Assembly (NCBI GenBank): GCA_023898465.1
Contig: CP060223.1
Location: forward strand, 704,001-768,000
Source of the DNA: Candidatus Nomurabacteria bacterium
Lineage (GTDB): Bacteria; Patescibacteriota; Patescibacteriia; HK-STAS-PATE-3
Direction of reading: 5' to 3'
DNA: 64,000 nucleotides
In this document: positions 1 through 64,000 of the stretch, one piece after another
Layout: each line of letters opens with the position of its first letter
Numbering within the stretch: the first letter of the stretch is position 1
Notes under the pieces: generated by a model
What the model saw: the letters and a program-made list of their open reading frames with translations, nothing else
Databases searched by the model: none
Told to the model about the DNA's origin: nothing
Program-made: the position numbers and the translations under genes

Positions 1-53
1 ATCAAACTTCTCAAACTGCAGGTGACAGTGCGTGTCAAAGAGTCGCGGCATGT

Positions 54-569
54 CTATGTGAAAATGGAGGTTACACTCTCAATCGCCTTTGGGAAAAGCG
101 GTACTAGCCAGGCGCTCACTGCAGTAAAATATCCAACCACATCTGATTCTGCCAAACGGTTTGCCCAATCCTCCGATAAAGGTAATCGGCCGATAAACTG
201 CAGGGTCACTCCAACGATCAAACTTCCTTCAATGAAACCTAGAATCGCACCGCCGACTCGATTGAGTAATTTCATGCCAGGTAGGATGGCGAAGATATGA
301 AATATCTTATTCGCAAACCAAAAAAGTAAACCCACTGCCTGAGTGACTACAAAGTACACTAAGATAAATCCAACAATATCTGCAACAAGCGCATTCCCGC
401 CCACGATCGGCTGCACCCAATTAGACACTGAGTCATACCAAATACCGGCGAAGAAGATACCAACAAATACACCGACGAGTGAGCCAATGGTCCGTATGAG
501 CCCAGACCAAAAACCAGCCCAAACAAAACCGAATACGAGCAAAATGAGAATAATATCGAGTAGTGTCAT
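54..569 (-). CDS. cvpA: CvpA family membrane protein (colicin V production protein-like)
   Basis: 171 aa with four predicted TM helices; pattern MxxLDIIL..RGF(W)..hhSL..W matches the CvpA family layout. Confidence 0.55.
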   Translation of the reverse strand: MTLLDIILILLVFGFVWAGFWSGLIRTIGSLVGVFVGIFFAGIWYDSVSNWVQPIVGGNALVADIVGFILVYFVVTQAVGLLFWFANKIFHIFAILPGMKLLNRVGGAILGFIEGSLIVGVTLQFIGRLPLSEDWANRLAESDVVGYFTAVSAWLVPLFPKAIESVTSIFT

Positions 570-611
570 ATACTCTAGCCTAGCATAGAAAGCTCGACTC
601 GTCAGCTCAAT

Positions 612-2057
612 CTACGCGACAATGCGTGGAAACAAACCCTCACCCTTTACAATTTTTTCCGCCTCTAGCTGCTGACGCATCTTCTCCCCTGCTTCTGGCA
701 TAAAAGGGCTCACCAAAGGATGTAGGGTGCGCAGACAAAGGATGTAACGTGACAAAGCTGAACGAAGTTCCTCACTCTTTTCCTCTTTCGCCAGCTGCCA
801 CGGTTTTACTTTTTCGATTTCCTCGTCAATAAGACTGATGGCTTGCTGCAACTTCTGGAGGGCGGTAAAGAAATCAAGCTGCTCAATAGCCTGTCCTATC
901 TCTGTCGGGAAATGCGTAAAGTCATCGATGGCAACACTCGCGTCAATCTCTCCGTCTAAATATTGCTCTACCATCTTTGTTACCCGCGCAACTACATTAC
1001 CTAAGCCATTAGCTAGAGCGGCCTGATACTGCTCGGCAAAAGCTTCTTCTTTGATATCGCCATCCTGACCAAAGGGAAATTGCGCCAGGAGGAGATAACG
1101 AGTCGCATCAGCGCCATATTGATCAACCAGCGCATTTGGGTCAATGGCATTGCCAAGCGATTTTGACATCTTCTGTCCGTTCACGGTGAAGAAGCCATGG
1201 ATGAATTCCGCTTCAGGTAAAGGTAGATCAGCCGCCAATAACATAGCTGGCCAATACACTGCATGGAATTTCAAAATATCCTTGGCCATCAGATGATACT
1301 GCGCCGGCCACCACTGCTTTACTTTTTCCTCATCGCTGCCGTAGCCAATTGCCGTGAGATAATTGGTCAGCGCTTCTACCCAGACGTAAATGCGCTGCGA
1401 CTCGTCCCAAGGCAAAGGAATCCCCCACTGCACCTTTTCACGACTGACAGAAAAATCAGCTAGGTCCTGTTTAAATAAACCAAGCACTTCTTTCTTGGCC
1501 CATTCTGGTTGAATCTTGATCTTATCTTGTTCGATCGCCTCTTTTACCTTTGGCAACCATTCTTTTAGCTTGAAGAAATAATTTTTTTCTTGAATCTTTT
1601 CCGGCACCGTATTGTGCAGTGGACACTTACCATCCACTAACTCTTTTTCGGTTAAGAAGCGTTCGCAACCGATGCAGTACAAACCTTCGTATTGATCTTC
1701 ATACAAAGCACCTTTCTCGTGGAGTAGGCTAAGGAATTTTTGTGCACCAATTTTATGCCGCTCCTCGGTGGTGCGGAGAAAGTCATTATGAGAAATATTC
1801 AGCTTTTGCCAAGCTGCTCGAAACTGCGCACTCACCTCGTCAGTAAACTGCTCCGGCGTCTTACCCTCCTTTACTGCGCTCTCGGCTACCTTAGCGCCGT
1901 GTTCATCCGTACCGGTGAGAAAGAATACCTGATCATCACCTAACTTACCGCGCCAATAGCGAGCTAAGACATCGGCGGCAATTGTCGTATACGCGCTGCC
2001 AATATGCGGACGCGCATTTACGTAATAAATTGGTGTAGTGACGTAGAATTTCTCCAT
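612..2057 (-). CDS. metG: methionine--tRNA ligase (short form)
   Basis: Class I aaRS HIGH-type motif (PIYYVNARPHIGSAYT), KMSKS motif (KMSKSLGN), CxxC zinc knuckle; 481 aa. Confidence 0.9.
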   Translation of the reverse strand: MEKFYVTTPIYYVNARPHIGSAYTTIAADVLARYWRGKLGDDQVFFLTGTDEHGAKVAESAVKEGKTPEQFTDEVSAQFRAAWQKLNISHNDFLRTTEERHKIGAQKFLSLLHEKGALYEDQYEGLYCIGCERFLTEKELVDGKCPLHNTVPEKIQEKNYFFKLKEWLPKVKEAIEQDKIKIQPEWAKKEVLGLFKQDLADFSVSREKVQWGIPLPWDESQRIYVWVEALTNYLTAIGYGSDEEKVKQWWPAQYHLMAKDILKFHAVYWPAMLLAADLPLPEAEFIHGFFTVNGQKMSKSLGNAIDPNALVDQYGADATRYLLLAQFPFGQDGDIKEEAFAEQYQAALANGLGNVVARVTKMVEQYLDGEIDASVAIDDFTHFPTEIGQAIEQLDFFTALQKLQQAISLIDEEIEKVKPWQLAKEEKSEELRSALSRYILCLRTLHPLVSPFMPEAGEKMRQQLEAEKIVKGEGLFPRIVA

Positions 2058-2066
2058 AGCAGCACT

Positions 2067-2741
2067 TTAGCTCGGCGCGACTAAAAGCACAAATTCACCC
2101 TTTTGCGAGGGGCGCTTGGCAATGACTGTGGAGACCTCTGCTAGGCTTCCACGAATAATCTCCTCAAACTGCTTGGTAAGCTCGCGACCTACGACGCACT
2201 TCGCTTCAGGCAAACGTTCGGCCAAGGCTTCAAGCGTTTTTACAATACGATGAGGTGACTCAAAAAGGAGGACTGGGTAGACACTCGAGGCGATTTCATT
2301 CAATAAGGTCTCTCTCCCCTTCTTGTGAGGTAAGAAACCAAGGAAGGTGTAGCGATCTACGGAGAATCCGGCAACAGAAAGTAAAGCAGTCACTGCACTT
2401 GGTCCAGGAATCGGCACAATCGGAATACCAGCCGCCACTGCAGCAGCAACCACTTGATTGCCCGGGTCAGACACGCCCGGCGTACCAGCGTCAGTAACCA
2501 AGGCAGCTGAGGTGCCTGACTGCAACTCCTCAATCATCTTATCCAAACGAGCTAGACGGCTGTGCTGATGAAAAGAAACAAGCCTCTTCTTCACATCATA
2601 ACGCTGCAATAACTTCTGCGTTACCCGGGTATCTTCGCAAATAACAAAATCCACTTCATTGAGGACACGAAGTGCTCGCTGACTGAGATCCTCCAGATTC
2701 CCAATCGGGGTTGCTGCAATAAAGAGTGTTCCGGTGCTCAC
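2067..2741 (-). CDS. rsmI: 16S rRNA (cytidine1402-2'-O)-methyltransferase RsmI (tetrapyrrole methylase fold)
   Basis: N-terminal LFIAATPIGNLEDLSQRAL..VDFVICEDTR and DAGTPGVSDPG motifs typical of RsmI. Confidence 0.85.
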   Translation of the reverse strand: MSTGTLFIAATPIGNLEDLSQRALRVLNEVDFVICEDTRVTQKLLQRYDVKKRLVSFHQHSRLARLDKMIEELQSGTSAALVTDAGTPGVSDPGNQVVAAAVAAGIPIVPIPGPSAVTALLSVAGFSVDRYTFLGFLPHKKGRETLLNEIASSVYPVLLFESPHRIVKTLEALAERLPEAKCVVGRELTKQFEEIIRGSLAEVSTVIAKRPSQKGEFVLLVAPS

Positions 2742-3805
2742 GACTCTAAACGATTTTGCTCAGCTTTTTTCTCTTTGAGGAAATCCTCTAAAAAGGCATT
2801 GGCAATAATAGTTACCGGGATCGCTAAGATCACACCAACGATACCAGCCAACTTCGCGCCAATTAACATCACCACAATCACCACGACAGGATTTAAGCCA
2901 GTTACCTTTTGCATCACCTTTGGCACGATCAAATTATTCTCCAACTGCTGGATAATAATATAGAGAATAATAACCAAGAGCGCTTTAATCGGCGATTGGG
3001 TAAAGGCAACCAAGACGGCCGGAATAGCTCCGATGAAAGGACCAGCAATTGGAATAAACTCGGTGATGCCAGCGATCAGAGAAAGCACAATTGCAAAATT
3101 CACACCAAGGATACTCAAACCAATGAAGGTCATCACTCCAATGATCAAGCTGAGAATTAACTGTCCGCGCAACCATAGCCCGAGGCGATGCTGAATACGA
3201 TTAATCACTTGGATGATGTAGGGCTGCCAATGAGCCGGGGCAACCGACTGCACAAACTTCTTAATACCCTGCTCCTCCAGCGTCATATAGAAGGTAAGCA
3301 CCAAGACGCCGAAGAGCGTGAAGATGCCACCGAAAAGATTTACCACGCCGGCAAAAATACTTCCGGTAATTTTCACCAGAGATTGGTTTAATGCGTTTAG
3401 CGTTTCTTGAATATTCTGCAGCAGGGTTTGATCACCTGCATCGTTCTGAATATTCAAGCCATTAATCACATTATTATAAATTGTCGGGAATTTATCAGAA
3501 AAGGACTTCACTTGATCAGCCACCAGCGGCACAAAGAGTACTACCGTTAAACTAATCACGCCGAGTAAAATCGTGTAAAGGATGATAATACCCAATACGC
3601 GAGGAATGCCCTTACGCTGTAGCCAGTCCACCCAAGGATCAAGCGCCGAGGCAAAAACCAAAGAAATAAAGACAATCGCAATCACATCGCGAATGAGGAA
3701 AAGCGCCGCTACGAACAATAAAATCACCAGCACTTTTACAATGCCGCTCGTGGTAACTCGTAAAAAGACTTCGTTGTTATTGTTTTGCGTGGCCATACGA
3801 CACAA
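2738..3805 (-). CDS. AI-2E family transporter (PerM/YdiK-like)
   Basis: 355 aa polytopic membrane protein; C-terminal GITEFIPIAGPFIGAIPAVLVA signature of AI-2E family. Confidence 0.75.
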   Translation of the reverse strand: MCRMATQNNNNEVFLRVTTSGIVKVLVILLFVAALFLIRDVIAIVFISLVFASALDPWVDWLQRKGIPRVLGIIILYTILLGVISLTVVLFVPLVADQVKSFSDKFPTIYNNVINGLNIQNDAGDQTLLQNIQETLNALNQSLVKITGSIFAGVVNLFGGIFTLFGVLVLTFYMTLEEQGIKKFVQSVAPAHWQPYIIQVINRIQHRLGLWLRGQLILSLIIGVMTFIGLSILGVNFAIVLSLIAGITEFIPIAGPFIGAIPAVLVAFTQSPIKALLVIILYIIIQQLENNLIVPKVMQKVTGLNPVVVIVVMLIGAKLAGIVGVILAIPVTIIANAFLEDFLKEKKAEQNRLES

Positions 3806-3887
3806 AGTATAGCTTTGTTTCTAAAAATAGCCAAATCTTCCCGGCAAGTGTCAATAACAAATCAACGAGTAGCGAAAAGACTTTTTA

Positions 3888-5183
3888 TTACTTCTTCACC
3901 AGGTTCTCGAAGCGCTTTGCGTCCTTATAGGGCCCAATAATTGCGAGATTCATCTTCTGCGGATTGATAATTTTGCGAGCCAGAGCATTTACCTCTTCCC
4001 TCGTCACCCGTTGAATCTTTGCCATCTTTTCAGCCGGAGTTTCAATCTTCTTGGTGAGTAGCCACTGCTTCCCAAACCAGGCGCCAATATGATCAGAATC
4101 TTCTAATTCCAGAACCAGCTTACCTTTAATAAATTCCTTCGCTCGTTTCAATTCCGCTTCCGTGATCCCCTGTTTCCGAATCTTCTCCAGCTCCACCAAG
4201 ATTGCCTTGATCGCTTCCTCGGTTCGCTCTTTTGCCACACCGGCTTGAATATAGAGATTGCCAGTATCCTCATACACGGTTGGCGTACAGCGAATAGCAT
4301 AGGCCAGACCGCGGCGCTCTCGGATTTGGATGAAAAGACGTGAGCTCATGTTGCCACCAAGGATGGAAGTCAGTAAAGACAGGGCGGGTAAACTCTTATC
4401 AAAGTAAGAGGCTGCCGGATAACCAATGCCAATCTGAGCCTGCTCAGTCTCTTTGTACATAACCCGCACTCGCGGCTTGGTGCCCGTGTAACGAAAAGGC
4501 TTGAAGGTAAGCTCCTTCTGCTTGGTAGCTGGCACCGTGAAAAGTTTTGCCAATTGCTCATCAATAGTCTCTTCATTATAGCGACCCGATACGACCACCA
4601 TCATATTGCTGGGGAAGTAGTGCGTCTTGTAGAACTTCAAAATAGTGTCGCGAGTCACATTACGAATCACCGAACGAGGCCCGGCGATTAATTGACCAAG
4701 CGTCGAGCCAGCGTACATGGTTTCCTCAAAAATATCCTCGAGGTACATGAGCGGGTTATCCTCGTACATGCTTATCTCTTCGATAATCACAGTGCGCTCT
4801 CGATCGATTTCCTTGGCGTCAAATTTAGAGTTCGCCAACATGTCTGCAATAACATCCAGGGCAAGGTGAAGGTGTTCCGAATTAATTTTAATGTAGTAGC
4901 CCGTGTGATCCTTGCCGGTGAAAGCATTGTACTCCGCTCCCACACCATCCAGTAGGCGTGAAATTGATAAAGTGCTGGGTCGTCGCTTCGTGCCCTTAAA
5001 CATCAAGTGCTCAACAAAGTGGGAAATACCATTTACAGGCTTGCTCTCATGTCGTGAACCAACTTTGGTTAAGACAAGCACAGTCACCGCTTTTGTCTCG
5101 TGCAAAGGCACCTTAAGTACCCGCATACCGTTTTTAAGGACCGAGGTCTGGTATGGCTTCCCTGTCGCAGATTGTTTAGGCAT
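3888..5183 (-). CDS. M16 family zinc peptidase (insulinase-like)
   Basis: HxxEH zinc motif (HFVEHLMFKGT); start taken at MPKQSATG, which is preceded by AGGAG; 4 nt after the glyQS stop. Confidence 0.8.
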   Translation of the reverse strand: MPKQSATGKPYQTSVLKNGMRVLKVPLHETKAVTVLVLTKVGSRHESKPVNGISHFVEHLMFKGTKRRPSTLSISRLLDGVGAEYNAFTGKDHTGYYIKINSEHLHLALDVIADMLANSKFDAKEIDRERTVIIEEISMYEDNPLMYLEDIFEETMYAGSTLGQLIAGPRSVIRNVTRDTILKFYKTHYFPSNMMVVVSGRYNEETIDEQLAKLFTVPATKQKELTFKPFRYTGTKPRVRVMYKETEQAQIGIGYPAASYFDKSLPALSLLTSILGGNMSSRLFIQIRERRGLAYAIRCTPTVYEDTGNLYIQAGVAKERTEEAIKAILVELEKIRKQGITEAELKRAKEFIKGKLVLELEDSDHIGAWFGKQWLLTKKIETPAEKMAKIQRVTREEVNALARKIINPQKMNLAIIGPYKDAKRFENLVKK

Positions 5184-6486
5184 GAAATTTCTCCTGGAAA
5201 AATGATGGTAGGTCTGCCAGTGCCACGCGTTCCTGTCCCATAGTATCGCGATCACGCACTGTTACTTTTTTATCTTCAGGTGTATCGAAATCAACTGTGA
5301 CGCAATATGGCGTGCCAATCTCATCCTGGCGTCGATAGCGACGACCAATTGAGGCGACTTCATCGTACGCGCACACAAAGTTCGATTTCAACGAGTCAAA
5401 TACTTCAGCAGCTACTTTGGTAAGTGGCTCTTTTTTTGACAATGGCAATATGGCGATTTTAATAGGAGCTAAGTCTTTATGCAGACGCAGCATGACTTCC
5501 TCCTCTTTATTACTCTCTGTAGTGGTTGTCCGTCCGCCCTCTACAACTTCGTAAGCATCGAGGAGAAAGGCTAAGGCAGAGCGCTCTACGCCGAAAGAAG
5601 GTTCAATAACGTATGGAGTAATCTTACCCTTCTCATCAGGGTATTCCATCCCATGTGCTTTCAAATCGTAATCAGTCCGGTTGGAAATACCAATTAACTC
5701 TCCCCAACCTTTGAAGGGCCAGTTATATTCCAGATCAACCGTTGCCTTGGCATAGTGGGCCAGCTCTTCTTTTTTCTGTTTGTACTCACGGACGCTGTTT
5801 TCCTTAATGCCCAGCGACTTAAACCAGGCAATGGATTCCTTCACCCAGTAGTCAAACCACTCCCCGTCTTCACCGGGTCGGACAAAAAACTCTAGCTCCA
5901 TTTGCTCAAATTCCCGTGAACGGAAAATAAAATTACCTGGGGTGATTTCGTTACGAAACGCTTTACCAATCTGCGCAATACCAAATGGTAATTTCATGCG
6001 CATGCTCTGCTGTACGGTTTCGAAGTTTACAAAAATGTTTTGAGCTGTTTCTGGACGTAGATACGCTGTAGAAGCATCGTCCTGCACCGGACCAACAAAG
6101 GTGCGAAACATAAGATTAAAGGCTCTTGCTTCTTCAAATTCTTTCTTGCCACAATTTGGGCAAGTCTCACTCATGTCTTCTTCTTTGAAACGCTGATGGC
6201 AAGATTTGCACTCTACTAGCTTGTCGCTAAATCCGCCCATGTGTCCGCTTTTTTGCCAAACAGTCGGGTTGGTCACAATGGCGCTGTCCAAACCAACCAC
6301 ATCGCGTCGCTCTTGAACAAAGTGTTTCCACCAGGCGCGCTTGATATTATTCTTTAGCTCAACCCCCAGCGGACCCCAATCCCAAAAGCCGCCCAGGCCA
6401 CCGTATTTTTCCGCAGTAGGAAAAATAAAACCACGGCGCTTTGCCAAAGATACCAACCGTTCCATCAAATCAGTTTGCGCGTTCAT
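5176..6486 (-). CDS. glyQS: glycine--tRNA ligase (dimeric class II GlyRS)
   Basis: Class II motifs (FRNEITPGNFIFRSREFEQMELEFF), C-terminal anticodon-binding domain; start taken at MNAQTDL, with TATACT box about 11 nt upstream and no SD. Confidence 0.9.
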   Translation of the reverse strand: MNAQTDLMERLVSLAKRRGFIFPTAEKYGGLGGFWDWGPLGVELKNNIKRAWWKHFVQERRDVVGLDSAIVTNPTVWQKSGHMGGFSDKLVECKSCHQRFKEEDMSETCPNCGKKEFEEARAFNLMFRTFVGPVQDDASTAYLRPETAQNIFVNFETVQQSMRMKLPFGIAQIGKAFRNEITPGNFIFRSREFEQMELEFFVRPGEDGEWFDYWVKESIAWFKSLGIKENSVREYKQKKEELAHYAKATVDLEYNWPFKGWGELIGISNRTDYDLKAHGMEYPDEKGKITPYVIEPSFGVERSALAFLLDAYEVVEGGRTTTTESNKEEEVMLRLHKDLAPIKIAILPLSKKEPLTKVAAEVFDSLKSNFVCAYDEVASIGRRYRRQDEIGTPYCVTVDFDTPEDKKVTVRDRDTMGQERVALADLPSFFQEKFHA

Positions 6487-6624
6487 ACATAAGGAGTATA
6501 GCCGATGCCTCCCTGCTTCGGCAAGGTTCAAATATTCTACCAGGCGTCCCTGCCTTCGCAAGGCTATAAATAGAAAGCCCCGCCTCATCTCAATACAAAG
6601 TGTTGTGATGGACGGGGCATGGGT

Positions 6625-6798
6625 TTAGGACGACGCATCGTCATCCTTCTTCTCTGGGTCGGGCTTCTCCTCCTCATCTTTTGGAGGATCACCACTCCCC
6701 CCGCTCGGTCGCCAATCCGTTGCAAAACGAACTGGCTCAATGAGCACTGGAGCTTCAGGTTCAGGCTCTTCCGGCGGCGGCTGTTCTGGAATTTTCAT
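6625..6798 (-). CDS. small acidic Pro/Glu-rich protein (57 aa), hypothetical
   Basis: ORF MKIPEQPPPEEPEPEAPV...KKDDDASS preceded by AAGGAG 6 nt upstream; high GC; not in ORF track (<60 aa). Confidence 0.35.
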   Translation of the reverse strand: MKIPEQPPPEEPEPEAPVLIEPVRFATDWRPSGGSGDPPKDEEEKPDPEKKDDDASS

Positions 6799-6865
6799 CA
6801 CGCGCTCCTTTTCGCCTCCATGGCATCAGCATCTTTCACCAAGTTGAAAAAGAAGTCAATAAGAA

Positions 6866-6925
6866 AAAGCCTCGCCTCGCACTTCGCTCACCCAAGGGTG
6901 AAAGAAGATACGAGACGAGGCGCTA
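6866..6925 (-). terminator. long imperfect hairpin plus U-tract on minus strand (repeat copy R1); tail contains TTGACT
   Basis: About 25-bp imperfect stem (GCCTCGCCTCGCA...ACGAGACGAGGCG around inner CTTCGCTCACCC/GGGTGAAAGAAG) followed on the minus strand by UUUUUCUUAUUGACUUC. Confidence 0.6.
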
Positions 6926-6939
6926 GCAATGTGCAATCC

Positions 6940-7497
6940 TCACAGCGCATCGAAGCTGATCAGTCGACCATCAGGACCAAAAACCCAAAGTCGACTCAGC
7001 CGCTCTAATGTTTGACGGAAGTTTTCCCTGTACTGCTCCAGCGTCGCCCGAACGATTTCCTGGCAATCCTCACCCTGAAGATTCGGGTCTGACTTCAGGG
7101 CAATGATATCGTCCCGGTAGCTTATCGCCGCCTGACGAAGCGCTGCAGCAATCCGACCATTCTGCTCGTGCACAAACTCCCTTCTCAATTGGCCTATGTA
7201 GGCCGCAGCCTGCTGCTCATAGTACTCGATGATCGCCCTGGACACTGCTTCAGCAACACTCAAACGAGTGGCGTAGTGAAGCTTGATCAGCTCCAGTGCT
7301 CTGGAATGGATTTGCCGGCGAAGCCTCCAGTCAAAACCAAAGTGTCCGAGACCTCGACAACGCTCCCTGGCTTCAGCTACTACCGCGTCAACATCCAGAT
7401 CGTTCAGCCCACTCTCCAAGGCCTGCGGCGAGGCACGTACCAAAGCAGATGAGTCAGTTGAGATAAACTCCCAGTTATCCTCTTCTCTACCCATAGG
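6940..7497 (-). CDS. hypothetical protein (about 185 aa from MGREEDNW start)
   Basis: High-GC ORF; internal start has AGGAGG 8 nt upstream overlapping the stop of the upstream gene (translational coupling). Confidence 0.5.
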   Translation of the reverse strand, partial: PMGREEDNWEFISTDSSALVRASPQALESGLNDLDVDAVVAEARERCRGLGHFGFDWRLRRQIHSRALELIKLHYATRLSVAEAVSRAIIEYYEQQAAAYIGQLRREFVHEQNGRIAAALRQAAISYRDDIIALKSDPNLQGEDCQEIVRATLEQYRENFRQTLERLSRLWVFGPDGRLISFDAL

Positions 7498-7498
7498 T

Positions 7499-7750
7499 CT
7501 AACCTCCTGGCAGAAGGAGCTGGCCTGCACCAAGTCTCCGTATCTGCTGATCATAGGATTGAAGCTGTCGTTCACGCTCACCAGATGCTAGACCCAATTT
7601 CGTCAGCTCAGCATCGAGCTTTCTTCGCTCCTCAATCAGGACTTCGGCAATTCGCTGCCGCGCTTCCTTCTGTATTCCCTCAACTTCGTCTCGGGTATGT
7701 TGTACGATTGTCCGAATGGACGCTAAGACCTCACTCTCTTCCACGGGCAC
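7499..7750 (-). CDS. hypothetical coiled-coil protein (83 aa)
   Basis: Charged heptad-like sequence; coupled to neighbouring genes. Confidence 0.45.
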   Translation of the reverse strand: MPVEESEVLASIRTIVQHTRDEVEGIQKEARQRIAEVLIEERRKLDAELTKLGLASGERERQLQSYDQQIRRLGAGQLLLPGG

Positions 7751-7753
7751 ACC

Positions 7754-8275
7754 TCATGCTCGATTAATGTCATCACGTGCCGTACCAAATGCATCTCGAT
7801 GGCGCCGCCGCTCTTCCTCAGACAAAGAGCCTTCCAAGCTGGCGAGATTCCGCCAGCCTCGCCGCTTTGCCTCAGCCTCACTCAGCTCCACTTCTCGAGC
7901 AGTATTGTTCATTGCTCCTAGGACTCGAATTCTACTTTCCTCAGTAGAGCGTGTGGCTGCCGTCCTTTGATCCATGCTATCTATCATAGCTTGCAACTTT
8001 GCAGAAGTTCGCAAAGAGTCAGCACGGCGCTTCTCAACTGCATTCTGAAACCACACGCGCTCTTCTTCTTCCCTCTTCTGTATCCGGCTTACGGCTCCAA
8101 CAAAAAGAAGGACGAGAATGATTGGCCAGAACTTTGCTACCAGAAACGCAAACAACAGAAACACGATGATTCCTATGACTGCCATAAGGCACACTCCCTG
8201 TGTCACGGTGTAATAACCAAAAGAAGAAAGGGCATGCGCCCCTTGCGTATTTTCAAGGTCCTTTCCGTTCTTCAC
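7754..8275 (-). CDS. membrane-anchored coiled-coil protein (173 aa), hypothetical
   Basis: One TM segment (VIGIIVFLLFAFLVAKFWPIILVLLFVGAV) then charged coiled-coil; GTG start 8 nt after a TTGACT-17-TATACA promoter-like motif inside the R2 tail. Confidence 0.5.
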   Translation of the reverse strand: MKNGKDLENTQGAHALSSFGYYTVTQGVCLMAVIGIIVFLLFAFLVAKFWPIILVLLFVGAVSRIQKREEEERVWFQNAVEKRRADSLRTSAKLQAMIDSMDQRTAATRSTEESRIRVLGAMNNTAREVELSEAEAKRRGWRNLASLEGSLSEEERRRHRDAFGTARDDINRA

Positions 8276-8319
8276 TTTTTGTATAACTCTAATATCTTAG
8301 GAAGTCAATGGATAAGAAA

Positions 8320-8378
8320 AAGAGCCCCGCCTCGCACTTCGCTCACCCGAGGGTGAAAGAAGATACGAGACGGGGCAA
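8320..8378 (-). terminator. long imperfect hairpin plus U-tract (repeat copy R2) with compensatory base-pair change relative to R1
   Basis: GCCCCGCCTCGCA...ACGAGACGGGGC; the T>C change in the 5' arm is matched by A>G in the 3' arm; tail CUCUUUUUCUUAUCCAUUGACUUC. Confidence 0.6.
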
Positions 8379-8407
8379 GGAGGCAGAGCTCGCCTGGTCG
8401 AAGATGA

Positions 8408-8959
8408 TCAGCCGAGCGTGGAGCTTCCGTGAAGCGTCTTCACGTCGATCTGCAGTGCCGCCGGGCCTCGAAAGTCACCGAGACGAAGTGACACTTCTTC
8501 TTGAACGTCGATCTGGTAGGAGCAGTCCATCTGGGTTTCATCACCCGCGTCCGGCAGGCGATCCCAGATGATGTACTGCGCCGTAGCATCCGGACCGGAT
8601 CGCGCAGTGACCTCCGGCACCGTGGTCCCATAGTGGCTGACGATGATGCTCTGAGTCCCCGGTTGTTCCGGCCGAGACGTCAGAACAGACTCGACCTGTA
8701 CCCACGGAGTCAGGGCGAAGTCGATCTGGACCTGATTGAAGCTGCTCTGATCCGAAGCCGGCAACAGAACAACCTCACCACCTGCGGAAGCGTAGAGACC
8801 GTCGGGAGCGATGGTGTTGTCGTCCATAGCGTACGTCGCCGCCATTTGAGACACACCCGGATCGTCCCCTCCGGCCGCGTAGATCGGCGGAGCGTGTGAA
8901 AGAGCGTAGCCGCACAGAACGATCAACGCGATCGCCCAGAGCGACAACTTCCTGAGCAT
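8408..8959 (-). CDS. secreted hypothetical protein (183 aa, signal peptide)
   Basis: N-terminal MLRKLSLWAIALIVLCGYALSHA signal-like segment; high GC. Confidence 0.5.
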   Translation of the reverse strand: MLRKLSLWAIALIVLCGYALSHAPPIYAAGGDDPGVSQMAATYAMDDNTIAPDGLYASAGGEVVLLPASDQSSFNQVQIDFALTPWVQVESVLTSRPEQPGTQSIIVSHYGTTVPEVTARSGPDATAQYIIWDRLPDAGDETQMDCSYQIDVQEEVSLRLGDFRGPAALQIDVKTLHGSSTLG

Positions 8960-9092
8960 GTGGACCTCCTAAGGCGAAGTTCCATCTCGTAAGCAACGTT
9001 GCTACTCCCACAATACTTTTGTGGTGAGCATTCACATGGTAACTAAAAGCTTCTCGAGTAGTCAATAGAAGAAGATACACAGTGAATACTGC

Positions 9093-11807
9093 CTATAACT
9101 CAGGCGCCTGCTCGACTCGGATAACCCCACCAACCTCTAAAATCGCTTTATCACGACGACCTAACTGACCCTTTAAGAGATAGTCAGCTAATGCGTTATC
9201 AACTCGCTCTTGAATAACACGGCGCAAAGGTCGAGCACCAAAGACCGGATCAAATCCAATCTCAGCTAATTCCTGCACCGCAGCTTCAGTTGCTTCAAAA
9301 GTAATACCGCGACCCTCTAATTGTCGTTGCACCTTTGCAAGAAGTAGGCGCACGATCTGCACAATCTCATCCTTTTGCAATGGGCGGAATACGGTAATCT
9401 TATCAAAACGGTTGAGAAATTCTGGGCGATAATATTGATTCAGCACGGAGTTGATGAGCTCCTGCGTAATACCTTCAATCGTGGCCTTTTCTTGAATGCG
9501 TTTTTGAATCAGGTCTGAACCTGCGTTGGAGGTTGAAATGATAATCGTATTGGTGAAGTCGATCGTACGACCAATGCCATCAGTTAATCGGCCATCATCA
9601 AACACCTGCAGGAAAATATTCAACACATCAGGATGCGCCTTTTCCAATTCATCAAGCAAGACGAGAGAGAAGGGACTCTTGCGCACCGCTTCAGTTAAGT
9701 AACCGCCTACTGGACCCTGCGTGCCTTGATTACTACCGATCAGGCGAGAAATACTGCTCGGCTCCTGATACTCCGACATGTCGAGACGGATCATCGCATC
9801 CTCGGATCCAAAATACGCTTCGGCTAAAGTTTTTGCCAGCTCGGTTTTACCTACACCAGTCGGACCAAGGAAAAGGAAGGTGGCAATCGGTCGCTTTTGA
9901 TCACGCAATTCTGCTCGAGCACGACGGAGCGCTGCGGCAACTGCTTTGACTGCCTCATCCTGACCAATGATGCGCTGATGCATGGTTGATTCCAAGTTGA
10001 GTAACTTCTCAGACTCGGACTCATTCACTTTAGTTACTGCCACATGCGTTTTACTAGAAACAATCTTTGCCACATCTTCACCGTCTACAAAACTATTCTT
10101 ACCTTTGTGCTTATGAGCATCAACTGCAACTTCTTCCAGCAAGCTAATCGCTTTTTCCGGCAAGTAGCGATCGTGCATGTAGCGCTGTGAAAGGACTACG
10201 GTTTTTTCTAATGCATCGTAGGTAAAGAAAATGTGATGCTTATATTCAAGCGGACCGGCCTTCACCATAAGTATGCGCACCGCTCCATCAGTATCTACTT
10301 CCTGGCAATCAACTTTGGTAAAGGTGCTGGTGAGTGAAGATTGGTTTTCAATATAGCGCGTGTAGTCAATTGGATTAGTGGTGCCGATCACCTGCACTCG
10401 TCCGGTCTCCAGTGCCTGACTCAACACATCAGAGAGATCAAAACTCTCTCCACCGGCTGAAGAAATACCAACAATGTTTTGAATATTATCAATGAGTAAA
10501 ATGATATTTCCTGACTTCACCACTTCAGACAAAATCTGATTCAAGCGTCCTTCTAATTCTCCAGTTGACCCGGCATTACCAACCAGAGCTGCCACAGATA
10601 ATGAAACCAGGCGCTTATCTTTCAAAACATCCGGCACTTCCTCGGTCACCATGCGGCGAGCAATGCCATCGACAATCGCAGTCTTCCCTACGCCAGGATT
10701 ACCAACCAACATGGGACTGCCGCCTCGCTCCAAAACGCGAAACATTTCATCCAGCACTTCCTCACGTCCGACAGTCATCGGGACAGCGCCCCGTTGCGCT
10801 AAATCAGTTAAGTCATGGCTGTACTGATTCAGCATTCGAGTTTCTTGTGCCGTCATGGCCCGGTTCATACCACGCTTCGGTCGCCAAGCTGCCCGCTTAC
10901 GGAAACGCTTATACTGCTCGCACAAATCTTCCTCAATATGCGCCCAAGCCACAACGTGTCGCAGCTTGTTCTCATCTACTTCTAGGTCATAAAGAATATC
11001 CTGGGTGTGCGTTTCTGAAGTAGCTAAGGCGACCAAGACTTCCAGCACGCCAACTTGTTGACGCTTCGTTGCATAGGCTTCTCGATAGGCAGCGCAGAGT
11101 AGCTTTTTTGTTGAAGTGGAAAGATGCGGCTCCCCTGGCCAATCCTGTGGCATGCCAGTGAAAAGTTTCCCAATGCGTTGCTTCAATTGCTCGTACTGAA
11201 TATTTAAACGGGCAAAAAGTACAGCCGCTGTCCGCGTAGTTAACATTGCCGCTAAAATATGCGAGGGCCAAATTTCACGATGATTTAAATGATTCGCAAT
11301 ATCCCAAGCCTGCTGCAGCATGTGCTCTAACTCGTTGTCGAGCAAAGCTGGTAGGTCCTCTACTTTGTCGGCAAAATCTGCCTCGGAGATTTGCTCCAAG
11401 GACAATACCGTCTCCATCTCAGCTGGAGTCTGTCGCGTAATTTTCTTTCGCGGTTTTAACTCTCGCTCAATGCGAAAGTAGGCGTAACAGTCAGTTGCTA
11501 ATGAAATCCAAAAGATCAACATAGCTGGGCTGCGCAAATCCCAAAGGTCGAGCAGTGAAGCGCCGCCCTGAAGCAGTTGATACAACTCCCAAAAACCAAT
11601 GAGGAAACCCGCCAGACCAAAGAAGACTAGGAAACCGTTTATAAAGGCACGTAATCCTCGAGCAAACTTTTCGCCACTTACTTCGCTGCGACCAAATGTT
11701 TTATCCCAGTACAAAATCCGACTGCCAAACATCTCAGAGTAAGGCGCTGGTCGCTGGCCCTTTGGACTGGCCGGTGCTGGATTAGAAAAGCTGTCGGATG
11801 ATGGCAT
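9093..11807 (-). CDS. Clp/Hsp100 family AAA+ ATPase (ClpA/B/C-like) with unusual N-terminal hydrophobic extension
   Basis: Two Clp_N repeats, Walker A GNPGVGKTA (NBD1) and GPTGVGKTELAK (NBD2), sensor motifs; no long M-domain; first about 140 aa contain two TM-like helices, so the true start is uncertain. Confidence 0.85.
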   Translation of the reverse strand: MPSSDSFSNPAPASPKGQRPAPYSEMFGSRILYWDKTFGRSEVSGEKFARGLRAFINGFLVFFGLAGFLIGFWELYQLLQGGASLLDLWDLRSPAMLIFWISLATDCYAYFRIERELKPRKKITRQTPAEMETVLSLEQISEADFADKVEDLPALLDNELEHMLQQAWDIANHLNHREIWPSHILAAMLTTRTAAVLFARLNIQYEQLKQRIGKLFTGMPQDWPGEPHLSTSTKKLLCAAYREAYATKRQQVGVLEVLVALATSETHTQDILYDLEVDENKLRHVVAWAHIEEDLCEQYKRFRKRAAWRPKRGMNRAMTAQETRMLNQYSHDLTDLAQRGAVPMTVGREEVLDEMFRVLERGGSPMLVGNPGVGKTAIVDGIARRMVTEEVPDVLKDKRLVSLSVAALVGNAGSTGELEGRLNQILSEVVKSGNIILLIDNIQNIVGISSAGGESFDLSDVLSQALETGRVQVIGTTNPIDYTRYIENQSSLTSTFTKVDCQEVDTDGAVRILMVKAGPLEYKHHIFFTYDALEKTVVLSQRYMHDRYLPEKAISLLEEVAVDAHKHKGKNSFVDGEDVAKIVSSKTHVAVTKVNESESEKLLNLESTMHQRIIGQDEAVKAVAAALRRARAELRDQKRPIATFLFLGPTGVGKTELAKTLAEAYFGSEDAMIRLDMSEYQEPSSISRLIGSNQGTQGPVGGYLTEAVRKSPFSLVLLDELEKAHPDVLNIFLQVFDDGRLTDGIGRTIDFTNTIIISTSNAGSDLIQKRIQEKATIEGITQELINSVLNQYYRPEFLNRFDKITVFRPLQKDEIVQIVRLLLAKVQRQLEGRGITFEATEAAVQELAEIGFDPVFGARPLRRVIQERVDNALADYLLKGQLGRRDKAILEVGGVIRVEQAPEL

Positions 11808-12267
11808 AGGTAATAATTGGTGGTGTGGCTAACCACACTATGACGAAAACGCTCATGATGAGGAACCAAAGCACAAAGACAAAGAGGCGTCCGACTAGGA
11901 CCACAATACGCAAGAAGAAACTAATAATACGACCGCTCTTGGTGTAGTCGCCGTACATTGGCGTGAACATGTTACGCAGCCAAATGCGTAACGATAACTG
12001 TTCAGCCCGGCCGCGCATCTGCGACAACCAGAAACGACCTAATTGCATGAGGCCACCGCTATACCACCAAAATGGAAAGCGAACAACGTCAAAAAGCAGC
12101 TCCTGGAATAAGAAGCTGAAGGAATATTGCGTCTGGCTTCGCGATCGATACATGGCTTGTGTTTTTCTTTTCACTTTTACTTTACGCATGCATTATAGCA
12201 TTTTTTTTCGCGTTTGGCAAGACTCTATTCTTTTAGCTTCCTTTCTTTTGAAGGAAAAGGAGGAATA

Positions 12268-12300
12268 ACAAAAACCGCGACAAGGCGGGGACGCCCTGTC
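12268..12300 (-). terminator. rho-independent terminator after tgt
   Basis: GACAGGGCG..CGCCUUGUC 9-bp stem followed by GCGGUUUUUGUU on the minus strand. Confidence 0.5.
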
Positions 12301-12309
12301 TACAAGAAA

Positions 12310-13413
12310 CTATAACTGCCCTAGGCGAATCTGTGCTCGAATCTTCTCCATCAAGCGGAGATAGAATCGCACATTATGGATGGTGCACAAGCGCTGCGCC
12401 AAAGGATCCTCTGTGGCAAACAAATGCCGGATGTAGGCGCGTGTTGTTGTCTGGCAAGTTGCACAATCACAGCTGGTATCAATCGGACGCAAATCAGACT
12501 TATATTTTGCATTGGCAATTTTTAGCACCTCGTAAAATTTCCCACGCAGCTCATCACGCTTCCAGACAAATAAAGAACCATGGCGTGCGTTTCGGGTTGG
12601 CACTACGCAGTCAAACATATCAACACCTTGCTGCACCGCTTCCACAATTTGCTCGGGCGGACCAACGCCCATGAGGTAATGTGCTGAGTCCTGCGGCAAC
12701 TCGGGTACGGTCCACTCTAAAACGCGATACATTTCCTTGGCCGTCTCACCCACCGCTAATCCACCAATCGCAAATCCATCAAAGGGCATCTCGCGCAAGG
12801 TCTGCGCATGCGCGATACGGAGATCTTTCTCCCCCGCTCCCTGCACAATAGCAAAACGTAATTGCCCCTGGGTGCGCTTCACCTTGGTACTGCGCTCAGC
12901 CCAGTGCGTGGTTAAAGCAATTGATCGCTCTATCTCCGCACGCGAACTATGAAAAGGCGGACACACATCAAGCAGCATTGCAATGTCAGTACCTAAACGT
13001 GATTGAATATCCAGTGCCCGCTCTGGAGTCAGGAAATGTTTACTGCCATCAACCGTATCTCGGAAACGAACGCCGCGCCGGCTGAGCACGCGGTGCTTGG
13101 CCAAACTAAACACCTGATAGCCGCCCGAGTCAGTTAAGATGGGACCTTGCCATCCCATGAAGTCATGCAGGTCGCCAGCTTTTTGAATGACCGAGAGACC
13201 CGGCCGCAGCCACAGATGATAGGTGTTTGATAAAATAATGTGTGCACCCAGTCCGCGCATAGAGGAAATTTCTAAAGCCCGAACTGAACCACGTGTCGCG
13301 ATCGGCATAAAAAAAGGCGTGGGAATATTCCCATGCGCAGTCGTGAGGCGGCCGAGGCGCGCCTGACTTTTTCGCGATGTTTTGAGCAGCCGAAACGCTT
13401 TATTCCGTGCCAT
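12310..13413 (-). CDS. tgt: queuine tRNA-ribosyltransferase
   Basis: LTDSGGYQVFSL catalytic region and CxCxxC..H zinc site (CDCATCQ). Confidence 0.9.
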   Translation of the reverse strand: MARNKAFRLLKTSRKSQARLGRLTTAHGNIPTPFFMPIATRGSVRALEISSMRGLGAHIILSNTYHLWLRPGLSVIQKAGDLHDFMGWQGPILTDSGGYQVFSLAKHRVLSRRGVRFRDTVDGSKHFLTPERALDIQSRLGTDIAMLLDVCPPFHSSRAEIERSIALTTHWAERSTKVKRTQGQLRFAIVQGAGEKDLRIAHAQTLREMPFDGFAIGGLAVGETAKEMYRVLEWTVPELPQDSAHYLMGVGPPEQIVEAVQQGVDMFDCVVPTRNARHGSLFVWKRDELRGKFYEVLKIANAKYKSDLRPIDTSCDCATCQTTTRAYIRHLFATEDPLAQRLCTIHNVRFYLRLMEKIRAQIRLGQL

Positions 13414-15376
13414 TGTTGCCGTCTGTCACTACACCCTGACCGGTGGCATATTGATCCGCATCAAGGTTAGTGGTGAGTGAATCGTCAGAGACGCTTAAGG
13501 CCTCGTTGGTAAAACTGTCAGTGCCCTCTAACTTGGATGCATCAAGTAAAACCATAACCTTACCCAGGTCACTAGCATTTGGCGTCACCGCAACTTCAAA
13601 GCTGGCGCTTAATGCGTCACTGCTATAACCAACCCCGGCTGGTACGCGGCTAAATTGCCAAGTGATAGTCCGATCGCTGGGGGTAAAGGTAATTGATCCC
13701 AAGCTAGTGGAAATATTTTTCCCAGCCCAAAATACATTGCTCGGTAAGGTGGCGGAAATCTTCACGTTTCCCAATTCATTTACTGTATTGCTCACCTTCC
13801 AAAACAAACGATAGGTTGTAGTTTCTCCAACTTGCGGAGGCAAGGGCCCATCGCCAATTTTAGTAAAGTCTTCGGAATAGTAGCGCGCCTCGGCCGCCAA
13901 AGATGCCTGAGTGATGAGCTTCACAGTAATCGGCTGACTACTCGCCTGCACCTGACTTGCACCGAGCTCCTCTGCCTCACCCTCTATACTCGCCTGCCCA
14001 ATAAGCTCTGGGTTAGTCACTGAACTGTCGCTGGCTAAGCTATCAAGTAATTGCACGCTAATGGTAAATTCATCCTTGCTGCCAGAACGCAACTCGCCTA
14101 AGTCCTCAATTTGCTCCTTGGTCCATATCAAGGTATTTCCCTCGCGCTGAGCTGAATGCGGCTCAACCAAGCTGTCCCAATCAACCAAATCTCCATCGAG
14201 CTGAACCCGTAGCGTTACATCTCGAATCACTTCATCAGTTTGATTCGCATAGCTCAAGGTATATTGCAGAGTGCTACCAAAAGTTAACGCGCGATCTTCA
14301 TGTCCGCTGTTTAGACTGAGGTCTACATTGAGTTCCGGTCGTACCAACTGCACAATAATGCGCTGCTCGGTTTGTAATTGAAAGCTGCCTGTGTTGGATA
14401 AGATGCCCACCCGCGCGACAAGCTCCTGCAAAGAATCAACATCACCGCTCAATTGAGCAGTCACCTGCACCCGCTCTTCATCACCGGGCGCTAAATCCGC
14501 AAAGGTCCACGTCTTCCCCACCTCGGCTGCTGGGTCACTCGACTTCATGCTAAACCCGTCTGGAGTATCTAAAGTTAGTCGCGCCTGGCTGATATCTTCC
14601 TCTGAATTATTTTTCACCAGGAGCTCATACTGCACTTCGCTATCTGGAATCACGCGAGAGGGGCCGTCAAACTGCAGTCCGAGATTAGACTGGGAAATGG
14701 TGAAACTCTCACTAGACTGAGTCACGAATTCTGAGTTAAAGGTCGCTGGCACATAGCTGAGAATAGCCGTGATGCTATGTTCGCTGCCCACATCACCGAC
14801 CACGGTACCGGTGATGGTTATGCGTCGTCCATAACCTGAATCCATATCACCGAGCAGGAAGGAATTTTTTGCATCATTAGCCGGCGCAATGCTCGTATTG
14901 GTTACCTTGAAGCCGTCAGGATAGTTAATATTGAGCTCAGCTGATCGCAGCTTCACTGCTTCACCATTCTGTATAAGTAATTCAAAACTTAGTTCGCCAC
15001 CCGAAGCTACATCGGTCGGCACTTCCATCTTCACTTGTACTTTATTGCCCGTGAAACGCTGCCCGGAAGTGAAATAGAAAAAGCCGGCCACTGCTGCCAC
15101 GACAATCAAGCTCAGGATGCTAAAGAAGGCGATCTTACCCCAAGGCTTTCGCGTCGACTTCTTCCGCGTTATGGTGGTCATGTCCGTCTTCTCCGCCTTT
15201 TCCTCGGCCTGCAAAACTTCAGCAAAGGCTTGCAAGCGTTCGTCGGTCATTTCGTCATCCTGTTTGATGTCGATTTTTTTTGGCTCGTTTTCCTTCTTTG
15301 CTTCTGCCGGCTTCTCAGGAGTTTCCGGTGCTTTCGGTGCAGACTTTTTCTCGGTTTTTCGTGAAGATTTTGCCAT
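13400..15376 (-). CDS. large membrane-anchored extracellular repeat protein, hypothetical (658 aa)
   Basis: Lys/Glu-rich cytoplasmic N-tail, single TM (IAFFSILSLIVVAAVAGFFYF), long beta-rich ectodomain. Confidence 0.55.
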   Translation of the reverse strand: MAKSSRKTEKKSAPKAPETPEKPAEAKKENEPKKIDIKQDDEMTDERLQAFAEVLQAEEKAEKTDMTTITRKKSTRKPWGKIAFFSILSLIVVAAVAGFFYFTSGQRFTGNKVQVKMEVPTDVASGGELSFELLIQNGEAVKLRSAELNINYPDGFKVTNTSIAPANDAKNSFLLGDMDSGYGRRITITGTVVGDVGSEHSITAILSYVPATFNSEFVTQSSESFTISQSNLGLQFDGPSRVIPDSEVQYELLVKNNSEEDISQARLTLDTPDGFSMKSSDPAAEVGKTWTFADLAPGDEERVQVTAQLSGDVDSLQELVARVGILSNTGSFQLQTEQRIIVQLVRPELNVDLSLNSGHEDRALTFGSTLQYTLSYANQTDEVIRDVTLRVQLDGDLVDWDSLVEPHSAQREGNTLIWTKEQIEDLGELRSGSKDEFTISVQLLDSLASDSSVTNPELIGQASIEGEAEELGASQVQASSQPITVKLITQASLAAEARYYSEDFTKIGDGPLPPQVGETTTYRLFWKVSNTVNELGNVKISATLPSNVFWAGKNISTSLGSITFTPSDRTITWQFSRVPAGVGYSSDALSASFEVAVTPNASDLGKVMVLLDASKLEGTDSFTNEALSVSDDSLTTNLDADQYATGQGVVTDGNNGTE

Positions 15377-15713
15377 AGCCTGTACAGTATAGCAGGAAAA
15401 TTGTACTTACGTCAGACCTCATGCTCCCCTTTGCCCCTAGAAAAAAACCCATGGCAGCTCCTTTAGATATCAACTCCATGTCTATCTGAGCTTAGGGGTT
15501 TGGGGATCATTCATTAAGTGAGAAGTCTCTGTCTCTTTGTCGCCGCTAGAAAAAACCCGTGGCATTCTGCCGCGAGTTGTGACGCTCCCGTCTTGGGCGG
15601 GACAGCTTTGCTTTGTCTGACGATACGAGGCTTCGAGTGAGGAGTTGCAAAGCTGAGGAGCAGACGAGCAAAGATATGCCCGAGTTTTTGAGCGCGGCGA
15701 ATGTTTCTTTTGT

Positions 15714-15742
15714 CCTCCTTTTCTTTTCCAAAGAAAAGGAGG
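15714..15742. terminator. 13-bp perfect hairpin (CCTCCTTTTCTTT tcca AAGAAAAGGAGG), likely bidirectional terminator at recO 3' end
   Basis: Perfect inverted repeat followed by T-rich run; related motif at 12228..12262. Confidence 0.45.
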
Positions 15743-15746
15743 GCTC

Positions 15747-16484
15747 CTATTTCACTTTCCGCATCTGCACCCAAAAATATTCCGTGGGTAGCTTTGCACC
15801 CAGCTGCACCCGTAATGTCTGTTCAATCACTTTCGCCACCAGGTCATTTGCCTCACGCGGAATCACCTCGGTATCCAAAGTATGTAAAGCGAGGAGCTGC
15901 TGACGCACATCATCCGGCAAAGCAAAAGCGCCTACCTGCTCTTTGGCACACTTTGCGCAAAGAGCTCCGCCCGCATCTGCGCTGTAATAGGATTCTTGAC
16001 CTAGGTCTTTGCCACAACGTGCACAAATGTCGAGACGAGGTTGTAAGCCTAGTAGCGTGAACAGCTTCCACAAAAAACGTCGGACAATCGGGCTCGCTTG
16101 CTCAGGCTGCGCATCCATATCCAGGAGGCTCTGTCGCAGAGATGTGAAAAGTTCCAGGTCAGGATGATTTGGCTGCGTGAGACGGGTTACCACCTGGGCC
16201 AAAAAGTTGGCTGCAGCAAAGGCATCAAGGTTGTTTCGTAATCCAGCGAGACTATGCAGCATGACACTCCCAATCACCCGATCAAATCTTCCGCGAGCAA
16301 TGTGCAGGCGTATTTCTGATAAGGGCTCGAGCGAACCAGCCAACTTGCTGCTGATCTTCTGCGTGCCCTTGGCGATCAACTCCAGCTTACCCAACTCTTT
16401 GGTAAACACCACAATGCGCCGATCATGCTCGCGCAATGGTCGCCGCTCCAGAACAATGGCATGGGTTTCGGTGGTGAGGGACAT
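15747..16484 (-). CDS. recO: DNA repair protein RecO
   Basis: N-terminal OB-fold region and C-terminal CxxC...CxxC zinc finger (CARCGKD...CAKCAKE). Confidence 0.8.
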   Translation of the reverse strand: MSLTTETHAIVLERRPLREHDRRIVVFTKELGKLELIAKGTQKISSKLAGSLEPLSEIRLHIARGRFDRVIGSVMLHSLAGLRNNLDAFAAANFLAQVVTRLTQPNHPDLELFTSLRQSLLDMDAQPEQASPIVRRFLWKLFTLLGLQPRLDICARCGKDLGQESYYSADAGGALCAKCAKEQVGAFALPDDVRQQLLALHTLDTEVIPREANDLVAKVIEQTLRVQLGAKLPTEYFWVQMRKVK

Positions 16485-16495
16485 AAGCTTATTCG

Positions 16496-17056
16496 CTAGG
16501 TAGAAAGCGCACTACGAACACTTGCAAATAAGGAACTATAGTCAATTTCTTCGGGTTTAGTGGTGTCTATCTCAATCACACTTCCCTCAACTTGAAGCTG
16601 ATCAACTTGAGCATTTAAGAGTTCGACGGAAAATTCGTCGTAATTGGTCTGATCAACATGTCCCGGGTGTCGCTGTCCTGACTCAGCCCGATCTTTAAAG
16701 CGCTGGAGCAAAACCTTACCATCTGCTGTACAAATAATCTGGATAATTCGGGCGCCATAACGTTTCTGTAATTCTTGCATTTTAAGGTTATCATTTTCAG
16801 AACGAAAATTACTTTCAACAATACATGAGATACCTGCCTGAAGCATCTTCTCAAGCGTAAAGTACAGAATTGAATATGAAGCAATGCCCAACTTTCGTGA
16901 CCAGGCACGATCACTCCAACCTAAAGTATCAAATAACTGCTCCTTGATATCATCCCGAGCTATAAGAGGAAAATGAAATTCATCAACAATCTTTCGAGCT
17001 AAAGTTGTTTTTCCCGAGCCGGGCAAACCGGTAATGAGGATAAGAAGCGGCGACAT
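16496..17056 (-). CDS. P-loop NTPase / predicted kinase (AAA_33-like)
   Basis: Walker A ILITGLPGSGKTTLA; about 185 aa from the MSPLL start (upstream TTG start also possible). Confidence 0.6.
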   Translation of the reverse strand: MSPLLILITGLPGSGKTTLARKIVDEFHFPLIARDDIKEQLFDTLGWSDRAWSRKLGIASYSILYFTLEKMLQAGISCIVESNFRSENDNLKMQELQKRYGARIIQIICTADGKVLLQRFKDRAESGQRHPGHVDQTNYDEFSVELLNAQVDQLQVEGSVIEIDTTKPEEIDYSSLFASVRSALST

Positions 17057-17205
17057 AAAATCTCTAGTCTTGAATAGGAAGTATGGAAACTTGACTATAG
17101 CATTAATGCCTGACAAGAAAGAATGACTACTTGACAAAATGTATAATATATGCTATACTTATTATTGTACCTGAAACGTTCCTTCCCCTATCATAGGAGG
17201 ACTCC

Positions 17206-17358
17206 ATGCAGAAGAAGCTGCACTTCGTTGGCGAGCAACTGCTCGAAGTCGGTCGAGACATTCTCGGCCTTCCCCGTGGCTACGTCGTTGACGGCGAGCC
17301 TGGGGAACGACCGCCGACGCATCTGCGCACGGCACTCAAGGGCCTCTTCACCCGCTAG
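17206..17358 (+). CDS. small hypothetical protein (50 aa)
   Basis: ATG preceded by AGGAGG with 5-nt spacing; high-GC; followed by two hairpins (GCCCAAGC..GCTTGGGC and GCAGCCAAGGC..GCCTTGCTGC); <60 aa so absent from ORF track. Confidence 0.35.
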   Translation: MQKKLHFVGEQLLEVGRDILGLPRGYVVDGEPGERPPTHLRTALKGLFTR

Positions 17359-17508
17359 ACCTCGCACTTTCCTCAAACCGACGGCTGCACTACACGTGTG
17401 GCCGTCTTTCTTTATCAAAACACCGCCCAAGCTCAAGGCTTGGGCTACGTATTGTCTTTCTAGGCCTCGCAGCCAAGGCATTGAGCCTTGCTGCATTGTA
17501 TTCAAAGG

Positions 17509-20382
17509 CTACACCTTTAATACAAGCACATTTACTCCTTGCTCATCCAACTTCACTTCTTTCCCATTCTCTAGCTGATCAACTGCCTCCAGTTTCTCAG
17601 CCAGCACAGCAGACTTTAACTCATCAGCGTAACGATCAAATAAACCTCGCACAGTCCCATCCTCAGTGTGATACTGCACGCTGATTTTGTCAGTGCGGTC
17701 CAGACCCATCTTCTTCCGCTCGTCATTTATTTGTCGGGCCAGTTCGCGCACCCAACCAGCTTCCCGGAGCTCGTCTGTGATCGTGGTGTCCAGCGCCACC
17801 TGCAAACCATTATTATCCTTTTGCTTCCAGTCGTCGTCACTCGGTAAAGAGGATTTGTAAAGCACTTCGCGGACATTCACCTCATCTTGAATCAGCTCAG
17901 TAAACTCGGGTTGCAGTTGCTCACCTTTGACCACAACTTGACCCAAAGGCTGACGAACCTTTACTCCGGCTTCAGCCCGAAGCGCGTGAGCCGTCTCTAC
18001 AATCGCACGAACTTGCTGCATGGATTTCAAAACTGCCTCGTCAATGTCTGACTTTGTCTCAGGCCAACTTACCAAGTGCACGCTTTCCTCCGGCCCATCA
18101 ATGTCACTATAAAACGCGTCAGCTAACATAGGCGAGAAGGGCGCCAGTAAAACACAGACTCGCTCGAGTACAGTGTACAACATCGCCCGAGCAGCTTCTT
18201 TATCCGGACCATCTTCTCGGAAGCGATCCCGGCTCCGACGCACATACCACGTAGACAGCTCAGTAATAAAATCCGCGATGGCCCGACTGGCTGTAGTGAT
18301 ATCATAGGCTTCCAGTGAAGCAGTCACTTTCCCAGTCACTTGCTCCAAGTTAGCCATCACCCAACGGTCCAGCACATGCTGAGGCGACGCAGACGGTTCA
18401 GGCCGCTTGTCAGTATGCAGCGAATAAAAGGACACGACATTTGCGAAAATACGAAAGACTTTTTTCGACACTTCATCCGTCCCCTTCTTGTCATACAGTT
18501 TATAGTCTCCGGGTTGGTTCATGCTAAAGAATTGGAAACGGAGCACGTCCGCGCCAAACTCATCAATCACTTCCCACGGATCAACCACGTTCCCAATGTG
18601 CTTGGACATTTTCCGGCCTTTGGCATCAAGAATATGACTCAAGCAAATCACGTTCTTATACGGCGCTTCTTTGCCTAAAACCGTGGCCACAGCTAAGAGG
18701 GTATAAAACCAACCGCGAGTTTGATCTATGGCTTCGGAAATGTAATCAGCCGGATAGCTTACGCCTTCGTCAATGCGTTTTTTCCCGTCATCAGTGTGCG
18801 GATAATACCATTGGGCAAAAGGCATCGAGCCTGAGTCAAACCATACATCGCAAACATCTTGCACCCGGCGATATTCTTTCCCGTCTTTCACTAGCACCAC
18901 ATCGTCAACAAAAGGCCGATGCGGATCAAAATCATCACCAACTTGCTTCGGGTCTTTAGCGAGCTCGCGCAGTTCAGCAAATGAACCAATGCAGATCCGA
19001 TCACCATCTTCCGATTCCCAAATCGGCAACGGTGTGCCCCAATAACGTTCGCGAGAAAAAGCCCAGTCCTTTACTTCATTAAGCCACTCGCCCATTCGGC
19101 CTTCCTTAATATGCCCCGGCACCCAATTAATACTCTCGTTATTCTTTTTCAGTTCTTCGCGTAAGCTGGACATCCGTACAAACCAGGATGACTTCGCGTA
19201 ATAGAGCAAAGGGTTATGACAACGCCAGCAGTGCGGATACTCGTGTTCGTATTGCTCTTGCTGCAACAGCTGATTGTTTGATTGGAGATGCTCGAGAATC
19301 TTGTCCTCGGTTTCTTTAGCTTTGACATAGAGACCAGCTAAGTCCGGCACCTCGTCAGTGAAATGTCCGTCCGTGGTAACCGTATGATGCTTGGGCAGTC
19401 CGATTTCTGTGCCCAGGTTATAGTCATCTTCTCCGTACATGACTGCGGTGTGGACCACGCCAGTTCCATCTTCGGTGGTAACGAAGTTTGCCTCATATAT
19501 ATGATAGGCCTTGTCACTCTCAGTAAAGGTCTTAATTGAGAATAAGGGCTTATATGCTTTCCCAACTAAGTCAGACCCTTTCATGGTTTCCACCACTTCA
19601 GGTTGCTCATCAAAAATCTCTACGCGGTTTTTGGCTAAGATGTAATGCTCGTCTTGTACTTTTACTTTTACGTAGTCAATATCTGCACCAACTGCCAACG
19701 CTAAGTTACCAGGCAGCGTCCACGGTGTGGTGGTCCAAGCCAACACAAAAGTTCCTGGCTCATCTACTAACTCAAGCTTCATATACACCGATGTGTCTTT
19801 CACTGTCTCATAGCCTTGCGCAACTTCATGCGACGACAACGCAGTTCCACAGCGCGGACAGTGCGGCACAACTTTATGACCAGTGTAGAGTAATTCTTTT
19901 TCCCACATCTGCTGAATAATCCACCAAAGTGACTCGACATACTTTGGATCATAGGTAACGTAGGGATGTTCCAGGTCTAACCAAAAACCAATTCGTTGCG
20001 TCAGTCTCTCCCACTCCTCTTGGTATTTCCATACGCTTTTACGGCAGGCTTCATTGAACTTGGCAATTCCATAGGCCTCAATGTCTTTTTTGCTTTTCAG
20101 GCCTAAGTCTTTTTCTACCAGCAGCTCCACTGGCAGACCGTGTGTATCCCAACCAGCTTTCCGTTCCACGTAAAAACCCTGCATGGTTTTGAAACGCGGG
20201 ATAATATCTTTAAAAGCACGGGCCAGAATGTGATGAATGCCAGGTCGGCCATTCGCTGTGGGCGGGCCTTCGTAAAACACAAAACGCGGACCGTCTTTTG
20301 TCCGCTCTAAGGTTTTCTCAAACACTTTGTCTTTGGCCCAGCGTTCGAGGACTGCTTGTTCGCGTTCGGGAAAGGATTGCAT
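17509..20382 (-). CDS. ileS: isoleucine--tRNA ligase
   Basis: Class I aaRS HIGH-like PTANGRPGIHH, KMSKS (KMSKHIGN), editing domain; 957 aa. Confidence 0.9.
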   Translation of the reverse strand: MQSFPEREQAVLERWAKDKVFEKTLERTKDGPRFVFYEGPPTANGRPGIHHILARAFKDIIPRFKTMQGFYVERKAGWDTHGLPVELLVEKDLGLKSKKDIEAYGIAKFNEACRKSVWKYQEEWERLTQRIGFWLDLEHPYVTYDPKYVESLWWIIQQMWEKELLYTGHKVVPHCPRCGTALSSHEVAQGYETVKDTSVYMKLELVDEPGTFVLAWTTTPWTLPGNLALAVGADIDYVKVKVQDEHYILAKNRVEIFDEQPEVVETMKGSDLVGKAYKPLFSIKTFTESDKAYHIYEANFVTTEDGTGVVHTAVMYGEDDYNLGTEIGLPKHHTVTTDGHFTDEVPDLAGLYVKAKETEDKILEHLQSNNQLLQQEQYEHEYPHCWRCHNPLLYYAKSSWFVRMSSLREELKKNNESINWVPGHIKEGRMGEWLNEVKDWAFSRERYWGTPLPIWESEDGDRICIGSFAELRELAKDPKQVGDDFDPHRPFVDDVVLVKDGKEYRRVQDVCDVWFDSGSMPFAQWYYPHTDDGKKRIDEGVSYPADYISEAIDQTRGWFYTLLAVATVLGKEAPYKNVICLSHILDAKGRKMSKHIGNVVDPWEVIDEFGADVLRFQFFSMNQPGDYKLYDKKGTDEVSKKVFRIFANVVSFYSLHTDKRPEPSASPQHVLDRWVMANLEQVTGKVTASLEAYDITTASRAIADFITELSTWYVRRSRDRFREDGPDKEAARAMLYTVLERVCVLLAPFSPMLADAFYSDIDGPEESVHLVSWPETKSDIDEAVLKSMQQVRAIVETAHALRAEAGVKVRQPLGQVVVKGEQLQPEFTELIQDEVNVREVLYKSSLPSDDDWKQKDNNGLQVALDTTITDELREAGWVRELARQINDERKKMGLDRTDKISVQYHTEDGTVRGLFDRYADELKSAVLAEKLEAVDQLENGKEVKLDEQGVNVLVLKV

Positions 20383-20534
20383 GTCAGGAATTCAATTCAG
20401 TACGCCTACTATAGAAGATTCAGGCCGGCTTCGCAAGGCCTAAGCATTGACAAAAAGCCCAAATTGACATACATTGCCTTGTTCATTTTCGCACCTTCCA
20501 TCCTAAGGCTCTCGAGTAGAAAGGAAGCGAACTC

Positions 20535-21047
20535 GTGACAGATGCACCTCATCCCCATTCAGAATCCCCAGATGATCCTCACTTCTGGATCAAGTTCTAC
20601 CCCCACCTCTCAGGCGCAGTCCAGTCTGTCTTGGAGCGAGTCTACCAACTCGGTCTGCCGCAACACCCAGGCATCATCCACGTTCTGTTCGTACACCGTG
20701 GTCAAGACCAGCCTCAGATCACCACGTTTCCAGGGCGGCGCCAAATCGATCTTCGGGTCGGCATGACCCTTCCGCCTTGTCGGGACGCTTTGAAGTCCGA
20801 CCCAGACAGGAAGTGGGCTACCAACATGTGGGACGGCGACCCCGAAGGCAAAATCGGTGCCGCAGCTCTCCGCATCACTCCGGCTGGCCACATCCTCGGT
20901 ATCGTAGGCGAGCATCTGATTCTTGAACACGCGCTGGCCATTCTCTACCTGGCGCTGGCTCGCAGCGGCTTGATCAGCGCTGACGAACTGACCAAGCTCG
21001 AAGTCGACGGCAACCTTACCTACATGGTCTTGCGCGCTCGTGACTAG
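20535..21047 (+). CDS. hypothetical protein (170 aa), paralog A
   Basis: High-GC ORF; C-terminal ILGIVGEH..LAILYLALARSGLISADE aligns with IIGCIGKN..LTVLLTGMKNAGIIDAE of the next gene. Confidence 0.5.
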   Translation: MTDAPHPHSESPDDPHFWIKFYPHLSGAVQSVLERVYQLGLPQHPGIIHVLFVHRGQDQPQITTFPGRRQIDLRVGMTLPPCRDALKSDPDRKWATNMWDGDPEGKIGAAALRITPAGHILGIVGEHLILEHALAILYLALARSGLISADELTKLEVDGNLTYMVLRARD

Positions 21048-21065
21048 CACAAATCCTCCCAACAA

Positions 21066-21096
21066 GACTCCTCATGCCCTGGGGAGTCTTTCTTTA
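21066..21096 (+). terminator. rho-independent terminator after paralog A
   Basis: GACTCC..GGAGTC stem then TTTCTTTAT. Confidence 0.5.
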
Positions 21097-21212
21097 TCCT
21101 CGACGGACTTCGTATATGTAATAAATTGACACCTGCACTACAAGCGCTATACTGCGACCACACTTTTTGCACCTTCCTACAAACCGCGCCTGAAGAAACC
21201 AAGGAGTACCGG

Positions 21213-21719
21213 ATGAAATCTGAAGGAAGCGCTGGTCTTTGGCGGCAACTTACTCCGGAGCTGCACAAGGCTATCGCGAGTATTCACATCTATGCTGAGG
21301 ATCGTGATAGCAGCGGACCTAAGCCTGAAGCATGCCTTCTTGGACTGTCCATAGATGGCACCGTAGTGTACGCTCATGCCTGGCCACCCCGTGGTCCCAT
21401 CTCGCCGAACATGACTACGCACCTCAATACTCTGTGCGCCGTCCTGGCAAGGCGTCGCAGTAAAGGTTTCGCAATCGAAGCGGTTGACGACCGCATCGAT
21501 GCCTACACCGTGGCCGCTGCAGTGCGCATCGCTGGCACCAGCATGATCATCGGCTGCATCGGCAAGAACTTCTATCCCGAGGGTGGGCTGACTGTCCTCC
21601 TCACCGGAATGAAGAACGCGGGGATCATCGATGCGGAGACAGCAAGTCAAATCGCCACACAAGCGAAGTGCCGCTGGTACTACGAGATCAACGAGCTTCC
21701 AATCCCGCGAAGGATATAG
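21213..21719 (+). CDS. hypothetical protein (168 aa), paralog B
   Basis: Start MKSEGS has AAGGAG 6 nt upstream; distant paralog of 20535..21047. Confidence 0.5.
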   Translation: MKSEGSAGLWRQLTPELHKAIASIHIYAEDRDSSGPKPEACLLGLSIDGTVVYAHAWPPRGPISPNMTTHLNTLCAVLARRRSKGFAIEAVDDRIDAYTVAAAVRIAGTSMIIGCIGKNFYPEGGLTVLLTGMKNAGIIDAETASQIATQAKCRWYYEINELPIPRRI

Positions 21720-21728
21720 GAAGCACCT

Positions 21729-21765
21729 AAAGACTCCTCAACTCTGAGGGGTCTTTCTCTTTATT
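21729..21765 (+). terminator. rho-independent terminator after paralog B (sequence-related to the previous terminator)
   Basis: AAAGACTCCTCA..TGAGGGGTCTTT stem then CTCTTTATT. Confidence 0.5.
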
Positions 21766-22900
21766 GCGCTCGGCGAATTTTTTCGTACACTGCAATTGTT
21801 CGCAGAGCTACTTTATCCCAACTGAAACGTCGCGCTTGCTCTAAACCTTGCTGACTTAAACGCTGGCGCAGATTATCGTCAAAGGCGAGTCGAGCTAAGC
21901 CATTGGCGATTGCATTCACTTCCTCGGGATCAACCAGATAGGCTGCCCCGCCGGTGATTTCTGGAAGCGAGGAAATATCGCTGGTCAAAACTGGAGTCCC
22001 CAACGCCATGGCCTCGATGACTGGCAAACCAAAACCTTCATAGAGTGAAGGAAACACAAAGGCTCGCGCGTGACGAATGAGCTCCAGTTTTTCATTCTTA
22101 CTAATGTAGCCAAGGTAATGCACATTGTCCTGAATTCCCTCTTGCTCGAGCGCGGCAAACACCTCGGCCGACTGCCAACCCTTTTTCCCAGCTAAGACAA
22201 GTGGAATGTTATGGAAGCGCACATCTTGGCGAAGGGCTTGTGCATAGGCACGAATGAGACGCGGCAAATTTTTTCGTGGCTCTAGGGTACCGACAAAGCA
22301 GAGGTAGTCGTCAGGCAGATTGAAACGTTCACGCGGATCAGGTTGTGGCTCCCCCGGATTAGGTCGGACATCAACTCCTTCATAAATGACACTGATCTTT
22401 TCACTTGGGACTTTAAAGAGCTCACGGAGATCCTCAGCCGTGCTCTCTGATACCGCAATAATTCGCTCAGCTCGAGTCAGTGATTTGGGAACCAGCAGCT
22501 TGGTAGAAAAAATTTGCCGCGGAAACCACGAGGGGTTTTTGTAAATCGCTAAGTCGTGAATAGTCACTACAGCTGGGCCGGTATACCCGAGTGGAATAAT
22601 ATTAGCCGGTGCGTGAAAAAGATCTAGGCGCTCCGTTTGCATTGCCCGAGCAGTTAAAACATGTGAATACGCAAAAGGCAAATAGCGACGACGCTCGGAA
22701 AATGGAAAATACTTTGGGGTCGCATTGTCGCGCCGGAAAGGACGTAAATCCTTCATGCTGGAGTCAAAAAACAGGACATACTCGTTCCGCTTGTCCTGCT
22801 GCAGCAAGTTCTTAATCAAAAAATAGGTGTAGTGGCCTACCCCGGCACCCTCGCCAACGCTTGGGTTAAGGATTGTGCGGCAGTCAATTCCGATGCGCAT
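21761..22900 (-). CDS. GT4 (GT-B fold) glycosyltransferase
   Basis: C-terminal EX7E-like region FVFPSLYEGFGLPVIEAMALGTPVLTSD. Confidence 0.8.
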   Translation of the reverse strand: MRIGIDCRTILNPSVGEGAGVGHYTYFLIKNLLQQDKRNEYVLFFDSSMKDLRPFRRDNATPKYFPFSERRRYLPFAYSHVLTARAMQTERLDLFHAPANIIPLGYTGPAVVTIHDLAIYKNPSWFPRQIFSTKLLVPKSLTRAERIIAVSESTAEDLRELFKVPSEKISVIYEGVDVRPNPGEPQPDPRERFNLPDDYLCFVGTLEPRKNLPRLIRAYAQALRQDVRFHNIPLVLAGKKGWQSAEVFAALEQEGIQDNVHYLGYISKNEKLELIRHARAFVFPSLYEGFGLPVIEAMALGTPVLTSDISSLPEITGGAAYLVDPEEVNAIANGLARLAFDDNLRQRLSQQGLEQARRFSWDKVALRTIAVYEKIRRAQ

Positions 22901-22919
22901 AAATGCGGGTCCTCCGTTC

Positions 22920-24584
22920 TCATGATGCCTGCTCCTCTGTTCGTTCCATTTTCTCTGGTGCGTGAATTCCCATAAGTGCTAATGTCTTTTGTAGCACAAG
23001 CTTGGACGCCTGGCAAAGTTCATACGCTGGCAAAGAAACCTGCTCGTTATCAATCACGCGCACTTTGGTATAAAAATTGTGAAAAGCCGTAGCTAAAGAC
23101 ATGGCGTATTGCGGCAACTCATGCACGCTGGAGCGACGTGCTACCTGCGCCACCAGCTCGGGGAAACGGAGTAACTGCTTTACTAATTCATCGGCGCTTG
23201 GCTCTTGTAAGGCAGCCTTGGTGGTCTTCCCTTTTTTGACCAGCGGATCAGCCTTACGCAAAATGCTGGCAATGCGAGCATGCGCATACTGCACATAGTA
23301 CACGGGGTTCTTGTCGGACTGCTCGCGGGCCAGATTCAAATCAAAATCCATATGCGTATTCATGCCTGACATGAGGAAGAAGAAGCGCGCCGCATCAATG
23401 CCCACATCCTTAATCAATTCATCAATGGTGACAAAGGTGCCACTGCGCTTGGACATGCGCACCTCTTTACCATCTTCCATTAGGCGAACGAGCTGGAAAA
23501 TGTGAATAGTCAGACGCCCTTCCCAACCCAAGGCCCGCATCGCTGCTTGCATGCGTCCTACATACCCATGATGATCAGCACCCAGGAGGAGTATGGCGCG
23601 CGGGTAACGTCGTACCGCAAACTTATCAAAGAGATAGGCCAGGTCAGACAGGAAGTAAGTTTTTTCGCCATCACTCTTCTTAATTGCTCTATCTTTATCA
23701 TCGCCAAAAGCTGTGGTGCGCATCCACAGCGCGCCATCTTTTTCATACAGCAGTTCGCGCGCTTCCAGCATGCGTAGGACCCGGTCAGTTAATTTCTTTG
23801 TGTGCAATTCTGACTCAAAAAAGAAATTATCAAAATCAATGCGCATCACTTTACTCAGTGTCTGCTTAATCTGCTTCATCATGGCGCGCAAAGCCTGACC
23901 GCGTAGTTTTTTCTTTGCTCGGTCAATGTACTGAATCTGCACGCCAGAAAAATCCAGCGTCTTGGCTAATTCCTTCACATACTCACCCTGGTAGCAGGTG
24001 TCAGGATACGGGACCGGGATACCCTGCTCCTGGAAGTAACGGCGAATGATTGATTCAGCTAAAGTATCAACCTGCTTCCCAATGTCATTTACATAGTACT
24101 CTCGATACACACGATAGCCGGCCATCTCCAACACATTTCCCAAGGTGTCGCCTGTAAAACCTCCACGGCCGTTTCCTAAATGCAGCGGACCAGTCGGGTT
24201 AGCTGAAATAAACTCCAAATGCACGCGCTCACCTTGTCCCACTTCGAGGTGTCCATAGTGATTGCCGCTAAGGAGAATGCGCTTCGCTTGCTTCCGGAGC
24301 CAGTCTGTCTTCAGGTAGATATTAATGAAGCCCGGCGGCACCACATCAAGCTTGCCCACTGAGGCAAGTGGAATACCCGGAGCAATAATCTTCTGTGCAA
24401 TATCAACTGGTGCCATTTTTAAGCGAGCAGCCAATTGCATTGCAATGTTGCTGGAAAAATCGCCGTGTCGTGCATCTGCTGGCGGCTCAATCAGCACCTC
24501 GGGCAAATCGCCTTCTAATTCGGGCCAAACAGTCAAAATATTCTTGACCAGGCGCTTCCGTATCTGATCACTCAGTAATAACAT
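22920..24584 (-). CDS. argS: arginine--tRNA ligase
   Basis: FISANPTGPLHLGNGRGG HIGH-region, DALR anticodon-binding domain at C-terminus; start taken at MLLLSDQ. Confidence 0.9.
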   Translation of the reverse strand: MLLLSDQIRKRLVKNILTVWPELEGDLPEVLIEPPADARHGDFSSNIAMQLAARLKMAPVDIAQKIIAPGIPLASVGKLDVVPPGFINIYLKTDWLRKQAKRILLSGNHYGHLEVGQGERVHLEFISANPTGPLHLGNGRGGFTGDTLGNVLEMAGYRVYREYYVNDIGKQVDTLAESIIRRYFQEQGIPVPYPDTCYQGEYVKELAKTLDFSGVQIQYIDRAKKKLRGQALRAMMKQIKQTLSKVMRIDFDNFFFESELHTKKLTDRVLRMLEARELLYEKDGALWMRTTAFGDDKDRAIKKSDGEKTYFLSDLAYLFDKFAVRRYPRAILLLGADHHGYVGRMQAAMRALGWEGRLTIHIFQLVRLMEDGKEVRMSKRSGTFVTIDELIKDVGIDAARFFFLMSGMNTHMDFDLNLAREQSDKNPVYYVQYAHARIASILRKADPLVKKGKTTKAALQEPSADELVKQLLRFPELVAQVARRSSVHELPQYAMSLATAFHNFYTKVRVIDNEQVSLPAYELCQASKLVLQKTLALMGIHAPEKMERTEEQAS

Positions 24585-24760
24585 AGTGTTTCTAGTATAT
24601 AGAGAAAAGTCGCTCGGTGGAAGATGTGGGAAAAGAAAAAGCAGCTCTCGCATACACGAAAGCTGCTTGTAGTTGACGCCGGACGAGCAAATGCTAGTCT
24701 GGCCTTGGGGAAGCAGGAAGACCTAGGGCCGCAAAACCATTGGTCTCCTCCTTCTCTTTG

Positions 24761-26041
24761 CTACGAAGTAATCACTGCACCAAGCTGCAGACAATCGGTC
24801 GCACCATGCACGCTGCGATCCTGCCGAGCCGTCACCACAATGTCGGCAACTTCACGACCAGCAAAATGCACTGTCACCCGGGTGAACCACTCAGCACTCT
24901 GGCAAGCACCCGTGTCAGTGAAGTACTCAAAGCGCCGTGCACGATTCTGCACTTCTCGCTGCAACACCGCCCGACCCCGCGCCTTGACCGCCTTTGCCAA
25001 AGCTGCCGAGAAACGCGCATCACTGCTGAAGATGGTTCCTTTCATGCCGCTGGAAATTGACTCCTTCAGCACGAAATTCCCATCAGCACACAAGGCCTGC
25101 CAATACTCCGGTCGCTTGCTTTTGTCGACCAAGTAGGTCGGCGGGATGAAAGCGCGGATGCACTGGAGCGCTTCCGAGGAAATGAAAGCATGCAACATTG
25201 CCTCAAGCTGAGGATCAGCTTCATCATTCCGCAAGATGGCCATGACCGCCTTTGAGCCCAGGAAGGGCTTTGGTGGGAAAAGGAAGTCGAGGCGTCCACA
25301 CTCATACCCTTCACACAAAACCTGATTGAGCGCTTGGTTTTTGTACATGAAGGGAAAATCGAGTAAGGGTGCCAGCGACAAAGCATCGAGCAAGTGCGAT
25401 GTGTCGCCCGTACAGACAGCATCCAACTCGCTCATGAGCTGAAGATCGATACCAAGTCCCTTCAATTCATCCTGCAGGATGAGGAACTCCGGCCGATAGA
25501 AACGCTCTTGGTCTGCATAGAGTAAGATGGCCTGGTTCGTGCCCTTCGCCCGGATTGCTTCAGCCACTTTGACTGCCGCGCCCGGGAAACTCGCGTGGCC
25601 ATTCTGTGAAAGACGTCGTGTACGGGCTGCCAAGGTTGAGTAGCCGAGTCCATGTTTGTTGTGACCATCGATCTCAGCTATCCAGAGTCGCCCACTCGGA
25701 TCTTCCATGAAATCCACCTTGCACACTGCTGGTACTCGACCAGGCTCGCGCAGTTGAATCTCGTGATAGGCCGGCGGCACCCCGGTCTGTGACACACGCT
25801 TCAACATCCCCCAAGTTTTACCATGCACCAACTTGGGTTGTGCCGATGTCGCGACCATGCGCCCGATCCCAGACATACAGTCATACAGAGCCGGCGCCAA
25901 GGCTCGCAGATCTTCGGCCTGTTGAGCAGTCAACTCCAGCACACTGGGCGACAACACGAAACCATGCTGCCGACGAGACCCGTTCGTCCAGATACCAGAA
26001 GCTTCTACTACCTCCAGCACCTCTTGATACGATGGAGACAT
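24761..26041 (-). CDS. hypothetical enzyme, possibly a (circularly permuted) ATP-grasp-like ligase
   Basis: Start MSPSYQEV has AGGAGG upstream; FVLKESISSGMKGTIF resembles the ATP-grasp K-x-GS-G-x-G strand and an E-x-D/N-like motif (WIAEIDGHNKHG) lies N-terminal to it, i.e. reverse of the canonical order; fold assignment is weak. Confidence 0.4.
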   Translation of the reverse strand: MSPSYQEVLEVVEASGIWTNGSRRQHGFVLSPSVLELTAQQAEDLRALAPALYDCMSGIGRMVATSAQPKLVHGKTWGMLKRVSQTGVPPAYHEIQLREPGRVPAVCKVDFMEDPSGRLWIAEIDGHNKHGLGYSTLAARTRRLSQNGHASFPGAAVKVAEAIRAKGTNQAILLYADQERFYRPEFLILQDELKGLGIDLQLMSELDAVCTGDTSHLLDALSLAPLLDFPFMYKNQALNQVLCEGYECGRLDFLFPPKPFLGSKAVMAILRNDEADPQLEAMLHAFISSEALQCIRAFIPPTYLVDKSKRPEYWQALCADGNFVLKESISSGMKGTIFSSDARFSAALAKAVKARGRAVLQREVQNRARRFEYFTDTGACQSAEWFTRVTVHFAGREVADIVVTARQDRSVHGATDCLQLGAVITS

Positions 26042-26081
26042 CTTCTCCTCCTTTGCTTCGTAGCGAATTGTGAATGAACAC

Positions 26082-26516
26082 CTAGGGCAGAATTTCGAGT
26101 ATGTCCTGCAACCTAGAGACAGTGAAGGTGGGTTGTTCTTCGGCACTACGAGGAAGTTCAGAGGCGAACTTTCCTTGTCGCACCCACACTGTCTGCAGAC
26201 CGAGACGATTTCCTAGCGCGATTTCTTTGCGCACCCGATCACCAATCACGAAACTATTTCCTATGGCACACCCTTTCACGATGCGCTGAAGCTCGCGTTG
26301 ACTCTTCCTCCGCGAAACAACTATTTCTGAGAAAAAGGAAGCCAAACCCAGTGAACGAATAAGCTCAGTCCGAGTCGGGATAGCTCGACTGAAAAGCGCT
26401 AAAGTATAGCGACGCTGTAGTCTTGCAAGTACTTCAAGGGCACCAGGCACCAAGGCGCCTTGCGCGGGATCGTACAAAGTACGATTGAAATCAAAAACGA
26501 TAACGTGTTGAGACAT
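26082..26516 (-). CDS. HAD-like hydrolase
   Basis: N-terminal hhhhDxx motif (VIVFDFNRT) and C-terminal GDRxxKE motif; 144 aa. Confidence 0.5.
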   Translation of the reverse strand: MSQHVIVFDFNRTLYDPAQGALVPGALEVLARLQRRYTLALFSRAIPTRTELIRSLGLASFFSEIVVSRRKSQRELQRIVKGCAIGNSFVIGDRVRKEIALGNRLGLQTVWVRQGKFASELPRSAEEQPTFTVSRLQDILEILP

Positions 26517-26718
26517 ACAAAAACACCGACCCTCGCGGGTCAGCTGTGATGAACGTTACTTGAGTAAAAAACTACTTACACGTCAACAGCAACTGTGCCG
26601 CGAGGCCAGCTTTGCTAAACCAGAAATAATGGTTGTGCTGTTGAAGATTGTTCATTGCTGCCTAGTCTAACTGAGTAAATGGTCCTGTCAAGCCCTAAAG
26701 GAAAAGACGGCTCACTGC

Positions 26719-27162
26719 TTAGGCAGAAAGCCGTCGTTTGAAATCACTACGCCACTGATCCACTCGCCAGGTCCACTGCAAGTAAGGACCAAAGAGAAAG
26801 TAGCTCAGACGCTCAGTCACCAACCACGGCCCCCAATAGCAGAGCACATGGAGTGGGTGTGCATAGATTGCATAGCGCCGTAGAGTCTTCACGGCCCCCT
26901 CATCAAGCCAAAGCAAGATCCAAAGCGCTATCCAGCAAGGAAGAAAGAGATAGAAACAGCAAACTGTTTTCCACTCTATCAAGCCCTGAGCAACTTCAGC
27001 GAAGCTTTGCTTCTTCCCGGTGAGGAGATCAAGTAGCATTCCAAGCATCACCAACCACATCATCAGCGCGAGACTACCAAGGTACGCCCAAGCAAAGGGC
27101 TGACATCGTCTCATGCGACGTCGCCAGAGCAATGAGCGGATGCTCACCACTTTTCCAGACAT
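26719..27162 (-). CDS. Trp-rich membrane protein, hypothetical
   Basis: Multiple TM segments; terminator hairpin GACGGCT..AGCCGTC overlaps the stop. Confidence 0.4.
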   Translation of the reverse strand: MSGKVVSIRSLLWRRRMRRCQPFAWAYLGSLALMMWLVMLGMLLDLLTGKKQSFAEVAQGLIEWKTVCCFYLFLPCWIALWILLWLDEGAVKTLRRYAIYAHPLHVLCYWGPWLVTERLSYFLFGPYLQWTWRVDQWRSDFKRRLSA

Positions 27163-27283
27163 CTACCCTCCTTGCTATCGACATCAAATGAAAGAACAAG
27201 CTAGACTCTATTTTTCATTCTCTTGTCGTTATCGTCAATCCCTCTTTTCATTTTTGCCGACTCATGGCTATACTGACCTCGCT

Positions 27284-27730
27284 ATGCCAACACTCGCCGT
27301 CAACAAATCTGTGGGCTTCAGCTTCGAAATTCAAGAGAAATTCGAGGCTGGTATTGCATTGTCTGGCCCAGAGGTAAAGGCGGCCAAGCAAGGCAACATC
27401 AGCTTGAAAGGAAGCTACATCACTATCCGGCCTGATGGCGCTTGGCTCATTGGCTGCTATATCTCCCCTTATAAGCCGGCGCAAGCTACCCAGCAAGGCT
27501 ATACCCCGACCCGAGATCGCCACCTCTTACTCCGTCAGAGCGAACTCAGCCGATTAGTGGGTGCTGCCAGCGCAAAAGGCTTGACAGTACTGCCTATTTC
27601 CTTTTATACTAAAGGAGGCTTGATAAAGGTTGAAGTCGCTATTGCTAAAGGCAAAAAAAAGGCAGACAAGCGGGAAAGCATTAAAAAACGTGATATTGAG
27701 CGGCGCATCCGCCAATCAGTCCATCACTAA
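27284..27730 (+). CDS. smpB: SsrA-binding protein SmpB
   Basis: Aligns along its length with SmpB (FEAGIALSGPEVKAAKQGNISLKGSYI...KGKKKADKRE); TATACT box 10 nt upstream of ATG. Confidence 0.85.
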   Translation: MPTLAVNKSVGFSFEIQEKFEAGIALSGPEVKAAKQGNISLKGSYITIRPDGAWLIGCYISPYKPAQATQQGYTPTRDRHLLLRQSELSRLVGAASAKGLTVLPISFYTKGGLIKVEVAIAKGKKKADKRESIKKRDIERRIRQSVHH

Positions 27731-27778
27731 ACTTTGAGCCTTCACCCAGTCGACTGGAGCGTGTTTCCAACTGACCGG

Positions 27779-28180
27779 GGGGATGCCCAATAATCGATCG
27801 ATCGTTCACAATCTGTGCAGGCAAGCCGGTCACCCAGGTCTCCCGTAACAGGCCCTGGAAAAAGCAAGTGTCAATTCATTTGCCAGCAAGGTAAAGAACT
27901 CCATTGCTAACGCAATGCAGTCACTCCAACTTGCGCCAGTTGTCGCGTAAAAACCGATAACCATCTATGCTTACGATGTCCTGAGTTGTTCGCATGGGTG
28001 CTACACTTATCAGGATAGGAACCTACCTTGTCTCGGGTTTGTTCCGAACTATTGAGACTAGGAAATAAATGATTTCGTTCGTTTCATACATTTGTTTCTG
28101 AAGCATTAAAGCGAACTAGGCTTGTAGAATGTACACGATTGTACGATGAGACGCGGGCGTGATACCCGCCATCTCCACCA
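27779..28180 (+). ncRNA. ssrA: candidate tmRNA (ssrA)
   Basis: Directly downstream of smpB; 5' GGGGAUG pairs with 3' CAUCUCC-A-CCA giving a G3-U70 wobble; T-arm GCGGG/cgugaua/CCCGC precedes the acceptor 3' strand; candidate tag reading frame GCU AAC GCA AUG CAG UCA CUC CAA CUU GCG CCA GUU GUC GCG UAA (ANAMQSLQLAPVVA) at 27906..27950. Confidence 0.55.
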
Positions 28181-28296
28181 ACCTTCGCTGTATTGAGCGA
28201 AGGTTGTCCGCCGAAGCTTTATGCGAAGGTGGACAAATGAATGTACATCAACAAGTATGCGGTAACGCAGCTTCGGTTGGCACGGCCATCCGAGAT

Positions 28297-28839
28297 ATGC
28301 ATTCAAACATTTATTCATTAACCACTCCGGCAATTCAGAAAAGGCTTCGCATCAATCACTTTATTCGGATTCCTGAAGTTCGCTTGATTGACGAACAAAA
28401 TACACAGGTGGGGGTTGTTCCAACTTCAGATGCCTTACGCATGGCAGAAGAACGGGGCCTCGACCTTGTTGAGGTTGCACCACAAGCTCAACCGCCGGTC
28501 TGTCGCCTACTCGACTACGGCGCCTATCAATATCAACAGGAACGCCAAGAACGAAAAGCCAAAGCCAAACAAAAGAAGTCTGAAGTCAAAGGAATTCGCA
28601 TCTCTTTCAAAATCGGTGAACATGATCTGGATGTTCGCCAGAAGCAAGCCCAGAAGTTCCTCGAGCAGGGTCACAAAGTGAAATTAGAAATGCTACTGCG
28701 TGGTCGAGAAAAGGCCATGAAGCATCTCGCTGAAGAAAAGCTCCGTAATTTTGTGAGCACGCTCGGTGAATCCGTCACCATTGATCAAGATATTACCCGC
28801 CAAGGAGGAAAATTTTTCCTCGTAGTCCGTAAAAAATAA
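28297..28839 (+). CDS. infC: translation initiation factor IF-3
   Basis: INHFIRIPEVRLID...PPVCRLLDYG..., C-domain GREKAMKHLAEEKL; ATG at 28297, alternative AUU start at 28333. Confidence 0.85.
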   Translation: MHSNIYSLTTPAIQKRLRINHFIRIPEVRLIDEQNTQVGVVPTSDALRMAEERGLDLVEVAPQAQPPVCRLLDYGAYQYQQERQERKAKAKQKKSEVKGIRISFKIGEHDLDVRQKQAQKFLEQGHKVKLEMLLRGREKAMKHLAEEKLRNFVSTLGESVTIDQDITRQGGKFFLVVRKK

Positions 28840-28841
28840 GT

Positions 28842-29039
28842 ATGCCTAAGCTCAAGACCCACAAAGCAACTGCCAAGCGTTTCACCTTTACGAAAAAAGG
28901 TAAAATCCAACGCCGCAAAACCGGCCAGGATCATTTCAATGCACGAGAATCAAGTCGTACCACCATGCGGAAGCGACGAGACAGCTCAGCAGCTAAAGCC
29001 GACGTACGGAAAATCCGCAACGTCCTACCCTATCACTAA
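28842..29039 (+). CDS. rpmI: 50S ribosomal protein L35
   Basis: MPKLKTHKATAKRF..., 65 aa basic. Confidence 0.9.
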   Translation: MPKLKTHKATAKRFTFTKKGKIQRRKTGQDHFNARESSRTTMRKRRDSSAAKADVRKIRNVLPYH

Positions 29040-29051
29040 TGCACGAAACAC

Positions 29052-29390
29052 ATGCGAGTTAAGCGCGGTACATCACACATCAAACGACGTAAGAATTTAC
29101 TCAGTCGAGCCAAGGGCTTTCGCTGGGGACGTAAAAGTCATCCTAAGCTAGCCCGAACTGCAGTACTGAAAGCTGGTGCTCACGCCTACCGAGATCGACG
29201 CAAGAAAAAGCGTGATTTCCGCAGCCTCTGGAACATCAAGATCAATGCTGCTTCACGAGAACAGGGCGTTACCTACCATGAACTGATTGATAAGCTGAAG
29301 AAGGGTAACATCAACCTCAATCGAAAAGTATTGGCTGAGCTAGCCGAACATGAACCAGCAGTCTTTGCTGAAGTAGTGAAACAGGCCTAA
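29052..29390 (+). CDS. rplT: 50S ribosomal protein L20
   Basis: MRVKRGTSHIKRRKNLL..AKGFRW; infC-rpmI-rplT operon order. Confidence 0.9.
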   Translation: MRVKRGTSHIKRRKNLLSRAKGFRWGRKSHPKLARTAVLKAGAHAYRDRRKKKRDFRSLWNIKINAASREQGVTYHELIDKLKKGNINLNRKVLAELAEHEPAVFAEVVKQA

Positions 29391-29423
29391 GACGTTACCT
29401 TACGAAAAAAAAGAAACAGTCCC

Positions 29424-29828
29424 CTAGCGGGACTGTTTTGCTTTATGCGCATACCAATGTCGAAGCACATCTGCTCCAATGAATGCACCAATTGCGTCTA
29501 TACCAACGTCGTGCCAAGCCGGCACTCGATCTTGCACAAAACCCTGATGCCACTCATCGCTGGCCGCATAGAGTGCAGCGAGTAAAAAGGCTAAGAATAG
29601 ACGTCGGGGGCTTAAGTGATTTCCCTGCTGGCTAAGCGCTCGATAAAGCAAAGCCGACAAAATGCCAAACTCCGTGGCATGCGCAAACTTACGTAAAATA
29701 AAATCTATGTTACTAGGGAAACTACTTCGCAATCCTGCAATTGAGGAGAGTCCGAAAATGAGGCCCGCCCAAAGAAGTACAGGTATCCATAATGAAACGA
29801 GATGGGCTAGGGAGGAAGACGATTTCAT
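29424..29828 (-). CDS. VanZ-like family membrane protein
   Basis: 134 aa, 4 TM, KFAHATEFGILSALLYRAL and DEWHQ motifs. Confidence 0.6.
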   Translation of the reverse strand: MKSSSSLAHLVSLWIPVLLWAGLIFGLSSIAGLRSSFPSNIDFILRKFAHATEFGILSALLYRALSQQGNHLSPRRLFLAFLLAALYAASDEWHQGFVQDRVPAWHDVGIDAIGAFIGADVLRHWYAHKAKQSR

Positions 29829-29829
29829 C

Positions 29830-30570
29830 TTAGAGCGGCGGATTGAAAGAGCTCACGCGTAAAAGCCAGTCCGACAAAACTCCCAACTGACCAATGACCA
29901 TAAGAAATCCTATGAGGAGTAAAAGTGCTCCAGCCACTCGCTGCACATAATACGCTGCTCGTTGGAAACGACGTATCCAATTCGCGAGATGATCAATAGC
30001 CAGGCTCAGTAAGAGGAAAGGTGTCGCAATACCTAGCGCAAACACGAGAAGTAAGAAACCACCTGACCACATACTCTCAGACTGACTGGCTAAGAAGAGA
30101 ATCGTCGCTAACACCGGACCAATACAGGGCGTCCAAGCAAAGCCAAAACTTAGGCCGATTAAAAACGCATTCACGCCATGCGACTTGGTAAAGTACTTAT
30201 GCAAATCAAACTTTGCTTCTCGATAAAGCCAAGGCGCCCGGAAAGCACCAAGGAGAAAAAGTCCAAAGAGGAAGAAGAACACACCGGCAATCTGGGCAAT
30301 AAGATCCCGATGACGTAAAAACATGCTACCGATCGAGCTCGCACCTAAGCCAAGTAAAACAAAGATAAGCACAAACCCAGCTACAAAAAAGAGGCTATGA
30401 CGAAAAACCTGCCAGCGAACTCTGGCTAACTGCTCTGCTGGGGCATTTATTGCCACTCCGCCGAAATAACTTAAGTAGGCCGGGATTAAGGGAAAAACAC
30501 AGGGCGCAAAAAAGGCTACTAGGCCTCCGACAAATGCTGCAACAATATGGACATTGGTTCCGTCAAACAC
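29830..30570 (-). CDS. ccdA: cytochrome c-type biogenesis / thiol-disulfide transporter CcdA (DsbD transmembrane domain)
   Basis: Two conserved Cys in TM1 and TM4 (FFAPCVFPLIP; WTPCIGPVLATIL). Confidence 0.75.
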   Translation of the reverse strand: MFDGTNVHIVAAFVGGLVAFFAPCVFPLIPAYLSYFGGVAINAPAEQLARVRWQVFRHSLFFVAGFVLIFVLLGLGASSIGSMFLRHRDLIAQIAGVFFFLFGLFLLGAFRAPWLYREAKFDLHKYFTKSHGVNAFLIGLSFGFAWTPCIGPVLATILFLASQSESMWSGGFLLLVFALGIATPFLLLSLAIDHLANWIRRFQRAAYYVQRVAGALLLLIGFLMVIGQLGVLSDWLLRVSSFNPPL

Positions 30571-30648
30571 CCCAATATCGTACTCGTAGACCGAAAAATG
30601 GTCAATCTAAAAACAACCAGTCTACACTGGCCTGTCTTGTTGTCCATT

Positions 30649-30726
30649 TGGCGGGCCCGACCGGATTCGAACCGGCGATCTTCTCCGTGACAGGGAGACG
30701 TGTTAACCGGGCTACACCACGAGCCC
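30649..30726 (-). tRNA. tRNA-Asp (anticodon GTC), CCA encoded
   Basis: Reverse complement GGGCTCGTGGTGTAGCCCGGTTAACACGTCTCCCTGTCACGGAGAAGATCGCCGGTTCGAATCCGGTCGGGCCCGCCA folds as a cloverleaf: 7-bp acceptor, anticodon loop CUGUCAC, T-loop TTCGAAT, discriminator G. Confidence 0.85.
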
Positions 30727-30953
30727 ATCAAATAGACAACAAAATCTAGGAAATACGGATGAGAGTATATCAGTAACTTATTAAGCTGTCTAGGGTTTTA
30801 TTAGCCTTGAAAACCCCACCCTCCCCGGACCGCCGGAACAACTGACTGCGTCTCAGAAACACATGAGGAGAGAGTTCAATGCGCTTCAAGGAATACAGTC
30901 GGCTCCTGGCGGCCTGGGGAGAGGGTAACGACTAGGCGTTACCCTGTGTGTTG

Positions 30954-31139
30954 CTAGAGGTAGTGAGGCACGAAGAGAGGGCGTCGGCCGAAGTCAGGCC
31001 CTTTCCCTACGGGCTTAACAACCCGTCGTGTGAAACTCCTTCGATCTGTGTAGGTCGTCGCGATGCAGAGCTTATAACCCCGCTCCTCTGCGACCTGATC
31101 AGGATCGAAGTCAAAAACATCGACAGTGGACTTTGGCAT
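30954..31139 (-). CDS. small hypothetical protein (61 aa)
   Basis: GAGGAGG 5 nt upstream of ATG; high GC; shares the ..VD..D..E..Y...TTYT.R.. core with 31266..31619. Confidence 0.4.
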   Translation of the reverse strand: MPKSTVDVFDFDPDQVAEERGYKLCIATTYTDRRSFTRRVVKPVGKGPDFGRRPLFVPHYL

Positions 31140-31265
31140 GCAGACCTCCTCGGGTACTCAGCCTCTAGGGTTTGTACAAACTATTCCTCCTCTCACGCCT
31201 CCTCAAAAGAAGAAGTGAGAGGAGGAGAGCAAGTCAGTCGAAACTGCTTGCTCTCCAAAGAAAGA

Positions 31266-31619
31266 TCAACAGTGGTAGGTCTTCGGTCTCTGGCCTCCGA
31301 AAAGGCCGCGGTGCAGACCAGCGTCCGACCTCCTCGTCCTGCGCGGATTCAACCCGTCCTTGGGCGTACATCCGCGAGAAGTGTAGGTCGTCTGTCTCTG
31401 TGCGCCACCTACCCATGGAGCGTAGTTGACGCCGAGGTCGAGCTTCTCCCGAACCGAGAGGCTCGAGAGATCAACAGGACCGATTTGAGGATCGGATTTC
31501 GATTCCGGAGTGAAGTGATCCGTGACCTTCAGCCACGAACCATTCCCTTCTATCCGAACTGACCCTGGACGCGCGTGAATTCTACACATGCCTTCCCCCA
31601 TCTGCTTGCACTGATCCAT
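31266..31619 (-). CDS. hypothetical protein (up to 117 aa; true start uncertain), paralog of 30954..31139
   Basis: C-terminal 60 aa align to the 61-aa neighbour (PVDLSSLSVREKLDLGVNYA..TTYTSRG vs TVDVFDFDPDQVAEERGYKL..TTYTDRR); DNA-level imperfect repeat (CAACCCGTC..GTGTAGGTCGTC). Confidence 0.35.
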   Translation of the reverse strand: MDQCKQMGEGMCRIHARPGSVRIEGNGSWLKVTDHFTPESKSDPQIGPVDLSSLSVREKLDLGVNYAPWVGGAQRQTTYTSRGCTPKDGLNPRRTRRSDAGLHRGLFGGQRPKTYHC

Positions 31620-31724
31620 CAGTGCATGTAAAGGTCCATCTCTACTCCCAACCCCTTCTCACATTCCTGTGAAATGGGATAGGGGTACTTTAGCGGAAGC
31701 GCCTGCTTCTCGCAAGAATCAGCC

Positions 31725-31808
31725 ACCTCCCCTGGACACTCCTCCTCAATGAGGATTGCCCGGGGGAGGCCACGTACACCGATGCATAAGCCTCCGGTGG
31801 ACGTGGCT
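31725..31808 (-). promoter_or_regulatory. structured leader element C, copy 1 (two hairpins, core GUGUCCAGGGGAG)
   Basis: Read on the minus strand: CACGUCCACC..CGGUGUACGUG hairpin followed by CCCCGGG..CCUC..GAGG..GUGUCCAGGGGAG; homologous to 32602..32674. Confidence 0.55.
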
Positions 31809-32577
31809 AAAACAGTGAGTGGTACCAGGACCAAAGCTCAGCGCCCTTGAACAGAGCGAGAACTGCTGCTGGTGCCAGTAAAGAACCAAATGGAAGAGCT
31901 GCCGAGCTGCTCGCCCTGCCGAAGCGGATCAAGCTCAAGCCCAAGATACTACCAGCAGTAGACGCTAGCAGTACGGCAGCCAAGAAAGCAGCTGGACCAA
32001 GAAAGGCTCCAAGCATGAAAGCTAGCTTCACATCACCAAGCCCCATTCCTACCTGCCCACTTGCCTTCTTATAGAACCAGCCGATCAGGTAGAAACTTAC
32101 TCCTCCAGCCGCAGAGCCAGTGAGAGCTGGTACCAGGCCAATAGTCCAAGGTGAGAGCATCAATCCAAGTACAACTCCTCCCAAGCTGATTTCGTCGGGA
32201 ATGATCCGCTCGCGCCAATCCGTGAAGAAGACAACGAGCAGACCAAAGAAAAACAGCCAGGCGGAAAACCTCGGTATCATGTCAGGAATGGCAACGTAGA
32301 CCAGCAGGGCCAAGCCACCACCCAGCAGTTCAACCACAGGGTAGTGAAGCGAGATTGCTGACCGACAGTAGGCGCAACGCCCACGCAAAGCAATCCAGCT
32401 CAAGACTGGAACGAGATGCCAGGATCGAAGACGTCGACCACAGCATGGCGCGTATGACCTTGGCGTGCATACGCTCTCCCTAGGAGGGAGGCGATGAATG
32501 CACACATTAGCGAAACTGCCGAGCAAAGTGCCAACCATGAACACGAAGCTCGCAATCAGATACACACTTCCGTACAT
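31807..32577 (-). CDS. pilD: type IV prepilin peptidase (A24 family; PilD/ComC-like)
   Basis: N-terminal CxxC..CxxC zinc region (CTPRSYAPCCG..CAYCRSAI), polytopic A24 core; GGAGG 4 nt upstream of ATG. Confidence 0.8.
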   Translation of the reverse strand: MYGSVYLIASFVFMVGTLLGSFANVCIHRLPPRESVCTPRSYAPCCGRRLRSWHLVPVLSWIALRGRCAYCRSAISLHYPVVELLGGGLALLVYVAIPDMIPRFSAWLFFFGLLVVFFTDWRERIIPDEISLGGVVLGLMLSPWTIGLVPALTGSAAGGVSFYLIGWFYKKASGQVGMGLGDVKLAFMLGAFLGPAAFLAAVLLASTAGSILGLSLIRFGRASSSAALPFGSLLAPAAVLALFKGAELWSWYHSLF

Positions 32578-32601
32578 GTCTCCTCCCTGAGTTTGTATTC
32601 T

Positions 32602-32674
32602 CCCCTGGACACCCCTCTTGAGAGGTACCCGGGGAAGATCACGTCCACCGAAGCTTCATGCAAGGGTGGACGTG
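32602..32674 (-). promoter_or_regulatory. structured leader element C, copy 2, ending 13 nt before the pilD SD
   Basis: Minus-strand reading CACGUCCACC cuugcaugaagcuucg GGUGGACGUG (10-bp perfect stem) then CCCCGGGUACCUCUCAAGAGGGGUGUCCAGGGGAGA; second-hairpin inner stem differs compensatorily from copy 1. Confidence 0.55.
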
Positions 32675-32686
32675 ATCGCTGAGCGC

Positions 32687-33097
32687 TTACTCGCGCTGCG
32701 GGGTCAGGACAAGGACGGACTCGCCATCCTTTCCATTGACCGTGATGCGATAGGAGGAGAAGAACTCGGCCGGATCGTAGTAGACCGCACCAGACTCCTT
32801 CCCAGCCTTGTCGTAGGACCCGACGTCGTAGACCGCCGTACCTCCGAAGGGATTCCGGATACTACGCCTGGCGTTCGCCACCCCAGCGATGGAATCCGGA
32901 TAGACTCCTCCGTTCGCTGTAGCCCAGTCATCGACCATGTCCTGCACTTCGTAGGCATTGGACTTGGCCGTCGACAGACGTGCCCTGTCCTGCAGCGCCA
33001 GGTAATTCGGGACGGCGATGAGCGCCAGGATCCCGATGATGACCACCACGATCATGAGCTCGATGAGGGTGAATCCCTCCTGATTCTTCCGAAGCAT
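32687..33097 (-). CDS. type IV pilin / pseudopilin (class III signal peptide)
   Basis: MLRKNQEG|FTLIELMIVVVIIGILALIA: Gly-1, Phe+1, Glu+5 prepilin signature; GAGGAGGAA SD upstream; ORF track extends to a TTG at 33163 but the ATG at about 33097 fits the leader-peptide length. Confidence 0.75.
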   Translation of the reverse strand: MLRKNQEGFTLIELMIVVVIIGILALIAVPNYLALQDRARLSTAKSNAYEVQDMVDDWATANGGVYPDSIAGVANARRSIRNPFGGTAVYDVGSYDKAGKESGAVYYDPAEFFSSYRITVNGKDGESVLVLTPQRE

Positions 33098-33149
33098 CAC
33101 TTCCTCCTCTCTGGCTTCACCGGCAGCCAGTTGCCGTTGTAGAGAATAT

Positions 33150-33235
33150 TTTTCTCTCCGCAATCCTTATTCCCTTCCTCCCCTTTCAAAAGGGGAGGCT
33201 AGGTGGGGTTAAGAACTCTGGAGAGAGGAGGAGGA
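33150..33235 (-). promoter_or_regulatory. structured leader element, family A/B, copy B1 (variant with CCUCCCC/GGGGAGG inner hairpin)
   Basis: Minus-strand reading CCUCCUCCUCUCUCCAGAG..[CCUCCCC uuuugaaa GGGGAGG]..UUGCGGAGAG about 50 nt upstream of the pilin SD; the 5' pyrimidine tract is complementary to the SD GAGAGGAGG. Confidence 0.55.
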
Positions 33236-33435
33236 CAACCAAGGCAGAAGTGACACAAGGTCACAACCGCGAAGATCGACCCTCCTCCATGTGCTAGTGA
33301 CGCCCGCATTCGCGCCAAAGTTGGCGGGTGAGCAGACGGCGGTGATGCGTCAATCCGCATCGAGCTCGCAGCGCCCGACGACGCTGCCACTCGTGCAAAA
33401 AGAGTTCCACATGATGGAAAAATGATATGACACCC

Positions 33436-33612
33436 TCCATCACTTGAACTCCTGATTACAGAAGCAATACGCGCTCCGCGCCATCCATGTTACCCCGCTC
33501 AAGAAGAGCAAGAGACAAAAGAAGGCGGTGAGTGGCCCGATCGGAGTGGTCAGCGCTCCGAGCATGCCAAGCGATAGCAGTTCAGCAGCCACTGCCTGAA
33601 AAAGATATCGCA
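33436..33612 (-). CDS. small membrane protein (58 aa), hypothetical
   Basis: ATG with AGGAGG 6 nt upstream; MRYLFQAVAAELLSLGMLGALTTPIGPLTAFFCLLLFLSGV...; overlaps the 3' end of 33582..34211 in another frame; <60 aa so not in ORF track. Confidence 0.3.
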
Positions 33613-34211
33613 TCCTTGCCTCCTAGGTTTCTGGTCCGATATGCACCGAACCAGACTACAACGTGACAGACCAGGCTGACGCCTGGATATACCAGAGCCG
33701 CGAAACCATCCGGCCAGGCAACAACACCTTGCAACGCATACGCCAGCACGCCCAAACTCCACGGCCACTGGCTCATGCGCTGAGTACGAGAGAAACTCAT
33801 CTTCGCTATAGGTACAAAGGAAGGGATCACCACCACCTGAGCGATGATGTTCTCTGCCTTTGGATTATGAGCAAGGGTTGCGTAACCCAGAGCTATCACA
33901 ACGCCAATTCCCATAGACATGTCCCACGCGTCGATCCTCGCAATCTGGCTGACTTGCTTCCACCCGAGCTTCACAATGTACGCAAGGGTGAAGAGCATGA
34001 TCAGGCTAATGCAGGCGACCTGCACATAGGTAAAGATGCGCGCGTAAAGTGACGTGAATTCCCGATAGGTAAGAAAATTCAACATCACCCACACAAACCA
34101 CATCCCGATGGTAACGGGATGCGGCACTTCGCCCTTGAAGATGGCTCGGAGATACGCGAAGTATGCTCCAGCCAAAGCCAAGGAAGCAAGAACCATACAT
34201 ACCGCTCCCAT
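33582..34211 (-). CDS. polytopic membrane protein, hypothetical (209 aa)
   Basis: Five to six predicted TM helices; no recognisable family. Confidence 0.45.
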   Translation of the reverse strand: MGAVCMVLASLALAGAYFAYLRAIFKGEVPHPVTIGMWFVWVMLNFLTYREFTSLYARIFTYVQVACISLIMLFTLAYIVKLGWKQVSQIARIDAWDMSMGIGVVIALGYATLAHNPKAENIIAQVVVIPSFVPIAKMSFSRTQRMSQWPWSLGVLAYALQGVVAWPDGFAALVYPGVSLVCHVVVWFGAYRTRNLGGKDAISFSGSGC

Positions 34212-34399
34212 GAATACCTCCAGCTAAACGTGTTTTCTTCCTCCCTTGAATAACTAAACTCAATTTAGTAACTCAAGGGAGGCTCCGTCCATGTAGGTGT
34301 GACATGGACGGAGCGGTACGGCCTTGAACCTTTCAAAAAAGGCGGCCGCCATCACTGCGCTGCGTATGTTTGGTGATGCAACGCTTTGTGACAAAGCTG

Positions 34400-34497
34400 T
34401 GGCAGATGCAGGATTCGAACCCAACGACTCGCGAAAGAGTCATCTGGTGAATCGGTTGTTAACCGACGGGACCACTCCCTGGTCACCAGCACCTGCC
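34400..34497 (-). ncRNA. aberrant tRNA-like element (98 nt)
   Basis: Reverse complement begins GGCAGGTG and ends GGGTTCGAATCCTGCATCTGCCA: perfect T-loop consensus, 7-8-bp acceptor helix, candidate anticodon arm UCGG-UUAACAA-CCGA, 26-nt variable arm with GACUC/GAGUC hairpin; T-stem and D-arm are poor; TATACT box 7 nt upstream of the 5' end. Confidence 0.3.
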
Positions 34498-34507
34498 AAT
34501 AAAGTAT

Positions 34508-34555
34508 ACACTCTCCGCAGTCCCGTACCTCACATGGTACGAGGCTCTGGAGAGA
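34508..34555 (-). promoter_or_regulatory. structured element, family A/B, copy A1 (variant with CGUACC/GGUACG inner hairpin), immediately upstream of the tRNA-like element
   Basis: CUCUCCAGAGCC[UCGUACC augugag GUACGGG]ACUGCGGAGAG on the minus strand. Confidence 0.5.
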
Positions 34556-34592
34556 TCCGGAGCAAGTAACGTGTACTTACTCCGGAGAGAAA
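34556..34592 (-). terminator. hairpin after the 139-aa gene (CTCCGGA..TCCGGAG 7-bp stem)
   Basis: Perfect 7-bp inverted repeat with 19-nt loop directly after the stop of 34595..35014. Confidence 0.35.
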
Positions 34593-34594
34593 GG

Positions 34595-35014
34595 TCACAT
34601 GACGCGACCGAGCCTCGATCGAAGTCGTCCGAGCTGCGGCACAGTGAGAAGATCGTTCCGATGCTGAGAGCGTCGTCTCTCTTCTTCTGCACGACACCTC
34701 TCGGTCTCGCGCTTCTGTCGCTTGTCCGCTTCAGTCTTCCGCCACGCTTCCAGCGCGTGACGGAGCGTGTGGAGGACGTCGTACGCATCCTCCGGACGAT
34801 GCGATGCGCAATGTGGCTCGACCACTCCGTGCGTCTGACCTCGATGCGGGCAATACGCCTGCTTCGGACTGCAGGCTTGGCCGCACTGACGACAGACCAG
34901 ACTAGCCTCTTCCGGGTTCGCCAAGATCTTTTCGACCTCGGCTTCAGTGAAAGACCTCGGGACCATGTAGGACCCGGACTCGCTGAGAACCATCATCGAG
35001 ATTGAGAATGACAT
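34595..35014 (-). CDS. hypothetical protein with Cys/His cluster (139 aa)
   Basis: GAGGAGG 6 nt upstream of ATG; CRQCGQACSPKQAYCPHRGQTHGVVEPHCASH plus Arg/Glu-rich C-terminus. Confidence 0.5.
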   Translation of the reverse strand: MSFSISMMVLSESGSYMVPRSFTEAEVEKILANPEEASLVCRQCGQACSPKQAYCPHRGQTHGVVEPHCASHRPEDAYDVLHTLRHALEAWRKTEADKRQKRETERCRAEEERRRSQHRNDLLTVPQLGRLRSRLGRVM

Positions 35015-35064
35015 CGTAGCCTCCTCACTGACTTCCGGCGTCAGCAGCCGCTTAGAGAAACCAT

Positions 35065-35112
35065 TTCCTCTCCGCAGTCTCGTACCTCACATGGTACGAG
35101 GCTCTGGAGAGG
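35065..35112 (-). promoter_or_regulatory. structured leader element, family A/B, copy A2, about 50 nt upstream of the SD of 34595..35014
   Basis: Near-identical to A1 (one substitution in the inner stem); shares the extended flank GAGAAACCATTTCCTCTCCGCAGTC with copy B2. Confidence 0.55.
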
Positions 35113-35157
35113 CCCCGAACTGTGGAAGCTCAGGGCGAAAATCGATTGGACTTGAGA

Positions 35158-35595
35158 CTAGGTTAGTCTCTCAACCGATTTCACGTACACCCAACCCTTC
35201 AATCGGCCTCGAACGTAAGATACGGTGACCTCACTTCCTTCAGCAACAGCATCGAAGAGCTGACGTTCTACAGAAACAGTATCTCGTCCTTCAGCAACAT
35301 CGACTGTCAGCTCCCACTTGTCGGAGTGGTGTACGCTTTGAGGCAGAGTCGTTTTTGTTGCCGCATTATAGACATACATAACGGTGACGTGTGCGGCCGT
35401 GAACGTCTTGTTAACAACGCGCCCTCGGCCCTCTTGAAGCGGTCGGAACCACGAGTCAATCGCCGTGAAGATGCCCCAACCCAGCGCAACGAGCACGATG
35501 AGCACGATGAGAAGTATGACTGCAGCTAGGAGTGACCCATAGGGCCAATCGTTCAAGAGCTCCATAAATCCCCTCATCATATCAGCCGAAAACAT
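35158..35595 (-). CDS. membrane-anchored hypothetical protein (145 aa)
   Basis: GGGAGGG 5 nt upstream of ATG; one TM (LLAAVILLIVLIVLVALGWGIF) then soluble beta-rich domain. Confidence 0.5.
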   Translation of the reverse strand: MFSADMMRGFMELLNDWPYGSLLAAVILLIVLIVLVALGWGIFTAIDSWFRPLQEGRGRVVNKTFTAAHVTVMYVYNAATKTTLPQSVHHSDKWELTVDVAEGRDTVSVERQLFDAVAEGSEVTVSYVRGRLKGWVYVKSVERLT

Positions 35596-35624
35596 ATCGC
35601 CCTCCCTTTGCTAGAGAAACCATT

Positions 35625-35705
35625 TCCTCTCCGCAGTCCTCATTCCCTTCCTCCCCTTTCAAAGGGGAGGCTAGGTGGGGTTAAGAACTCTGGAGAGAGG
35701 AGGAG
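35625..35705 (-). promoter_or_regulatory. structured leader element, family A/B, copy B2
   Basis: About 95% identical to B1 across the CCUCCCC/GGGGAGG hairpin and flanks; about 25 nt upstream of the SD of 35158..35595. Confidence 0.55.
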
Positions 35706-35767
35706 AAGGGCAGTCTTCTTCTCCAGTGTACTTGTCACCCGCTCTACTGCCTGCGGGAAAGAACTAG

Positions 35768-36217
35768 TCAGATGCACTCAGGGTGTGCACCGACATAACG
35801 CCCTTCCACTCCTATTGTAGAGACGTAATCTCCACAAATCTCCCCTCCACACATGACACAACCATGGGTAGCACATGGTTCCTTTTCTCGGGGTGTCCAG
35901 TCACAGGACCCCCCTCTTTCCTTGCCGCATGAGTAGCACGCGGCTACCCACTCGACAATTCCCTTGTGATCTTCAGGGGATTGGATGGGTACCTGGAATG
36001 ATATCCCCGTCAGATCCACACCACAGAATTTGCACTGTTTGTCATATACCGTCCCACGCCGAACTTCCAGTTCGGCTAGTCCGCGTTGATCCATCCCTGC
36101 CATTTCCCCTTTCCTTATGGTGGGGATATGATCGTTACAATATGCAACGTCATAAAGCAGGCCAGATGTGTAGTGAGTCGCGACCTGGTTACACGTATGA
36201 CAATGGATGGTCTTCAT
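35768..36217 (-). CDS. Cys-rich hypothetical protein with four CxxC pairs (tandem zinc ribbons), 149 aa
   Basis: HCHTCN, CKFCG, CYSCG, CVMCGG motifs. Confidence 0.45.
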   Translation of the reverse strand: MKTIHCHTCNQVATHYTSGLLYDVAYCNDHIPTIRKGEMAGMDQRGLAELEVRRGTVYDKQCKFCGVDLTGISFQVPIQSPEDHKGIVEWVAACYSCGKERGGSCDWTPREKEPCATHGCVMCGGEICGDYVSTIGVEGRYVGAHPECI

Positions 36218-37097
36218 TTCATCCTCCAGCGCCTAGAGCGCTTTTACCTGCCCCGCGGAGCAAGCGTATTTCAACTTCTTGGTGAAAGGAATCGTGCACG
36301 CGTACGTGCAGTATGTAGAATCCCCTTCCAGCGGGGCACAGCGCGCAAGGCACTATGGAGTCGCCACCATCGCTTGATGATGACCCTCCTCAAATCGTCC
36401 TCCGACTCAAACTTATTCGACAAGAATCAAGCGAGCTACAAAATTAACTTCATGAGAACGACTTAAGGAGAAATAGATTGTCAACGTTCACGAATCCTCA
36501 GCAACAATCTGGAGGCGAGTAACGAAATGTATCTTTGGACCGAGGCCCGATACACCCTACAGTTTCTCATGAAAGTAGTCAGTTTGCACCAACCGCGATC
36601 ATGTCCACTGGATGTCACTCCCCCTCCATATTGCTGCTGGAGATGAAAGAGGCAGACTTGAGGTATCGGTTTTCCACAATGCTGAGCAAAAGCCCAACAC
36701 CGTAGGATACCTCAAGTCCAACTCCTTCCTTTCCCGGAAGATCGGAGCGAGGTGGTCGCGGCCCTTCGCTCAAAATTTGCGTGACCGGCCAAATGCTCCC
36801 TCCGATGTTTCGGGAAAGTACTGCTAATAAAAATAGGCAGTAGACTGGGGATTTCGAGGAGACGACGAAACACGCAGTATACTGCCTTTTTACTCACCGT
36901 TTTTACGTAGGCAAAACCGGTGTCTCTCTCCTCGGATATTTATTTGGAATGAACCCCCTAAATCAGCGTAACAGCGGATAATACCATACCTAGCTATTCT
37001 TGTCAAGAGTTAAAGGTGCTAATATTAGCCAATTTAGCTAAAATTAGCCCATCCTTACATTATTCCCAGGTGGTAGAAGGAAGGGCTGGGGGTGGCG

Positions 37098-37937
37098 TCA
37101 GCACCGCCATAGCTCCTCACCTCGCACCTCAATGCACACATCCCCTTCTTCAATAGTTGAGAGTATCTGGGCACCGCGCTGCTCCACTCGCTCAAGCGTT
37201 TCAGGGCTAGGATGCCCAAATTGATTATCTAGGCCCGCGGAAACTATAACGATGCTGGGCTCTACCGCATCCAACCAAGCATCACTGGAGGAGGTTTTTG
37301 AGCCATGATGACCCAACTTCAATACATCAGCATGGAGTGGTAAACCAGACTCCAGCATTTCCTTTTCCTCATCAAAGTCGGCGTCGCCAGTCAATATGAA
37401 TGATTTCGCGCCAACATCTAAGCGAGTAACTACTGAATAGCGATTTTGATCGTCTGGCTCCTTTCCTCGCCAATCACCTTTAGGTGCGAGGACGGTCAGC
37501 TCCGCACCAGGCAAACTATAGCGTTGACCAGGCTGCGCATAGAGTATCGTTACCCCCTGATCAACTAAGAGCTGGAGAAACTCCTGATAGGCGGGCAAGT
37601 AATGTTCCACTCCGGTGAGTAAAACGCTTTGCACATGATAACGATGTAGCACCTCAACAAAGCCTGTCACATGATCAGCGTCAGGATGTGTCAGCACAAG
37701 CAGTTCAATAGTGCGGTCAAAATATGGTAAACGCTCACCTAGCCGCTCAACAACGGTCATGTCAGCTCCTGCATCAGTCAACACGTCAAAATGTTGTAGC
37801 GCTTGAATAAGTATCGCGTCTCCCTGTCCAATATCTAGAGTAGTCACTCGCACGAAATGCACCTGACGATATGACCAGACAACATATCCTGCCACGAAAA
37901 TACACAGCACAAATAAAATGAGTCGTATTCGCTTCAT
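37098..37937 (-). CDS. comEC: ComEC C-terminal metallo-beta-lactamase domain protein
   Basis: VTTLDIGQGDAILI...HPDADHVTG MBL motifs characteristic of the ComEC nuclease domain; overlaps upstream ORF by 4 nt. Confidence 0.75.
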   Translation of the reverse strand: MKRIRLILFVLCIFVAGYVVWSYRQVHFVRVTTLDIGQGDAILIQALQHFDVLTDAGADMTVVERLGERLPYFDRTIELLVLTHPDADHVTGFVEVLHRYHVQSVLLTGVEHYLPAYQEFLQLLVDQGVTILYAQPGQRYSLPGAELTVLAPKGDWRGKEPDDQNRYSVVTRLDVGAKSFILTGDADFDEEKEMLESGLPLHADVLKLGHHGSKTSSSDAWLDAVEPSIVIVSAGLDNQFGHPSPETLERVEQRGAQILSTIEEGDVCIEVRGEELWRC

Positions 37938-39439
37938 GCCTGAGAAATTTTTAATGCTGCTCTTTGCCTCCTATCCAAATACCATACCCAGGCAAAAAGT
38001 CCGAAATAGAGAAGCAGCCACCAATATTGTCCTGTGGCAAAATGCAACAATGACCAATCCGGCAAAGCAAAAAATTCCACTACCATGATTACACCACGCA
38101 GTATGAGCCAGGTTGCCGCTCCAAATAGTATGCCAAGTGATAAAGAGAGCACGCTAAGTAAAAGCGCCGCCGTCCCGGCTGCCATGGCAAAAGGAATCAA
38201 GGGAAGGATGAGCACGTTCACAAATAAACTAACGAGAGACACTCGACCAAACACGCAGAGAATAAGTGGCAAGGTAAATAAGGAAGCGGCAATAGTGGCA
38301 GAGATGGTGCCCCGTATTTCAAAGCGCTCTGGCAAGAAATGCACCCAACGATCAACATGACCAGAAAGCAACATAAGTCCCAGGGTAGACCCAAAAGAGA
38401 GCTGAAAGCCCGCATCATCTAATAAGATGCGCGGGTTTACTAAAACCATACTTACCCCACTCAGCACGAGGGCATTTATCCCGCGACTCGGTCGACCTAC
38501 ATGTCCGGCAAAAGCGGCAATGCACCCCATAATACCTGCCCGCACAATCGACGCTTGGCCGCCCACAAAAATTACAAACAGCGAAATTGCTAAGAGGACA
38601 AACCAAAAGGCATGCCGGCGACCAATCGTTTTTATCGCCATCGACATGATGAGGTTTACAACAATGGTGATATTAAATCCTGACAGCGCAATGAGATGTG
38701 TCGTACCTGTCCGACCAAAGGCCTCTGTTAACCACTCAGGCAATCCGCGGCGCGCACCAACCAAGAGACCAGCCTCAAATGATGCTTCAGGCTCGGGTAG
38801 GATACGGGAGAGCTGCGCAGTCACCCACTCCCTCCCATCAATGAGCGCACCACTAAAACTCCAATGAGAGGATTGTACAAGATCGAAGTGGCGAGCACTG
38901 CAGGTTGTCGCAATTCCGGATAAGGCTAGATAACGATCATAGGCAAAATCCTCAATCGGCTCGGGATGACGCACAAAGCAGCTGAAGCTCACCTCATCAT
39001 TTAATCGAAAACGCGGATACAATAGCGCTCGCACTAAAATCTTTGCATCATTATTCTGTTCTGCACTTGTAATTTGATTATTAGAATTTGTTTTTTGTTT
39101 ATTGGTATTTGGAATTTGGGATTTGCTATTTGGGATTTCTATGGTGTACTTAATATGATCGCGGCGAATATCAGGCGCTGCTACAATCTGACCTTGCAGA
39201 CTAGTGTTCCCTTCAGGCAATTGAGCGAGCTCTGACACTACGGTTGCTCGCACTACACCAAGCGACAATCCAAAAAGACAAAGGAGCAACAGTGGTGCGC
39301 GCCGCCCTATAACGAAGATAATAAATACCCCGCAACAAAAAAGAAGCGGGTAAAGCAAAGGCAGAGAAATCCATCGGTAGAGACCTATACCGATGAGGAA
39401 AGAAATAAGTGTAGAGAGAAAAAGCTGGGAACGCGTCAT
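37934..39439 (-). CDS. comEC: ComEC/Rec2 family competence membrane channel domain protein
   Basis: DUF4131-like N-terminal region and Competence domain (LSGFNITIVVNLIM...GQASIVRAGIMG); contains N/K/Q-rich low-complexity insert. Confidence 0.75.
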   Translation of the reverse strand: MTRSQLFLSTLISFLIGIGLYRWISLPLLYPLLFCCGVFIIFVIGRRAPLLLLCLFGLSLGVVRATVVSELAQLPEGNTSLQGQIVAAPDIRRDHIKYTIEIPNSKSQIPNTNKQKTNSNNQITSAEQNNDAKILVRALLYPRFRLNDEVSFSCFVRHPEPIEDFAYDRYLALSGIATTCSARHFDLVQSSHWSFSGALIDGREWVTAQLSRILPEPEASFEAGLLVGARRGLPEWLTEAFGRTGTTHLIALSGFNITIVVNLIMSMAIKTIGRRHAFWFVLLAISLFVIFVGGQASIVRAGIMGCIAAFAGHVGRPSRGINALVLSGVSMVLVNPRILLDDAGFQLSFGSTLGLMLLSGHVDRWVHFLPERFEIRGTISATIAASLFTLPLILCVFGRVSLVSLFVNVLILPLIPFAMAAGTAALLLSVLSLSLGILFGAATWLILRGVIMVVEFFALPDWSLLHFATGQYWWLLLYFGLFAWVWYLDRRQRAALKISQA

Positions 39440-39503
39440 ATCGCTGCGCCACCAACTTGTCCACTATGACTCTACGCTATGTGATGAAAAAAAGAAAGAC
39501 CTC

Positions 39504-39809
39504 TCAATGAGAGGTCTCCACGGCCTGAGAAGCAAGCACGTTCAAGCGCAAGTGACGCACCACCGCGCCGTAGGTAAAGCGCAGCCGAGTTCCCGAAGGA
39601 ACAAGAATCGAATCTCCTCGATTGATACGTGACCCATCGGCCACGAGGACGATCGGACCGGCCAGAGTCAGATTCCTCACTCGAATCTGATCACCCTCTA
39701 CCGAGAAGCTCACCTCCCTCGGAAGCTTCCCTCGGAGGATTTTGCCCTCCTCATCATCCTTACTCCTGAAGGAAACGATCTCGAGACCCTCGATTTCAGT
39801 AGCGCCCAT
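39504..39809 (-). CDS. hypothetical protein (about 101 aa)
   Basis: High-GC; start MGATEIEG has GGAGGG 4 nt upstream. Confidence 0.4.
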   Translation of the reverse strand: MGATEIEGLEIVSFRSKDDEEGKILRGKLPREVSFSVEGDQIRVRNLTLAGPIVLVADGSRINRGDSILVPSGTRLRFTYGAVVRHLRLNVLASQAVETSH

Positions 39810-39936
39810 GTAGCCCTCCACAGGTTGATAGAAAAGAGCAGCTACTCAGTATGTACCATGCGCAAAAGACTCCGTCAAATAAAGAAAGCCCCTCTACATC
39901 CTGCAAAGGGGCTGTACTTGCGGTGAGTGAACGAGG

Positions 39937-40179
39937 CTAGCGGACGACGCGGAAGAGAGTCTCGTCGACAGTGAAGTCCGTACCGTACGGTACCACCACG
40001 TGGCGCGTCGGCCAGACGGTCTCACGACCAACCCGGACGCCACCCACAGCGCTAGTGTTGTGCAACACCACCTGCTCATACCCACGGGAGCGGAGACTCA
40101 CCCCAATATCGTAATCGCCGACCTGGGGATCACGGGGGACCGGATGTGTCCTCATTCCATCAACACGCACAATCTGCAT
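39937..40179 (-). CDS. hypothetical protein (80 aa)
   Basis: High-GC; GGGAGG 7 nt upstream of ATG. Confidence 0.4.
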   Translation of the reverse strand: MQIVRVDGMRTHPVPRDPQVGDYDIGVSLRSRGYEQVVLHNTSAVGGVRVGRETVWPTRHVVVPYGTDFTVDETLFRVVR

Positions 40180-40282
40180 GGTTTTTTCCTCCCAGCAGAA
40201 AAAAATTGGATGTCAAAAAACCGCAAGTAAGAAATACCATACGCCAAAAATACGGCTTTGTCAACGCCTAGCGCCGTGTTAA

Positions 40283-41365
40283 TTATATTACCGCACCCTC
40301 GCCTTTTAAATACGCTTCGATAAAGCCATCCAAATCACCATCGAGTACGGCTTGCGGATTATCTCCCTCGTGCTTAGTGCGATGATCTTTCACCATCTTA
40401 TAGGGATGCAACACATAAGAGCGAATTTGATTTCCCCATTCAGCTGAGTGAAATTCACCCCGAAGTTCTTTGCGCTTTTCCTCTTGTTCTTCCAGCCGCC
40501 TCATGTGCAATTTCTGCTTGAGAATCTTCATGGCTGTCTCTAGGTTCTGCTTTTGCGAACGCTCATTCTGACACTGCACAGTAATCTTGGTGGGTAAATG
40601 GACAATCCGTATAGCTGAATAGGTAGTGTTCACGCTCTGTCCACCATGACCTGAGGCCGTTGATGCCTCAATCTTCAAATCCTTTTCATCAATAACAATA
40701 TCAGGCAAGTCGCCAAAGTCCGGGATCACCTCAACAAGCGCAAATGAAGTATGACGCATCTTCTCGGCATCAAAAGGAGAAATGCGCACGAGGCGATGCA
40801 CACCTGCTTCGGCTTTGAGATAACCATAAGCATAGCGACCAAGCACTTCCATAGTAACACTCTTTATGCCCGCCTCACTACCTCGAGACTCATCAATCAC
40901 TTTCGCTGTCCAGCCCTTGCGTTCAAAATAACGCAGGTACATGCGCTTCAACATCTCAGCCCAATCCTGCGCATCAGTACCACCCGCTCCGGCATGAATA
41001 GCAAAGACGGCATCATTGGCATCGTACTCGCCACTAAGCATCATAGTAAATTCAAGCTGAGTAAAATCTTTCTCCAGCTTTTCGATTTGCGACTGCAGCT
41101 CTTCAGAGTCGCCAGTCTCTTGAGCTAGCTCATCTAGGGCTTGCGATTCTTCTTGCATTCGTTGCCAAAGCTCAACCTCTTTCTTAAGTTCGTCAAATTC
41201 ACGACTTGTCTTTGCCGCTGCCATATTGTCAGACCAGAAATCTGGCTGACTCATCTTATCTTCTAATTCCTTCAATAACTGCTGCTTTTGCGGCAGGTCA
41301 AAGAAACCCCCGTGAGGAGGCAATCTTTTGTGCGAGTTCGTGGATGCGTCCTTGAAGATCAGTCA
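40283..41365 (-). CDS. prfB: peptide chain release factor 2, with programmed +1 ribosomal frameshift site
   Basis: Short frame-0 ORF MTDLQGRIHELAQKIASSRGFL ends at the classic CGG GGG UUU CUU UGA C site (internal SD-like GGGGG, CUU-UGA-C); the +1 frame continues DLPQKQQ..., containing SPF and GGQ motifs. Confidence 0.85.
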
Positions 41366-41616
41366 TAAAACAAAAGTAACATACAAATTTGCTGAAAGCA
41401 ATTCTCGATACACTGATATGACTCCTGTTGCGCGCTGCTGCTGTCTCTGCATGAATAAACCGAGTAGTCAGCATTGATGTTCAGCAGCGCTTGATTCTTT
41501 TGCTTCTTTTCTGATCCCTGTCCCGAACGAAGTCATCGAGCCTGTTGTGATGACGATGTTGAGGGAAAGCAGAAAAGAAGTGTATGGACACCTCTCCGTT
41601 CACTAAGTACGATGCA

Positions 41617-42885
41617 CTATACTTCGCGCTCGCCTAAAGTGAGTTGAATAGTTTTTTCCTCACCATCATGCAATACCTTCAGACTAACAGTATCGCCTAC
41701 CTTATAGTCAATTAAGATATTTGTCAGCGTGGTATCCGAAGTAATTTTCTTGCCATCGAATTCCAGGATAATATCGTTTTCCTCTAGGCCAGCCTTATCT
41801 GCCGGACTGCCTGGGATAACCGCCAACTCGGAAGCATCACTTCCTCGAACGAGTAGAGCGCCATAATCAACTGAGAGATTGTTTTGCTCCTGCATATTGG
41901 CAGTGACTACCGTGTAGCGAATGCCTAGGTAAGGACGAACAATTTTCCCTTTTTCCTGCACGCTTTGCACATCCTGTTTAGCTGCATTAATTGGAATAGC
42001 AAAGCCAAGTGATTGACCCTCAGTAGAAACTGCGGTGTTCACGCCAATTACTTCACCGGAAATGTTCAGTAATGGACCGCCTGAGTTTCCTGAATTAATT
42101 GCCGCATCGGTCTGAATGGTGTCTTCAATCACTTCGGTTTGGCCGCTGCCATCACCTGCTTCAATAGTACGAGAGAGACCTGACACAATACCTTTCGTCA
42201 CTGTGTTTTGGAATCGACCTAAGGCGTTTCCAATTGCAATCACTGTTTCACCGATTTGCACGCTTTCTGAATCGCCCAGCTTCACTGCTGGTAAACCAGT
42301 TTTATCAATCTTCAAAATCGCCAAATCAAGACTTGGGTCTCGGGCTAAAACTTGTGCATCAACCCGCGTGCCATCATTCAGCACGACTGAGTAATCAATG
42401 GTCTCTAAATCTACTACATGCTTATTGGTAAGAATTAAACCATCGCTGGAAACAATAAAACCTGTACCACCGCGCACATCGCGCTTACCTTGTTGGGGCT
42501 GACTCGGCACCCCAATGCCAAATGGAGAGAAAAAATTTGAATCTTGAGAAATCTGACTAAAATCCTGCGTCCCAATGACGCTCACCACACTATCTTGCAC
42601 CTGATTCACTACATCAACCGTAGCTGAATCCTCGGCTACTTGCACCGTACGATTTTCAGTAATTGCTGAGCCTGAGGCATTTAAGCCAAAAAGTTTTTCA
42701 ATCCCACTGCCAAGTTGATTATTCACCGCCAACACGCCAAATACTGCTCCGGAAATAGCGCCGAGCACTAAACTAAACACGACCGCCATGATAAGTATGG
42801 AACGGAAAGCTTTTTTCTCGCTCTCGTGCATGGTCGGCTGAGAGGGTCTTACATTGTGATTTTCTTGTGGTGTGATATCCCCCAT
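41617..42885 (-). CDS. S1C family serine protease (HtrA/DegP-like) with PDZ domain
   Basis: GTGFIVSSDGLILTNKHVV, catalytic GNSGGPLLN, C-terminal PDZ; N-terminal TM anchor. Confidence 0.85.
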   Translation of the reverse strand: MGDITPQENHNVRPSQPTMHESEKKAFRSILIMAVVFSLVLGAISGAVFGVLAVNNQLGSGIEKLFGLNASGSAITENRTVQVAEDSATVDVVNQVQDSVVSVIGTQDFSQISQDSNFFSPFGIGVPSQPQQGKRDVRGGTGFIVSSDGLILTNKHVVDLETIDYSVVLNDGTRVDAQVLARDPSLDLAILKIDKTGLPAVKLGDSESVQIGETVIAIGNALGRFQNTVTKGIVSGLSRTIEAGDGSGQTEVIEDTIQTDAAINSGNSGGPLLNISGEVIGVNTAVSTEGQSLGFAIPINAAKQDVQSVQEKGKIVRPYLGIRYTVVTANMQEQNNLSVDYGALLVRGSDASELAVIPGSPADKAGLEENDIILEFDGKKITSDTTLTNILIDYKVGDTVSLKVLHDGEEKTIQLTLGEREV

Positions 42886-43094
42886 AGCGTATACCCAGGG
42901 TACTGTTCATACCGTGCAGTGTCAAGTCAAAAAGCATCAGTATGGCAGGAAAAAATACCTGCTACGTATAGTACAGCAAGCCTCTCCCTTTTCTTTCATA
43001 AATGAAAAACCCAATACTTTTAAATATATAAGCATTGGGCTCATTCTTCTCAAACTGTGCTCATAAAATAACAAGCACATTGAGACACGACGCT

Positions 43095-43409
43095 CTAGCG
43101 AACTTGCCGGTTTTTTCTATTTCTCCGGCGACGCGAACGTCGAGAGCCCAGTGAAGTCAGTACCACCTCTTGGCAAGGGAATTCCTTAACAAATGGTGGC
43201 CAGTTCACTGGGAAGAACAAGGCTTGGTACCCATGACGGTCAATCAGCTCTTGCCGAAACCTCTCCTCGCAGACATACCACTTCCGTCTCAGCAAAATCC
43301 GACGATTTTCGTGATGTAGCTGTCCGAGTCTCTCTGCCTGCTTCCTGTCGTCAGCCACGATCGGCTGACTCATTCCGCACACTGGACATTGAGCCAGAAA
43401 GCGTTGCAT
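43095..43409 (-). CDS. hypothetical zinc-ribbon protein with Arg-rich C-terminus (104 aa)
   Basis: GGAGG 7 nt upstream of ATG; CPVCG...CEE; tail RRSRRRRNRKNRQVR. Confidence 0.45.
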   Translation of the reverse strand: MQRFLAQCPVCGMSQPIVADDRKQAERLGQLHHENRRILLRRKWYVCEERFRQELIDRHGYQALFFPVNWPPFVKEFPCQEVVLTSLGSRRSRRRRNRKNRQVR

Positions 43410-43519
43410 CTCTCATCCTCCTTTCGAGGTCTTGGGTGGTAGTGACAAGGAACGAACAAAGCATAATAGACCATGAACACTATTTTGTCAATCCAAAACA
43501 AAAGGACCTGAGCTGTGCA

Positions 43520-43660
43520 TCAAGTCCTTTGAAAGTCATCTTCATCTTCAAGCGTTTCCCGATCGCGACGTGACAGCCCCCGGAAGTGGACTATGTAGAA
43601 TGACCCGAGCAATATGGCAGCCAGCCCAAAGATCGAGCCAATGATCAAGGGAAGATGCAT
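43520..43660 (-). CDS. small single-TM protein with acidic tail (46 aa)
   Basis: AGGAGGAGG then ATG; MHLPLIIGSIFGLAAILLGSFYIVHF..RDRETLEDEDDFQRT; its SD overlaps the stop codon of the upstream small gene. Confidence 0.45.
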   Translation of the reverse strand: MHLPLIIGSIFGLAAILLGSFYIVHFRGLSRRDRETLEDEDDFQRT

Positions 43661-43668
43661 GCCTCCTC

Positions 43669-43839
43669 CTAGGGGATGATATCTCCGGCCCGCAGCTCCT
43701 CGAAGTCTTCCTCGGTTGGATCTGGAATTATGGGCATATCGTGGATACGCTCGAAACACTTGAGGCTCCACACAACAAGACCAATCACCACAGCAATGGA
43801 AAACACAAAGATTGCCAAGGTAATCCACAATACCTGCAC
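43669..43839 (-). CDS. small single-TM protein with acidic tail (56 aa, GTG start)
   Basis: GGAGGAGG 5 nt upstream of GTG; VQVLWITLAIFVFSIAVVIGLVVWS..PTEEDFEELRAGDIIP; paralogous architecture to the next gene. Confidence 0.45.
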   Translation of the reverse strand: MQVLWITLAIFVFSIAVVIGLVVWSLKCFERIHDMPIIPDPTEEDFEELRAGDIIP

Positions 43840-43859
43840 TTTAACCTCCTCCGTCGCTG

Positions 43860-44747
43860 CTACGCAGCAACTAAGTCAGCCAGACTCACTAACTCATATC
43901 CCTGATCTCGAAGCTCAGTGATGATAGTTGGTAGTGCGTCCTCAGTTGAGATGCCCCCAACCTGTAAAAGGACAATTCCCCCATTAGCCGCCCGACTCAT
44001 CACCCGCGCTTCAATATCCGCTGCAGTGGCGCCGGCCTGCCAATCTAAACCGTCGACTGTCCAAGTAACCGGACAGTAACCAGCCGACATTACTATATCC
44101 GTCACAGTTTGGTCAACCGATCCAAATGGTGGCCGGAAAAAGGGCTTTGTTGTTAGGTTAGTAATCCCGCTAATTTCTTCATCCGCTGCTTCCAATTCTA
44201 ACAAGGCTTCATCCTCTGTTAAATCTTCAAAGTCGGGATGTGTGTCGCTCTGATTGTAAATGCGATATCCAGCATCGCTGATTTTTTGTACGACATCGGG
44301 ATTGTTACGAGCAAAGGTGCCGGTGAAAAAGAATGAGGCTGGCGCATTTGCCTCCTGCAAGACTTGTAAAATCTCATCAACATTTGCTCCATTGCCGCGT
44401 CCGCTGAAGGTAAGCGTCATTTTTTTCGCGCCGCCCAGTACCGAGATTACCCCGTCGCATTGCGTAGCTACATCAAAATCCTCTGCTACGGCCGGCGCCA
44501 CGCTTGTATTTGTATTCGCATCAGCATTTTCATTTGTCTCAGTATTCGTGTTTGTCACCTCAGCCAGCTGGGTAGTACTATTCTCTACTGCAGTGTCGGC
44601 CGAGTTGGTATCACCTTTGCCAAAGACCCTTTGGATAAGAACGACTACGATAATAAGCGCGACGACATACAAAATCCAGCGAAAAAGCTTCGCATTCGTG
44701 ACAGGCTTACGTTCTTGATAGCGGGCGTAGCGTTGATACGCCGGCAT
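43860..44747 (-). CDS. polysaccharide deacetylase (NodB homology domain) with N-terminal TM and Thr/Asn-rich linker
   Basis: NodB motifs TFDDG-like region, HxxxH region ..SDTHPDF.. and RPPFG. Confidence 0.75.
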   Translation of the reverse strand: MPAYQRYARYQERKPVTNAKLFRWILYVVALIIVVVLIQRVFGKGDTNSADTAVENSTTQLAEVTNTNTETNENADANTNTSVAPAVAEDFDVATQCDGVISVLGGAKKMTLTFSGRGNGANVDEILQVLQEANAPASFFFTGTFARNNPDVVQKISDAGYRIYNQSDTHPDFEDLTEDEALLELEAADEEISGITNLTTKPFFRPPFGSVDQTVTDIVMSAGYCPVTWTVDGLDWQAGATAADIEARVMSRAANGGIVLLQVGGISTEDALPTIITELRDQGYELVSLADLVAA

Positions 44748-44760
44748 AAAGCGCTCCTAG

Positions 44761-45321
44761 TTAGGATTGAGGAACTTCCCTCCGTGCTTTCATTCTAACA
44801 AACCAGCGCACACTTTCAAAGCCGCCAAAAAGCACAGTGGTATAGAAAAGGTCACCTATCAAGGTATTGCGGAAAAATGGCAACGCCATGGTGTAAGACT
44901 GGATCAAGCCGCTAAAGGTGTGAGCGTACATGGTACCAAAGAACCAAACTGCCCAGTTGGTCACGAGATAAAAAACTATTGAGCCGAGCAGCGTGCCACC
45001 TGCAATGCTAAGCACGTTCTTCTTCTGTCGCACCCAGAGTCCAATAAGTCCAACAAAGGCAAAGCTCAGCCACGTGATAGGTGCGAGGGAATACCAGCCT
45101 GCCCCATGAAGACCCCAGGGCAAGGCTTCACGAAAAGCTGGCACAGACATCAATATGTCGCTCATCATCATAATACTCAAGGGCAAAATGACTGCCCAGG
45201 ACTTACGTAAATATACACCAGCAAATAGAGCAATGGCCGCAACTGGAGCCACGTTTAATGGGTGTGGGATGAGGCGTAGGAATACGCCGACGAAAAGGAG
45301 AATGTAGGGAAGAATTTGCAT
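44761..45321 (-). CDS. polytopic membrane protein, hypothetical (possible ECF/vitamin transporter S-component-like)
   Basis: 186 aa, five to six TM helices; family not recognised. Confidence 0.35.
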   Translation of the reverse strand: MQILPYILLFVGVFLRLIPHPLNVAPVAAIALFAGVYLRKSWAVILPLSIMMMSDILMSVPAFREALPWGLHGAGWYSLAPITWLSFAFVGLIGLWVRQKKNVLSIAGGTLLGSIVFYLVTNWAVWFFGTMYAHTFSGLIQSYTMALPFFRNTLIGDLFYTTVLFGGFESVRWFVRMKARREVPQS

Positions 45322-45331
45322 AGTCAGGGAC

Positions 45332-45763
45332 TTACTTTAGCAGGCGCTTCTGCAATGCGTCAAATGCGGTAAGAGCTCGCTGTACTGTACTCATAAGTGG
45401 TAAATTCCCCGCCTCCGCAATAGTCACCCATCGATACTCGTCATGCTCGTCGCTTAAATGGACTTGCTGCTCTTCAGTGGTGCACCAGATATACATTCCA
45501 ACAATATGTCGTTTGAGGCCCTGGATTGTTGGCTCCCAAGCATCAATGGAAATTGGAATATCAACGCGAATATGCAAACCCGTTTCTTCCGCCACTTCCC
45601 GTTTTATGCCATCAAATGGTGATTCACCTAAGCCTAAACGGCCTCCAGGAACATCCCATTTACCAACATTTGTCGCTTCATCATATGCCCGCTCGCGAAG
45701 TAAAAGAATTTTATCTTTATGCGTAATGATCGCTTTTACCGCTACAAATTGTTCTTGGGGCAT
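45332..45763 (-). CDS. NUDIX hydrolase
   Basis: Nudix box GGRLGLGESPFDGIKREVAEETGL. Confidence 0.8.
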   Translation of the reverse strand: MPQEQFVAVKAIITHKDKILLLRERAYDEATNVGKWDVPGGRLGLGESPFDGIKREVAEETGLHIRVDIPISIDAWEPTIQGLKRHIVGMYIWCTTEEQQVHLSDEHDEYRWVTIAEAGNLPLMSTVQRALTAFDALQKRLLK

Positions 45764-45774
45764 AAACGTTTTCC

Positions 45775-46314
45775 TTAGTAGTCAATTCCCTTTTCGGCCA
45801 ACCTGCCTTCATCATAAGGATGTTTCACCTTACGCATGTCAGTCACCAGATCAGCCAACTTGTTAATACGAGGATAGTTGGTATGTCCGGTCAGCACTAA
45901 ATGCAGCGAGGGACGCTTGGCCTTCATAAGCTTAATAAGCGCCGTTTGAGAAAAGAGCTCTGACTCAATAGCTGAAATTGCTTCATCAAGAATTACCACA
46001 TCATAAGCATTTGAACGAACTGCTCGCATGGCCGCTTGAAGCGCCTGCTGCGCTGCTCGCTTATGGACGATGAAAGGTTTCGTATCGTTCAAAATTTTCA
46101 CAAAGCCTTTGCCAAGCACCCAAACATCAACGCCAAGCTTTTTGAGCATGGCGCGTTCACCCGAGGGCCAGCGCTCTTCTTTTACAAACTGGAGGAAGAA
46201 AACCCGCTTACCCCAACCACGAGCTCGGACAGCCACGCCAACCGCTGCAGTAGTTTTTCCTTTTCCCTTCCCAAGGTACAGGAGAGTGAGGCCTGAGGGT
46301 GTTTTTTTATCCAT
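45775..46314 (-). CDS. cobO: cob(I)yrinic acid a,c-diamide / corrinoid adenosyltransferase (CobO/BtuR family)
   Basis: P-loop GKGKGKTTAAVG and conserved SGE, DE motifs of the CobA/CobO family; start taken at MDKKTP. Confidence 0.7.
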   Translation of the reverse strand: MDKKTPSGLTLLYLGKGKGKTTAAVGVAVRARGWGKRVFFLQFVKEERWPSGERAMLKKLGVDVWVLGKGFVKILNDTKPFIVHKRAAQQALQAAMRAVRSNAYDVVILDEAISAIESELFSQTALIKLMKAKRPSLHLVLTGHTNYPRINKLADLVTDMRKVKHPYDEGRLAEKGIDY

Positions 46315-46372
46315 ACCAGAGCATCCCGCCCCATTGCTTATTAGCAATGGGGCGGGATTTTCAAGCTAGTGA

Positions 46373-49306
46373 TTAGGAGCAGCCGCTCGTATTACCGCAT
46401 TCCAGACACTTGTAGCAGGATGCGTTGCGAACCATGATAGCTCCGCAGAAATCGCAAGGCGGTGCGTCGGTTTGATTCTTGATCGTGCTCAGTTCAAGTT
46501 GAACTCCAGAAGTGGCGCTTTCTTTTTCCTCTACTTTTTCTTGCACCTTCTCTGCTACTGGAGCAGCGCTGGCGACTGGCTCGGCTTTCTGGACTGGAGC
46601 AGTTGAGGTCGCCTGCGCGGTCAGATCAGCATTGTGGAATTCAGCTGCCTCTTTTGAGGTCATGAACTTCAGGGCTAACCAGCGGAAAATGTAATCCATG
46701 ATCGACTTCACCATCGGGATCTGCTTGTTGCGTGTGAAGCCGGCTGGTTCAAAGCGAGAGTGCGTAAATTTGCTAATGAGCACCTTCAGCGGCACACCAT
46801 ACTGCAAGTTCAGGGAAATTGAAGTGGCAAAGGCGTCCATTACTCCAGAGAGTGTACTACCCTCTTTACTCATGGTGATGAAGAGCTCGCCTGGTTGTCC
46901 GTCAGGATAGAGACCAACCGTGATGTAACCCTCGTGCCCGGCAATATCAAACTTATGCGTGATAGATTGACGCTCGTCTGGTAGACGATGGCGGTAGGGC
47001 TTCGGGTCAGGTGAAACAACGGCTGCCGCGGTCTTCTCTTGCTTCTTACCATCCTCAGTCAAGGAAGTATTGAGCGGCTGCGTACGCTTTGATCCATCAC
47101 GGTAGATAGCTAAGGCCTTCAAGCCAAGCTTCCAACCCTGAATGTAGGCATCCATGATTTCTTCTACTGTGGAATCAGCTGGCATGTTGACGGTCTTAGA
47201 GATAGCACCAGAGATGAAAGGTTGTGCTGCGCCCATCATTTTTAAGTGACCCATGTGGTGAATGGAGCGTGTACCGTTTGCAGCTGGGAAAGCACAGTCA
47301 AACACGGCTAGATCTTCTTTCTTTACATGAGGAGCACCCTCGATTGTGTCATTGCTATCAATGAAGTCAGTGATAGCGGTAACCTGCTCTTTGGTATACC
47401 CCAGCCTATCCAAGGCCATTGGTACTGTGCGGTTGATAATCTTCATATATCCGCCACCAACCAGCTTCTTGTACTTCACCAAAGCAATATCAGGTTCAAT
47501 GCCGGTAGTATCACAGTCCATCATAAAAGCGATGGTTCCGGTCGGAGCTAATACGGAAACCTGGGCATTGCGGACACCATACTGGGTACCACGGGTAACT
47601 GCTTCGTCCCACACATTGCGAGAAGCTTCCCACATGTCGCTCGGGATCAAGGACTGCGTAATACCATCAACTGCTTCACGATGCTGACGTAATACACGGA
47701 GAGTGGAGTCTTTATTCGTTTCATAATCTGGGAAAGGCCCCATCTCTTTAGCAATCTCGGCTGATTGCGCATAGGCCTGACCAGTTAAGAGGGCAGTAAT
47801 AACTGCTGCGTAGGCTCGGCCTTCATCGCTGTCATATGGTAAGCCAAGTGACATCAAGAGGGCACCCAAGTTTGCGTAACCAATACCTAAAGTACGGTAG
47901 AGGTGACTGCGCGCAGCGATCCGCTCAGTTGGGTAGCTTGAGTTATCGACAATGATTTCCATGGCAGTGATCAACACCTTGATGGCATGGAGATACTTGG
48001 TGTAGTCAAAGCGACCATCCTGCGTCCGAAACTTCATCAGGTTGATAGATGCTAGGTTGCAGGCAGTGTCGTTCAAGAACATGTACTCGGAACATGGGTT
48101 GGAAGCATGGATACGGTCAGTGTTCAGACAGGTGTGCCAATTGTTGATGGTGGTGTCATATTGCAATCCCGGGTCACCACACTGATGGGTTGCTTCAGAA
48201 ATCATGCGCAGCACATCGCGAGCTTTGTACGTATCAACCACTGCATCATCTTTTACTGCCCGGGTCTGCCAATAGCCATCGCTCTCGACTGCTTTCATGA
48301 ATTCATCAGTAACGCGGACGCTGTGGTTAGCGTTTTGGAAATAGACTGAGGTATAGGCCTCGCCGTCAATTGCGCCATCATAACCTGCATCAATTAATGA
48401 CCAGGCTTTTCGCTCTTCTTTTGCCTTACTCCAGATAAATTCAACTACGTCTGGGTGTTCAACGTTCAAGATAACCATCTTAGCGGCTCGTCGCGTTTTT
48501 CCACCCGACTTGATCACGCCAGCAAAAGAGTCAAAGCCCTTCATGAAAGAAACCGGCCCTGAGGCTGTACCACCACCAGACAAGCGCTCTCGTGAAGAGC
48601 GAATTGGTGAAAGGTTGGAGCCAGCGCCAGATCCGAACTTGAAAATCATACCCTCGCTCTTTGCCAAGCTAAGGATAGAATCCATTGAATCTTCTACCGA
48701 GAGAATAAAACAGGCCGAGCACTGTGGATGAGTGTAATCATCCTGAGCTAAACCCACTTCCTGCTTCTCTTTTTGCCAATACCAGCGGCCAGCGCCGGAT
48801 CCCCGGTCATAGCGATGCACGCCACAGTTAAACCATACCGGGCTATTGAAGGTCATATACTGATGCACAATCAACCAGGTCAATTCATCGTAAAAAGTCT
48901 GTGCATCATCAGCTGTAGCAAAATAACCATCCGCCTGACCCCAGTCAGTGATGGTACGAGTGACACGATCAATTAACTGCTTGATGCTGGTCTCTCGCTG
49001 ACCCTTATCATTATCACCGTAAAAATATTTTGAGACAACGATGTTTGTAGCATTCTGTGTCCAAAAATTTGGAACCTCGACATCCTTTTGCTCAAAAACC
49101 ACTTTACCTTTTGAATCAGTAATCGCCGCGGTGCGTCGCTCCCATTGAATCTCATCAAAGGGTTGTACATTTCCACGTGAAAAAAAGCGCTGCCATCGCA
49201 AACCGAGGCCTCGCTTACCCTTCTGCTTAGTATCCATTAATTTTTCCAACAGAGCTTCTTTAGTGCTCTCGTGGACATGAGTATTCGACTGGGCAGAAGG
49301 CGGCAT
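46373..49306 (-). CDS. nrdJ: adenosylcobalamin-dependent ribonucleotide reductase (class II, NrdJ)
   Basis: 977 aa; active-site NPCSEY region, C-terminal CxxC...CxxC tail, B12-binding region. Confidence 0.9.
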   Translation of the reverse strand: MPPSAQSNTHVHESTKEALLEKLMDTKQKGKRGLGLRWQRFFSRGNVQPFDEIQWERRTAAITDSKGKVVFEQKDVEVPNFWTQNATNIVVSKYFYGDNDKGQRETSIKQLIDRVTRTITDWGQADGYFATADDAQTFYDELTWLIVHQYMTFNSPVWFNCGVHRYDRGSGAGRWYWQKEKQEVGLAQDDYTHPQCSACFILSVEDSMDSILSLAKSEGMIFKFGSGAGSNLSPIRSSRERLSGGGTASGPVSFMKGFDSFAGVIKSGGKTRRAAKMVILNVEHPDVVEFIWSKAKEERKAWSLIDAGYDGAIDGEAYTSVYFQNANHSVRVTDEFMKAVESDGYWQTRAVKDDAVVDTYKARDVLRMISEATHQCGDPGLQYDTTINNWHTCLNTDRIHASNPCSEYMFLNDTACNLASINLMKFRTQDGRFDYTKYLHAIKVLITAMEIIVDNSSYPTERIAARSHLYRTLGIGYANLGALLMSLGLPYDSDEGRAYAAVITALLTGQAYAQSAEIAKEMGPFPDYETNKDSTLRVLRQHREAVDGITQSLIPSDMWEASRNVWDEAVTRGTQYGVRNAQVSVLAPTGTIAFMMDCDTTGIEPDIALVKYKKLVGGGYMKIINRTVPMALDRLGYTKEQVTAITDFIDSNDTIEGAPHVKKEDLAVFDCAFPAANGTRSIHHMGHLKMMGAAQPFISGAISKTVNMPADSTVEEIMDAYIQGWKLGLKALAIYRDGSKRTQPLNTSLTEDGKKQEKTAAAVVSPDPKPYRHRLPDERQSITHKFDIAGHEGYITVGLYPDGQPGELFITMSKEGSTLSGVMDAFATSISLNLQYGVPLKVLISKFTHSRFEPAGFTRNKQIPMVKSIMDYIFRWLALKFMTSKEAAEFHNADLTAQATSTAPVQKAEPVASAAPVAEKVQEKVEEKESATSGVQLELSTIKNQTDAPPCDFCGAIMVRNASCYKCLECGNTSGCS

Positions 49307-49346
49307 GGGAATATCCTTTCTGTAATGGTTAATGAGGAAAGTAGCG

Positions 49347-49850
49347 TTATGAGCGGCGACGTTTTTTTACAGTTCGCCGGACTGTTTTTGTACGGAGGAG
49401 AGCTTGCAGTTCGCGTTGGAAAGTCTCAGCGTCTTTGAAAGACCGGTAGACGGAAGCAAATCGGATGTAGGCAACCGGATCAATCTTCTTAAGGTGACGC
49501 ATGATGACTTCGCCAATATCCTTTGACTTCACCTCTTGAGCACTCTTGCGACCACTTAGCTTCTGAATGTCGCGCTCGATTCGACTGAGCAGCTGAGTAA
49601 ACTCTTCAGTAGTCGTAGGTCGCTTCTCAAGTGCCTTGCGTAACCCTTGCTCCATTTTTTCACGTAGGTAGGGTTCCCGGCGTCCATCTCTTTTTAAGAT
49701 GGTGACATTGAGGAGCTCTACTTCTTCATAGGTGGTGAAGCGGAAGGTGCAGCGAGTACATTCGCGACGACGTCGGATGGCAAAGCCATCGGTGACGAGG
49801 CGTGAATCAGTAACCTTGCTATCCGCGTGATGGCAAACCGGACATTTCAT
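49347..49850 (-). CDS. nrdR: transcriptional repressor NrdR
   Basis: N-terminal zinc ribbon CPVCHH..CTRC and ATP-cone; 167 aa. Confidence 0.9.
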   Translation of the reverse strand: MKCPVCHHADSKVTDSRLVTDGFAIRRRRECTRCTFRFTTYEEVELLNVTILKRDGRREPYLREKMEQGLRKALEKRPTTTEEFTQLLSRIERDIQKLSGRKSAQEVKSKDIGEVIMRHLKKIDPVAYIRFASVYRSFKDAETFQRELQALLRTKTVRRTVKKRRRS

Positions 49851-50067
49851 ACCGTTAGCAACTCTTCAGGCTCCATGAGGAGAAGCCTATCCAAGTTATT
49901 CAGATAATGCATCGACAGGGATTAGCCTGTCGACTTGATACACCATCCTGAAGAAAGGACGGTGCGTAGAGCAATAAGTTGTAAGGTTTTTTGGAGGCTT
50001 TCTTGAGACGAAAACAGGCCACTGCCATATCGCGTACTTGTGCTGGCTGGTGCCCGTGTTGCCCCCG

Positions 50068-50124
50068 TTGCTACAATATCTAGTAGTGCTAGGTGTAATT
50101 TTACTACAAGATATAGTCTTGTCA
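50068..50124. promoter_or_regulatory. candidate tandem NrdR boxes upstream of nrdR-nrdJ-cobO
   Basis: Two imperfect 16-18-bp palindromes TACAATATCTAGTAGTG and CTACAAGATATAGTCTTGT about 33 bp centre-to-centre (NrdR boxes are typically about three helical turns apart). Confidence 0.4.
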
Positions 50125-50223
50125 ACCCACAAAACACTAGGAATTTGTGAGTTAAGGGGATTGGAACGGCGCAAAGCACCTCGCCACGCTGAGCGTGACG
50201 TCCCCCTACTCTATCAAGATGTC

Positions 50224-51435
50224 CTAGAGCATTTTCTTTCGGATGAAGGCTGGGATTTCCAGCTCCTCTTCCTCTTTTGTTTTCTCTGTACCGCTATCAC
50301 TGACTGGTCGCGATACCTCTGGAGTAATACGCTTCGGTTTTGGGGCTGGCTCCTCGCGCTTGAAGTCCATTTCCGGCTCATCATCCATAAACGAGGTGCT
50401 GTGCTTTGGCTCGTCTTGGGCAATTGGCGAGATAGTAGGCATCTTTTTCATCACTGGGCGCTTCCCATCCTTACCAAAGCCAGTCGCGATAACCGTAATC
50501 TTAATTTCATCACCAAGTGATTGATCAATCACAGAGCCAAAGATAACCTTAGCGTTTGCATCAGCAGAACTGGTAATAACTTTAGCCGCCTCATTGACTT
50601 CGTACATGGATAACTTCTCGCCACCAGAGATGGTGAAGAGGATGCCATGTGCGCCATCGATAGAAAGCTCGAGCAAAGGAGAATCAATGGCCGCCTTAGC
50701 TGCTTCAGTAGCACGATTTTCGCCAGTGGAGCGACCAATACCCATCAGTGCGGTACCAGCATTTTGCATAATCGCCTTCACGTCAGCAAAGTCGACGTTG
50801 ATAAGACCTGGAACGGTAATCAATTCAGCGATACCCTGCACGCCCTGACGCAACACATCATCAACGATTGCGAAAGATTCCAGTAAGGAAGTTTTCTTAT
50901 CAATAATTTGTAAGAGTCGATCATTAGGAATAGTAATGATGGTGTCTACTCGATCAGCTAATTCGCTGTGTCCGCTCTCGGCAATTGAATTACGCTGCGC
51001 ACCTTCAAAACTAAATGGCTTCGTAACAACAGCTACTGTTAAAGCGCCAACGTCCTTGGCGATTTCAGCAATCACTGGGGCAGCACCAGTACCAGTGCCT
51101 CCGCCCAAACCACAGGTGATGAAAACCATATCAGAGCCTTTTAAGAGGTCGTGAATTTCATCCTGACTCTCTTCAGCGGCTTTGCGGCCCACATCGGGAT
51201 CCATACCAGCGCCTAAACCACGAGTGGTGGCTTTACCAATATGCACCTTAGTTGAAGCTGAATTATGGTGAAGGGCTTGCGCGTCAGTATTTACGGCAAT
51301 AAACTCGATGCCACGAATATGCGCATCGATCATGCGGTTGACTGCTGATCCACCGGATCCCCCGACTCCGATGACCTTTATTTTCGCGAATGTTTCAACT
51401 GGCGGCTTTACTTCTGTTGGTGATTGTTTAGGCAT
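50224..51435 (-). CDS. ftsZ: cell division protein FtsZ
   Basis: Tubulin signature [18 protein letters not shown]; acidic C-terminal tail. Confidence 0.95.
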
Positions 51436-51520
51436 GATGCGAACAATTGAAGCTAATCCTTCGTGCTGATAGTGTAGCGACCAAAGCGGTCTTCTGTCAA
51501 TCTAAGCGTTAGGGAAAAAT

Positions 51521-52759
51521 CTAGGGTAAAAATGACTTCAGCCAATCCTTCACTTTTCCAGTAGCATCTCGGACTGAATGAAGCTTATTCAAGGAAAGTC
51601 GAGGGCCAGTATCAAGACCAGCTCCCCAGGCTAATAAGCCAATTGCCGTGGTATAAGTGGGCTCTTGCACCTTATCTATGGCCGTAACCACATTTGTTGG
51701 CATACCAACGCTGGCAGGCAAACGAAATTGTTTTTTAGCAACATCCACTAGTCCTGGCAGTTTTGCTCCACCGCCAGTTAAGACGATCCCGGCTGGCAAG
51801 CGACCAGAGCGGTCAATTGACTGTAACTCTTTATCAACCATGGAAAAAATTTCCTCAGTGCGAGCTTCCAGAATTTCGGCGACGTGTCGTCGTGAAACCG
51901 TAGCATTATCGCCTCCCTCGTAATCGCTCAGAGTTATCTCTTCGCGCTTCTGCACTTCATCAGGGATCGCGCTGCCATGTTCGAGTTTAATCTTCTCTGC
52001 GACATCGATAGAGGTGCGTAAGCCAATCGCAATGTCATTGGTCAGATGATTTCCACCAACCGGTAATACCTTGGTATGCAGGACGTCGCCTTCCTCAAAA
52101 ACAACTAAGGAGGTGGTACTAGCACCAATATTCACTAAAGCCACACCTAATTCCCGCTGACGCTTTGATAGCGTCGCTTCAGCACAGGCGAGAATCCCGA
52201 GCACCAAGTCATCAACATGAATACCCGTGCGATACACACATTTGGTGAGGTTCTTAATTTGAGAGGAGAGACCCTGAATAATCTGCACGTCTACTTCTAA
52301 GCGCAGGCCAGTCATACCGACCGGATCCTTCACTCCCTCTTGATTATCTACAGTAAACAAACGAGGAATAACGTGGAGAGTTTCATAATTCGGCGGAGTG
52401 GCAACAGCCTGCGCTGCGTCAACAACTCGCTCCACATCATCATCTTTTATTTCTCCATCAGCTTTTGCCACAGCCACCACACCATGACTATCCTGGGAGG
52501 TGATGTGCGTACCTGTCATGCCCACGATAGCTTGCTCGATTGGCAAGCCGGACATACGTTCTGCTCGCTCTAAGGCAGTGGAAATTGAGGTAACCGCATC
52601 TTCGATACTGGTGATCGAACCTTTGCTAATACCTTCGGACGGGCTTTCAGCAGCGCCCAGTATTTGTAATGAATGATCAGCCGGATTTCGTTGGCCAACC
52701 ACAACCCGGATCATGTGTGATCCGATATCCAGGCCTGTAAATACCACATCTTTTGCCAT
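51521..52759 (-). CDS. ftsA: cell division protein FtsA
   Basis: Actin-fold ATPase motifs (DIGSHMIRVVVG..., GGGAKLPGL). Confidence 0.9.
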   Translation of the reverse strand: MAKDVVFTGLDIGSHMIRVVVGQRNPADHSLQILGAAESPSEGISKGSITSIEDAVTSISTALERAERMSGLPIEQAIVGMTGTHITSQDSHGVVAVAKADGEIKDDDVERVVDAAQAVATPPNYETLHVIPRLFTVDNQEGVKDPVGMTGLRLEVDVQIIQGLSSQIKNLTKCVYRTGIHVDDLVLGILACAEATLSKRQRELGVALVNIGASTTSLVVFEEGDVLHTKVLPVGGNHLTNDIAIGLRTSIDVAEKIKLEHGSAIPDEVQKREEITLSDYEGGDNATVSRRHVAEILEARTEEIFSMVDKELQSIDRSGRLPAGIVLTGGGAKLPGLVDVAKKQFRLPASVGMPTNVVTAIDKVQEPTYTTAIGLLAWGAGLDTGPRLSLNKLHSVRDATGKVKDWLKSFLP

Positions 52760-52776
52760 ACCTGCTATTCCTTAAA

Positions 52777-53154
52777 CTAGGTGTTAAATAAAGAAATGAC
52801 GTGAGGGAGAACAATGAGCGCCACGATGAGCAATCCTACGAAAGAAGCAATCAGGACTGCTCCAGCCATAATGTCCTTAATCATTTGGACATAGGTATGG
52901 ATGCGGGGCTCAACAATATCAGTTAACTTTTCAAATGCGCTATTCAGTAACTCGAGAATCAGGATAAGCGCACATATTAAGAGCAACGTAATTATTTCCC
53001 AAGTCTGCAAAGGGAAAATAATGATGAAGAGAATGACGATAGCCACTGCGCCGGTCAGCACTCGGAAATTTTGTTCCTGCTGCCAAGTGGTTCGCAAACC
53101 TCTGATTGCGTAGCGGAAACTTTTGCGCAAAAGAGAGAAACTGAGAAAGCTCAT
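52777..53154 (-). CDS. dgkA: diacylglycerol kinase family protein
   Basis: 125 aa, three TM, ELLNSAFE motif. Confidence 0.75.
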   Translation of the reverse strand: MSFLSFSLLRKSFRYAIRGLRTTWQQEQNFRVLTGAVAIVILFIIIFPLQTWEIITLLLICALILILELLNSAFEKLTDIVEPRIHTYVQMIKDIMAGAVLIASFVGLLIVALIVLPHVISLFNT

Positions 53155-53603
53155 GACCGTGCTTTTGTGAGATAGTCTTTCACTTTATCCTCCCAAGCGC
53201 GCATTATGCGTCGCTCCCCTACTTTGTGATGATCGTGTCCGAGCAAATGCAGATAACCATGGATAAGCAGATCGCGTAACTCCTCTTTAACCGGTCGTTT
53301 CCGTCGATCTGCCTGACGTTGCATTTGATCAGGCGCAATAATCAGCTCGCCAAAAGGGAAATCATCTGAGGAAGCATCCTGGTCACCCTCCATAGTATAC
53401 GTGAAAGAGAGCACATCCGTCACGCGATCAATTTTCCGGTAGCGCTTATTGAGGCGCCGTACTTCTTGATCAGGGAGGAAGGTAACTACAACAGAGTGTT
53501 CCGAATCTTTGGTTTCAGTTAGCTTAGCAGCTGCTTGGATTACTTGGCGAATCCAAGTGGTTGAAAGGTGCGCGGGGGTCTGATTAACAACAGTAATACG
53601 CAT
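53151..53603 (-). CDS. ybeY: rRNA maturation endoribonuclease YbeY
   Basis: HGYLHLLGHDH zinc-binding motif. Confidence 0.85.
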   Translation of the reverse strand: MRITVVNQTPAHLSTTWIRQVIQAAAKLTETKDSEHSVVVTFLPDQEVRRLNKRYRKIDRVTDVLSFTYTMEGDQDASSDDFPFGELIIAPDQMQRQADRRKRPVKEELRDLLIHGYLHLLGHDHHKVGERRIMRAWEDKVKDYLTKARS

Positions 53604-53606
53604 CAG

Positions 53607-54743
53607 CTAGGACGAAGAGCTCGTCAAGCGGAAGCTCTGATACATCATATCAAAAGTCGTCTGGAAATTGAGTGCTGTCAGTTGGCTTACCGCGTAATGA
53701 ATCACGTAAATCTTATCAGCTTTTCCTAAGTACACATCCTCACCAGTCGGGCTCTTTACGCCTTCTAGACCATTCACCACCACATCCTCCAAATCACTGG
53801 AGCTCACGCCTGTATTTAGGGAAAGATAGTAATTTCGGGCGCTTAGCTTTGTTGGGTTATCCTCAACAATAACCTGGATAGTCTCACCAGTTGGATTCGT
53901 AGGCAAAAACTGCACAGTACGGCTATTTTGATCAGTAGCCGAAGCAACCCATTGGGTTGGATAGAGCATAGTGTAGTTAAAGCTGGTGTTGGTAAAGCTT
54001 CGCACTAAGCCTGTGGTATCTAAACGACCGATTCCGCGTGGATTGTAGCCGAGATAGACCTCACCAACGATTTCTGAGGCGCTGTTGACGCGCTTTCCGT
54101 CAATGAAGCCATCTCCATCAGTATCAGGTTGTGTGGCTTCGGTGCCATAGAGCTGCTCTTCCACATCGGTTAAACCATCATCATCGCTATCTAGGGTTGA
54201 TGGCAAAGGTTCAGTTCGAGTGCCCGTGGTATTCGTATTTGTCGTCGTATTTGTATTCGCGCTGTTCGTGTTGGTGGACGTATTGGTATTTTGATTCGTT
54301 ACCACACTATTCGTGTTCTGATTACTTACCGTGTTGGTATTTTGATTAGACACAGTATTCGTATTTCCATTCTCATTCCCATTCGTCACGTTCGCGTTAT
54401 TGGTATTCTGCGAAGCATTACTATTTGCTGAGGTGTTTGTGTTGCTGGTATTGAGATTAAGCTGGAAATTAGCCGCGTTTACGGTATTAGCATTGTCGTC
54501 AGCCGGAGACTGTACAAGGAAATAAACTGCCGCCGCAGCGCCTCCGCCGAGCAGTAAAGTAACCATAATGACAATCCAAAGCATGCGGTTTGGCTTGCCT
54601 GGTCGGCCTTTTTTCGCTTCTGGGTCCAAAAAACGATCCGGCATTACGTGGATATCATCGAAGTGCACCTTGGGGTTCTCGTTTGTATTTACCCCCGGTG
54701 TATTTTTTGGCTGTTGATCTTTGGAGTGATCTCTACCGAACAT
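53607..54743 (-). CDS. membrane-anchored protein with Asn/Thr-rich tandem repeats and thrombospondin type-3-like Ca-binding repeats
   Basis: TM anchor; NTNTVSNQ tandem repeats; DSDDDGLTDVEE / DTDGDGFIDG motifs. Confidence 0.55.
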   Translation of the reverse strand: MFGRDHSKDQQPKNTPGVNTNENPKVHFDDIHVMPDRFLDPEAKKGRPGKPNRMLWIVIMVTLLLGGGAAAAVYFLVQSPADDNANTVNAANFQLNLNTSNTNTSANSNASQNTNNANVTNGNENGNTNTVSNQNTNTVSNQNTNSVVTNQNTNTSTNTNSANTNTTTNTNTTGTRTEPLPSTLDSDDDGLTDVEEQLYGTEATQPDTDGDGFIDGKRVNSASEIVGEVYLGYNPRGIGRLDTTGLVRSFTNTSFNYTMLYPTQWVASATDQNSRTVQFLPTNPTGETIQVIVEDNPTKLSARNYYLSLNTGVSSSDLEDVVVNGLEGVKSPTGEDVYLGKADKIYVIHYAVSQLTALNFQTTFDMMYQSFRLTSSSS

Positions 54744-54751
54744 GACAAGCG

Positions 54752-55252
54752 TTATTGATTGACGTTGAGATTCGCGCGCGAGTTTTGAAAGTCGAGCAAC
54801 GAACCAGGTCCATTTGGATTAAAACGGTCTTTTACTTCTTCACCATCGAGAAATCCGTCACGGTCTGTATCGGCGACCAGCGGATCTGTCTGATATACCT
54901 CGACTTCTTCTCGATCGAATAAGAAATCAGAATCAGTGTCCACTCGAGTTGGGTCTGTGCCCAGCTCAGCCTCTTCGGCATCAGTAAGTCCATCCCCATC
55001 AGTGTCAGTCTCATCAGGATTTTGATCTGCTCCAGAACGTAATGACAGAGCATTTGTATTTGCACTGCTATTCGTGGTGCTATTGTTTACGCCGTTTTCT
55101 GTAGTGCTCTGTTTTGGCCAGTAGCGAAGAGCGAGGAGGACGATGATAAGAAGAGCAAGACTGACTATGAGTATACGAAGAATCAGCCCTTTTGACAATG
55201 CTCGAGATGGCTGAGATGAACTCATTTGTTGTTCAGGCGCTTCTTGGGGCAT
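54752..55252 (-). CDS. membrane-anchored protein with thrombospondin type-3-like repeats
   Basis: TDTDGDGLTDAEE, DTDSDFLFDREE, DTDRDGFLDGEE repeats. Confidence 0.55.
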   Translation of the reverse strand: MPQEAPEQQMSSSQPSRALSKGLILRILIVSLALLIIVLLALRYWPKQSTTENGVNNSTTNSSANTNALSLRSGADQNPDETDTDGDGLTDAEEAELGTDPTRVDTDSDFLFDREEVEVYQTDPLVADTDRDGFLDGEEVKDRFNPNGPGSLLDFQNSRANLNVNQ

Positions 55253-55255
55253 AAC

Positions 55256-58200
55256 TTATGGTCTCTGATAATTAAAGCATGAGCAGCTGGAATTTCCTAG
55301 CGTATCAAAACTGCAAGGGTCGCCCAGTGGAGCTCCGGTCCACTTCCCTGGTCCGTCATACTCCATTTCAGCATACAGGGAGTAATTATTTGCCTCTTTA
55401 CACACGCCAGATCCGCCGCAGTCAGCATTAGATCGACAGGCAACACCACTTCCCTCGCATACTCGACTGGAGATGTAGGCGTAAATATTTGAACCGTTAG
55501 GGTCGCAGTAGAAGGTCTTGGTAGGCTCATTCCAGCAGGTTGTTTGCTCGTAGCCAGCCGGACAGGATCCAAATTGGTTGAGTGGATCAACACTCATACT
55601 ACGGCCAAGTGCATTACCCAAAGTGCTTTGCCAAGAAGGCCACTTAGAAGTACTCATGCCGAGGAGGAAGCTACCAGCTTCAAGGGATGGATAATGGCCA
55701 TTACTGGTGAAGTACTTTTCTAAACCAATGCTGGTATCCTGCAGATCTGCCAGGCGCTTGGTGTCTCGAATAATTTTTGCCTTATTCTCCGGGCCAATAC
55801 TTCCATTGGTATTCATTTTAATACGATTCAACATTTGCTGAAAAATATTGCGAGTGGCATCGTTTGCTCCATCGTTATAAGAAAGCACAAAAATGTGCGG
55901 TACCAATGAAGGAATCGCGTCAAATAAGTTGGTGCCAGCTAAGTAGACAGTCCGCCCATCTCGTAAGGCCTGATAACCATCTATAGTAGTCGATGATGGA
56001 GTGCTCGTAGCAAATGGGAACTGACGACGGTACCATTCTAGCGGTGACAAACCTTCGGAGTTTTGATATACCCGCACGCCAATGGCATCAATAGCATTCG
56101 AATCTGCTTCTTTAAACAAATACTGCTTCTGTACGTCTCCGGTCTGTCCTTTGATAACCTGCAAGTCAAAATTCGGCAACGTACTGTCATTATCACGACA
56201 ATACCCTAGGTGGAAATGATAGTCCTCACACCCTCCGCCCAGACTACAATTTCCCGCACTATCATCAAAATTCCATGCATCTGCACATCGGAAATAATCC
56301 ACTAAGGCCGAGCCGCGTTTCTCAGTGCCATCAGTGCTAACAGAGGCGGTGGCGGAAATAACGGCTTGGCCATTTTCTGCACCGGTCTTTGCTACATTCG
56401 TCGCACTTCCATCCGGCAGCTCCTGAGGATCAGTTAAGGTCGCTACCGTCGTAGTATCAATATCCCAGGACCAATCCCATTCATAGACGCCTGGAATCTC
56501 ATTTATCGGCCCTGAATCACTGCGTGGAGTAGCAGTAAAGAGCTGCTCCTGTCCCTCGGTATCAGCATTCCAAAGCGCTGGAGTGATATCCACGCCGGTT
56601 AATGCGCACACGCTGTCACTATCCACGCTAGTAAAGACCCAGGAGTAATTTGGCATGAGTACGCCGTCTGCACCTCGCAAGCCGTTCAATTCCGTACGAT
56701 ACGCAGTGTTCTTTAAGAGCAGACCAGGGTTCACCCGCAGCTGCGTGGCACTCTTTGCCGTAAAGGTAATGGGGACGCTATTGCCTACGCATCCGCCTGT
56801 TGTACAAACACCTGAAGCACACTCAGTACCCTCCGAACATGCCTCACCTTCACTAAGGCCTCCATCTACGGTCACAATCACCGTATCTGTGGTCATCGTG
56901 CTGACGTCCATAGCCTGGGCAAAATTGGCTTCGATGCTGGTATTGCGACACACGTCAGTATCGCCTGGATTTGGTCGGGTGCTGCTCACACTTGGTTGCG
57001 GCGCACAGCAGCCGGAATTTGCACAGCCATTCCCTACTGAACAATCACTATCAGCCACACAAACCTGACAACTTGGTGCGGTAATGGTGAAAGGGAAAGC
57101 ATTGCTGTCCCCGGCAGCCTTATGCACCACAGTATTCACTGTACCAGTAGGCAGGCCAAGCGGCACTAACACGTCGATTAACGCATCCACCCAGCCATTA
57201 AAGACACTCACATCAATACCTGAGAAACGGACGGCATCGCTTGCTTCTTGTGTGCCAAAATTTTGACCAATAATTTTTACCGGCTGTGCCTCTTGGCCGC
57301 TGTTTGGTTGCAAGGCACAAATGCCAGGTAGGATATTGCTGTTTACATCAAAGTCAGGAAGTATGGGCTCGCCCGTCGCGGCGTCATTAGTGCTATCACT
57401 TACCCCGTCTAAGCCACGCACAACGGTGATCGGACCATCAACTGCATCATCACCAGCTGGTGTGTTTCGATTTGGCACCTCGCTCGCCACAATCACGTTG
57501 TTCCGCCACAGCGCAGGAGGATTTGGACAAATATCACTATTAGCCCACAGGCCTTCTTTATCGCTTGAGTAGCGTACCTGACTATTGCCAACGCAAGTAC
57601 CACCCGGACAATCATTGTAGGTAGTGGTACAGCTAGCACCGTCATTATCACCACCAGAGCAGGTACCTGCCACATAGGATCCGAAATAACAACCATTGAT
57701 GGTTAACCAAGTGCCAATATCTCCACCGTTTGGGCTATAACCAGTGATAACTGGAGTACAGCGATGTTCTGCATTGTTACAGGTGCTTCCTCCACAGAGG
57801 CCGCCCTGCGTACAGTCAGTTGTTTCGTCACACCAGAGGAAATCAATGGTGAGATCGGAAGTATCATATTTACCGCTCCATGAACCCCGCACAGTAGCGT
57901 AGTCAGGAGCAGGTGGAAGTGTTGTTTCTTGTACGGCATGTACCGTAGCTACATCGTCACTAGTATCAGAGTCTGTGGCAAAGTCAGCGTCACCGCTTGG
58001 ACTAACTGTCCAGGTCCAAGGCGTCCCATCAGTATCAATCTGCTGGCCTCCAGCATCACATTGATCAGGGGAAGCATAGGCTTTGCCATAGAAATTTCGT
58101 TCACCATCCTCAACAGTGATGAGCTGGCTAGGAGGCGTCACGGTAACGTGGTCAACCGCGCAAGAGCTTGGGTCATCTTTTGTTCTGAAAGTCCACTGAT

Positions 58201-60850
58201 AAGCTGGAGAGCCAAGGTAGGTCGTATTGGTATTCCCGATTTCCTCTCCACTTGATCCTAATACTCCACCGGGGCCGCCAATTAAGAGTGCAGCATACCA
58301 CTGACTAATCTGCAGTGAACCAACTGGATCAAACTCCAGGCGATCGGTGGCTGCATCATAGGTAATCCCCTCCACGCCGACATTGCCAGTAAAGCTGGTA
58401 CAACTGGCATCTGAGCACTTACGCAAAAGTATAGTGCTGGTAGTCAAAGTGCTCGCATTAATATCGATGCTCGAAGGGCCAAAAGTATTGTGCAGCACCA
58501 CGTTCGGACAAACTGCCTGGCAAGTAGGCCAAGGGTCGGTAACAAAAATTTGATTCGGTGGATAATCCTGTACCGTAAACGGGACTGGGTTTGAATCATT
58601 ATCACTCGCGTCAGTCACATAGACTGGGTGGGTGTTACTCGCTGCACCGCTCGGCACTTGTGACATGGCTGACGTATCAGACCAGCTGGAAATCGTAGCG
58701 GGCTGTCCGTTGTAATAAGTTACCCCGCCGGTAGCTGAACCAAAGCGGACACCGCGTGCCTCAACAGTCTGACCTCGATATCCGCTGCTTGGACTCATCG
58801 AAGCAAGGCAAGGACCCTGAGCGGCCGTATCAGAGTTTACTGAAAAAGCGATATTCGTATTTGATTCCTGCGTACCATAGGCCCCGTCGTCGTAATCAAT
58901 GGTTACCTGTGTGTACACCGAATTACCATTGCTGTAATCCTCAGGAATCGTCGTGACAATGTAGTTTGGTGCAGCTGGGTCATTGAGGCGCGGCGAAGTA
59001 TTGGTCGGCGGCGGAAAAGCCGGGTCAGTATCAAAGTCAGGATCACGCGGCTGAGCACTATGCGTATCAGTGCCAGTGAAACAACTTCCATAAATAGTCA
59101 CGCATTGCCCAGGTGGACCGTTGTTTGGATTTATGGCTGCTACAAAAGGCACACAGGTACAATTTTCTGCATCAGTGACACTGAAATTCCAATTACCTGC
59201 CAGAGTATTTCCATCGCCATCGATTTCTCGATCAGTGGTGATGCGGACATTGAAGTCAGAATTCTGACTCAGGTCATTATTCGGATCAAATTGGTATACC
59301 TTGAAACCGGCATTTGGCGAGCCTGGATTTGGATCAATGATGCGGAAGACGCCGCCCAAGCCAGCCACTTCGTAATCTGGCCCTGGCATTGAGGAGGGAG
59401 CCGGCATGGTTGCACTCATATCTACACCCGGTGTGGCAGGATTATCAATCTCGATAGTTACTGAGTAATCCCACATCGATAGGGTGAAGACTGTAGTAAT
59501 ATTTGTGCTTGGGCAAACATTTCCGCCCTGTGGGTCATAGGCAGCAATACCAGCCGTCAAATCATTGGTTTGGAATTCCCACACTTCGGGCGGTTGTAAG
59601 CCGTTTCCACACAGATCTTCTACGTTTTGTACCGTGATGCGATACCAAGTGAAAGACTCCAACATGGCGCCGTCAGTGAATCGAATATCTACCCGATTAT
59701 CTCCACCTGAGCTAACAACAAGGGAGTCACTGGAGACTGTTCCAATCACTGCGCCACCCTCTCCATCAAGCTGCTGGAGATCAAAAATGCCTGGAATAGG
59801 ATGACTATCAACATCAGCCAAGGAGCTAATATCAATTGCCTCACTAAACCAAATCGAGAGTAAAGGATCGCGTGGTACGTTTCGATCTGGATATCCTGGC
59901 TCAGCACTGATCACCGGGTAAGCTGAACTAACGCTAGGCACCGTCTCATCAACTACATCATTGGTAGTGAAATTCCAGCGATAATGATCACCCGCATCAA
60001 CACAGCCACCGTCAGCGGTACAGTTCGTTAAGCTCAAACCGCCAGTGCTCTCTAAGGTTTTTGGAATGAATAACGTGTAATCAGCAAATGAGTCAAAAAG
60101 CTCATCTGGATGCTTAAAGGTGAGGCTCTTATCTGATGAAGTGAAGATACCAGACACCTCAGCTCCCCCACCGGCATGTTCAAGCTTCAATGGATTGGTC
60201 GCGTCATTCACTGCCGCCTCCACCGTTGCCGAATCAACATTTAAATTGAAACGCGGCATCACTCGACTGCAACGATTCACGTTTTGAGAATTGTCCGGCC
60301 CATCATGCGCAGTTAAAATTTCATTCACGGTAAATTGACTACTTGGCAGCATACAAAGGGGTGATGGGTCAGGTACATTACACTGCGTCCCAGACGCATC
60401 ACAAAGCAGACAAACTCCGCATGGTAAACCCGGATCACACGAATAGGTGTCGCCATTGGTGACATTACTTACCGTGTTGATGACAAAGGTAACAATGGCC
60501 CAGGAAATGAGAATAATAACGAGACCAACTGCCGCGCTGATGATAATCTGTTTTGCTTTATCAACCTTGTCGGCATTTCCACCAGCCGTCATCCAAATAT
60601 ACCCACCGTAGATAACAAAAACTACCGCTACCAGGGCCATAATACCGAGAGCCCAACGGATGATATTTATGATAACGTCTTTGAGATCAGCCGTACCCAG
60701 ACCGATTGAGCTGCCGATGTTTTCTATGGTAAAAGCTGTCGACTGTGCAGCCGCCGGTGCAGGATGAAAAGCTACACTAAGGGCGAGTAAGATACCCCCA
60801 GTAAAAATAACCCCTGTAATGATTCCGAGTAATAGTCGTTTCACAAGCAT
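55256..60850 (-). CDS. giant Cys-rich surface protein (1864 aa) with N-terminal TM-hairpin domain resembling T4SS pilin (TrbC/VirB2-like)
   Basis: Signal/TM, then ALGIMALVAVVFVIYGGYIWMTAGGNADKVDKAKQII..VGLVIILISWAIV hairpin; about 1700 aa of Cys/Thr/Asp-rich beta-rich ectodomain. Confidence 0.65.
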   Translation of the reverse strand: MLVKRLLLGIITGVIFTGGILLALSVAFHPAPAAAQSTAFTIENIGSSIGLGTADLKDVIINIIRWALGIMALVAVVFVIYGGYIWMTAGGNADKVDKAKQIIISAAVGLVIILISWAIVTFVINTVSNVTNGDTYSCDPGLPCGVCLLCDASGTQCNVPDPSPLCMLPSSQFTVNEILTAHDGPDNSQNVNRCSRVMPRFNLNVDSATVEAAVNDATNPLKLEHAGGGAEVSGIFTSSDKSLTFKHPDELFDSFADYTLFIPKTLESTGGLSLTNCTADGGCVDAGDHYRWNFTTNDVVDETVPSVSSAYPVISAEPGYPDRNVPRDPLLSIWFSEAIDISSLADVDSHPIPGIFDLQQLDGEGGAVIGTVSSDSLVVSSGGDNRVDIRFTDGAMLESFTWYRITVQNVEDLCGNGLQPPEVWEFQTNDLTAGIAAYDPQGGNVCPSTNITTVFTLSMWDYSVTIEIDNPATPGVDMSATMPAPSSMPGPDYEVAGLGGVFRIIDPNPGSPNAGFKVYQFDPNNDLSQNSDFNVRITTDREIDGDGNTLAGNWNFSVTDAENCTCVPFVAAINPNNGPPGQCVTIYGSCFTGTDTHSAQPRDPDFDTDPAFPPPTNTSPRLNDPAAPNYIVTTIPEDYSNGNSVYTQVTIDYDDGAYGTQESNTNIAFSVNSDTAAQGPCLASMSPSSGYRGQTVEARGVRFGSATGGVTYYNGQPATISSWSDTSAMSQVPSGAASNTHPVYVTDASDNDSNPVPFTVQDYPPNQIFVTDPWPTCQAVCPNVVLHNTFGPSSIDINASTLTTSTILLRKCSDASCTSFTGNVGVEGITYDAATDRLEFDPVGSLQISQWYAALLIGGPGGVLGSSGEEIGNTNTTYLGSPAYQWTFRTKDDPSSCAVDHVTVTPPSQLITVEDGERNFYGKAYASPDQCDAGGQQIDTDGTPWTWTVSPSGDADFATDSDTSDDVATVHAVQETTLPPAPDYATVRGSWSGKYDTSDLTIDFLWCDETTDCTQGGLCGGSTCNNAEHRCTPVITGYSPNGGDIGTWLTINGCYFGSYVAGTCSGGDNDGASCTTTYNDCPGGTCVGNSQVRYSSDKEGLWANSDICPNPPALWRNNVIVASEVPNRNTPAGDDAVDGPITVVRGLDGVSDSTNDAATGEPILPDFDVNSNILPGICALQPNSGQEAQPVKIIGQNFGTQEASDAVRFSGIDVSVFNGWVDALIDVLVPLGLPTGTVNTVVHKAAGDSNAFPFTITAPSCQVCVADSDCSVGNGCANSGCCAPQPSVSSTRPNPGDTDVCRNTSIEANFAQAMDVSTMTTDTVIVTVDGGLSEGEACSEGTECASGVCTTGGCVGNSVPITFTAKSATQLRVNPGLLLKNTAYRTELNGLRGADGVLMPNYSWVFTSVDSDSVCALTGVDITPALWNADTEGQEQLFTATPRSDSGPINEIPGVYEWDWSWDIDTTTVATLTDPQELPDGSATNVAKTGAENGQAVISATASVSTDGTEKRGSALVDYFRCADAWNFDDSAGNCSLGGGCEDYHFHLGYCRDNDSTLPNFDLQVIKGQTGDVQKQYLFKEADSNAIDAIGVRVYQNSEGLSPLEWYRRQFPFATSTPSSTTIDGYQALRDGRTVYLAGTNLFDAIPSLVPHIFVLSYNDGANDATRNIFQQMLNRIKMNTNGSIGPENKAKIIRDTKRLADLQDTSIGLEKYFTSNGHYPSLEAGSFLLGMSTSKWPSWQSTLGNALGRSMSVDPLNQFGSCPAGYEQTTCWNEPTKTFYCDPNGSNIYAYISSRVCEGSGVACRSNADCGGSGVCKEANNYSLYAEMEYDGPGKWTGAPLGDPCSFDTLGNSSCSCFNYQRP

Positions 60851-60872
60851 GGAAAGAAACGACGCGAAGTGC

Positions 60873-61322
60873 TCAGCCGCTTAATTGCGACTTCACTATG
60901 GCTTGCACGGTCGCGCCATCAGCCTGACCTTTCGTTTTTGGCATAACTGCTGCCATTACCTTTCCCATATCCCCTAGGGAGCTAGCCCCTGTCTCAATAA
61001 TGGCTTCTTGGACGAACTTGGTAATATCTGCTTCAGACATTTGGGCTGGTAAATACTTCCCAATTGCCTCATATTCTGCCTTTTCTTGCTCTGCCAGCTC
61101 TGTTCGGCCGGCTTTGCTATACATATCCATAGCTTCTTTGCGCCGTTTCTGTTCGCGTTTCAGGACCTTCAAAACTTCTTCATCATCCAAAACCTCTTTT
61201 TTCAAGTCAATTTCTTCATTTTTCATGACTGATTTCAGATAGCGCAAAACCGCCACGGCGGTCTTGTCGCTAGAGACAAATGCTTTTTTATAGTCCTCTT
61301 CGATTGTCTGTTGGAGTCCCAT
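60873..61322 (-). CDS. GatB/YqeY domain-containing protein
   Basis: 149 aa; YqeY-like sequence (LKSVMKNEEIDLKK...). Confidence 0.75.
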   Translation of the reverse strand: MGLQQTIEEDYKKAFVSSDKTAVAVLRYLKSVMKNEEIDLKKEVLDDEEVLKVLKREQKRRKEAMDMYSKAGRTELAEQEKAEYEAIGKYLPAQMSEADITKFVQEAIIETGASSLGDMGKVMAAVMPKTKGQADGATVQAIVKSQLSG

Positions 61323-61326
61323 TCAG

Positions 61327-61608
61327 CTATGTTCTTACTGAGGGTAAACGCGGTCCACTTGGTCGGCCGCCCTTGCGCTTCCGTCGATCCAATTCAGGAA
61401 GCTTTCCCATTTTACGAAGGAGCTCATTTCGATCCTTGATTTCTTTGCGTCGAATTGCGCTCTCACGAATTGCCCGCTTACTGCGAGGCGCTTCGTAATA
61501 TCTTCCTTTTTTTGCTCTTATGAGTAAGCCGCTTTGTTGGACTCGTTTGGTGAAGCGTCTGAGCAAGCTTTCAGTAGACTCACCGTCTTTCTTCTTTACT
61601 TCTACCAC
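61327..61608 (-). CDS. rpsU: 30S ribosomal protein S21
   Basis: VEVKKKDGESTESLLRRFTKRVQQSGLL..YYEAPRSKR aligns with the S21 consensus. Confidence 0.7.
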   Translation of the reverse strand: MVEVKKKDGESTESLLRRFTKRVQQSGLLIRAKKGRYYEAPRSKRAIRESAIRRKEIKDRNELLRKMGKLPELDRRKRKGGRPSGPRLPSVRT

Positions 61609-61757
61609 CGAGATAATTCACCTCCTTACTGAGATGCCCTGTCCGATAGACAGGCCTACGCGCAAACACGCGTACCGAACTTTTAAAGTAAAAAAAATAT
61701 ACCACTTTCTATGGGCCTATGTCAAATGGAAATATACCGCCCTAGATGGGACTTTAG

Positions 61758-62099
61758 CTAGGTAATCCCGGCTACCCGCTCCCCACCAAGTAGGTGAATA
61801 TGGAGATGAGGGACTGACTGGCCACCATCCTGACCCACATTCATGACAACTTTATAACCCGACTCTGCAATTCCCTCTTTGGCAGCTGTACGGCGTAATA
61901 CATCGAGAAGCTTCCCTAGTAAGGCGTCTTGTCCATCACCTAATGTTGCGAGACTCTCAATATGCGTCTTGGGAATAGCGAGAATGTGAATGCGCGCCTT
62001 TGGATAGACATCACGAATAACCATGAGCTCATCATCTTGATAAAGTGCCTCGCTTGGTAGCTCGCCTTGTACGATCTTACAGAAGATACAATCGCTCAT
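61758..62099 (-). CDS. HIT family protein (histidine triad nucleotide-binding)
   Basis: HLHIHLLGG histidine triad. Confidence 0.85.
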   Translation of the reverse strand: MSDCIFCKIVQGELPSEALYQDDELMVIRDVYPKARIHILAIPKTHIESLATLGDGQDALLGKLLDVLRRTAAKEGIAESGYKVVMNVGQDGGQSVPHLHIHLLGGERVAGIT

Positions 62100-62112
62100 C
62101 TTCTTCCTAAGC

Positions 62113-63540
62113 TTATAAATCGAGCTTCTGTTGCGCTTCTGAAACGCCTGATTCCTCTTCCATTTTTGCTACAACCTCTGGATCAGCTGCTTGGAGTTGT
62201 TGTGACTTACCTCGTTGCAGGCGCTTCACCACTTCATTTACAATTTTCTGCATATCTACCACTTCCTGAATGCCGTTTTCCATATCACGGATGAGAATTG
62301 TTCCATCCATCATCTCTTTTTGGCCAAGAATCAGTGTATATTTTGCATTCACGCGATTGGCTGCTTCTAACTGAGGTTTAATGCCGTCTTTGCTTAAACT
62401 CTCAGCCACTCGGACGCCCTGAGCTGACAATTCGCCAAAAAGTTTAATGGAAAGTTTACGGGCTGGGTCACCTAATTGTGCCAAAAATACATCGGCATCT
62501 GGCAATGCTTGCGCTTGAACGCCTTGTTCATGCAATCGATTAATCAGACGCTCAATCCCGCAAGCCGCACCCACGGCTGGCGTGGCTCGTCCGCCAATTT
62601 GTTCAATTAGACCGTCATAACGACCGCCACCACCGAGCTCAATCACTCGATCATCCCCTTCTGAGAGAACTGGTAGGAACTCAAAAGCTGTTTTGGAGTA
62701 GTAATCCAATCCTCGTACAATTCGTGGATCAAGCGTATACGGAATTTCTAACTCATCAAGGTATTCCAGCACTGACACAAAGTGCTCCCGGCTTTCTGTA
62801 TTCAAGTGATCTACGGTTTGTGGCGCTGTTTCAGCTAGAGTGCGGCATCCTGTCTGTTTGCAGTCCAATAAGCGGAGGGGATTCTTTTGCATACGACGCA
62901 AACAGTCTTCACATAGCTCACTCTTGTGGGACTTATAGTAGTCCAATAAGGCTTTTTCATACGCTGCCCGACTTTCCTTATCACCTAAGCTGTTCATATG
63001 CACGTTCACCGGCACTTGCAAACGTCGAAACACCTCATAAGTCATCGAAATTATCTGAGCGTCAACAACAGGGTGCGCATCGCCGATCGCCTCAAAGCCA
63101 AATTGAAAAAACTGACGATAACGACCAGCCTGTGGCCTATCATGTCGAAAAAATGACTCAATATAAAAGACTTTTACCGGCTGCGGCTGATTTAACATCC
63201 CATGTTCAAGGTAGGCCCGAGCCACGCCAGCCGTCCCCTCAGGCCGTAAGGCTAGGGATTCGTTGCTACGGTCAGTGAAGGTGTACATTTCCTTTTCCAA
63301 TACATCAGTCTCTTTGCCGATAGTACGATTAAACAAAGCTGCTGGTTCCAGCACCGGGGTTTCAATCTGCTCATAACGATATTCCATTGCCACCTGACGC
63401 ACTGTTTCCTCAACTAAACGCCAATAACCCTGTTCACTCGGCAGAATGTCCTTCATACCACGAACGAGCGTTGGGGTTTTTGGCTGATTGCTTCGCTTCG
63501 GGGCTGCTTGTTCAGCTGTATCTTTTACTTCTTTGCTCAT
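62113..63540 (-). CDS. hisS: histidine--tRNA ligase
   Basis: Class II motifs (FRHDRPQAGRYRQFFQ; GGGRYDGL), C-terminal anticodon-binding domain. Confidence 0.9.
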   Translation of the reverse strand: MSKEVKDTAEQAAPKRSNQPKTPTLVRGMKDILPSEQGYWRLVEETVRQVAMEYRYEQIETPVLEPAALFNRTIGKETDVLEKEMYTFTDRSNESLALRPEGTAGVARAYLEHGMLNQPQPVKVFYIESFFRHDRPQAGRYRQFFQFGFEAIGDAHPVVDAQIISMTYEVFRRLQVPVNVHMNSLGDKESRAAYEKALLDYYKSHKSELCEDCLRRMQKNPLRLLDCKQTGCRTLAETAPQTVDHLNTESREHFVSVLEYLDELEIPYTLDPRIVRGLDYYSKTAFEFLPVLSEGDDRVIELGGGGRYDGLIEQIGGRATPAVGAACGIERLINRLHEQGVQAQALPDADVFLAQLGDPARKLSIKLFGELSAQGVRVAESLSKDGIKPQLEAANRVNAKYTLILGQKEMMDGTILIRDMENGIQEVVDMQKIVNEVVKRLQRGKSQQLQAADPEVVAKMEEESGVSEAQQKLDL

Positions 63541-64000
63541 TGGTTTGCTCCTGTGTCTACTACCGTATCATTACGAGAAAAATGGGTAAGTTTATCAAAA
63601 GGCCAAGCCCGAACCCAGATTCGACCAACGATCGAGTCTCCGGAAATAGGCCCAAATATACGCGAATCCAAACTTGATGGTCGATTATCGCCCATCACAA
63701 AGTATTCATTATCACTCAGGGTGACATCCTCGGTGCCATTGGTATAGATACTCTCAGGCAAATAAATAGATTCATCAAGGGTCATGCCATCCGGGTGCTC
63801 ACTATTAATGATTTGAATTGTGCCGTGTTGCAATTTTACTTCTTCGTTCGGCAATCCAATAATCCGTTTAATATAGAATTCAGACTCCTGTCGTGGATTA
63901 TGAAAGACCACTACTTCACCACGTCGCGGCTCAGAGATGCGATAACTCAACTCATCAATAATAAGGTATTCATTATCATGAAAATTCGGCTCCATCGAGG
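63537..64000 (-). CDS. lepB: signal peptidase I (S26), N-terminally truncated by window edge
   Basis: GDNRPSSLDSR box D/E region; ORF runs off the window. Confidence 0.8.
   Translation of the reverse strand, partial: SMEPNFHDNEYLIIDELSYRISEPRRGEVVVFHNPRQESEFYIKRIIGLPNEEVKLQHGTIQIINSEHPDGMTLDESIYLPESIYTNGTEDVTLSDNEYFVMGDNRPSSLDSRIFGPISGDSIVGRIWVRAWPFDKLTHFSRNDTVVDTGANQ

Follow-up and report, generated by a model that had tools for sequence, protein, structure and literature searches.

A duplicated terminator-like hairpin module within a strain-variable islet of a Candidatus Nomurabacteria genome

Two long hairpins, R1 and R2, on the minus strand of a Candidatus Nomurabacteria genome are paralogous copies of one another, and they probably represent a Rho-independent terminator that was duplicated together with an adjoining -35 box of the next promoter. 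The source is a MAG of the candidate phyla radiation with a genome of ~1.08 Mb, of which a stretch of 64 kb was analysed (the window); its source samples include SRR12358675 and SRR17818317. Both hairpins lie in an islet of four ORFan genes (p183, p143, p81 and p184), ~2.2 kb long and variable between strains, that occupies the gap between a ClpB-like gene and the gene for GlyRS.

Results

The islet was delimited by comparison with L074, a close relative whose GlyRS is 96% identical at the amino acid level to that of the window (protein USN53219.1). L074 lacks p183, p143, p81 and p184 as well as both hairpins but retains p57, and its gene order (ClpB-like gene, 75 nt, p57, GlyRS) represents the empty site, in agreement with the original prediction that the region is an insertion. 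That prediction had named conservation with typical composition in relatives among the observations that would speak against it, and had called for a comparison with related genomes; the islet is not conserved there. Relative to L074 the indel spans ~9030 to 6802, with R2 ~650 nt and R1 ~50-65 nt inside it, and the hairpins do not delimit the islet as had been proposed but bracket the inner three-gene operon only. The right insertion junction (6794..6801, minus strand) consists of the octamer GTGATGAA, which includes the p57 start codon, also closes the left junction in a second strain (strain B) and is present in a single copy at the empty site.

The islet had further been described as holding five genes, the fifth being p57 (6625..6798, minus strand), which encodes a small acidic Pro/Glu-rich protein. 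Since p57 is retained in the islet-free L074, with a pS of 0.43 and a pN of 0.03 that are the same as those of GlyRS, it is on this comparison a backbone gene rather than islet cargo. Its high GC content comes from its amino acid content, as its GC3 is only 0.483. Downstream of p57 lies a terminator-like hairpin, R0 (6577..6618, minus strand), similar to R1 and R2 in its basal stem (GCCCCGUC...GAGGCGGGGCU) and in its U-rich tail; between R0 and its L074 ortholog there is an independent C-G/U-A compensatory change.

In L075-L080 the synteny of TGT, ClpB-like gene, variable gap, GlyRS, M16 peptidase and AI-2E transporter is kept while the contents of the gap differ, and in the more distant L019 only 72 nt separate the ClpB-like gene from GlyRS. 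In L078 the gap is occupied by a real diversity-generating retroelement; an ORF of 55 aa in the gap of L080 was considered as a p57 homolog and rejected. With an empty site in L074, other contents in L075-L080 and conserved flanking synteny, the ClpB-like/GlyRS gap is, as far as these genomes indicate, a hotspot of variable content across this lineage of Patescibacteria. Core synteny on both sides, differing contents, an empty site in a close relative, and family-less cargo that includes one compositionally atypical gene are shared with genomic islets at hotspots; unlike these, the present islet is only 2.2 kb long, carries no integrase, tRNA or phage gene and shows at its junction only a direct repeat of 8-9 bp (GTGATGAA). 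Neither a recombinase nor a transposase was found among the islet genes, no integrase-like match among the islet proteins or their ClpB-like and GlyRS neighbours, no viral loci for p184, p183 or p143, and no blastn match of the islet to phages and plasmids. The GC content of the islet is 0.535 as opposed to 0.492 for the window. The original prediction had called all of its genes high-GC, which strictly holds for p183 only (GC 0.605, GC3 0.707, z about 4), the sole compositional outlier and the only islet gene of clearly foreign composition; p184 is mildly raised and the GC3 values of p143 and p81 are ordinary.

All four islet genes are on the minus strand. p183 (8408..8959, locus tag H6760_03540) has a predicted Sec-type signal peptide and an AGGAGG 6 nt before its ATG; p143 (7754..8185, ATG 8185) combines a hydrophobic N terminus with a charged helical region; p81 (7499..7744, GTG 7744) is a small protein, charged and helical, whose translation is coupled to that of its neighbours; and p184 (6940..7494, ATG 7494), preceded by an AGGAGG, is all-alpha. 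The repeats do bracket three coupled genes, as predicted, namely the inner p143-p81-p184 operon, although the lengths given for these (173, 83 and ~185 aa) differ from the 143, 81 and 184 aa called in public assemblies. For the five proteins (p57 included), no match to Pfam, PADLOC, PHROGs or NCBIfam reached the threshold, in keeping with the prediction that none belongs to a recognisable family, and sequence searches of solved structures returned no significant match for p183, p143, p81 or p184. The four islet proteins have no relatives outside this species: the homologs of p183 are itself and a strain B allele at 52% identity, and searches of 5.8 billion clustered proteins and 1.84 billion representatives returned for p184 the strain B allele only. 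Paralogy of p183 and p184 was considered and rejected. The set comprises one presumably exported protein, as predicted, and a small helical group that is possibly membrane-associated.

The two copies of the repeat, first noted as near-identical direct repeats at ~6866-6925 and ~8320-8378, match at 54 of 58 positions (93%) between 6864-6921 and 8319-8376, and the repeat pattern has two matches in the 64 kb compared with none in 100 shuffles. The duplication of a cassette is confirmed, and local alignment extends the repeat from the proposed 85 bp to ~115 nt, both copies being on the minus strand. The R1 module (6852..6967, minus strand) comprises an 18-nt block inside the 3' end of p184, a spacer, the hairpin, the U tract and TTGACTTC; in the R2 module (8301..8415, minus strand) the same elements follow an 18-nt block that lies over the p183 stop. 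The block, TCG[A/G]CTGATCA[G/T]CTTCGA, falls within the 3' ends of p184 and p183, and at the other end the repeat takes in the tail TTTTTCTT(ATCC)ATTGACTTC. Either flank alone outscores 1000 of 1000 shuffles. Past the hairpin the repeat continues into the coding 3' ends of two unrelated genes, in frames that differ, and we infer from this that a stretch of DNA with the 3' end of a gene in it was duplicated.

Further copies were sought widely, as the original prediction had advised. Within the 64-kb window (of the ~1.08 Mb genome) none was found by blastn at word size 7 or with a covariance model, and 35 related loci contained no hairpin copies beyond the strain B orthologs. A pattern scan for the hairpin core returned three matches only from GTDB species-representative genomes, all unrelated, palindromic and chance-like, and none from JGI metagenomes and IMG/VR. 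With only two copies in the window and none elsewhere outside the same species, the idea of a genome-wide hairpin family is weakened. Beyond both copies and the strain B fragments, the covariance model recovered generic terminator-like hairpins only, among them R0, with 27 bits, and, at 31174-31226, a hairpin unrelated to these, with 26 bits. A second higher-GC cluster of the window, at 32.6-36.3 kb, also contains duplicated intergenic hairpin modules.

In the minus-strand RNA, the R1 hairpin (6869..6921; -36.8 kcal/mol) starts 18 nt past the p184 stop, and the R2 hairpin (8324..8376; -41.0 kcal/mol) 31 nt past the p183 stop; the sequences after them are UUUUUCUUAUU for R1 and UCUUUUUCUUAU for R2. 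Both are 53 nt long and form 23 bp, close to the ~25 bp of the imperfect hairpin originally described, interrupted by a bulge and a 1x1 internal loop and capped by a tetraloop. Stretches of 91 and 96 nt fold at -38.4 and -42.7 kcal/mol (z-scores of -6.5 and -6.9), and none of 200 shuffles folds as well as either. Folds of the plus strand are weaker (-32.1 and -33.8), since C.A mismatches take the place of three G.U pairs there, and the U tract follows the stem on the minus strand only, with no T run on the plus strand. R1 and R2 have the orientation of all local genes.

Of the four differences between the two hairpins, all transitions and all structure-neutral, two make up a compensatory pair, and the others affect a loop base and a base of the 1x1 internal loop; no pair is broken. 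The compensatory stem change that had been predicted is found at pair 4-50, which is U-A in R1 and C-G in R2; comparison with strain B places the origin of the U-A pair in the R1 of the window, with changes on both sides. This covariation concerns a single pair among three sequences and lacks significance, being matched by 159 of 500 shuffles. The bulge at position 14 is present in all copies, and the 1x1 mismatch 19/36 is unpaired throughout, with position 36 changed from C to U in strain B. The short-read contigs of strain B break exactly at the hairpin apex, which indicates that such repeats fragment assemblies of the locus.

A stable G+C-rich stem-loop, a U tract directly 3' of it, placement shortly after a stop codon and co-orientation with the genes are the one-directional anatomy of Rho-independent terminators, and the pairing of R1 and R2 is preserved through a compensatory change as in these. 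The proposal that the hairpins are terminators whose tails carry a -35-like box accordingly agrees with the anatomy of orientation-specific intrinsic terminators, as read from the sequence. In contrast, a stem of 23 bp (53 nt, about -40 kcal/mol) exceeds the roughly 5-14 bp of the typical intrinsic terminator and is about twice the usual size. Other terminator-like hairpins of the window have an overall length of 25-30 nt and energies of -17 to -25 kcal/mol; they have similar U-rich tails, one of which, at 39888, runs into TTGAC. Terminators are, moreover, normally unrelated to one another in sequence, whereas R1 and R2 are 93% identical and their likeness continues into coding sequence and the -35 box. 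Termination by itself does not explain the length of the hairpin or the conserved bulge and mismatch. A search of Rfam with the 5-12 kb region at E <= 1 gave no match, and a search of the literature returned no work on intrinsic terminators of Patescibacteria.

A U-rich tail carrying TTGACT is present on the minus strand after both hairpins, as predicted. In the R2 tail (8280..8308, minus strand), the predicted spacing is found: TTGACT (8308-8303) is separated by a 17-nt spacer from TATACA (8285-8280), which lacks the final T of the consensus; the hexamers match the consensus at 9 of 12 positions and are identical in strain B, where 3 of the 17 spacer positions are changed. In the R1 tail TTGACT is followed after 17 nt by AAAGAT, a -10 candidate with 3 of 6 matches (8 of 12 overall), and the putative promoter there is weak. 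A consensus promoter scan called neither site. The spacing of the hexamers would place the start of transcription near 8273. The GTG that had been taken as a start codon 8 nt from TATACA is in fact 4 nt away (GTG at 8275) and lies at or upstream of this predicted transcription start, which makes it incompatible with the promoter unless the mRNA is leaderless. A third promoter-like site (9036..9065, minus strand), located after the ClpB-like stop, consists of TTGACT, 18 nt and TACCAT; it is orthologous to a TTGACT-bearing intergenic region of the islet-free relative and likely drives p183. Between the R2-tail site and p143 a small leader hairpin (8227..8244, minus strand; AAGGGGC-GCAU-GCCCUUU, then CUUCUUUU) keeps its stem in strain B with a wholly replaced loop; in context it folds no better than shuffles.

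The strain comparison involved two strains only, the window and strain B. The 3' half of R1 and p57 were not recovered for strain B: contigs L071-L073 are identical to the window, and cluster member P0126 yielded a noisy, unrelated contig. Between the two strains the locus is a mosaic in which blocks of 92-100% identity (8585-8195 and 7925-6891) alternate with hyperdivergent 5' gene segments, and the high-identity blocks contain R2 and end in R1. The hyperdivergent segments cover the 5' two-thirds of p183, whose last 65 aa are nearly identical, and the 5' 60% of p143. Synonymous divergence in the islet core (pS 0.11-0.13) is three times below that of the flanking ClpB-like gene (0.37), which points to recent exchange. 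With pN/pS against strain B of about 0.09 for p81 and about 0.29 for p184, these genes, like p57, are under purifying selection.

Discussion

We favour a model in which the core of the module is a strong unidirectional terminator acting on the minus strand, with a U-rich tail that would lead directly into the TTGACT -35 box. The promoter at ~9065-9036, after the ClpB-like gene, would drive p183, whose transcript would be terminated at R2; the promoter at 8308-8280, with a leader of ~88 nt, would then drive p143-p81-p184 up to termination at R1. Downstream of R1 would follow a weak promoter, p57, R0, the GlyRS promoters and GlyRS. Termination and promoter use at R1 and R2 are deduced here from sequence features, and the terminators may serve to insulate the inserted units from one another and from the essential GlyRS downstream.

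The mosaic relationship to strain B raises the question of whether the module is chiefly a recombination anchor, i.e., a pair of homology arms or a landing pad for the gain of ORFan segments (e.g., Campbell-type integration of a circle that carries one copy) and for swaps of allelic 5' segments between strains, with termination as a secondary role. Identity blocks that hold R2 and end in R1, an islet-core pS of 0.11-0.13 next to 0.37 in the ClpB-like gene, which implies recent exchange, and a repeat that includes the coding 3' ends of two unrelated genes, each in another frame, are all consistent with such a role, as are the duplicated intergenic hairpin modules of the 32.6-36.3 kb higher-GC cluster, and a single crossover would leave direct repeats around a 1.3-kb insert. 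However, the comparison covers two strains only, the presence/absence boundary against L074 does not match the hairpins, the islet is without a recombinase, and ordinary homologous recombination with diversifying selection accounts for the mosaic equally well without any special role of the module; we regard this explanation as unlikely. The long helix could also act in RNA processing or stability or in protein binding beyond termination, as an RNase III-type substrate or as a 3' stabiliser that sets the half-life of the mRNA. It would then be understandable that the stem is much longer and more stable than other terminator-like hairpins of the window, that the position-14 bulge occurs in all copies and that the 19/36 mismatch stays unpaired despite the C to U change in strain B, but the copies are so similar that a recent duplication alone may account for the conserved bulge and mismatch, and neither an Rfam match nor further copies by covariance model were obtained, which makes such an element improbable in our view.

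Imperfect palindromes with copies in direct orientation are also known from REP/BIME and IS200/IS605-type elements, and R1 and R2 flank a gene set of 1.3 kb, so one could think of a REP- or MITE-like mobile palindrome or of the subterminal hairpins of a non-autonomous IS200/IS605-type element carrying three genes; a Y1 transposase gene is present in the related genome L079. We consider this very improbable: unlike in those systems, the 64 kb contain R1 and R2 only and the 35 related loci add just their strain B orthologs, the GTDB scan gave three unrelated matches and the JGI and IMG/VR scans none, the hairpins do not mark the limits of the polymorphic unit, no transposase is found in the islet and no Y1 transposase in the window region examined, and a U tract and -35 box within the repeat suit a regulatory module better. 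The recurrence of similar imperfect hairpins with an extrahelical base beside family-less genes is reminiscent of integron attC sites with promoterless gene cassettes, an interpretation that the present evidence disfavours and that we hold to be hardly credible, as the stems lack flanking RYYYAAC/GTTRRRY core sites and run into a U tract, no integrase is nearby, and one "cassette" would consist of three coupled genes with a promoter-like site of their own. The least plausible reading, likewise disfavoured by the evidence and given almost no weight here, takes the repeat as plus-strand coding sequence, on the grounds that ORFs at 6619-7008 and 8308-8571 are both open across it and have a common peptide, ...ASHFAHPRVKEDTRRG...; these ORFs are antisense to p57, p184 and p183, which show minus-strand purifying selection or strong ribosome-binding sites, and the palindrome with its G.U asymmetry accounts for the repeat without coding. 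Diversity-generating retroelement repeats were rejected for an islet that has neither RT nor Avd and whose four repeat differences are all structure-neutral transitions.

Returning to the duplicated terminator with its promoter box, one may speculate further, as a long shot, that the 115-nt module is a portable unit reused by genomes of the candidate phyla radiation. Such a unit would allow newly acquired ORFan genes to be expressed and would also supply, at a conserved hotspot, the homology through which genes are gained cassette by cassette and alleles are exchanged, in analogy to integron cassettes but without an integrase; the 32.6-36.3 kb cluster would be another instance. The strain variability of the islet proteins suggests, speculatively, a role at the cell surface or in interactions with host or phage. 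The overall architecture is tidy and fairly ordinary and will not surprise a specialist. If our reading is right, every inserted unit comes with a strong terminator to which the box of the following promoter is joined, and a genome of ~1 Mb would in this way accommodate a foreign gene set between two housekeeping genes and leave both undisturbed. The ClpB-like/GlyRS gap would also stand out as a place where strains of Nomurabacteria-like bacteria vary, a hotspot at the strain level.

A four-gene insertion between the ClpB-like and GlyRS genes

Gene models were taken from public gene calls on identical contigs, which give five minus-strand genes, named here by protein length, beside a ClpB/ClpC-like AAA+ gene (9093-11807): p183 (8408-8959), p143 (7754-8185, with an ATG start preceded by GGGAG, not the GTG at 8275), p81 (7499-7744), p184 (6940-7494, with AGGAGG 8 nt upstream) and p57 (6625-6798). 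The original prediction described a five-gene islet delimited by duplicated hairpins and proposed a comparison with relatives, in which the islet proved not to be conserved. In a close relative (L074), whose GlyRS and ClpB-like proteins are each 96% identical to those of the window at about 85% nucleotide identity, the ClpB-like stop codon is followed by 75 nt, a p57 ortholog and GlyRS, while p183, p143, p81, p184 and both hairpins are absent. The approximately 16 synonymous and 4 non-synonymous changes between p57 and this ortholog (pS 0.43, pN 0.03) match the divergence of GlyRS (pS 0.45, pN 0.02), which argues that p57 is a vertically inherited backbone gene. On this comparison the islet is a four-gene insertion whose ends lie near 9030 and 6802 (~2.2 kb); p57 does not belong to it, and the hairpins do not delimit it, as both lie inside the insertion and bracket an inner operon only.

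The right junction, GTGATGAA, contains the p57 start codon. In strain B, a second strain of the same species, the ancestral intergenic sequence closes with this octamer at the left junction (L069 position 895), and the empty site has it once; the junction repeat is compatible with a short duplication of the target during insertion, or else with a deletion mediated by microhomology. The ClpB-like genes of the window and strain B differ at a pS of 0.37, against 0.59 and 0.53 to L074, and the two strains are sisters relative to L074. As more distant relatives also lack p183, p143, p81 and p184, gain of the islet is more parsimonious than its deletion.

As had been predicted, the five proteins belong to no recognisable family: none reached the threshold of any Pfam, PADLOC, PHROGs or NCBIfam model. 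The only relative of p184 was a single 93%-identical allele (5.8 billion clustered proteins; 1.84 billion representatives scanned in full by HMMER), and p183 matched only its own sequence and a 52%-identical allele; an identical p183 is annotated on the 1,082,586-base contig of a Candidatus Nomurabacteria MAG. A phage or plasmid origin of the islet was set aside, the searches having found no relatives there. AlphaFold modelled p184 as an all-alpha bundle (pLDDT 66) whose structural neighbours are only generic; its model of p183 was unusable. Judged by divergence from strain B, p184 (pS 0.11, pN 0.03) and p81 (pS 0.13, pN 0.01) are real genes under purifying selection. The neighbouring ClpB/ClpC-like protein carries an N-terminal extension of ~150 aa with hydrophobic segments before the Clp_N domain, which suggests a membrane-anchored unfoldase; the ClpB-like proteins of relatives are similar in length (908-916 aa).

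High GC, predicted for all five genes, holds clearly for p183 and mildly for p184. GC is 0.535 in the islet and 0.492 in the window, where 31-36 kb is equally GC-rich. The sole composition outlier is p183 (GC 0.605, GC3 0.707, z ~4); p184 is slightly raised, and GC3 is ordinary in p143, p81 and p57, the GC of p57 being high because of its Pro/Glu content.

Two hairpins in a duplicated module

Two direct repeats were found where predicted (6864-6921 and 8319-8376, 54/58 identical), and their 43-nt core pattern matched twice in the 64-kb window and never in 100 shuffles. Read as minus-strand RNA, R1 (6921-6869) and R2 (8376-8324) are 53-nt hairpins capped by a CUUG or CUCG tetraloop; the 23 base pairs of each are interrupted by a single bulged U and a 1x1 internal loop. 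The 91- and 96-nt stretches containing R1 and R2 fold at -38.4 and -42.7 kcal/mol (z-scores -6.5 and -6.9; 0/200 shuffles as good), and the hairpins alone at -36.8 and -41.0 kcal/mol. The plus-strand folds are weaker (-32.1 and -33.8 kcal/mol) because three G.U pairs turn into C.A mismatches, and the orientation of the hairpins therefore matches that of the surrounding genes, all on the minus strand. A U tract lies directly 3' of each stem (UUUUUCUUAUU in R1, UCUUUUUCUUAU in R2), followed in both copies by TTGACTTC, where R2 has a 4-nt insertion that is absent from strain B.

By local alignment the repeat is longer than predicted, at ~115 nt (6967-6852 versus 8415-8301). It starts with an 18-nt block, TCG[A/G]CTGATCA[G/T]CTTCGA. 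One copy of this block falls within the p184 3' end and the other crosses the p183 stop codon, the reading frame differing between them. Either flank alone scored above 1000/1000 shuffles, which argues that the modules are one duplicated piece of DNA and not two convergent terminators.

Three full copies of the hairpin could be compared (R1 and R2 of the window, R2 of strain B). They differ at four positions without breaking a pair: two form the predicted compensatory substitution, at pair 4-50 (C-G/U-A), the third is a loop base and the fourth belongs to the 1x1 internal loop. Position 4 is C in the R1 5' half of strain B, so the U-A pair of window R1 is a lineage-specific change on both sides. 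This pattern fits the prediction of a maintained helix, though it is statistically not strong, 159/500 shuffles equalling the covariation signal with three sequences.

A probable terminator fused to a promoter-like box

R1 and R2 are best read as intrinsic terminators that are strong and act in one direction, each joined to the -35 box of the following unit. Each hairpin would end a transcript, its U-rich tail leading into that box, and the duplicated module would organise the islet units by insulating them; termination, initiation and insulation are what we infer for the modules. A hairpin after p57, R0 (6618-6577, minus), has the same design, with a near-identical basal stem (GCCCCGUC...GAGGCGGGGCU), a similar U-rich tail and its own C-G/U-A compensatory change relative to L074. 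Together with a terminator-like hairpin at 39888 that likewise leads into TTGAC, it suggests that closely apposed terminators and promoter boxes are usual in this compact genome.

Downstream of R2, the predicted promoter-like site is present (8308-8280, minus), with TTGACT (8308-8303), a 17-nt spacer and TATACA (8285-8280); strain B retains both hexamers and has three spacer changes. The GTG at 8275, predicted as the start of the gene, lies only 4 nt past the -10 candidate, at about the predicted transcription start, and is therefore compatible with this promoter only for a leaderless mRNA. For p143 the better start is the ATG at 8185, with a ribosome-binding site in both strains. The operon leader contains a small hairpin (8227-8244, minus; AAGGGGC-GCAU-GCCCUUU, then CUUCUUUU), whose stem is kept in strain B with 4/4 loop bases replaced (AGGC); in context its fold was no better than shuffles, and it could be an attenuator or a coincidence. 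The -10 candidate 3' of R1 is poor (AAAGAT), and p57 may be expressed partly via read-through or another signal.

Downstream, the GlyRS homologs and the NCBI annotation (431-446 aa) place the GlyRS start at the ATG at 6486 (436 aa), not at 6588; the mechanical ORF (5176-6588, 470 aa) is too long at its 5' end, as is the Logan gene call. A -10-like TATACT ends 8 nt upstream of this ATG, which hints at a leaderless mRNA or a very short leader. The promoter region (6495-6575) has 38 nt more than L074 (1430-1490), resembling a tandemly duplicated CCTTGC(C)GAAG(G)CAGGGA and yielding a second promoter-like site, TTGCGA-16-TAGAAT.

The R1 and R2 stems are about twice those of other terminator-like hairpins in the window, a size that termination alone does not explain. 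Two non-exclusive, less likely alternatives are that the hairpins act in RNA processing or stability, and that the complete module serves as a homology anchor during cassette exchange. Mobile-element readings fared less well: attC sites were rejected for absent core motifs, the absence of an integrase nearby and the presence of a U tract, and REP/MITE or IS200-type ends for having two copies only in the 64-kb window, off the boundaries of the polymorphic unit and with no transposase in the islet. A diversity-generating repeat pair was rejected as there is no reverse transcriptase in the islet and the differences are all structure-neutral transitions, and plus-strand coding because the ORFs are antisense to genes under purifying selection.

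A mosaic islet in a variable gap

The strain B islet is represented by two short contigs of one sample (L069 and L008, SRR17818317), which both end exactly at an R-hairpin apex and share a 7-nt overlap, CCTTGGG, the join of the contigs being inferred. Both hairpin copies are thus present in strain B, and repeated palindromes evidently fragment short-read assemblies of this locus. Divergence between the strains alternates: the intergenic region and 5' two-thirds of p183 (9095-8600) are hyperdivergent; the segment from the 3' third of p183 through R2 and the promoter-like site to the leader (8585-8195) is 80-100% identical in windows of 60 nt, mostly ≥90%; p143 is again hyperdivergent in its 5' part (8195-7925); and the remainder of p143, p81, p184 and R1 (7925-6891) are 82-100% identical, mostly ≥92%. 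Synonymous divergence of the conserved core (0.11-0.13) is one third of that of the adjoining ClpB-like gene (0.37), which argues that the two lineages have shared the core since a time later than the backbone split.

Where GlyRS is 74-77% identical, the gene order is kept (TGT, a small gene, ClpB-like, gap, GlyRS, M16 peptidase, AI-2E transporter, methylase, CysRS) and the gap content differs genome by genome. The gap holds five genes in L075-L077, none with a significant Pfam match, two genes in L079, and 250 nt with no convincing gene in L080; in the more distant L019, ClpB-like and GlyRS are 72 nt apart. In L078 (GCA_043800725.1, contig JAZDMR010000011.1, region 5100-10100; GlyRS 76% identical) it holds a complete diversity-generating retroelement comprising an HTH protein, a 200-aa target gene, bAvd and a reverse transcriptase, with a variable repeat at the 3' end of the target gene (6729-6862), a template repeat (7231-7364; 134-nt pair, 92%) and inverted repeats bracketing the whole element (5495-5651 and 9036-9192; 157 nt, 97%). 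The gap is a lineage-wide hotspot, and the islet a small strain-variable insertion there.

Small minus-strand genes form another cluster of raised GC at 32600-36300, which includes a type IV pilin-like 158-aa protein adjoining a prepilin-peptidase-like gene, a Cys-rich 149-aa protein and several others. Its intergenic modules are also duplicated (33150-33233 and 35623-35705, ~85 nt, 91-94%, and 34511-34561 and 35068-35118, 51 nt, 92%, both with hairpins; 35053-35079 and 35612-35638, 27 nt, 100%); regulatory-module reuse is therefore not confined to the 6.6-9.1 kb islet. One copy of the 51-nt repeat adjoins a 99-nt tRNA-Val called by ARAGORN (anticodon AAC, 34399-34497, minus), which scores below the gathering score of the Rfam tRNA model; the call may be spurious, or the tRNA may be degenerate or interrupted. 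A tmRNA gene (27779-28180, plus; RF00023, 74 bits) lies on the strand opposite most window genes, and ~1 kb at 30750-31800 has no convincing ORF or Rfam match and contains strong hairpins at 31174-31226 and ~31722 (52 nt, -36.6 kcal/mol).

Overall, the original observation was sound and careful, and its interpretation is trimmed to a four-gene hotspot insertion with a duplicated terminator/-35 module. The one mildly unusual trait is a very long terminator-like hairpin copied with its flanks; the islet and its module are a fresh example of already known kinds of feature.

Follow-up and report, generated by a model that had tools for sequence, protein, structure and literature searches.

An operon of three parts, an attenuator responding to ribosome stalling at Trp and His codons, a HAD phosphatase and a circularly permuted ATP-grasp amide ligase, is probably encoded in a stretch of Patescibacteria DNA and conserved across these ultra-small bacteria. 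Patescibacteria (CPR) account for a large share of bacterial diversity, lack most biosynthesis, and retain many conserved genes of no known function. The window, i.e., the whole stretch that we analysed, comprises 64,000 nucleotides of a Candidatus Nomurabacteria genome and contains the following features, all on the minus strand and given in the direction of transcription.

26664..26691, minus strand: sigma-70-like promoter, with -35 TTGACA at 26691-26686, a 16-nt spacer, and -10 TAGACT at 26669-26664
26572..26655, minus strand: leader ORF of 27 codons, MNNLQQHNHYFWFSKAGLAAQLLLTCK and stop, with the Trp codon at 26622-26620
26598..26610, minus strand: candidate antiterminator segment GCUGGCCUCGCGG, within the leader ORF, 12 nt past the Trp codon
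26517..26544, minus strand: intrinsic-terminator-like hairpin GCUGACCC-GCGA-GGGUCGGU followed by GUUUUUGU, abutting the HAD ATG
26516-26082, minus strand: HAD ORF of 144 aa, including MSQHVIVFDFNRT and GDRVRKE
26042..26081, minus strand: intercistronic spacer of 40 nt, GTGTTCATTCACAATTCGCTACGAAGCAAAGGAGGAGAAG, with the Shine-Dalgarno sequence AAGGAGGAG a few nt 5' of the ATG
26041-24761, minus strand: ATP-grasp ORF of 426 aa (MSPSYQEV...)
24639..24668, minus strand: terminator-like hairpin of 13 pairs and its U-rich tail, past the ATP-grasp stop and ahead of the ArgRS start

The gene layout of the original prediction, a HAD-like gene followed after 40 nt and a AAGGAGGAG Shine-Dalgarno sequence by a 426-aa ORF, stands in its coordinates, on the minus strand. 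The longest mechanical ORF of the ATP-grasp gene starts from a GTG at 26146 and has 461 aa; the gene caller of the source record gives 426 aa, and places the ArgRS start 176 nt past the ATP-grasp stop. The hairpin at 24639..24668 in this gap is likely to be the end of the transcription unit. The module had also been called high-GC, which holds in direction (0.539, with the window as a whole at 0.492; 92nd percentile among equal-sized windows) and is only mild in extent, the HAD gene alone being at 0.499.

A survey of the genomic context of homologs, proposed at the outset as a check, finds that in 46 of 53 related loci the gene directly upstream of the ATP-grasp gene, in the same orientation, is the HAD gene; four of the seven remaining loci are interrupted by a contig end. 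The pairing is not due to chance, and it extends to distant members of the family (P0186, P0250, P0215), which likewise have the HAD gene upstream. No third conserved enzyme gene was found among the loci, the best other neighbour being present in eight of them. Many of the other neighbours belong to translation: AspRS-ND (7 loci), ArgRS (6 and the window), class Ia aminoacyl-tRNA synthetases (aaRS; 5), HisRS (5), SmpB (5 and the window), and also S15, RF-1 and L31. In 8 of the 53 loci TrpRS is no more than 6 kb away, in 4 it is adjacent, and HisRS is directly downstream in five (L018, L019, L055-57), a Trp/His link that is suggestive only, since the loci are phylogenetically non-independent and other aaRS and SmpB are enriched too. 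In L059, a Trp_repressor-family gene adjoins the module; as it probably belongs to the scpAB operon, it was not counted as evidence.

The 426-aa protein is predicted to be a circularly permuted ATP-grasp ligase and to represent a new, as yet unnamed sequence family. Its AF2 model (pLDDT 93.9, pTM 0.93) has the three-domain α/β architecture of the ATP-grasp fold; the best Foldseek matches are eukaryotic glutathione synthetases (GS; E 1e-15 to 1e-11), followed by YgiC/YjfC, Mfla_0391, GspS and trypanothione synthetase. The original prediction had suggested a circularly permuted ATP-grasp or GSP-synthetase-like ligase and an AlphaFold model comparison to ATP-grasp structures; that comparison, with GS-type structures on top, upholds the identity, while the accompanying description of the fold call as weak is superseded by what is now a strong assignment through structure prediction and fold search. 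The reversed order of motifs noted at that time is likewise borne out: K108-V-D110 and E123-I-D125 are both N-terminal of FVLK326ESISSGMKGTIF, so that the E-x-D strand precedes the ATP-binding Lys and the Gly-rich loop. The R/K-x-D...E-x-N/D motifs, the two ATP-binding Lys and the Gly-rich loop show little or no variation among 50 homologs; in particular, D110, E123, K264, K326 and G332 are invariant, and conservation is 90% or more at D125, S330, K334 and G335. Assigning the active site via alignment, we predict that the acyl-phosphate/Mg site consists of K108-x-D110 and E123-x-D125, and the ATP site of K264, K326, the S330-S-G-M-K-G335 loop and L360-Q361. These motifs are in register with those of human GS (hhalign) and with mutagenesis-tested residues of the fungal enzyme Cp1B, in which the motif residues are needed for function (PMC12568646).

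Membership in the permuted ATP-grasp group is at the level of fold only, as no Pfam or NCBIfam model matches the window protein. The Pfam search that had been put forward as a check (CP_ATPgrasp, GSP_synth) would thus have failed: Pfam at E <= 1 finds no family in the window protein, the GSP_synth model matches neither it nor any of the 50 members, and at E <= 10 all 50 members yield just CP_ATPgrasp_2, in 4 of 50 and at a sub-threshold E of at least 0.076. NCBIfam and PADLOC scans of the 426-aa protein gave no match, phmmer and profile searches of PDB sequences produced only noise, and an exhaustive profile search, with 381 matches in total, found no bridge to any known family.

The 144-aa protein is, by its motifs, a predicted cap-less phosphohydrolase of the HAD superfamily that lacks the general acid Asp+2 (D-x-N). 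It has the Rossmannoid core, the motif I Asp (D9-F-N11-R-T13), the motif III Lys (K71) and the acidic residues of motif IV (G92-D93-x4-E98). D9, K71, D93 and E98 are kept across 43 orthologs; at position +2 of motif I, 86% of them have Asn, the others Phe or Met, and none has Asp. There is neither a C1 nor a C2 cap, residues 10-24 forming just a β-hairpin. In one distant branch of the family (P0187, P0177, P0207), an unrelated His_Phos_1 phosphatase, weakly resembling SixA and CobC, takes the place of the HAD protein, its gene abutting or overlapping the ATP-grasp gene. The phosphatase partner has therefore been swapped at least once for a non-homologous one. This replacement, together with the conservation of the pair, backs the earlier idea of a pathway served by a ligase and a phosphatase, of which the chemistry would be as set out below.

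The upstream leader-peptide attenuator, the most informative part of the locus, was overlooked in the original prediction. In the window, the promoter has 10 of 12 consensus matches, and its -10 element ends 8 nt before the leader ATG, so that the leader mRNA would be leaderless or nearly so. The Trp codon of the leader ORF is preceded by codons for His, Asn, His, Tyr and Phe. The hairpin at 26517..26544 is the putative attenuator terminator. The segment GCUGGCCUCGCGG is the complement of CCGCGAGGGUCGGU, the loop and 3' arm of this terminator, with which it is paired in the MFE fold of the window leader; the pairing is kept when a ribosome is masked at the Trp codon, and the terminator is restored when the ribosome is masked at the stop codon. 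The switch of the window itself is thus a thermodynamic, MFE-based prediction; its seg2:seg3 duplex is not significant against shuffles, and the covariance model built from Paceibacteria-type leaders misses this leader, which is a sequence variant. Rfam at gathering score found no T-box, Trp/His leader or riboswitch in the window, and nothing relevant was found at E <= 1 in the leaders of the window and of L035. The HisRS gene of the window (about 63538-62263) has no such leader.

Related loci give a fuller picture. A leader ORF of 15-39 codons is present at this position in 35 of the roughly 41 usable loci, and the distant loci L055-L059 have one as well; two loci (L055 and L005) have two leaders each, in tandem. 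The promoter has at least 9 of 12 matches in 29 of 35 loci, and in 24 of 35 there are 6-11 nt between the end of its -10 element and the leader ATG. When 39 leader peptides are aligned on their first Trp, the preceding residue is His, Tyr or Phe in 28, the one before that is Tyr, Phe or His in 28, and the following residue is Phe, His or Tyr in 30; these ORFs were chosen for containing Trp, so that the invariance of Trp itself is partly circular, and the flanking enrichment is not. In 24 of 35 loci, the Trp codon is placed at -8 to +4 nt relative to where hairpin 1 starts, and a terminator hairpin with a U-run is found 5-29 nt before the HAD start in 34 of 35, the distance in the remaining locus (L015) being 73 nt.

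Covariation supports these helices. Across an alignment of 18 relatives, pairing is 88% for the terminator together with hairpin 1, with 8 double-change pairs, matched in 0 of 500 shuffles; for the antiterminator helix between seg2 and seg3 it reaches 93.8%, and 6 of 8 pairs have compensatory changes, again with 0 of 500 shuffles doing as well; sliding the seg2:seg3 partners by 1-3 columns lowers the pairing to 21-51%. By duplex energies, seg2:seg3 beats the shuffles in 21 of 35 loci. Covariance model matches in 659 kb place the element only at this position, including in loci that were not used for training. We conclude from these alignments that the relatives have an intrinsic terminator and a mutually exclusive antiterminator helix. 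Two other tests were superseded by the duplex energies and covariation counts. With a stalled ribosome masked, the terminator stays intact in the MFE folds of 15 of the 24 loci in which it was detected automatically, so that the switch would have to be kinetic; and a longest-common-substring test of the twin hairpins, which is too insensitive, was significant in 8 of 35 loci. Our literature search found no report of attenuation in Patescibacteria or of a HAD/ATP-grasp system in CPR.

In the mechanism that we propose, a strong promoter would fire at, or just before, the leader ATG. With charged tRNA-Trp, tRNA-His or aromatic tRNAs in short supply, the ribosome would stall at the Tyr/His/Trp/Phe codons and cover the 5' arm of hairpin 1, leaving its 3' arm to pair with the 5' arm of the terminator; with this antiterminator formed, transcription would read through into the HAD and ATP-grasp genes. 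A ribosome that reaches the leader stop codon would instead cover the 3' arm of hairpin 1, whereupon the terminator would form and the operon would be off. The ATP-grasp enzyme, being of the GS/GspS/YgiC/Cp1B type, most likely converts a carboxylate to an acyl-phosphate, with ATP going to ADP, and joins it to an amine, and the HAD protein, which keeps its nucleophile and Mg/phosphate ligands, would dephosphorylate a substrate, product or intermediate of the same pathway. Two points sit less well with this scheme. The usual leaders carry runs of one codon, and a single Trp within a mixed aromatic/His cluster also fits a ligand-sensing arrest peptide; and induction of a ligase by an auxotroph during amino-acid shortage is somewhat awkward. 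Two other sensors were considered and rejected: a PNKP-like RNA repair system responding to cleaved tRNAs, for which the invariant Trp is unfitting and a nucleotidyl-transferase ligase is missing, and sensing of tRNA modification, as no single modification spans the Trp and His tRNAs.

As for the leader, we think it very improbable that there is no attenuator, the upstream hairpins being terminators of neighbouring genes and the small ORF spurious. Intrinsic terminators are frequent in intergenic DNA, and the terminators that survive masking of a ribosome at the Trp codon could be taken in the same sense; however, the element accompanies the module irrespective of which gene is upstream, has its own promoter, and keeps the start, stop and Trp codons of its ORF at fixed positions relative to the helices, and its cross-helix covaries. 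It is also quite improbable that the short ORF encodes a precursor peptide, RiPP-like or a carrier, that the ATP-grasp enzyme modifies, with the hairpin setting the ratio of precursor to enzyme, even though a conserved small ORF with an aromatic motif does adjoin the ATP-grasp gene and terminator hairpins are common after precursor genes in RiPP operons. Only the W/H/Y/F cluster is kept in this ORF, its termini, its C-terminal residue and its length (from 15 to 39 aa) being variable, and it lacks a conserved core of Asp, Glu, Lys, Ser or Thr; an apparent conservation of Glu-Pro downstream of the cluster tracks the RNA stem GAACCAG. Moreover, selection acts on the alternative RNA helix between ORF and terminator, which a precursor gene does not need, and the tandem leaders are as in tandem attenuators. 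A RiPP system of the graspetide type in particular was rejected, that type being defined by a precursor peptide whose conserved core holds Ser/Thr/Lys and Asp/Glu and by an ATP-grasp enzyme of the canonical, RimK-like kind.

The proteins themselves could be read in other ways. The ATP-grasp enzyme might modify a component of translation (a ribosomal protein, a factor, an aaRS or a tRNA), in analogy to RimK acting on S6 or to tubulin-tyrosine ligase, with the phosphatase aiding or reversing the modification and the attenuator coupling it to stalling. We consider this unlikely. The regulation would respond to ribosome stalling, translation genes turn up beside the module much more often than would be expected of single-copy genes, and the HAD protein has no cap, cap-less HADs typically acting on macromolecules or needing a partner protein. 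On the other hand, translation genes abound in CPR genomes, which makes this enrichment weak and confounded by phylogeny; small molecules or short peptides are the substrates of all the closest structural relatives (GS, GspS, YgiC, Cp1B); and none of the genes linked to the module is a conserved candidate for the target. An improbable scheme, suggested by the consistent loss of Asp+2 beside the retained D9, K71, D93 and E98, is phosphotransfer, in which the ATP-grasp enzyme phosphorylates Asp9 of the HAD protein or the His of His_Phos_1, or hands its partner an acyl-phosphate or phosphoramidate, and the partner carries or relays the phosphate. Loss of the general acid slows hydrolysis of phospho-Asp and suits substrates with good leaving groups; His_Phos_1, too, works via a covalent phospho-enzyme, and its likeness, if weak, is to SixA and CobC. 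Succinyl-CoA synthetase and PPDK have ATP-grasp domains that phosphorylate a catalytic His, but these precedents are canonical, whereas all characterised permuted relatives are amide ligases; furthermore, the two proteins are never fused, as a search for HAD/ATP-grasp fusions found none and the 170-aa N-terminal extensions of the longer members P0187 and P0207 are not HAD domains. Finally, the top Foldseek matches to eukaryotic GS and homoglutathione synthetase could be taken to mean that the 426-aa protein is a divergent synthetase of glutathione or a glutathione-like thiol, an identity that we find scarcely credible and reject for glutathione synthetase, as the substrate residues and the genomic context are wrong.

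Returning to the three-part operon, a conserved "hypothetical protein" becomes a defined family of permuted ATP-grasp ligases with a phosphatase partner and an attenuator. The attenuator, with its Trp/His/Tyr/Phe leader peptide, is of a classical type, is newly recognised ahead of this pair, and points to a response to amino-acid starvation. The leader is evidence for ribosome-mediated attenuation operating in CPR bacteria; it suggests aromatic amino acids, His and their phosphorylated derivatives as candidate substrates, and its regulatory signal is directly testable in reporters. A bolder reading, with a small chance of being right, is that we are looking at an undescribed answer of Patescibacteria, and specific to them, to shortage of Trp, His or aromatic amino acids, in which a leaderless attenuator governs a permuted ATP-grasp enzyme and a dedicated phosphatase with a covalent intermediate, be it the D-x-N HAD protein or His_Phos_1, whose joint chemistry has no characterised counterpart. 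Examples of such chemistry would be salvage or activation of host-derived Trp/His or their precursors, support of tRNA-Trp/tRNA-His charging, and a phosphorelay from ATP-grasp to Asp or His. If true, this would show how obligate episymbionts without amino-acid biosynthesis react to a failing host supply; if the chemistry were salvage or charging support, it would bear on how episymbionts sense and answer the nutrient supply of the host.

Compared to known systems, the ATP-grasp protein is structurally closest to eukaryotic glutathione and homoglutathione synthetases (Pfam GSH_synth_ATP, GSH_synthase), at a Foldseek E of 1e-15 and a TM of about 0.6. K-V-D-F-M corresponds to R-S-D-Y-M of GS, E-I-D to E-I-N, PPKPFLGSK to LAGTK, FVLKE...SSGMKG to FVLKPQREGGGNN, and ILQEEV to ILMEKI. 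The corresponding hhalign alignments with human GS as a single sequence (E 0.11) and of profile A3 with the vertebrate GS profile (E 0.17) are not significant, though their register agrees with the structures. In a low-confidence alignment, human R125, S149, S151, N216, Q220 and R267, which we take to be the γ-Glu-Cys/Gly-binding residues, align with K108, N128, H130, F181, E185 and P230. Unlike eukaryotic GS, the family thus has its substrate-binding residues replaced, a bacterial (CPR) host, and no link to γ-Glu-Cys synthesis. The E. coli peptide-spermidine ligases YgiC/YjfC and the synthetase domains of GspS and trypanothione synthetase (Pfam GSP_synth) are about 10-13% identical to the 426-aa protein; hhalign with E. 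coli YgiC covers only 61 N-terminal columns and is not significant (E 0.0034, probability 9.5%), in a register that agrees with the structures. Unlike in GspS and YgiC, there is neither an amidase domain nor a DUF1190 partner, the conserved neighbours being HAD or His_Phos_1, and the module is under the control of a leader-peptide attenuator. Cp1B of the fungal E-64 pathway (PDB 9cjn) belongs to a secondary-metabolite cluster, joins epoxysuccinate with an L-amino acid, and has no phosphatase partner. Similarity to the CP_ATPgrasp_1/2 proteins (e.g., Mfla_0391, PDB 3n6x) is below any threshold at the sequence level, and the α-E and transglutaminase-like partners with which those proteins occur are absent from the module.

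The HAD protein is best compared to the subfamily IA hydrolases CTE7, YjjG, YfnB and PH1655, of 210-240 aa, with which only its core of about 136 residues aligns; here, unlike in that group, the C1 cap is reduced to a β-hairpin and Asp+2 is Asn, and the family scores are all far under the cutoffs. For the leader element, which none of the Rfam leader families matches, the models are the E. coli trpL, hisL, pheL and pheST attenuators, with which it shares the layout of a short, putatively translated leader ORF whose candidate regulatory codons sit on the 5' side of hairpin 1. As in these attenuators, the stop codon comes soon past hairpin 1, the 1:2/3:4 and 2:3 helices are predicted to exclude each other, and a terminator with a U-run lies right before the first gene. 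Unlike in these models, there is one invariant Trp in a mix of Tyr, His and Phe in place of one codon repeated, the short ORF is (nearly) leaderless, and the controlled genes are not biosynthetic for those amino acids; aaRS genes, as in pheST, are sometimes under the control of the element.

The gene pair lies on the minus strand and agrees in its coordinates with the original prediction: an HAD gene, then a 40-nt spacer with a Shine-Dalgarno site (AAGGAGGAG) directly 5' of the ATG at 26041, and a 426-aa ORF. The leader-peptide attenuator upstream of the pair was missed in that prediction. The features of the module, all on the minus strand, are as follows.

26691-26664 (-): promoter TTGACA-16-TAGACT, in the 200 nt that precede the HAD gene
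26655-26572 (-): leader ORF of 27 codons, MNNLQQHNHYFWFSKAGLAAQLLLTCK, starting 8 nt past the -10 element
26544-26517 (-): terminator-like hairpin with U-run, ending at the HAD ATG
26516-26082 (-): HAD ORF, 144 aa, starting MSQHVIVFDFNRT and containing GDRVRKE
26041-24761 (-): ATP-grasp ORF, 426 aa, its ATG 40 nt past the end of the HAD ORF
24668-24639 (-): second terminator-like hairpin, past the ATP-grasp gene

A mechanical ORF list also offers a longer start for the second gene (461 aa from a GTG at 26146, with overlap into the HAD gene); the start that gives 426 aa is preferred because of the Shine-Dalgarno site there and because the gene caller of the source record, a Logan assembly, chose the same one. 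The description of the module as high-GC stands only in a mild form: GC content of the pair is above that of the window (0.539 and 0.492, respectively), at the 92nd percentile. Downstream of the pair are genes for IleRS, a GT4 glycosyltransferase and ArgRS; upstream are those for a small membrane protein, SmpB, tmRNA, IF3, L35 and L20. The tmRNA gene (27779-28180 (+), Rfam RF00023, 74 bits) immediately follows smpB (27113-27730 (+)), and the two are divergent from the module, just upstream; SmpB adjoins the module in five other loci too. Elsewhere in the window there are a tRNA gene (30652-30726 (-), RF00005, 64 bits) and, between IleRS and the glycosyltransferase on the opposite strand, two ORFs of 170 and 197 aa (20535-21047 (+) and 21126-21719 (+)) in a stretch of GC 0.53. 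The highest GC of the window (0.55-0.56) is at 31001-35000, where no rRNA or other Rfam family matches at gathering scores.

The 426-aa protein matches no Pfam, NCBIfam or PADLOC model, so that the suggested Pfam check gave no assignment, and it has no match among PDB sequences. Word-indexed search detects over 316 relatives, full-length (415-450 aa) and 42-52% identical, all unnamed or "hypothetical" and all from sources named as Patescibacteria lineages. The exact protein is absent among these homology-search matches, the best being 51% identical; the neighbouring HAD protein has a 100% identical database match, named "HAD family hydrolase" by NCBI. Exhaustive profile search of 1.84 billion representatives finds only 381 proteins at E <= 1e-3, none of them a bridge to a named family. 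In 50 aligned members many polar residues are invariant or nearly so, among them K108, D110, E123, D125, N128-K129-H130, E179-R180, K258, K264, K326, S330, G332, K334-G335, Q361, R388, R406, H412-G413 and D416.

The reversed motif order is borne out, with K-V-D...E-I-D at 108-125 located N-terminal to FVLK326-E-S-I-S-S-G-M-K-G. An AlphaFold2 model built from the 50-member alignment (pLDDT 93.9, pTM 0.93) retrieves by Foldseek, as top PDB matches, eukaryotic glutathione and homoglutathione synthetases (E 1e-15 to 1e-11, TM ~0.6), followed by YgiC/YjfC, Mfla_0391, GspS and trypanothione synthetase; all strong matches are of the circularly permuted type. The permuted ATP-grasp call, labelled weak when it was made, thus gains a structural basis: judging from the model, we assign the ATP-grasp fold with high confidence, and the protein is almost certainly a catalytically competent permuted ATP-grasp enzyme.

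Profile-profile comparison gives no significant similarity to human glutathione synthetase (GS; E 0.11), to the vertebrate GS profile (E 0.17) or to E. coli YgiC (E 0.0034 over 61 columns). The 201-column GS alignment, itself below significance, places PPKPFLGSK on LAGTK, with K264 matching GS K305; FVLKE..SSGMKG, in the same register, on FVLKPQREGGGNN, with K326 matching GS K364; and ILQEEV on ILMEKI. In Cp1B, R139, D141, E163 and N165 are needed for activity and have been assigned to acyl-phosphate formation (PMC12568646); the equivalents here are K108, D110, E123 and D125. That the 426-aa protein is a true glutathione synthetase would fit the top structural matches, but the GS residues for gamma-Glu-Cys binding have been replaced here, and we do not classify it as one for that reason. 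The protein is inside the permuted ATP-grasp fold class and outside every existing sequence family of that class.

The HAD protein has no cap; its phosphoryl and Mg site is intact and the general acid is missing. In the light of general HAD enzymology, such a protein may have a substrate with a good leaving group (acyl-phosphate, phosphoramidate or pyrophosphate), form a long-lived phospho-enzyme, or depend on a partner protein. Right after motif I, L14-Y15-D16-P17 (window 26477-26466) is conserved, with D16 and P17 invariant in 17 close orthologues and P17 present in 95% of 43 locus-derived orthologues. In two Berkelbacteria-like loci the ATP-grasp gene is followed, past a ComEA-like gene, by another small HAD paralogue (L034 7453-7881, L036 4768-5196), with motif I D-F-F-G/A-T, likewise without Asp+2. 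At L045 (4892-5899), where there is no leader, the HAD ORF runs upstream without a stop for ~190 residues that, by eye alone, resemble a LOG/lysine-decarboxylase-like (TIGR00725-type) domain; a fusion or a missed start may account for this.

Scanning a single genome from each species yielded 53 loci, all in MAGs and mostly labelled as Patescibacteria lineages; the few automatic labels of other kinds, e.g. "uncultured Gammaproteobacteria", are probably wrong. The genomic-context survey upholds the pairing: 46 of the 53 have the HAD gene immediately upstream in the same orientation; of the seven exceptions, four are truncated, and L040, L047 and L053 are truly without HAD. At L047, 540 nt of upstream DNA precede the ATP-grasp gene. 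Clustering of all flanking ORFs gave no third conserved partner in more than eight loci. Distant family members P0186, P0250 and P0215 (~25-28% identity) still have the HAD gene upstream. The branch of P0187, P0177 and P0207 has no HAD; there, a 175-aa His_Phos_1 protein gene abuts or overlaps the ATP-grasp 3' end and is followed by HisRS and an EamA transporter. With one phosphatase superfamily taking the place of another, there is good reason to assign a phosphatase step to the pathway of the ATP-grasp enzyme. P0187 and P0207 (L055 1155-1660, L057 350-900) also have an extra N-terminal region of ~170 residues, which is not HAD-like.

Of ~41 loci whose upstream DNA is usable, 35 have a leader ORF of 15-39 codons, with 55-95 nt from its end to the HAD start, or 129 nt in L015. 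Distant loci have it as well: L055, L056 (MQKKSVQAWHFYQLA), L057, L058 and L059, the last with tandem Trp-Trp. Two complete leader-attenuator units in tandem precede the module in L055 (~890-1150; MQLNLKKNWHYYKLA and MKTQVTNLYWHHYFPTGEGGIFVSK, each with its own terminator) and in L005 (5185-5313 and 5353-5475). A promoter with at least 9 of 12 consensus bases occurs in 29 of the 35 loci, and in 24 its -10 element ends 6-11 nt before the ATG, implying that the leader ORF is leaderless or nearly so. Among 39 leader peptides chosen for containing Trp and aligned on it, position -1 is His in 17, Tyr in 6 and Phe in 5; position -2 is Tyr in 17 and Phe in 8; position +1 is Phe or His in 14 each. In the window, the HisRS gene (62263-63538 (-)), almost without a gap after a signal-peptidase-like gene, is not preceded by a leader of this type.

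Hairpin 1 (segments 1:2) lies inside the leader ORF. In 24 of 35 loci it starts between -8 and +4 nt relative to the Trp codon, and in these the stop codon is 8-32 nt past it (~10 nt in the Paceibacteria type); the terminator (3:4) ends 5-29 nt before the HAD ATG, or 73 nt in L015. Because its arms are similar to those of the terminator, hairpin 1 can also pair through its 3' arm with the terminator 5' arm (2:3). In an alignment of 18 Paceibacteria-type leaders (A2), pairing is 88% for hairpin 1 and terminator, where 8 pairs show double changes, and 93.8% for the alternative helix, where 6 of 8 pairs are compensatory (16 cells); 0 of 500 shuffles equalled either, and for the alternative helix, controls with partners slid by 1-3 columns were 21-51% paired. 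Compared with shuffled sequences, the alternative duplex is the stronger one at 21 of 35 loci, and almost without exception where hairpin 1 is correctly located. The A2 covariance model finds the element at the module position only, in 659 kb, including loci on which it was not trained (L023, L027, L028, L040, L053, L055 and, twice, L005); the element has no Rfam match. In HAD-less L040 (3524-3638) and L053 (362-493) the element directly precedes the ATP-grasp gene, which makes the ligase the core regulated gene. The geometry is of the trp/his type, with regulatory codons at segment 1, the stop shortly past segment 2, and 2:3 competing with 3:4. Against the alternative of no attenuator at all stands this covariation, and a real attenuator is quite probable. 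The window and L006 leaders are a variant, in which a segment 12 nt past the Trp codon (26610-26598) pairs with the terminator loop and 3' arm in the MFE fold; in the window, this pairing persists when a ribosome is masked at the Trp codon, and masking at the stop codon restores the terminator, a switch predicted on thermodynamic grounds only.

The invariant Trp, with His next to it and Tyr/Phe on the flanks, spans precisely those 4-5 codons at which a stalled ribosome would mask segment 1 and leave segment 2 free. On the simplest reading the leader senses charged tRNA-Trp, tRNA-His and aromatic tRNAs, the rival being a ligand-sensing arrest peptide of TnaC/SpeFL type; we slightly favour Trp/His charging as the signal. 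At 8 of the 53 loci TrpRS (TIGR00233, above cutoff) is no more than 6 kb away, and at four it is adjacent (just upstream of the leader in L024, L028 and L052; 119 nt downstream in L046); by our estimate a single-copy gene would occur ~0.5 times in ~450 kb of flanks, assuming genomes of ~0.9 Mb. HisRS (TIGR00442) is directly downstream of ATP-grasp in L018 and L019, and follows His_Phos_1 in L055-57; the gene order at L018 is leader, HAD, ATP-grasp, HisRS, three ORFs (the last of them on the other strand), TrpRS, AspRS. This neighbourhood weakly provides independent backing for Trp/His sensing; ArgRS, AspRS, class Ia aaRS and SmpB are likewise over-represented near the module, and the loci are phylogenetically non-independent. 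In L059 a Trp_repressor-family gene (PF01371, 4895-5227 (-)) is divergent upstream of the leader-HAD-ATP-grasp unit; it apparently heads an scpA/scpB operon, which may make the link a coincidence.

We propose that ribosomes would stall in the leader when Trp, His or aromatic amino acids run short, which would favour the antiterminator and allow transcription of HAD and ATP-grasp, at times with HisRS or TrpRS. The ATP-grasp enzyme would activate a carboxylate as acyl-phosphate and ligate an amine to it, and the phosphatase would handle a phosphorylated substrate, product or intermediate. Such amide-ligase chemistry is moderately likely. Rival schemes have the enzyme modify a component of translation, pass phosphate in a relay to HAD/His_Phos, or take as substrate the leader peptide, the termini of which are not conserved in the 39 peptides.

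The function of the module is now directly testable. Its elements are of kinds already known: the permuted ATP-grasp fold class, the HAD superfamily and attenuation. A Trp/His leader-peptide attenuator of Patescibacteria was not found in the searchable literature. What is new is a compact permuted ATP-grasp sequence family associated with Patescibacteria, which current profile libraries fail to detect; the near-obligatory partnership of this family with either a cap-less D-x-N HAD or His_Phos_1; a leaderless Trp/His leader-peptide attenuator, conserved and covarying, that lies outside Rfam; and, weakly, from neighbourhood, a recurrent link of the module to trpS and hisS.

Follow-up and report, generated by a model that had tools for sequence, protein, structure and literature searches.

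A one-piece tmRNA gene with an unusual T-loop and a long predicted tag downstream of smpB in a Candidatus Nomurabacteria genome

In the tmRNA (SsrA) of Escherichia coli, the modified bases m5U54 and Ψ55 have been reported, and contacts between the T-loop and the D-loop are said to be needed for the binding of its partner protein SmpB (PMC3968760). The reading frame of the tag is set by the five nucleotides that precede the resume codon, and reviews give the resume codon as one for alanine, sometimes glycine, alanine being the commonest (PMC3968760). A comparative criterion, in which the tag frame is recognised by changes that are mostly synonymous, was applied by Hudson et al. to Carsonella (PMC4131195). 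In the Mollicutes, a long tag goes together with the loss of ClpXP and with recognition by Lon (PMC9382460).

Here, we describe a locus in a 64,000-nucleotide stretch of a Candidatus Nomurabacteria genome (hereafter, the window) which, judged by its sequence, almost certainly specifies a functional one-piece tmRNA working with the SmpB encoded upstream of it (Table 1). An original prediction had proposed a one-piece tmRNA directly 3' of smpB, with ends reading GGGGAUG and GCGGG-CGUGAUA-CCCGC-CAUCUCC-A-CCA and a G3-U70 pair in the acceptor helix, and had suggested as checks an Rfam RF00023 search, an ARAGORN run and an alignment to related tmRNAs for the resume codon. Both ends, at 27779 and 28180, and the G3-U70 pair can be read in the sequence. 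The RF00023 search returned a match at 27779-28180 (+) that covers model positions 1-374 of 374 with 74 bits and an E value of 7e-27, above the gathering score of 47 bits over the full model, and this was the sole tmRNA match by Rfam in the 64 kb. No convincing ORF filling the interval was present in the ORF listing. The protein encoded upstream matches Pfam PF01668 with an E value of 1.8e-45 over residues 5-146 and ends in a C-terminal tail, KGKKKADKRESIKKRDIERRIRQSVHH, that carries the GKK and DKR motifs in translation; smpB is intact and its end lies 48 nt before the start of ssrA. The support for ssrA in the sequence consists of its identity, its boundaries, a covarying secondary structure, a conserved tag frame and the intact smpB. 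A two-piece (permuted) tmRNA was considered and rejected, as the parts follow one another in the standard order (5' acceptor strand, tag, 3' T arm) and the match is to RF00023 and not to RF01849 or RF04321.

Table 1. Coordinates of the features of the smpB-ssrA locus in the window.
Feature	Position	Strand	Details
smpB, partner protein of tmRNA	27284..27730	+	148 aa + stop; Pfam PF01668
One-piece tmRNA (ssrA)	27779..28180	+	402 nt, CCA end encoded; Rfam RF00023 and covariation
Acceptor stem, 5' strand GGGGAUG	27779..27785	+	Pairs with CAUCUCC 28170-28176; includes G3-U70
D-loop analogue CCCAAUAAUCGA	27786..27797	+	UCGA box kept, usual GG absent
Long helix P2, 5' strand	27798..27826	+	Pairs with 28120-28149
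PK1	27827..27858	+	CGG (49-51)/CCG (65-67) and CCAGG (56-60)/CCUGG (76-80), tmRNA numbering; second stem placed by Rfam
Tag frame	27870..27950	+	Probable resume codon GUC 27870-27872, 26 sense codons, stop UAA 27948-27950
Helix H5, stop codon in loop	27939..27961	+	Rfam mapping and covariation
PK2	27962..28014	+	Second stem CCUGA (202-206)/UCAGG (232-236)
PK3	28018..28058	+	GGAAC/GUUCC and GUCUC/GAGAC
PK4	28061..28116	+	Second stem GUUCGUUU (299-306)/AAAGCGAAC (331-338)
T arm	28153..28169	+	Stem GCGGG/CCCGC; 7-nt loop CGUGAUA 28158-28164
Discriminator A and encoded CCA	28177..28180	+	Sequence, Rfam alignment
Perfect 11-bp hairpin	28179..28206	+	Begins inside CCA end; inverted repeat, 100% complementary

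On its 3' side, ssrA is followed by infC (with IF3_N and IF3_C domains) and then by rpmI and rplT, the latter two assigned by sequence; with infC-rpmI-rplT as the neighbour genes, no integrase or island was found at the 3' end. A promoter scan gave a sigma-70-like match within smpB at 27581-27610 (TTGACA, 18 nt, TATACT; 11/12), which is suggestive only; ssrA may be transcribed from a promoter of its own or together with smpB. The terminator scan called no intrinsic terminator after ssrA, and the hairpin that begins in the CCA end was left uncalled because no U-run follows it. Among five relatives examined at this site, L001, L002, L082 and L165 each have a stable hairpin of unrelated sequence, and L007 has none (sampled loci are designated here by L numbers). 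This would be consistent with a role of the hairpin in stopping transcription or in processing of the 3' end.

Relatives were sampled in two ways. A SmpB protein scan with one genome per species yielded 80 loci, among which the closest SmpB relatives are L001 (62% identity) and L002 (54%), followed by a series of Patescibacteria (CPR) MAGs at ~50%. Almost all of the 80 loci have a tmRNA directly 3' of smpB, such that the adjacency recurs in dozens of related genomes. Some of the record titles look unreliable: the tag of one locus labelled as uncultured Gammaproteobacteria, L017, equals that of the Ca. Buchananbacteria locus L009 but for one residue, and the 5' and 3' ends are also shared. A metagenome scan for the pattern ACGYGGGYGYRAKMCCCRCCAYCTCCACCA yielded 94 stretches; from these, together with the window and five pattern-matching genome loci, 57 distinct full-length one-piece tmRNAs were obtained. 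A few one-piece matches with the same T arm have odd lengths, namely L136 (1370-1661; 292 nt), L149 (587-1078; 492 nt) and L137 (1646-1761; 116 nt), for which deletions, an insertion or an aberrant alignment may be responsible.

The secondary structure was derived from the window sequence by mapping the Rfam alignment onto it, the second stem of each of the four pseudoknots being added by complementarity to give 99 pairs in all, and was then counted on a MAFFT alignment (A2) of the 57 sequences. Standard pairs are formed in the window by 78 of the 88 model pairs present. Across the 57 sequences and 99 pairs, 73.4% of cells form a standard pair, compared with 40-49% when the partners are slid by 1-3 columns, and the covariation score is 0.389 compared with 0.11-0.18 for slid partners; none of 500 shuffles reached any observed measure. 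Because the search pattern prescribed the T arm and the 3' strand of the acceptor in the 51 metagenome-derived sequences, these two helices are not independent evidence. With this limit, the 7-bp acceptor stem (G1-C, G2-C, G3-U, G4-C, A5-U, U6-A, G7-C) is paired in 100% of cells in the 57 sequences (3' strand pattern-fixed in 51), and its G3-U pair is invariant in the 57 homologues.

The innermost 5 bp of P2 are 97.9% paired, with four of the five pairs changing on both sides, and H5 is 82.7% paired, with changes on both sides at six of its seven pairs. Pairing stands at 79.6% in each of the two stems of PK3 and at 92.8% in the second stem of PK4, and changes on both sides are seen at every pair of these three stems (eight of eight in that of PK4). 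In PK2, the first five pairs of the outer stem are well supported. PK1 and the second stem of PK2 are misaligned in the MAFFT alignment A2 and have their support from close relatives or by eye only; the second stem of PK2 is 45.6% paired in the MAFFT columns, yet it is conserved, and compensatory variants such as CCUGC/GCAGG in L085 were found by eye. In the window itself PK1 has a weak first stem, of 3 bp followed by a U-C mismatch; across the five closest sequences, compensatory substitutions are seen in this stem (CGGA/UCCG, CAGA/UCUG and CGGU(U)/(A)ACCG).

The elbow formed by the T-loop and D-loop is non-canonical. The T arm has the 5-bp stem and 7-nt loop of the family, the stem being 100% paired with U-A/C-G covariation (the two positions concerned are Y/R in the search pattern). 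The loop, CGUGAUA, departs from UUCRANY in having no U54, U55 or C56, and its seven bases were left unaligned by Rfam. This exact loop occurs in one of the 57 sequences, the window itself, although the loop of L088 likewise begins with C. The commonest loops among the 57 are UGCAAGA (20), UGCAAUA (16) and UGCGAUA (12), and G at T-loop position 55 is stable across all 57 distinct one-piece sequences, the closest relatives included. General T-loop motifs tolerate G at position 2. Five loci of the unbiased SmpB sample (L001, L002, L007, L012 and L014), the two closest SmpB relatives among them, have a UGYRAKM T-loop, and the other Patescibacteria T-loops are CUCAYUA or the canonical UUCRA. The tRNA-Asp in the 64-kb window has a canonical GGUUCGAAUCC T arm (Rfam), and thus the odd T-loop is specific to the tmRNA.

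A second type of non-canonical T-loop, CUCAYUA, was observed in nine loci: L008, L019, L023 (CUCAUUU), L025, L029, L031, L036, L038 and L073 (CUCAAUU). All nine were missed by ARAGORN, and an Rfam match was confirmed for L008 and L019, the two that were scanned.

The idea that G55 is a novelty specific to this clade was ruled out by marine two-piece alphaproteobacterial tmRNAs that have an identical T arm. About 20 further matches to the search pattern, mostly marine, have no nearby 5' GGGGNUG, and all eight that were checked in Rfam are two-piece tmRNAs (RF01849/RF04321). These eight marine loci (L086, L093, L098, L100, L102, L105, L141 and L166; e.g. L166 at 4233-4431) carry GGG-UGCAAUA-CCC and a D-loop with AG for GG. 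As the variant is also found in these tmRNAs, G55 is a recurrent tmRNA variant.

In the D-loop, the Rfam alignment sets the consensus GAucuGGaUUCGAC against GCCCAAUAAUCGAU in the window; T16 is invariant and G18 nearly invariant in the 57 sequences of alignment A2. That the D-loop GG is lost strictly together with the T-loop variant was considered and rejected, as L005, L015, L020 and L028 have a canonical T-loop with one G or none. Since C54 and G55 replace the uridines (U56 is also a change), m5U54 and Ψ55 cannot form in the window RNA, and the T-loop/D-loop contacts for SmpB binding would have to be made differently. A canonical T-loop is a consensus feature of tmRNA and not a strict requirement, for UGYRA is carried by the 57 one-piece and by some alpha-type two-piece tmRNAs, and CUCAYUA by other Patescibacteria tmRNAs. 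We offer only tentatively, as a possibility we consider rather doubtful, that the window, its closest SmpB relatives and ~50 metagenomic sequences form a lineage with a remodelled tmRNA elbow, having a YGYRAKM T-loop, a D-loop without GG and a long tag with a basic amphipathic N-terminal half (xNxFxSKVK). If this were true, co-adapted SmpB and ribosome contacts would be expected, and perhaps a different protease or adaptor for the tag, as in the Mollicutes.

The ARAGORN check turned out differently from the Rfam search: on the 64-kb window, the program reported two tRNA-like genes and no tmRNA, leaving ssrA uncalled. The odd T-loop alone was rejected as the cause of the miss, since in-silico swaps show that one more consensus-like change is needed. 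None of six T-loop replacements restored detection on its own, and in a combinatorial in-silico test every variant detected by ARAGORN combined a canonical T-loop with at least one further change. The further changes that sufficed were conversion of the upstream box to AUAAAU, a D-loop GG with a GCC resume codon, and GCC with a GGAC junction. By these combinatorial results, a canonical T-loop is necessary and not sufficient for ARAGORN, and ssrA falls below the cumulative threshold of the program for several small reasons. The five related genome loci with the T-loop variant (L001, L002, L007, L012 and L014) are missed as well. Because ARAGORN is widely used and misses the window and these five loci, genomes of the lineage could wrongly be scored as tmRNA-less, and a naive tag call yields half of the tag.

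The ARAGORN output also includes a tRNA-like gene of ~98 nt at 34399-34497 (-), called as tRNA-Val(AAC). This stretch does not reach the Rfam tRNA threshold, its sole match being a weak one to tRNA-Sec at 22 bits (gathering score 47; E 0.04). In the suggested shape, a 9-bp acceptor (GGCAGGUGC/GCAUCUGCC) and a 3-bp T stem that closes a canonical GGGUUCGAAUCCU are combined with a long variable arm, the anticodon loop UUAACAA and a discriminator A; the fold z-score is -4.7. This shape corresponds to the 9/3 'allo-tRNAs' that Mukai et al. (PMC5389517) describe in Clostridia, Proteobacteria and Acidobacteria, and for the 9/3 class they list only Arg, Leu and stop anticodons. Elsewhere in the window, a stretch of ~1 kb downstream of the tRNA-Asp (30750-31800) has no obvious gene in the ORF listing, the ORFs of either strand being short and overlapping.

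We place the resume codon, with good probability, at GUC 27870, from which the tag reads VNSFASKVKNSIANAMQSLQLAPVVA (26 aa). In the alignment, the homologous column is occupied in relatives by GCA, GCC, GUC or GUA, and the resume codons of the relatives' tags called by ARAGORN, which include VNLFSKAKTALSNAFGGGASGLAPVCA, AKNLFTKVKSAFTPNFAFAAV and AKNLSSKVGNVLADAFSINFQPAYALAA, align to GUC 27870. The nucleotides A88 (-4), T91 (-1) and G92 (+1) are invariant among the 57 distinct homologues, as are, fully or almost so, A95 and A96. The 26-codon frames of the five closest sequences are free of gaps, and change in codons 1-9 is mostly synonymous (three synonymous and no non-synonymous differences between the window and L001; three and one between the window and L002). 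From the end of the PK1 3' strand to GUC the spacing is 11 nt, and in E. coli tmRNA that from PK1 to the resume codon is ~10 nt. The same VNSFASKVKNSIANAMQSLQLAPVVA frame was returned by ARAGORN once the T-loop and one more feature had been made consensus-like in silico. The frame is conserved as protein from GUC onward, its C-terminus is hydrophobic or alanine and its stop lies inside the H5 loop, and the related tags follow the pattern [A/V][K/N][N/T/S][F/L]x[A/S]K[V/L][K/R]...(V/A)(V/L)A. A valine resume codon is unusual, yet it recurs in L002, L007, L082, L126, L143, L165 and L005.

The tags of the Patescibacteria type (L003-L077 and L081-L173) are ~20-32 aa long and carry the motif A-K-N-[LF]-x-[AS]-K-[VL]-[KR]-x-A-F across T-loop types. 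The conservation of this N-terminal half, which in the window tag is basic and amphipathic and is shared across Patescibacteria, hints at a possible recognition function beyond the C-terminal degron.

The strongest competitor of the GUC start is one two codons further upstream, at the in-frame GCA 27864, which would give the tag ASVNSFASKVKNSIANAMQSLQLAPVVA (28 aa) with the usual alanine start; we regard it as unlikely. The codons GCA AGU GUC are in frame, the whole closest subclade of five (the window, L001, L002, L082 and L165) has the GCA, and alanine is the commonest resume codon (PMC3968760). However, in more distant clade members the GCA column holds AUA or ACA, with no codon starting in G, and L007, L126, L143 and L005 have GUC or GUA at the homologous position without an upstream GCA. 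The invariant A(-4), U(-1) and G(+1) context fits GUC and not GCA, whose directly preceding bases vary (AAA, ACU or ACG) and which lies just 5 nt past PK1. ARAGORN, moreover, chooses the GUC position even where GCA is intact (in-silico variants TDR and TRJ).

A shorter tag had been put forward tentatively in the original prediction, in which translation would resume at GCU 27906 and end in VVA-UAA, giving ANAMQSLQLAPVVA (14 aa). The alignment to related tmRNAs that it had recommended was run and favours GUC 27870 over GCU. Because GCU 27906 is codon 13 of the GUC frame, the frame, the UAA stop and the C-terminal 14 residues of that proposal hold, and it is the start that is displaced, by homology with 56 relatives, to GUC 27870. 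Nor is the VVA ending atypical, as had been thought, for the relatives end in ...PVVA, SVVA, SAVA, PVLA or PAVA and VVA is typical for the clade. In its favour, GCU encodes alanine and is correctly in frame, and a tag of 14 aa would be nearer to the classical length, but the codon lies 47 nt past PK1 and the bases before it are not conserved clade-wide. The 12 codons that precede it are kept as protein, with mainly synonymous changes, and align with the N-terminal halves of the relatives' tags called by ARAGORN (VNLFSKAKTALSNAF..., AKNLFTKVKSAF...). A start at GCU is thus most improbable.

That the deviant CGUGAUA loop, unique among the 57, the U-C mismatch in the first stem of PK1 and a score of 74 bits against 97-147 in canonical relatives mark a decaying ssrA pseudogene that has lost its function is scarcely credible, as all major helices are intact, the tag ORF is intact and apparently under purifying selection, smpB is intact, G55 is no one-off lesion, being stable in the 57 sequences and in the marine two-piece tmRNAs with L088 also C-first, and low RF00023 scores are common to the whole subclade of the window (53-94 bits; L001 61.7, L007 53.3, L014 73.7).

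A functional tmRNA resuming at GUC would be expected to work by the steps that are established for the family (PMC3968760, PMC4131195). The transcript would be trimmed to GGGG...CCA and charged with alanine by AlaRS via G3-U70. SmpB would bind the tRNA-like domain, replacing the missing anticodon arm, and EF-Tu would bring the complex to a ribosome that has stalled on a broken mRNA and whose A site is empty, where the nascent chain would be passed to the alanine. The ribosome would then switch template to the tmRNA and resume, most likely at GUC 27870, by means of the A(-4)NNU(-1) context and the SmpB tail, append VNSFASKVKNSIANAMQSLQLAPVVA and stop at UAA. The ribosome would thereby be freed, and the protein would bear a hydrophobic degradation tag ending in Ala/Val.

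The window also encodes a ClpB/ClpC-type double-AAA+ ATPase at 9093-11807 (-), with AAA_2 and ClpB_D2-small domains, and an HtrA-like serine protease with a PDZ domain at 41617-42885 (-). These are possible handlers of tagged or damaged proteins.

The ssrA gene described here has an ordinary housekeeping role and belongs to a well-known family; its lineage-specific traits are minor and bear mainly on annotation. It is a further case showing that the TΨC loop varies more in tmRNAs than in tRNAs, and the comparison shows Patescibacteria-type tags to be long and to have a conserved N-terminal motif; the understanding of trans-translation is unchanged.

When compared with E. coli SsrA, the window tmRNA shares the tRNA-Ala-like acceptor with G3-U70, the discriminator A and CCA, the long P2, PK1 before the tag, the stop in the H5 loop, three downstream pseudoknots, A at -4, a hydrophobic/Ala tag end and the presence of SmpB. 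It differs in tag length (26 aa against 10 encoded residues), resume codon (GUC for valine against GCA), T-loop (CGUGAUA against UUCGAAU, together with a D-loop without GG) and tag C-terminus (VVA against LAA). The extended ssrA tags of Mollicutes (Mesoplasma florum, Mycoplasma) are likewise long, at roughly 27 aa, and have no sequence similarity to the tag described here. The two-piece alphaproteobacterial tmRNAs (RF01849, RF04321; marine) have in common with the one-piece clade the GGG-UGCAAUA-CCC T arm and G55, but they are circularly permuted, belong to another phylum and have a short classical tag of the ANDE... type (consensus), so that the likeness is one of the same loop variant and not of relatedness. 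The smpB-linked tmRNAs of other Patescibacteria (Ca. Buchananbacteria, Nealsonbacteria and Uhrbacteria MAGs; L003-L077) share with the window the smpB-ssrA order and long tags, and have the N-terminal motif A-K-N-L-F-x-K-V-K-x-A-F, Val/Ala-rich ends and variable T-loops; unlike the subclade of the window, most of them have a canonical UUCRA T-loop and a GCN resume codon, and their D-loop contains GG or one G.
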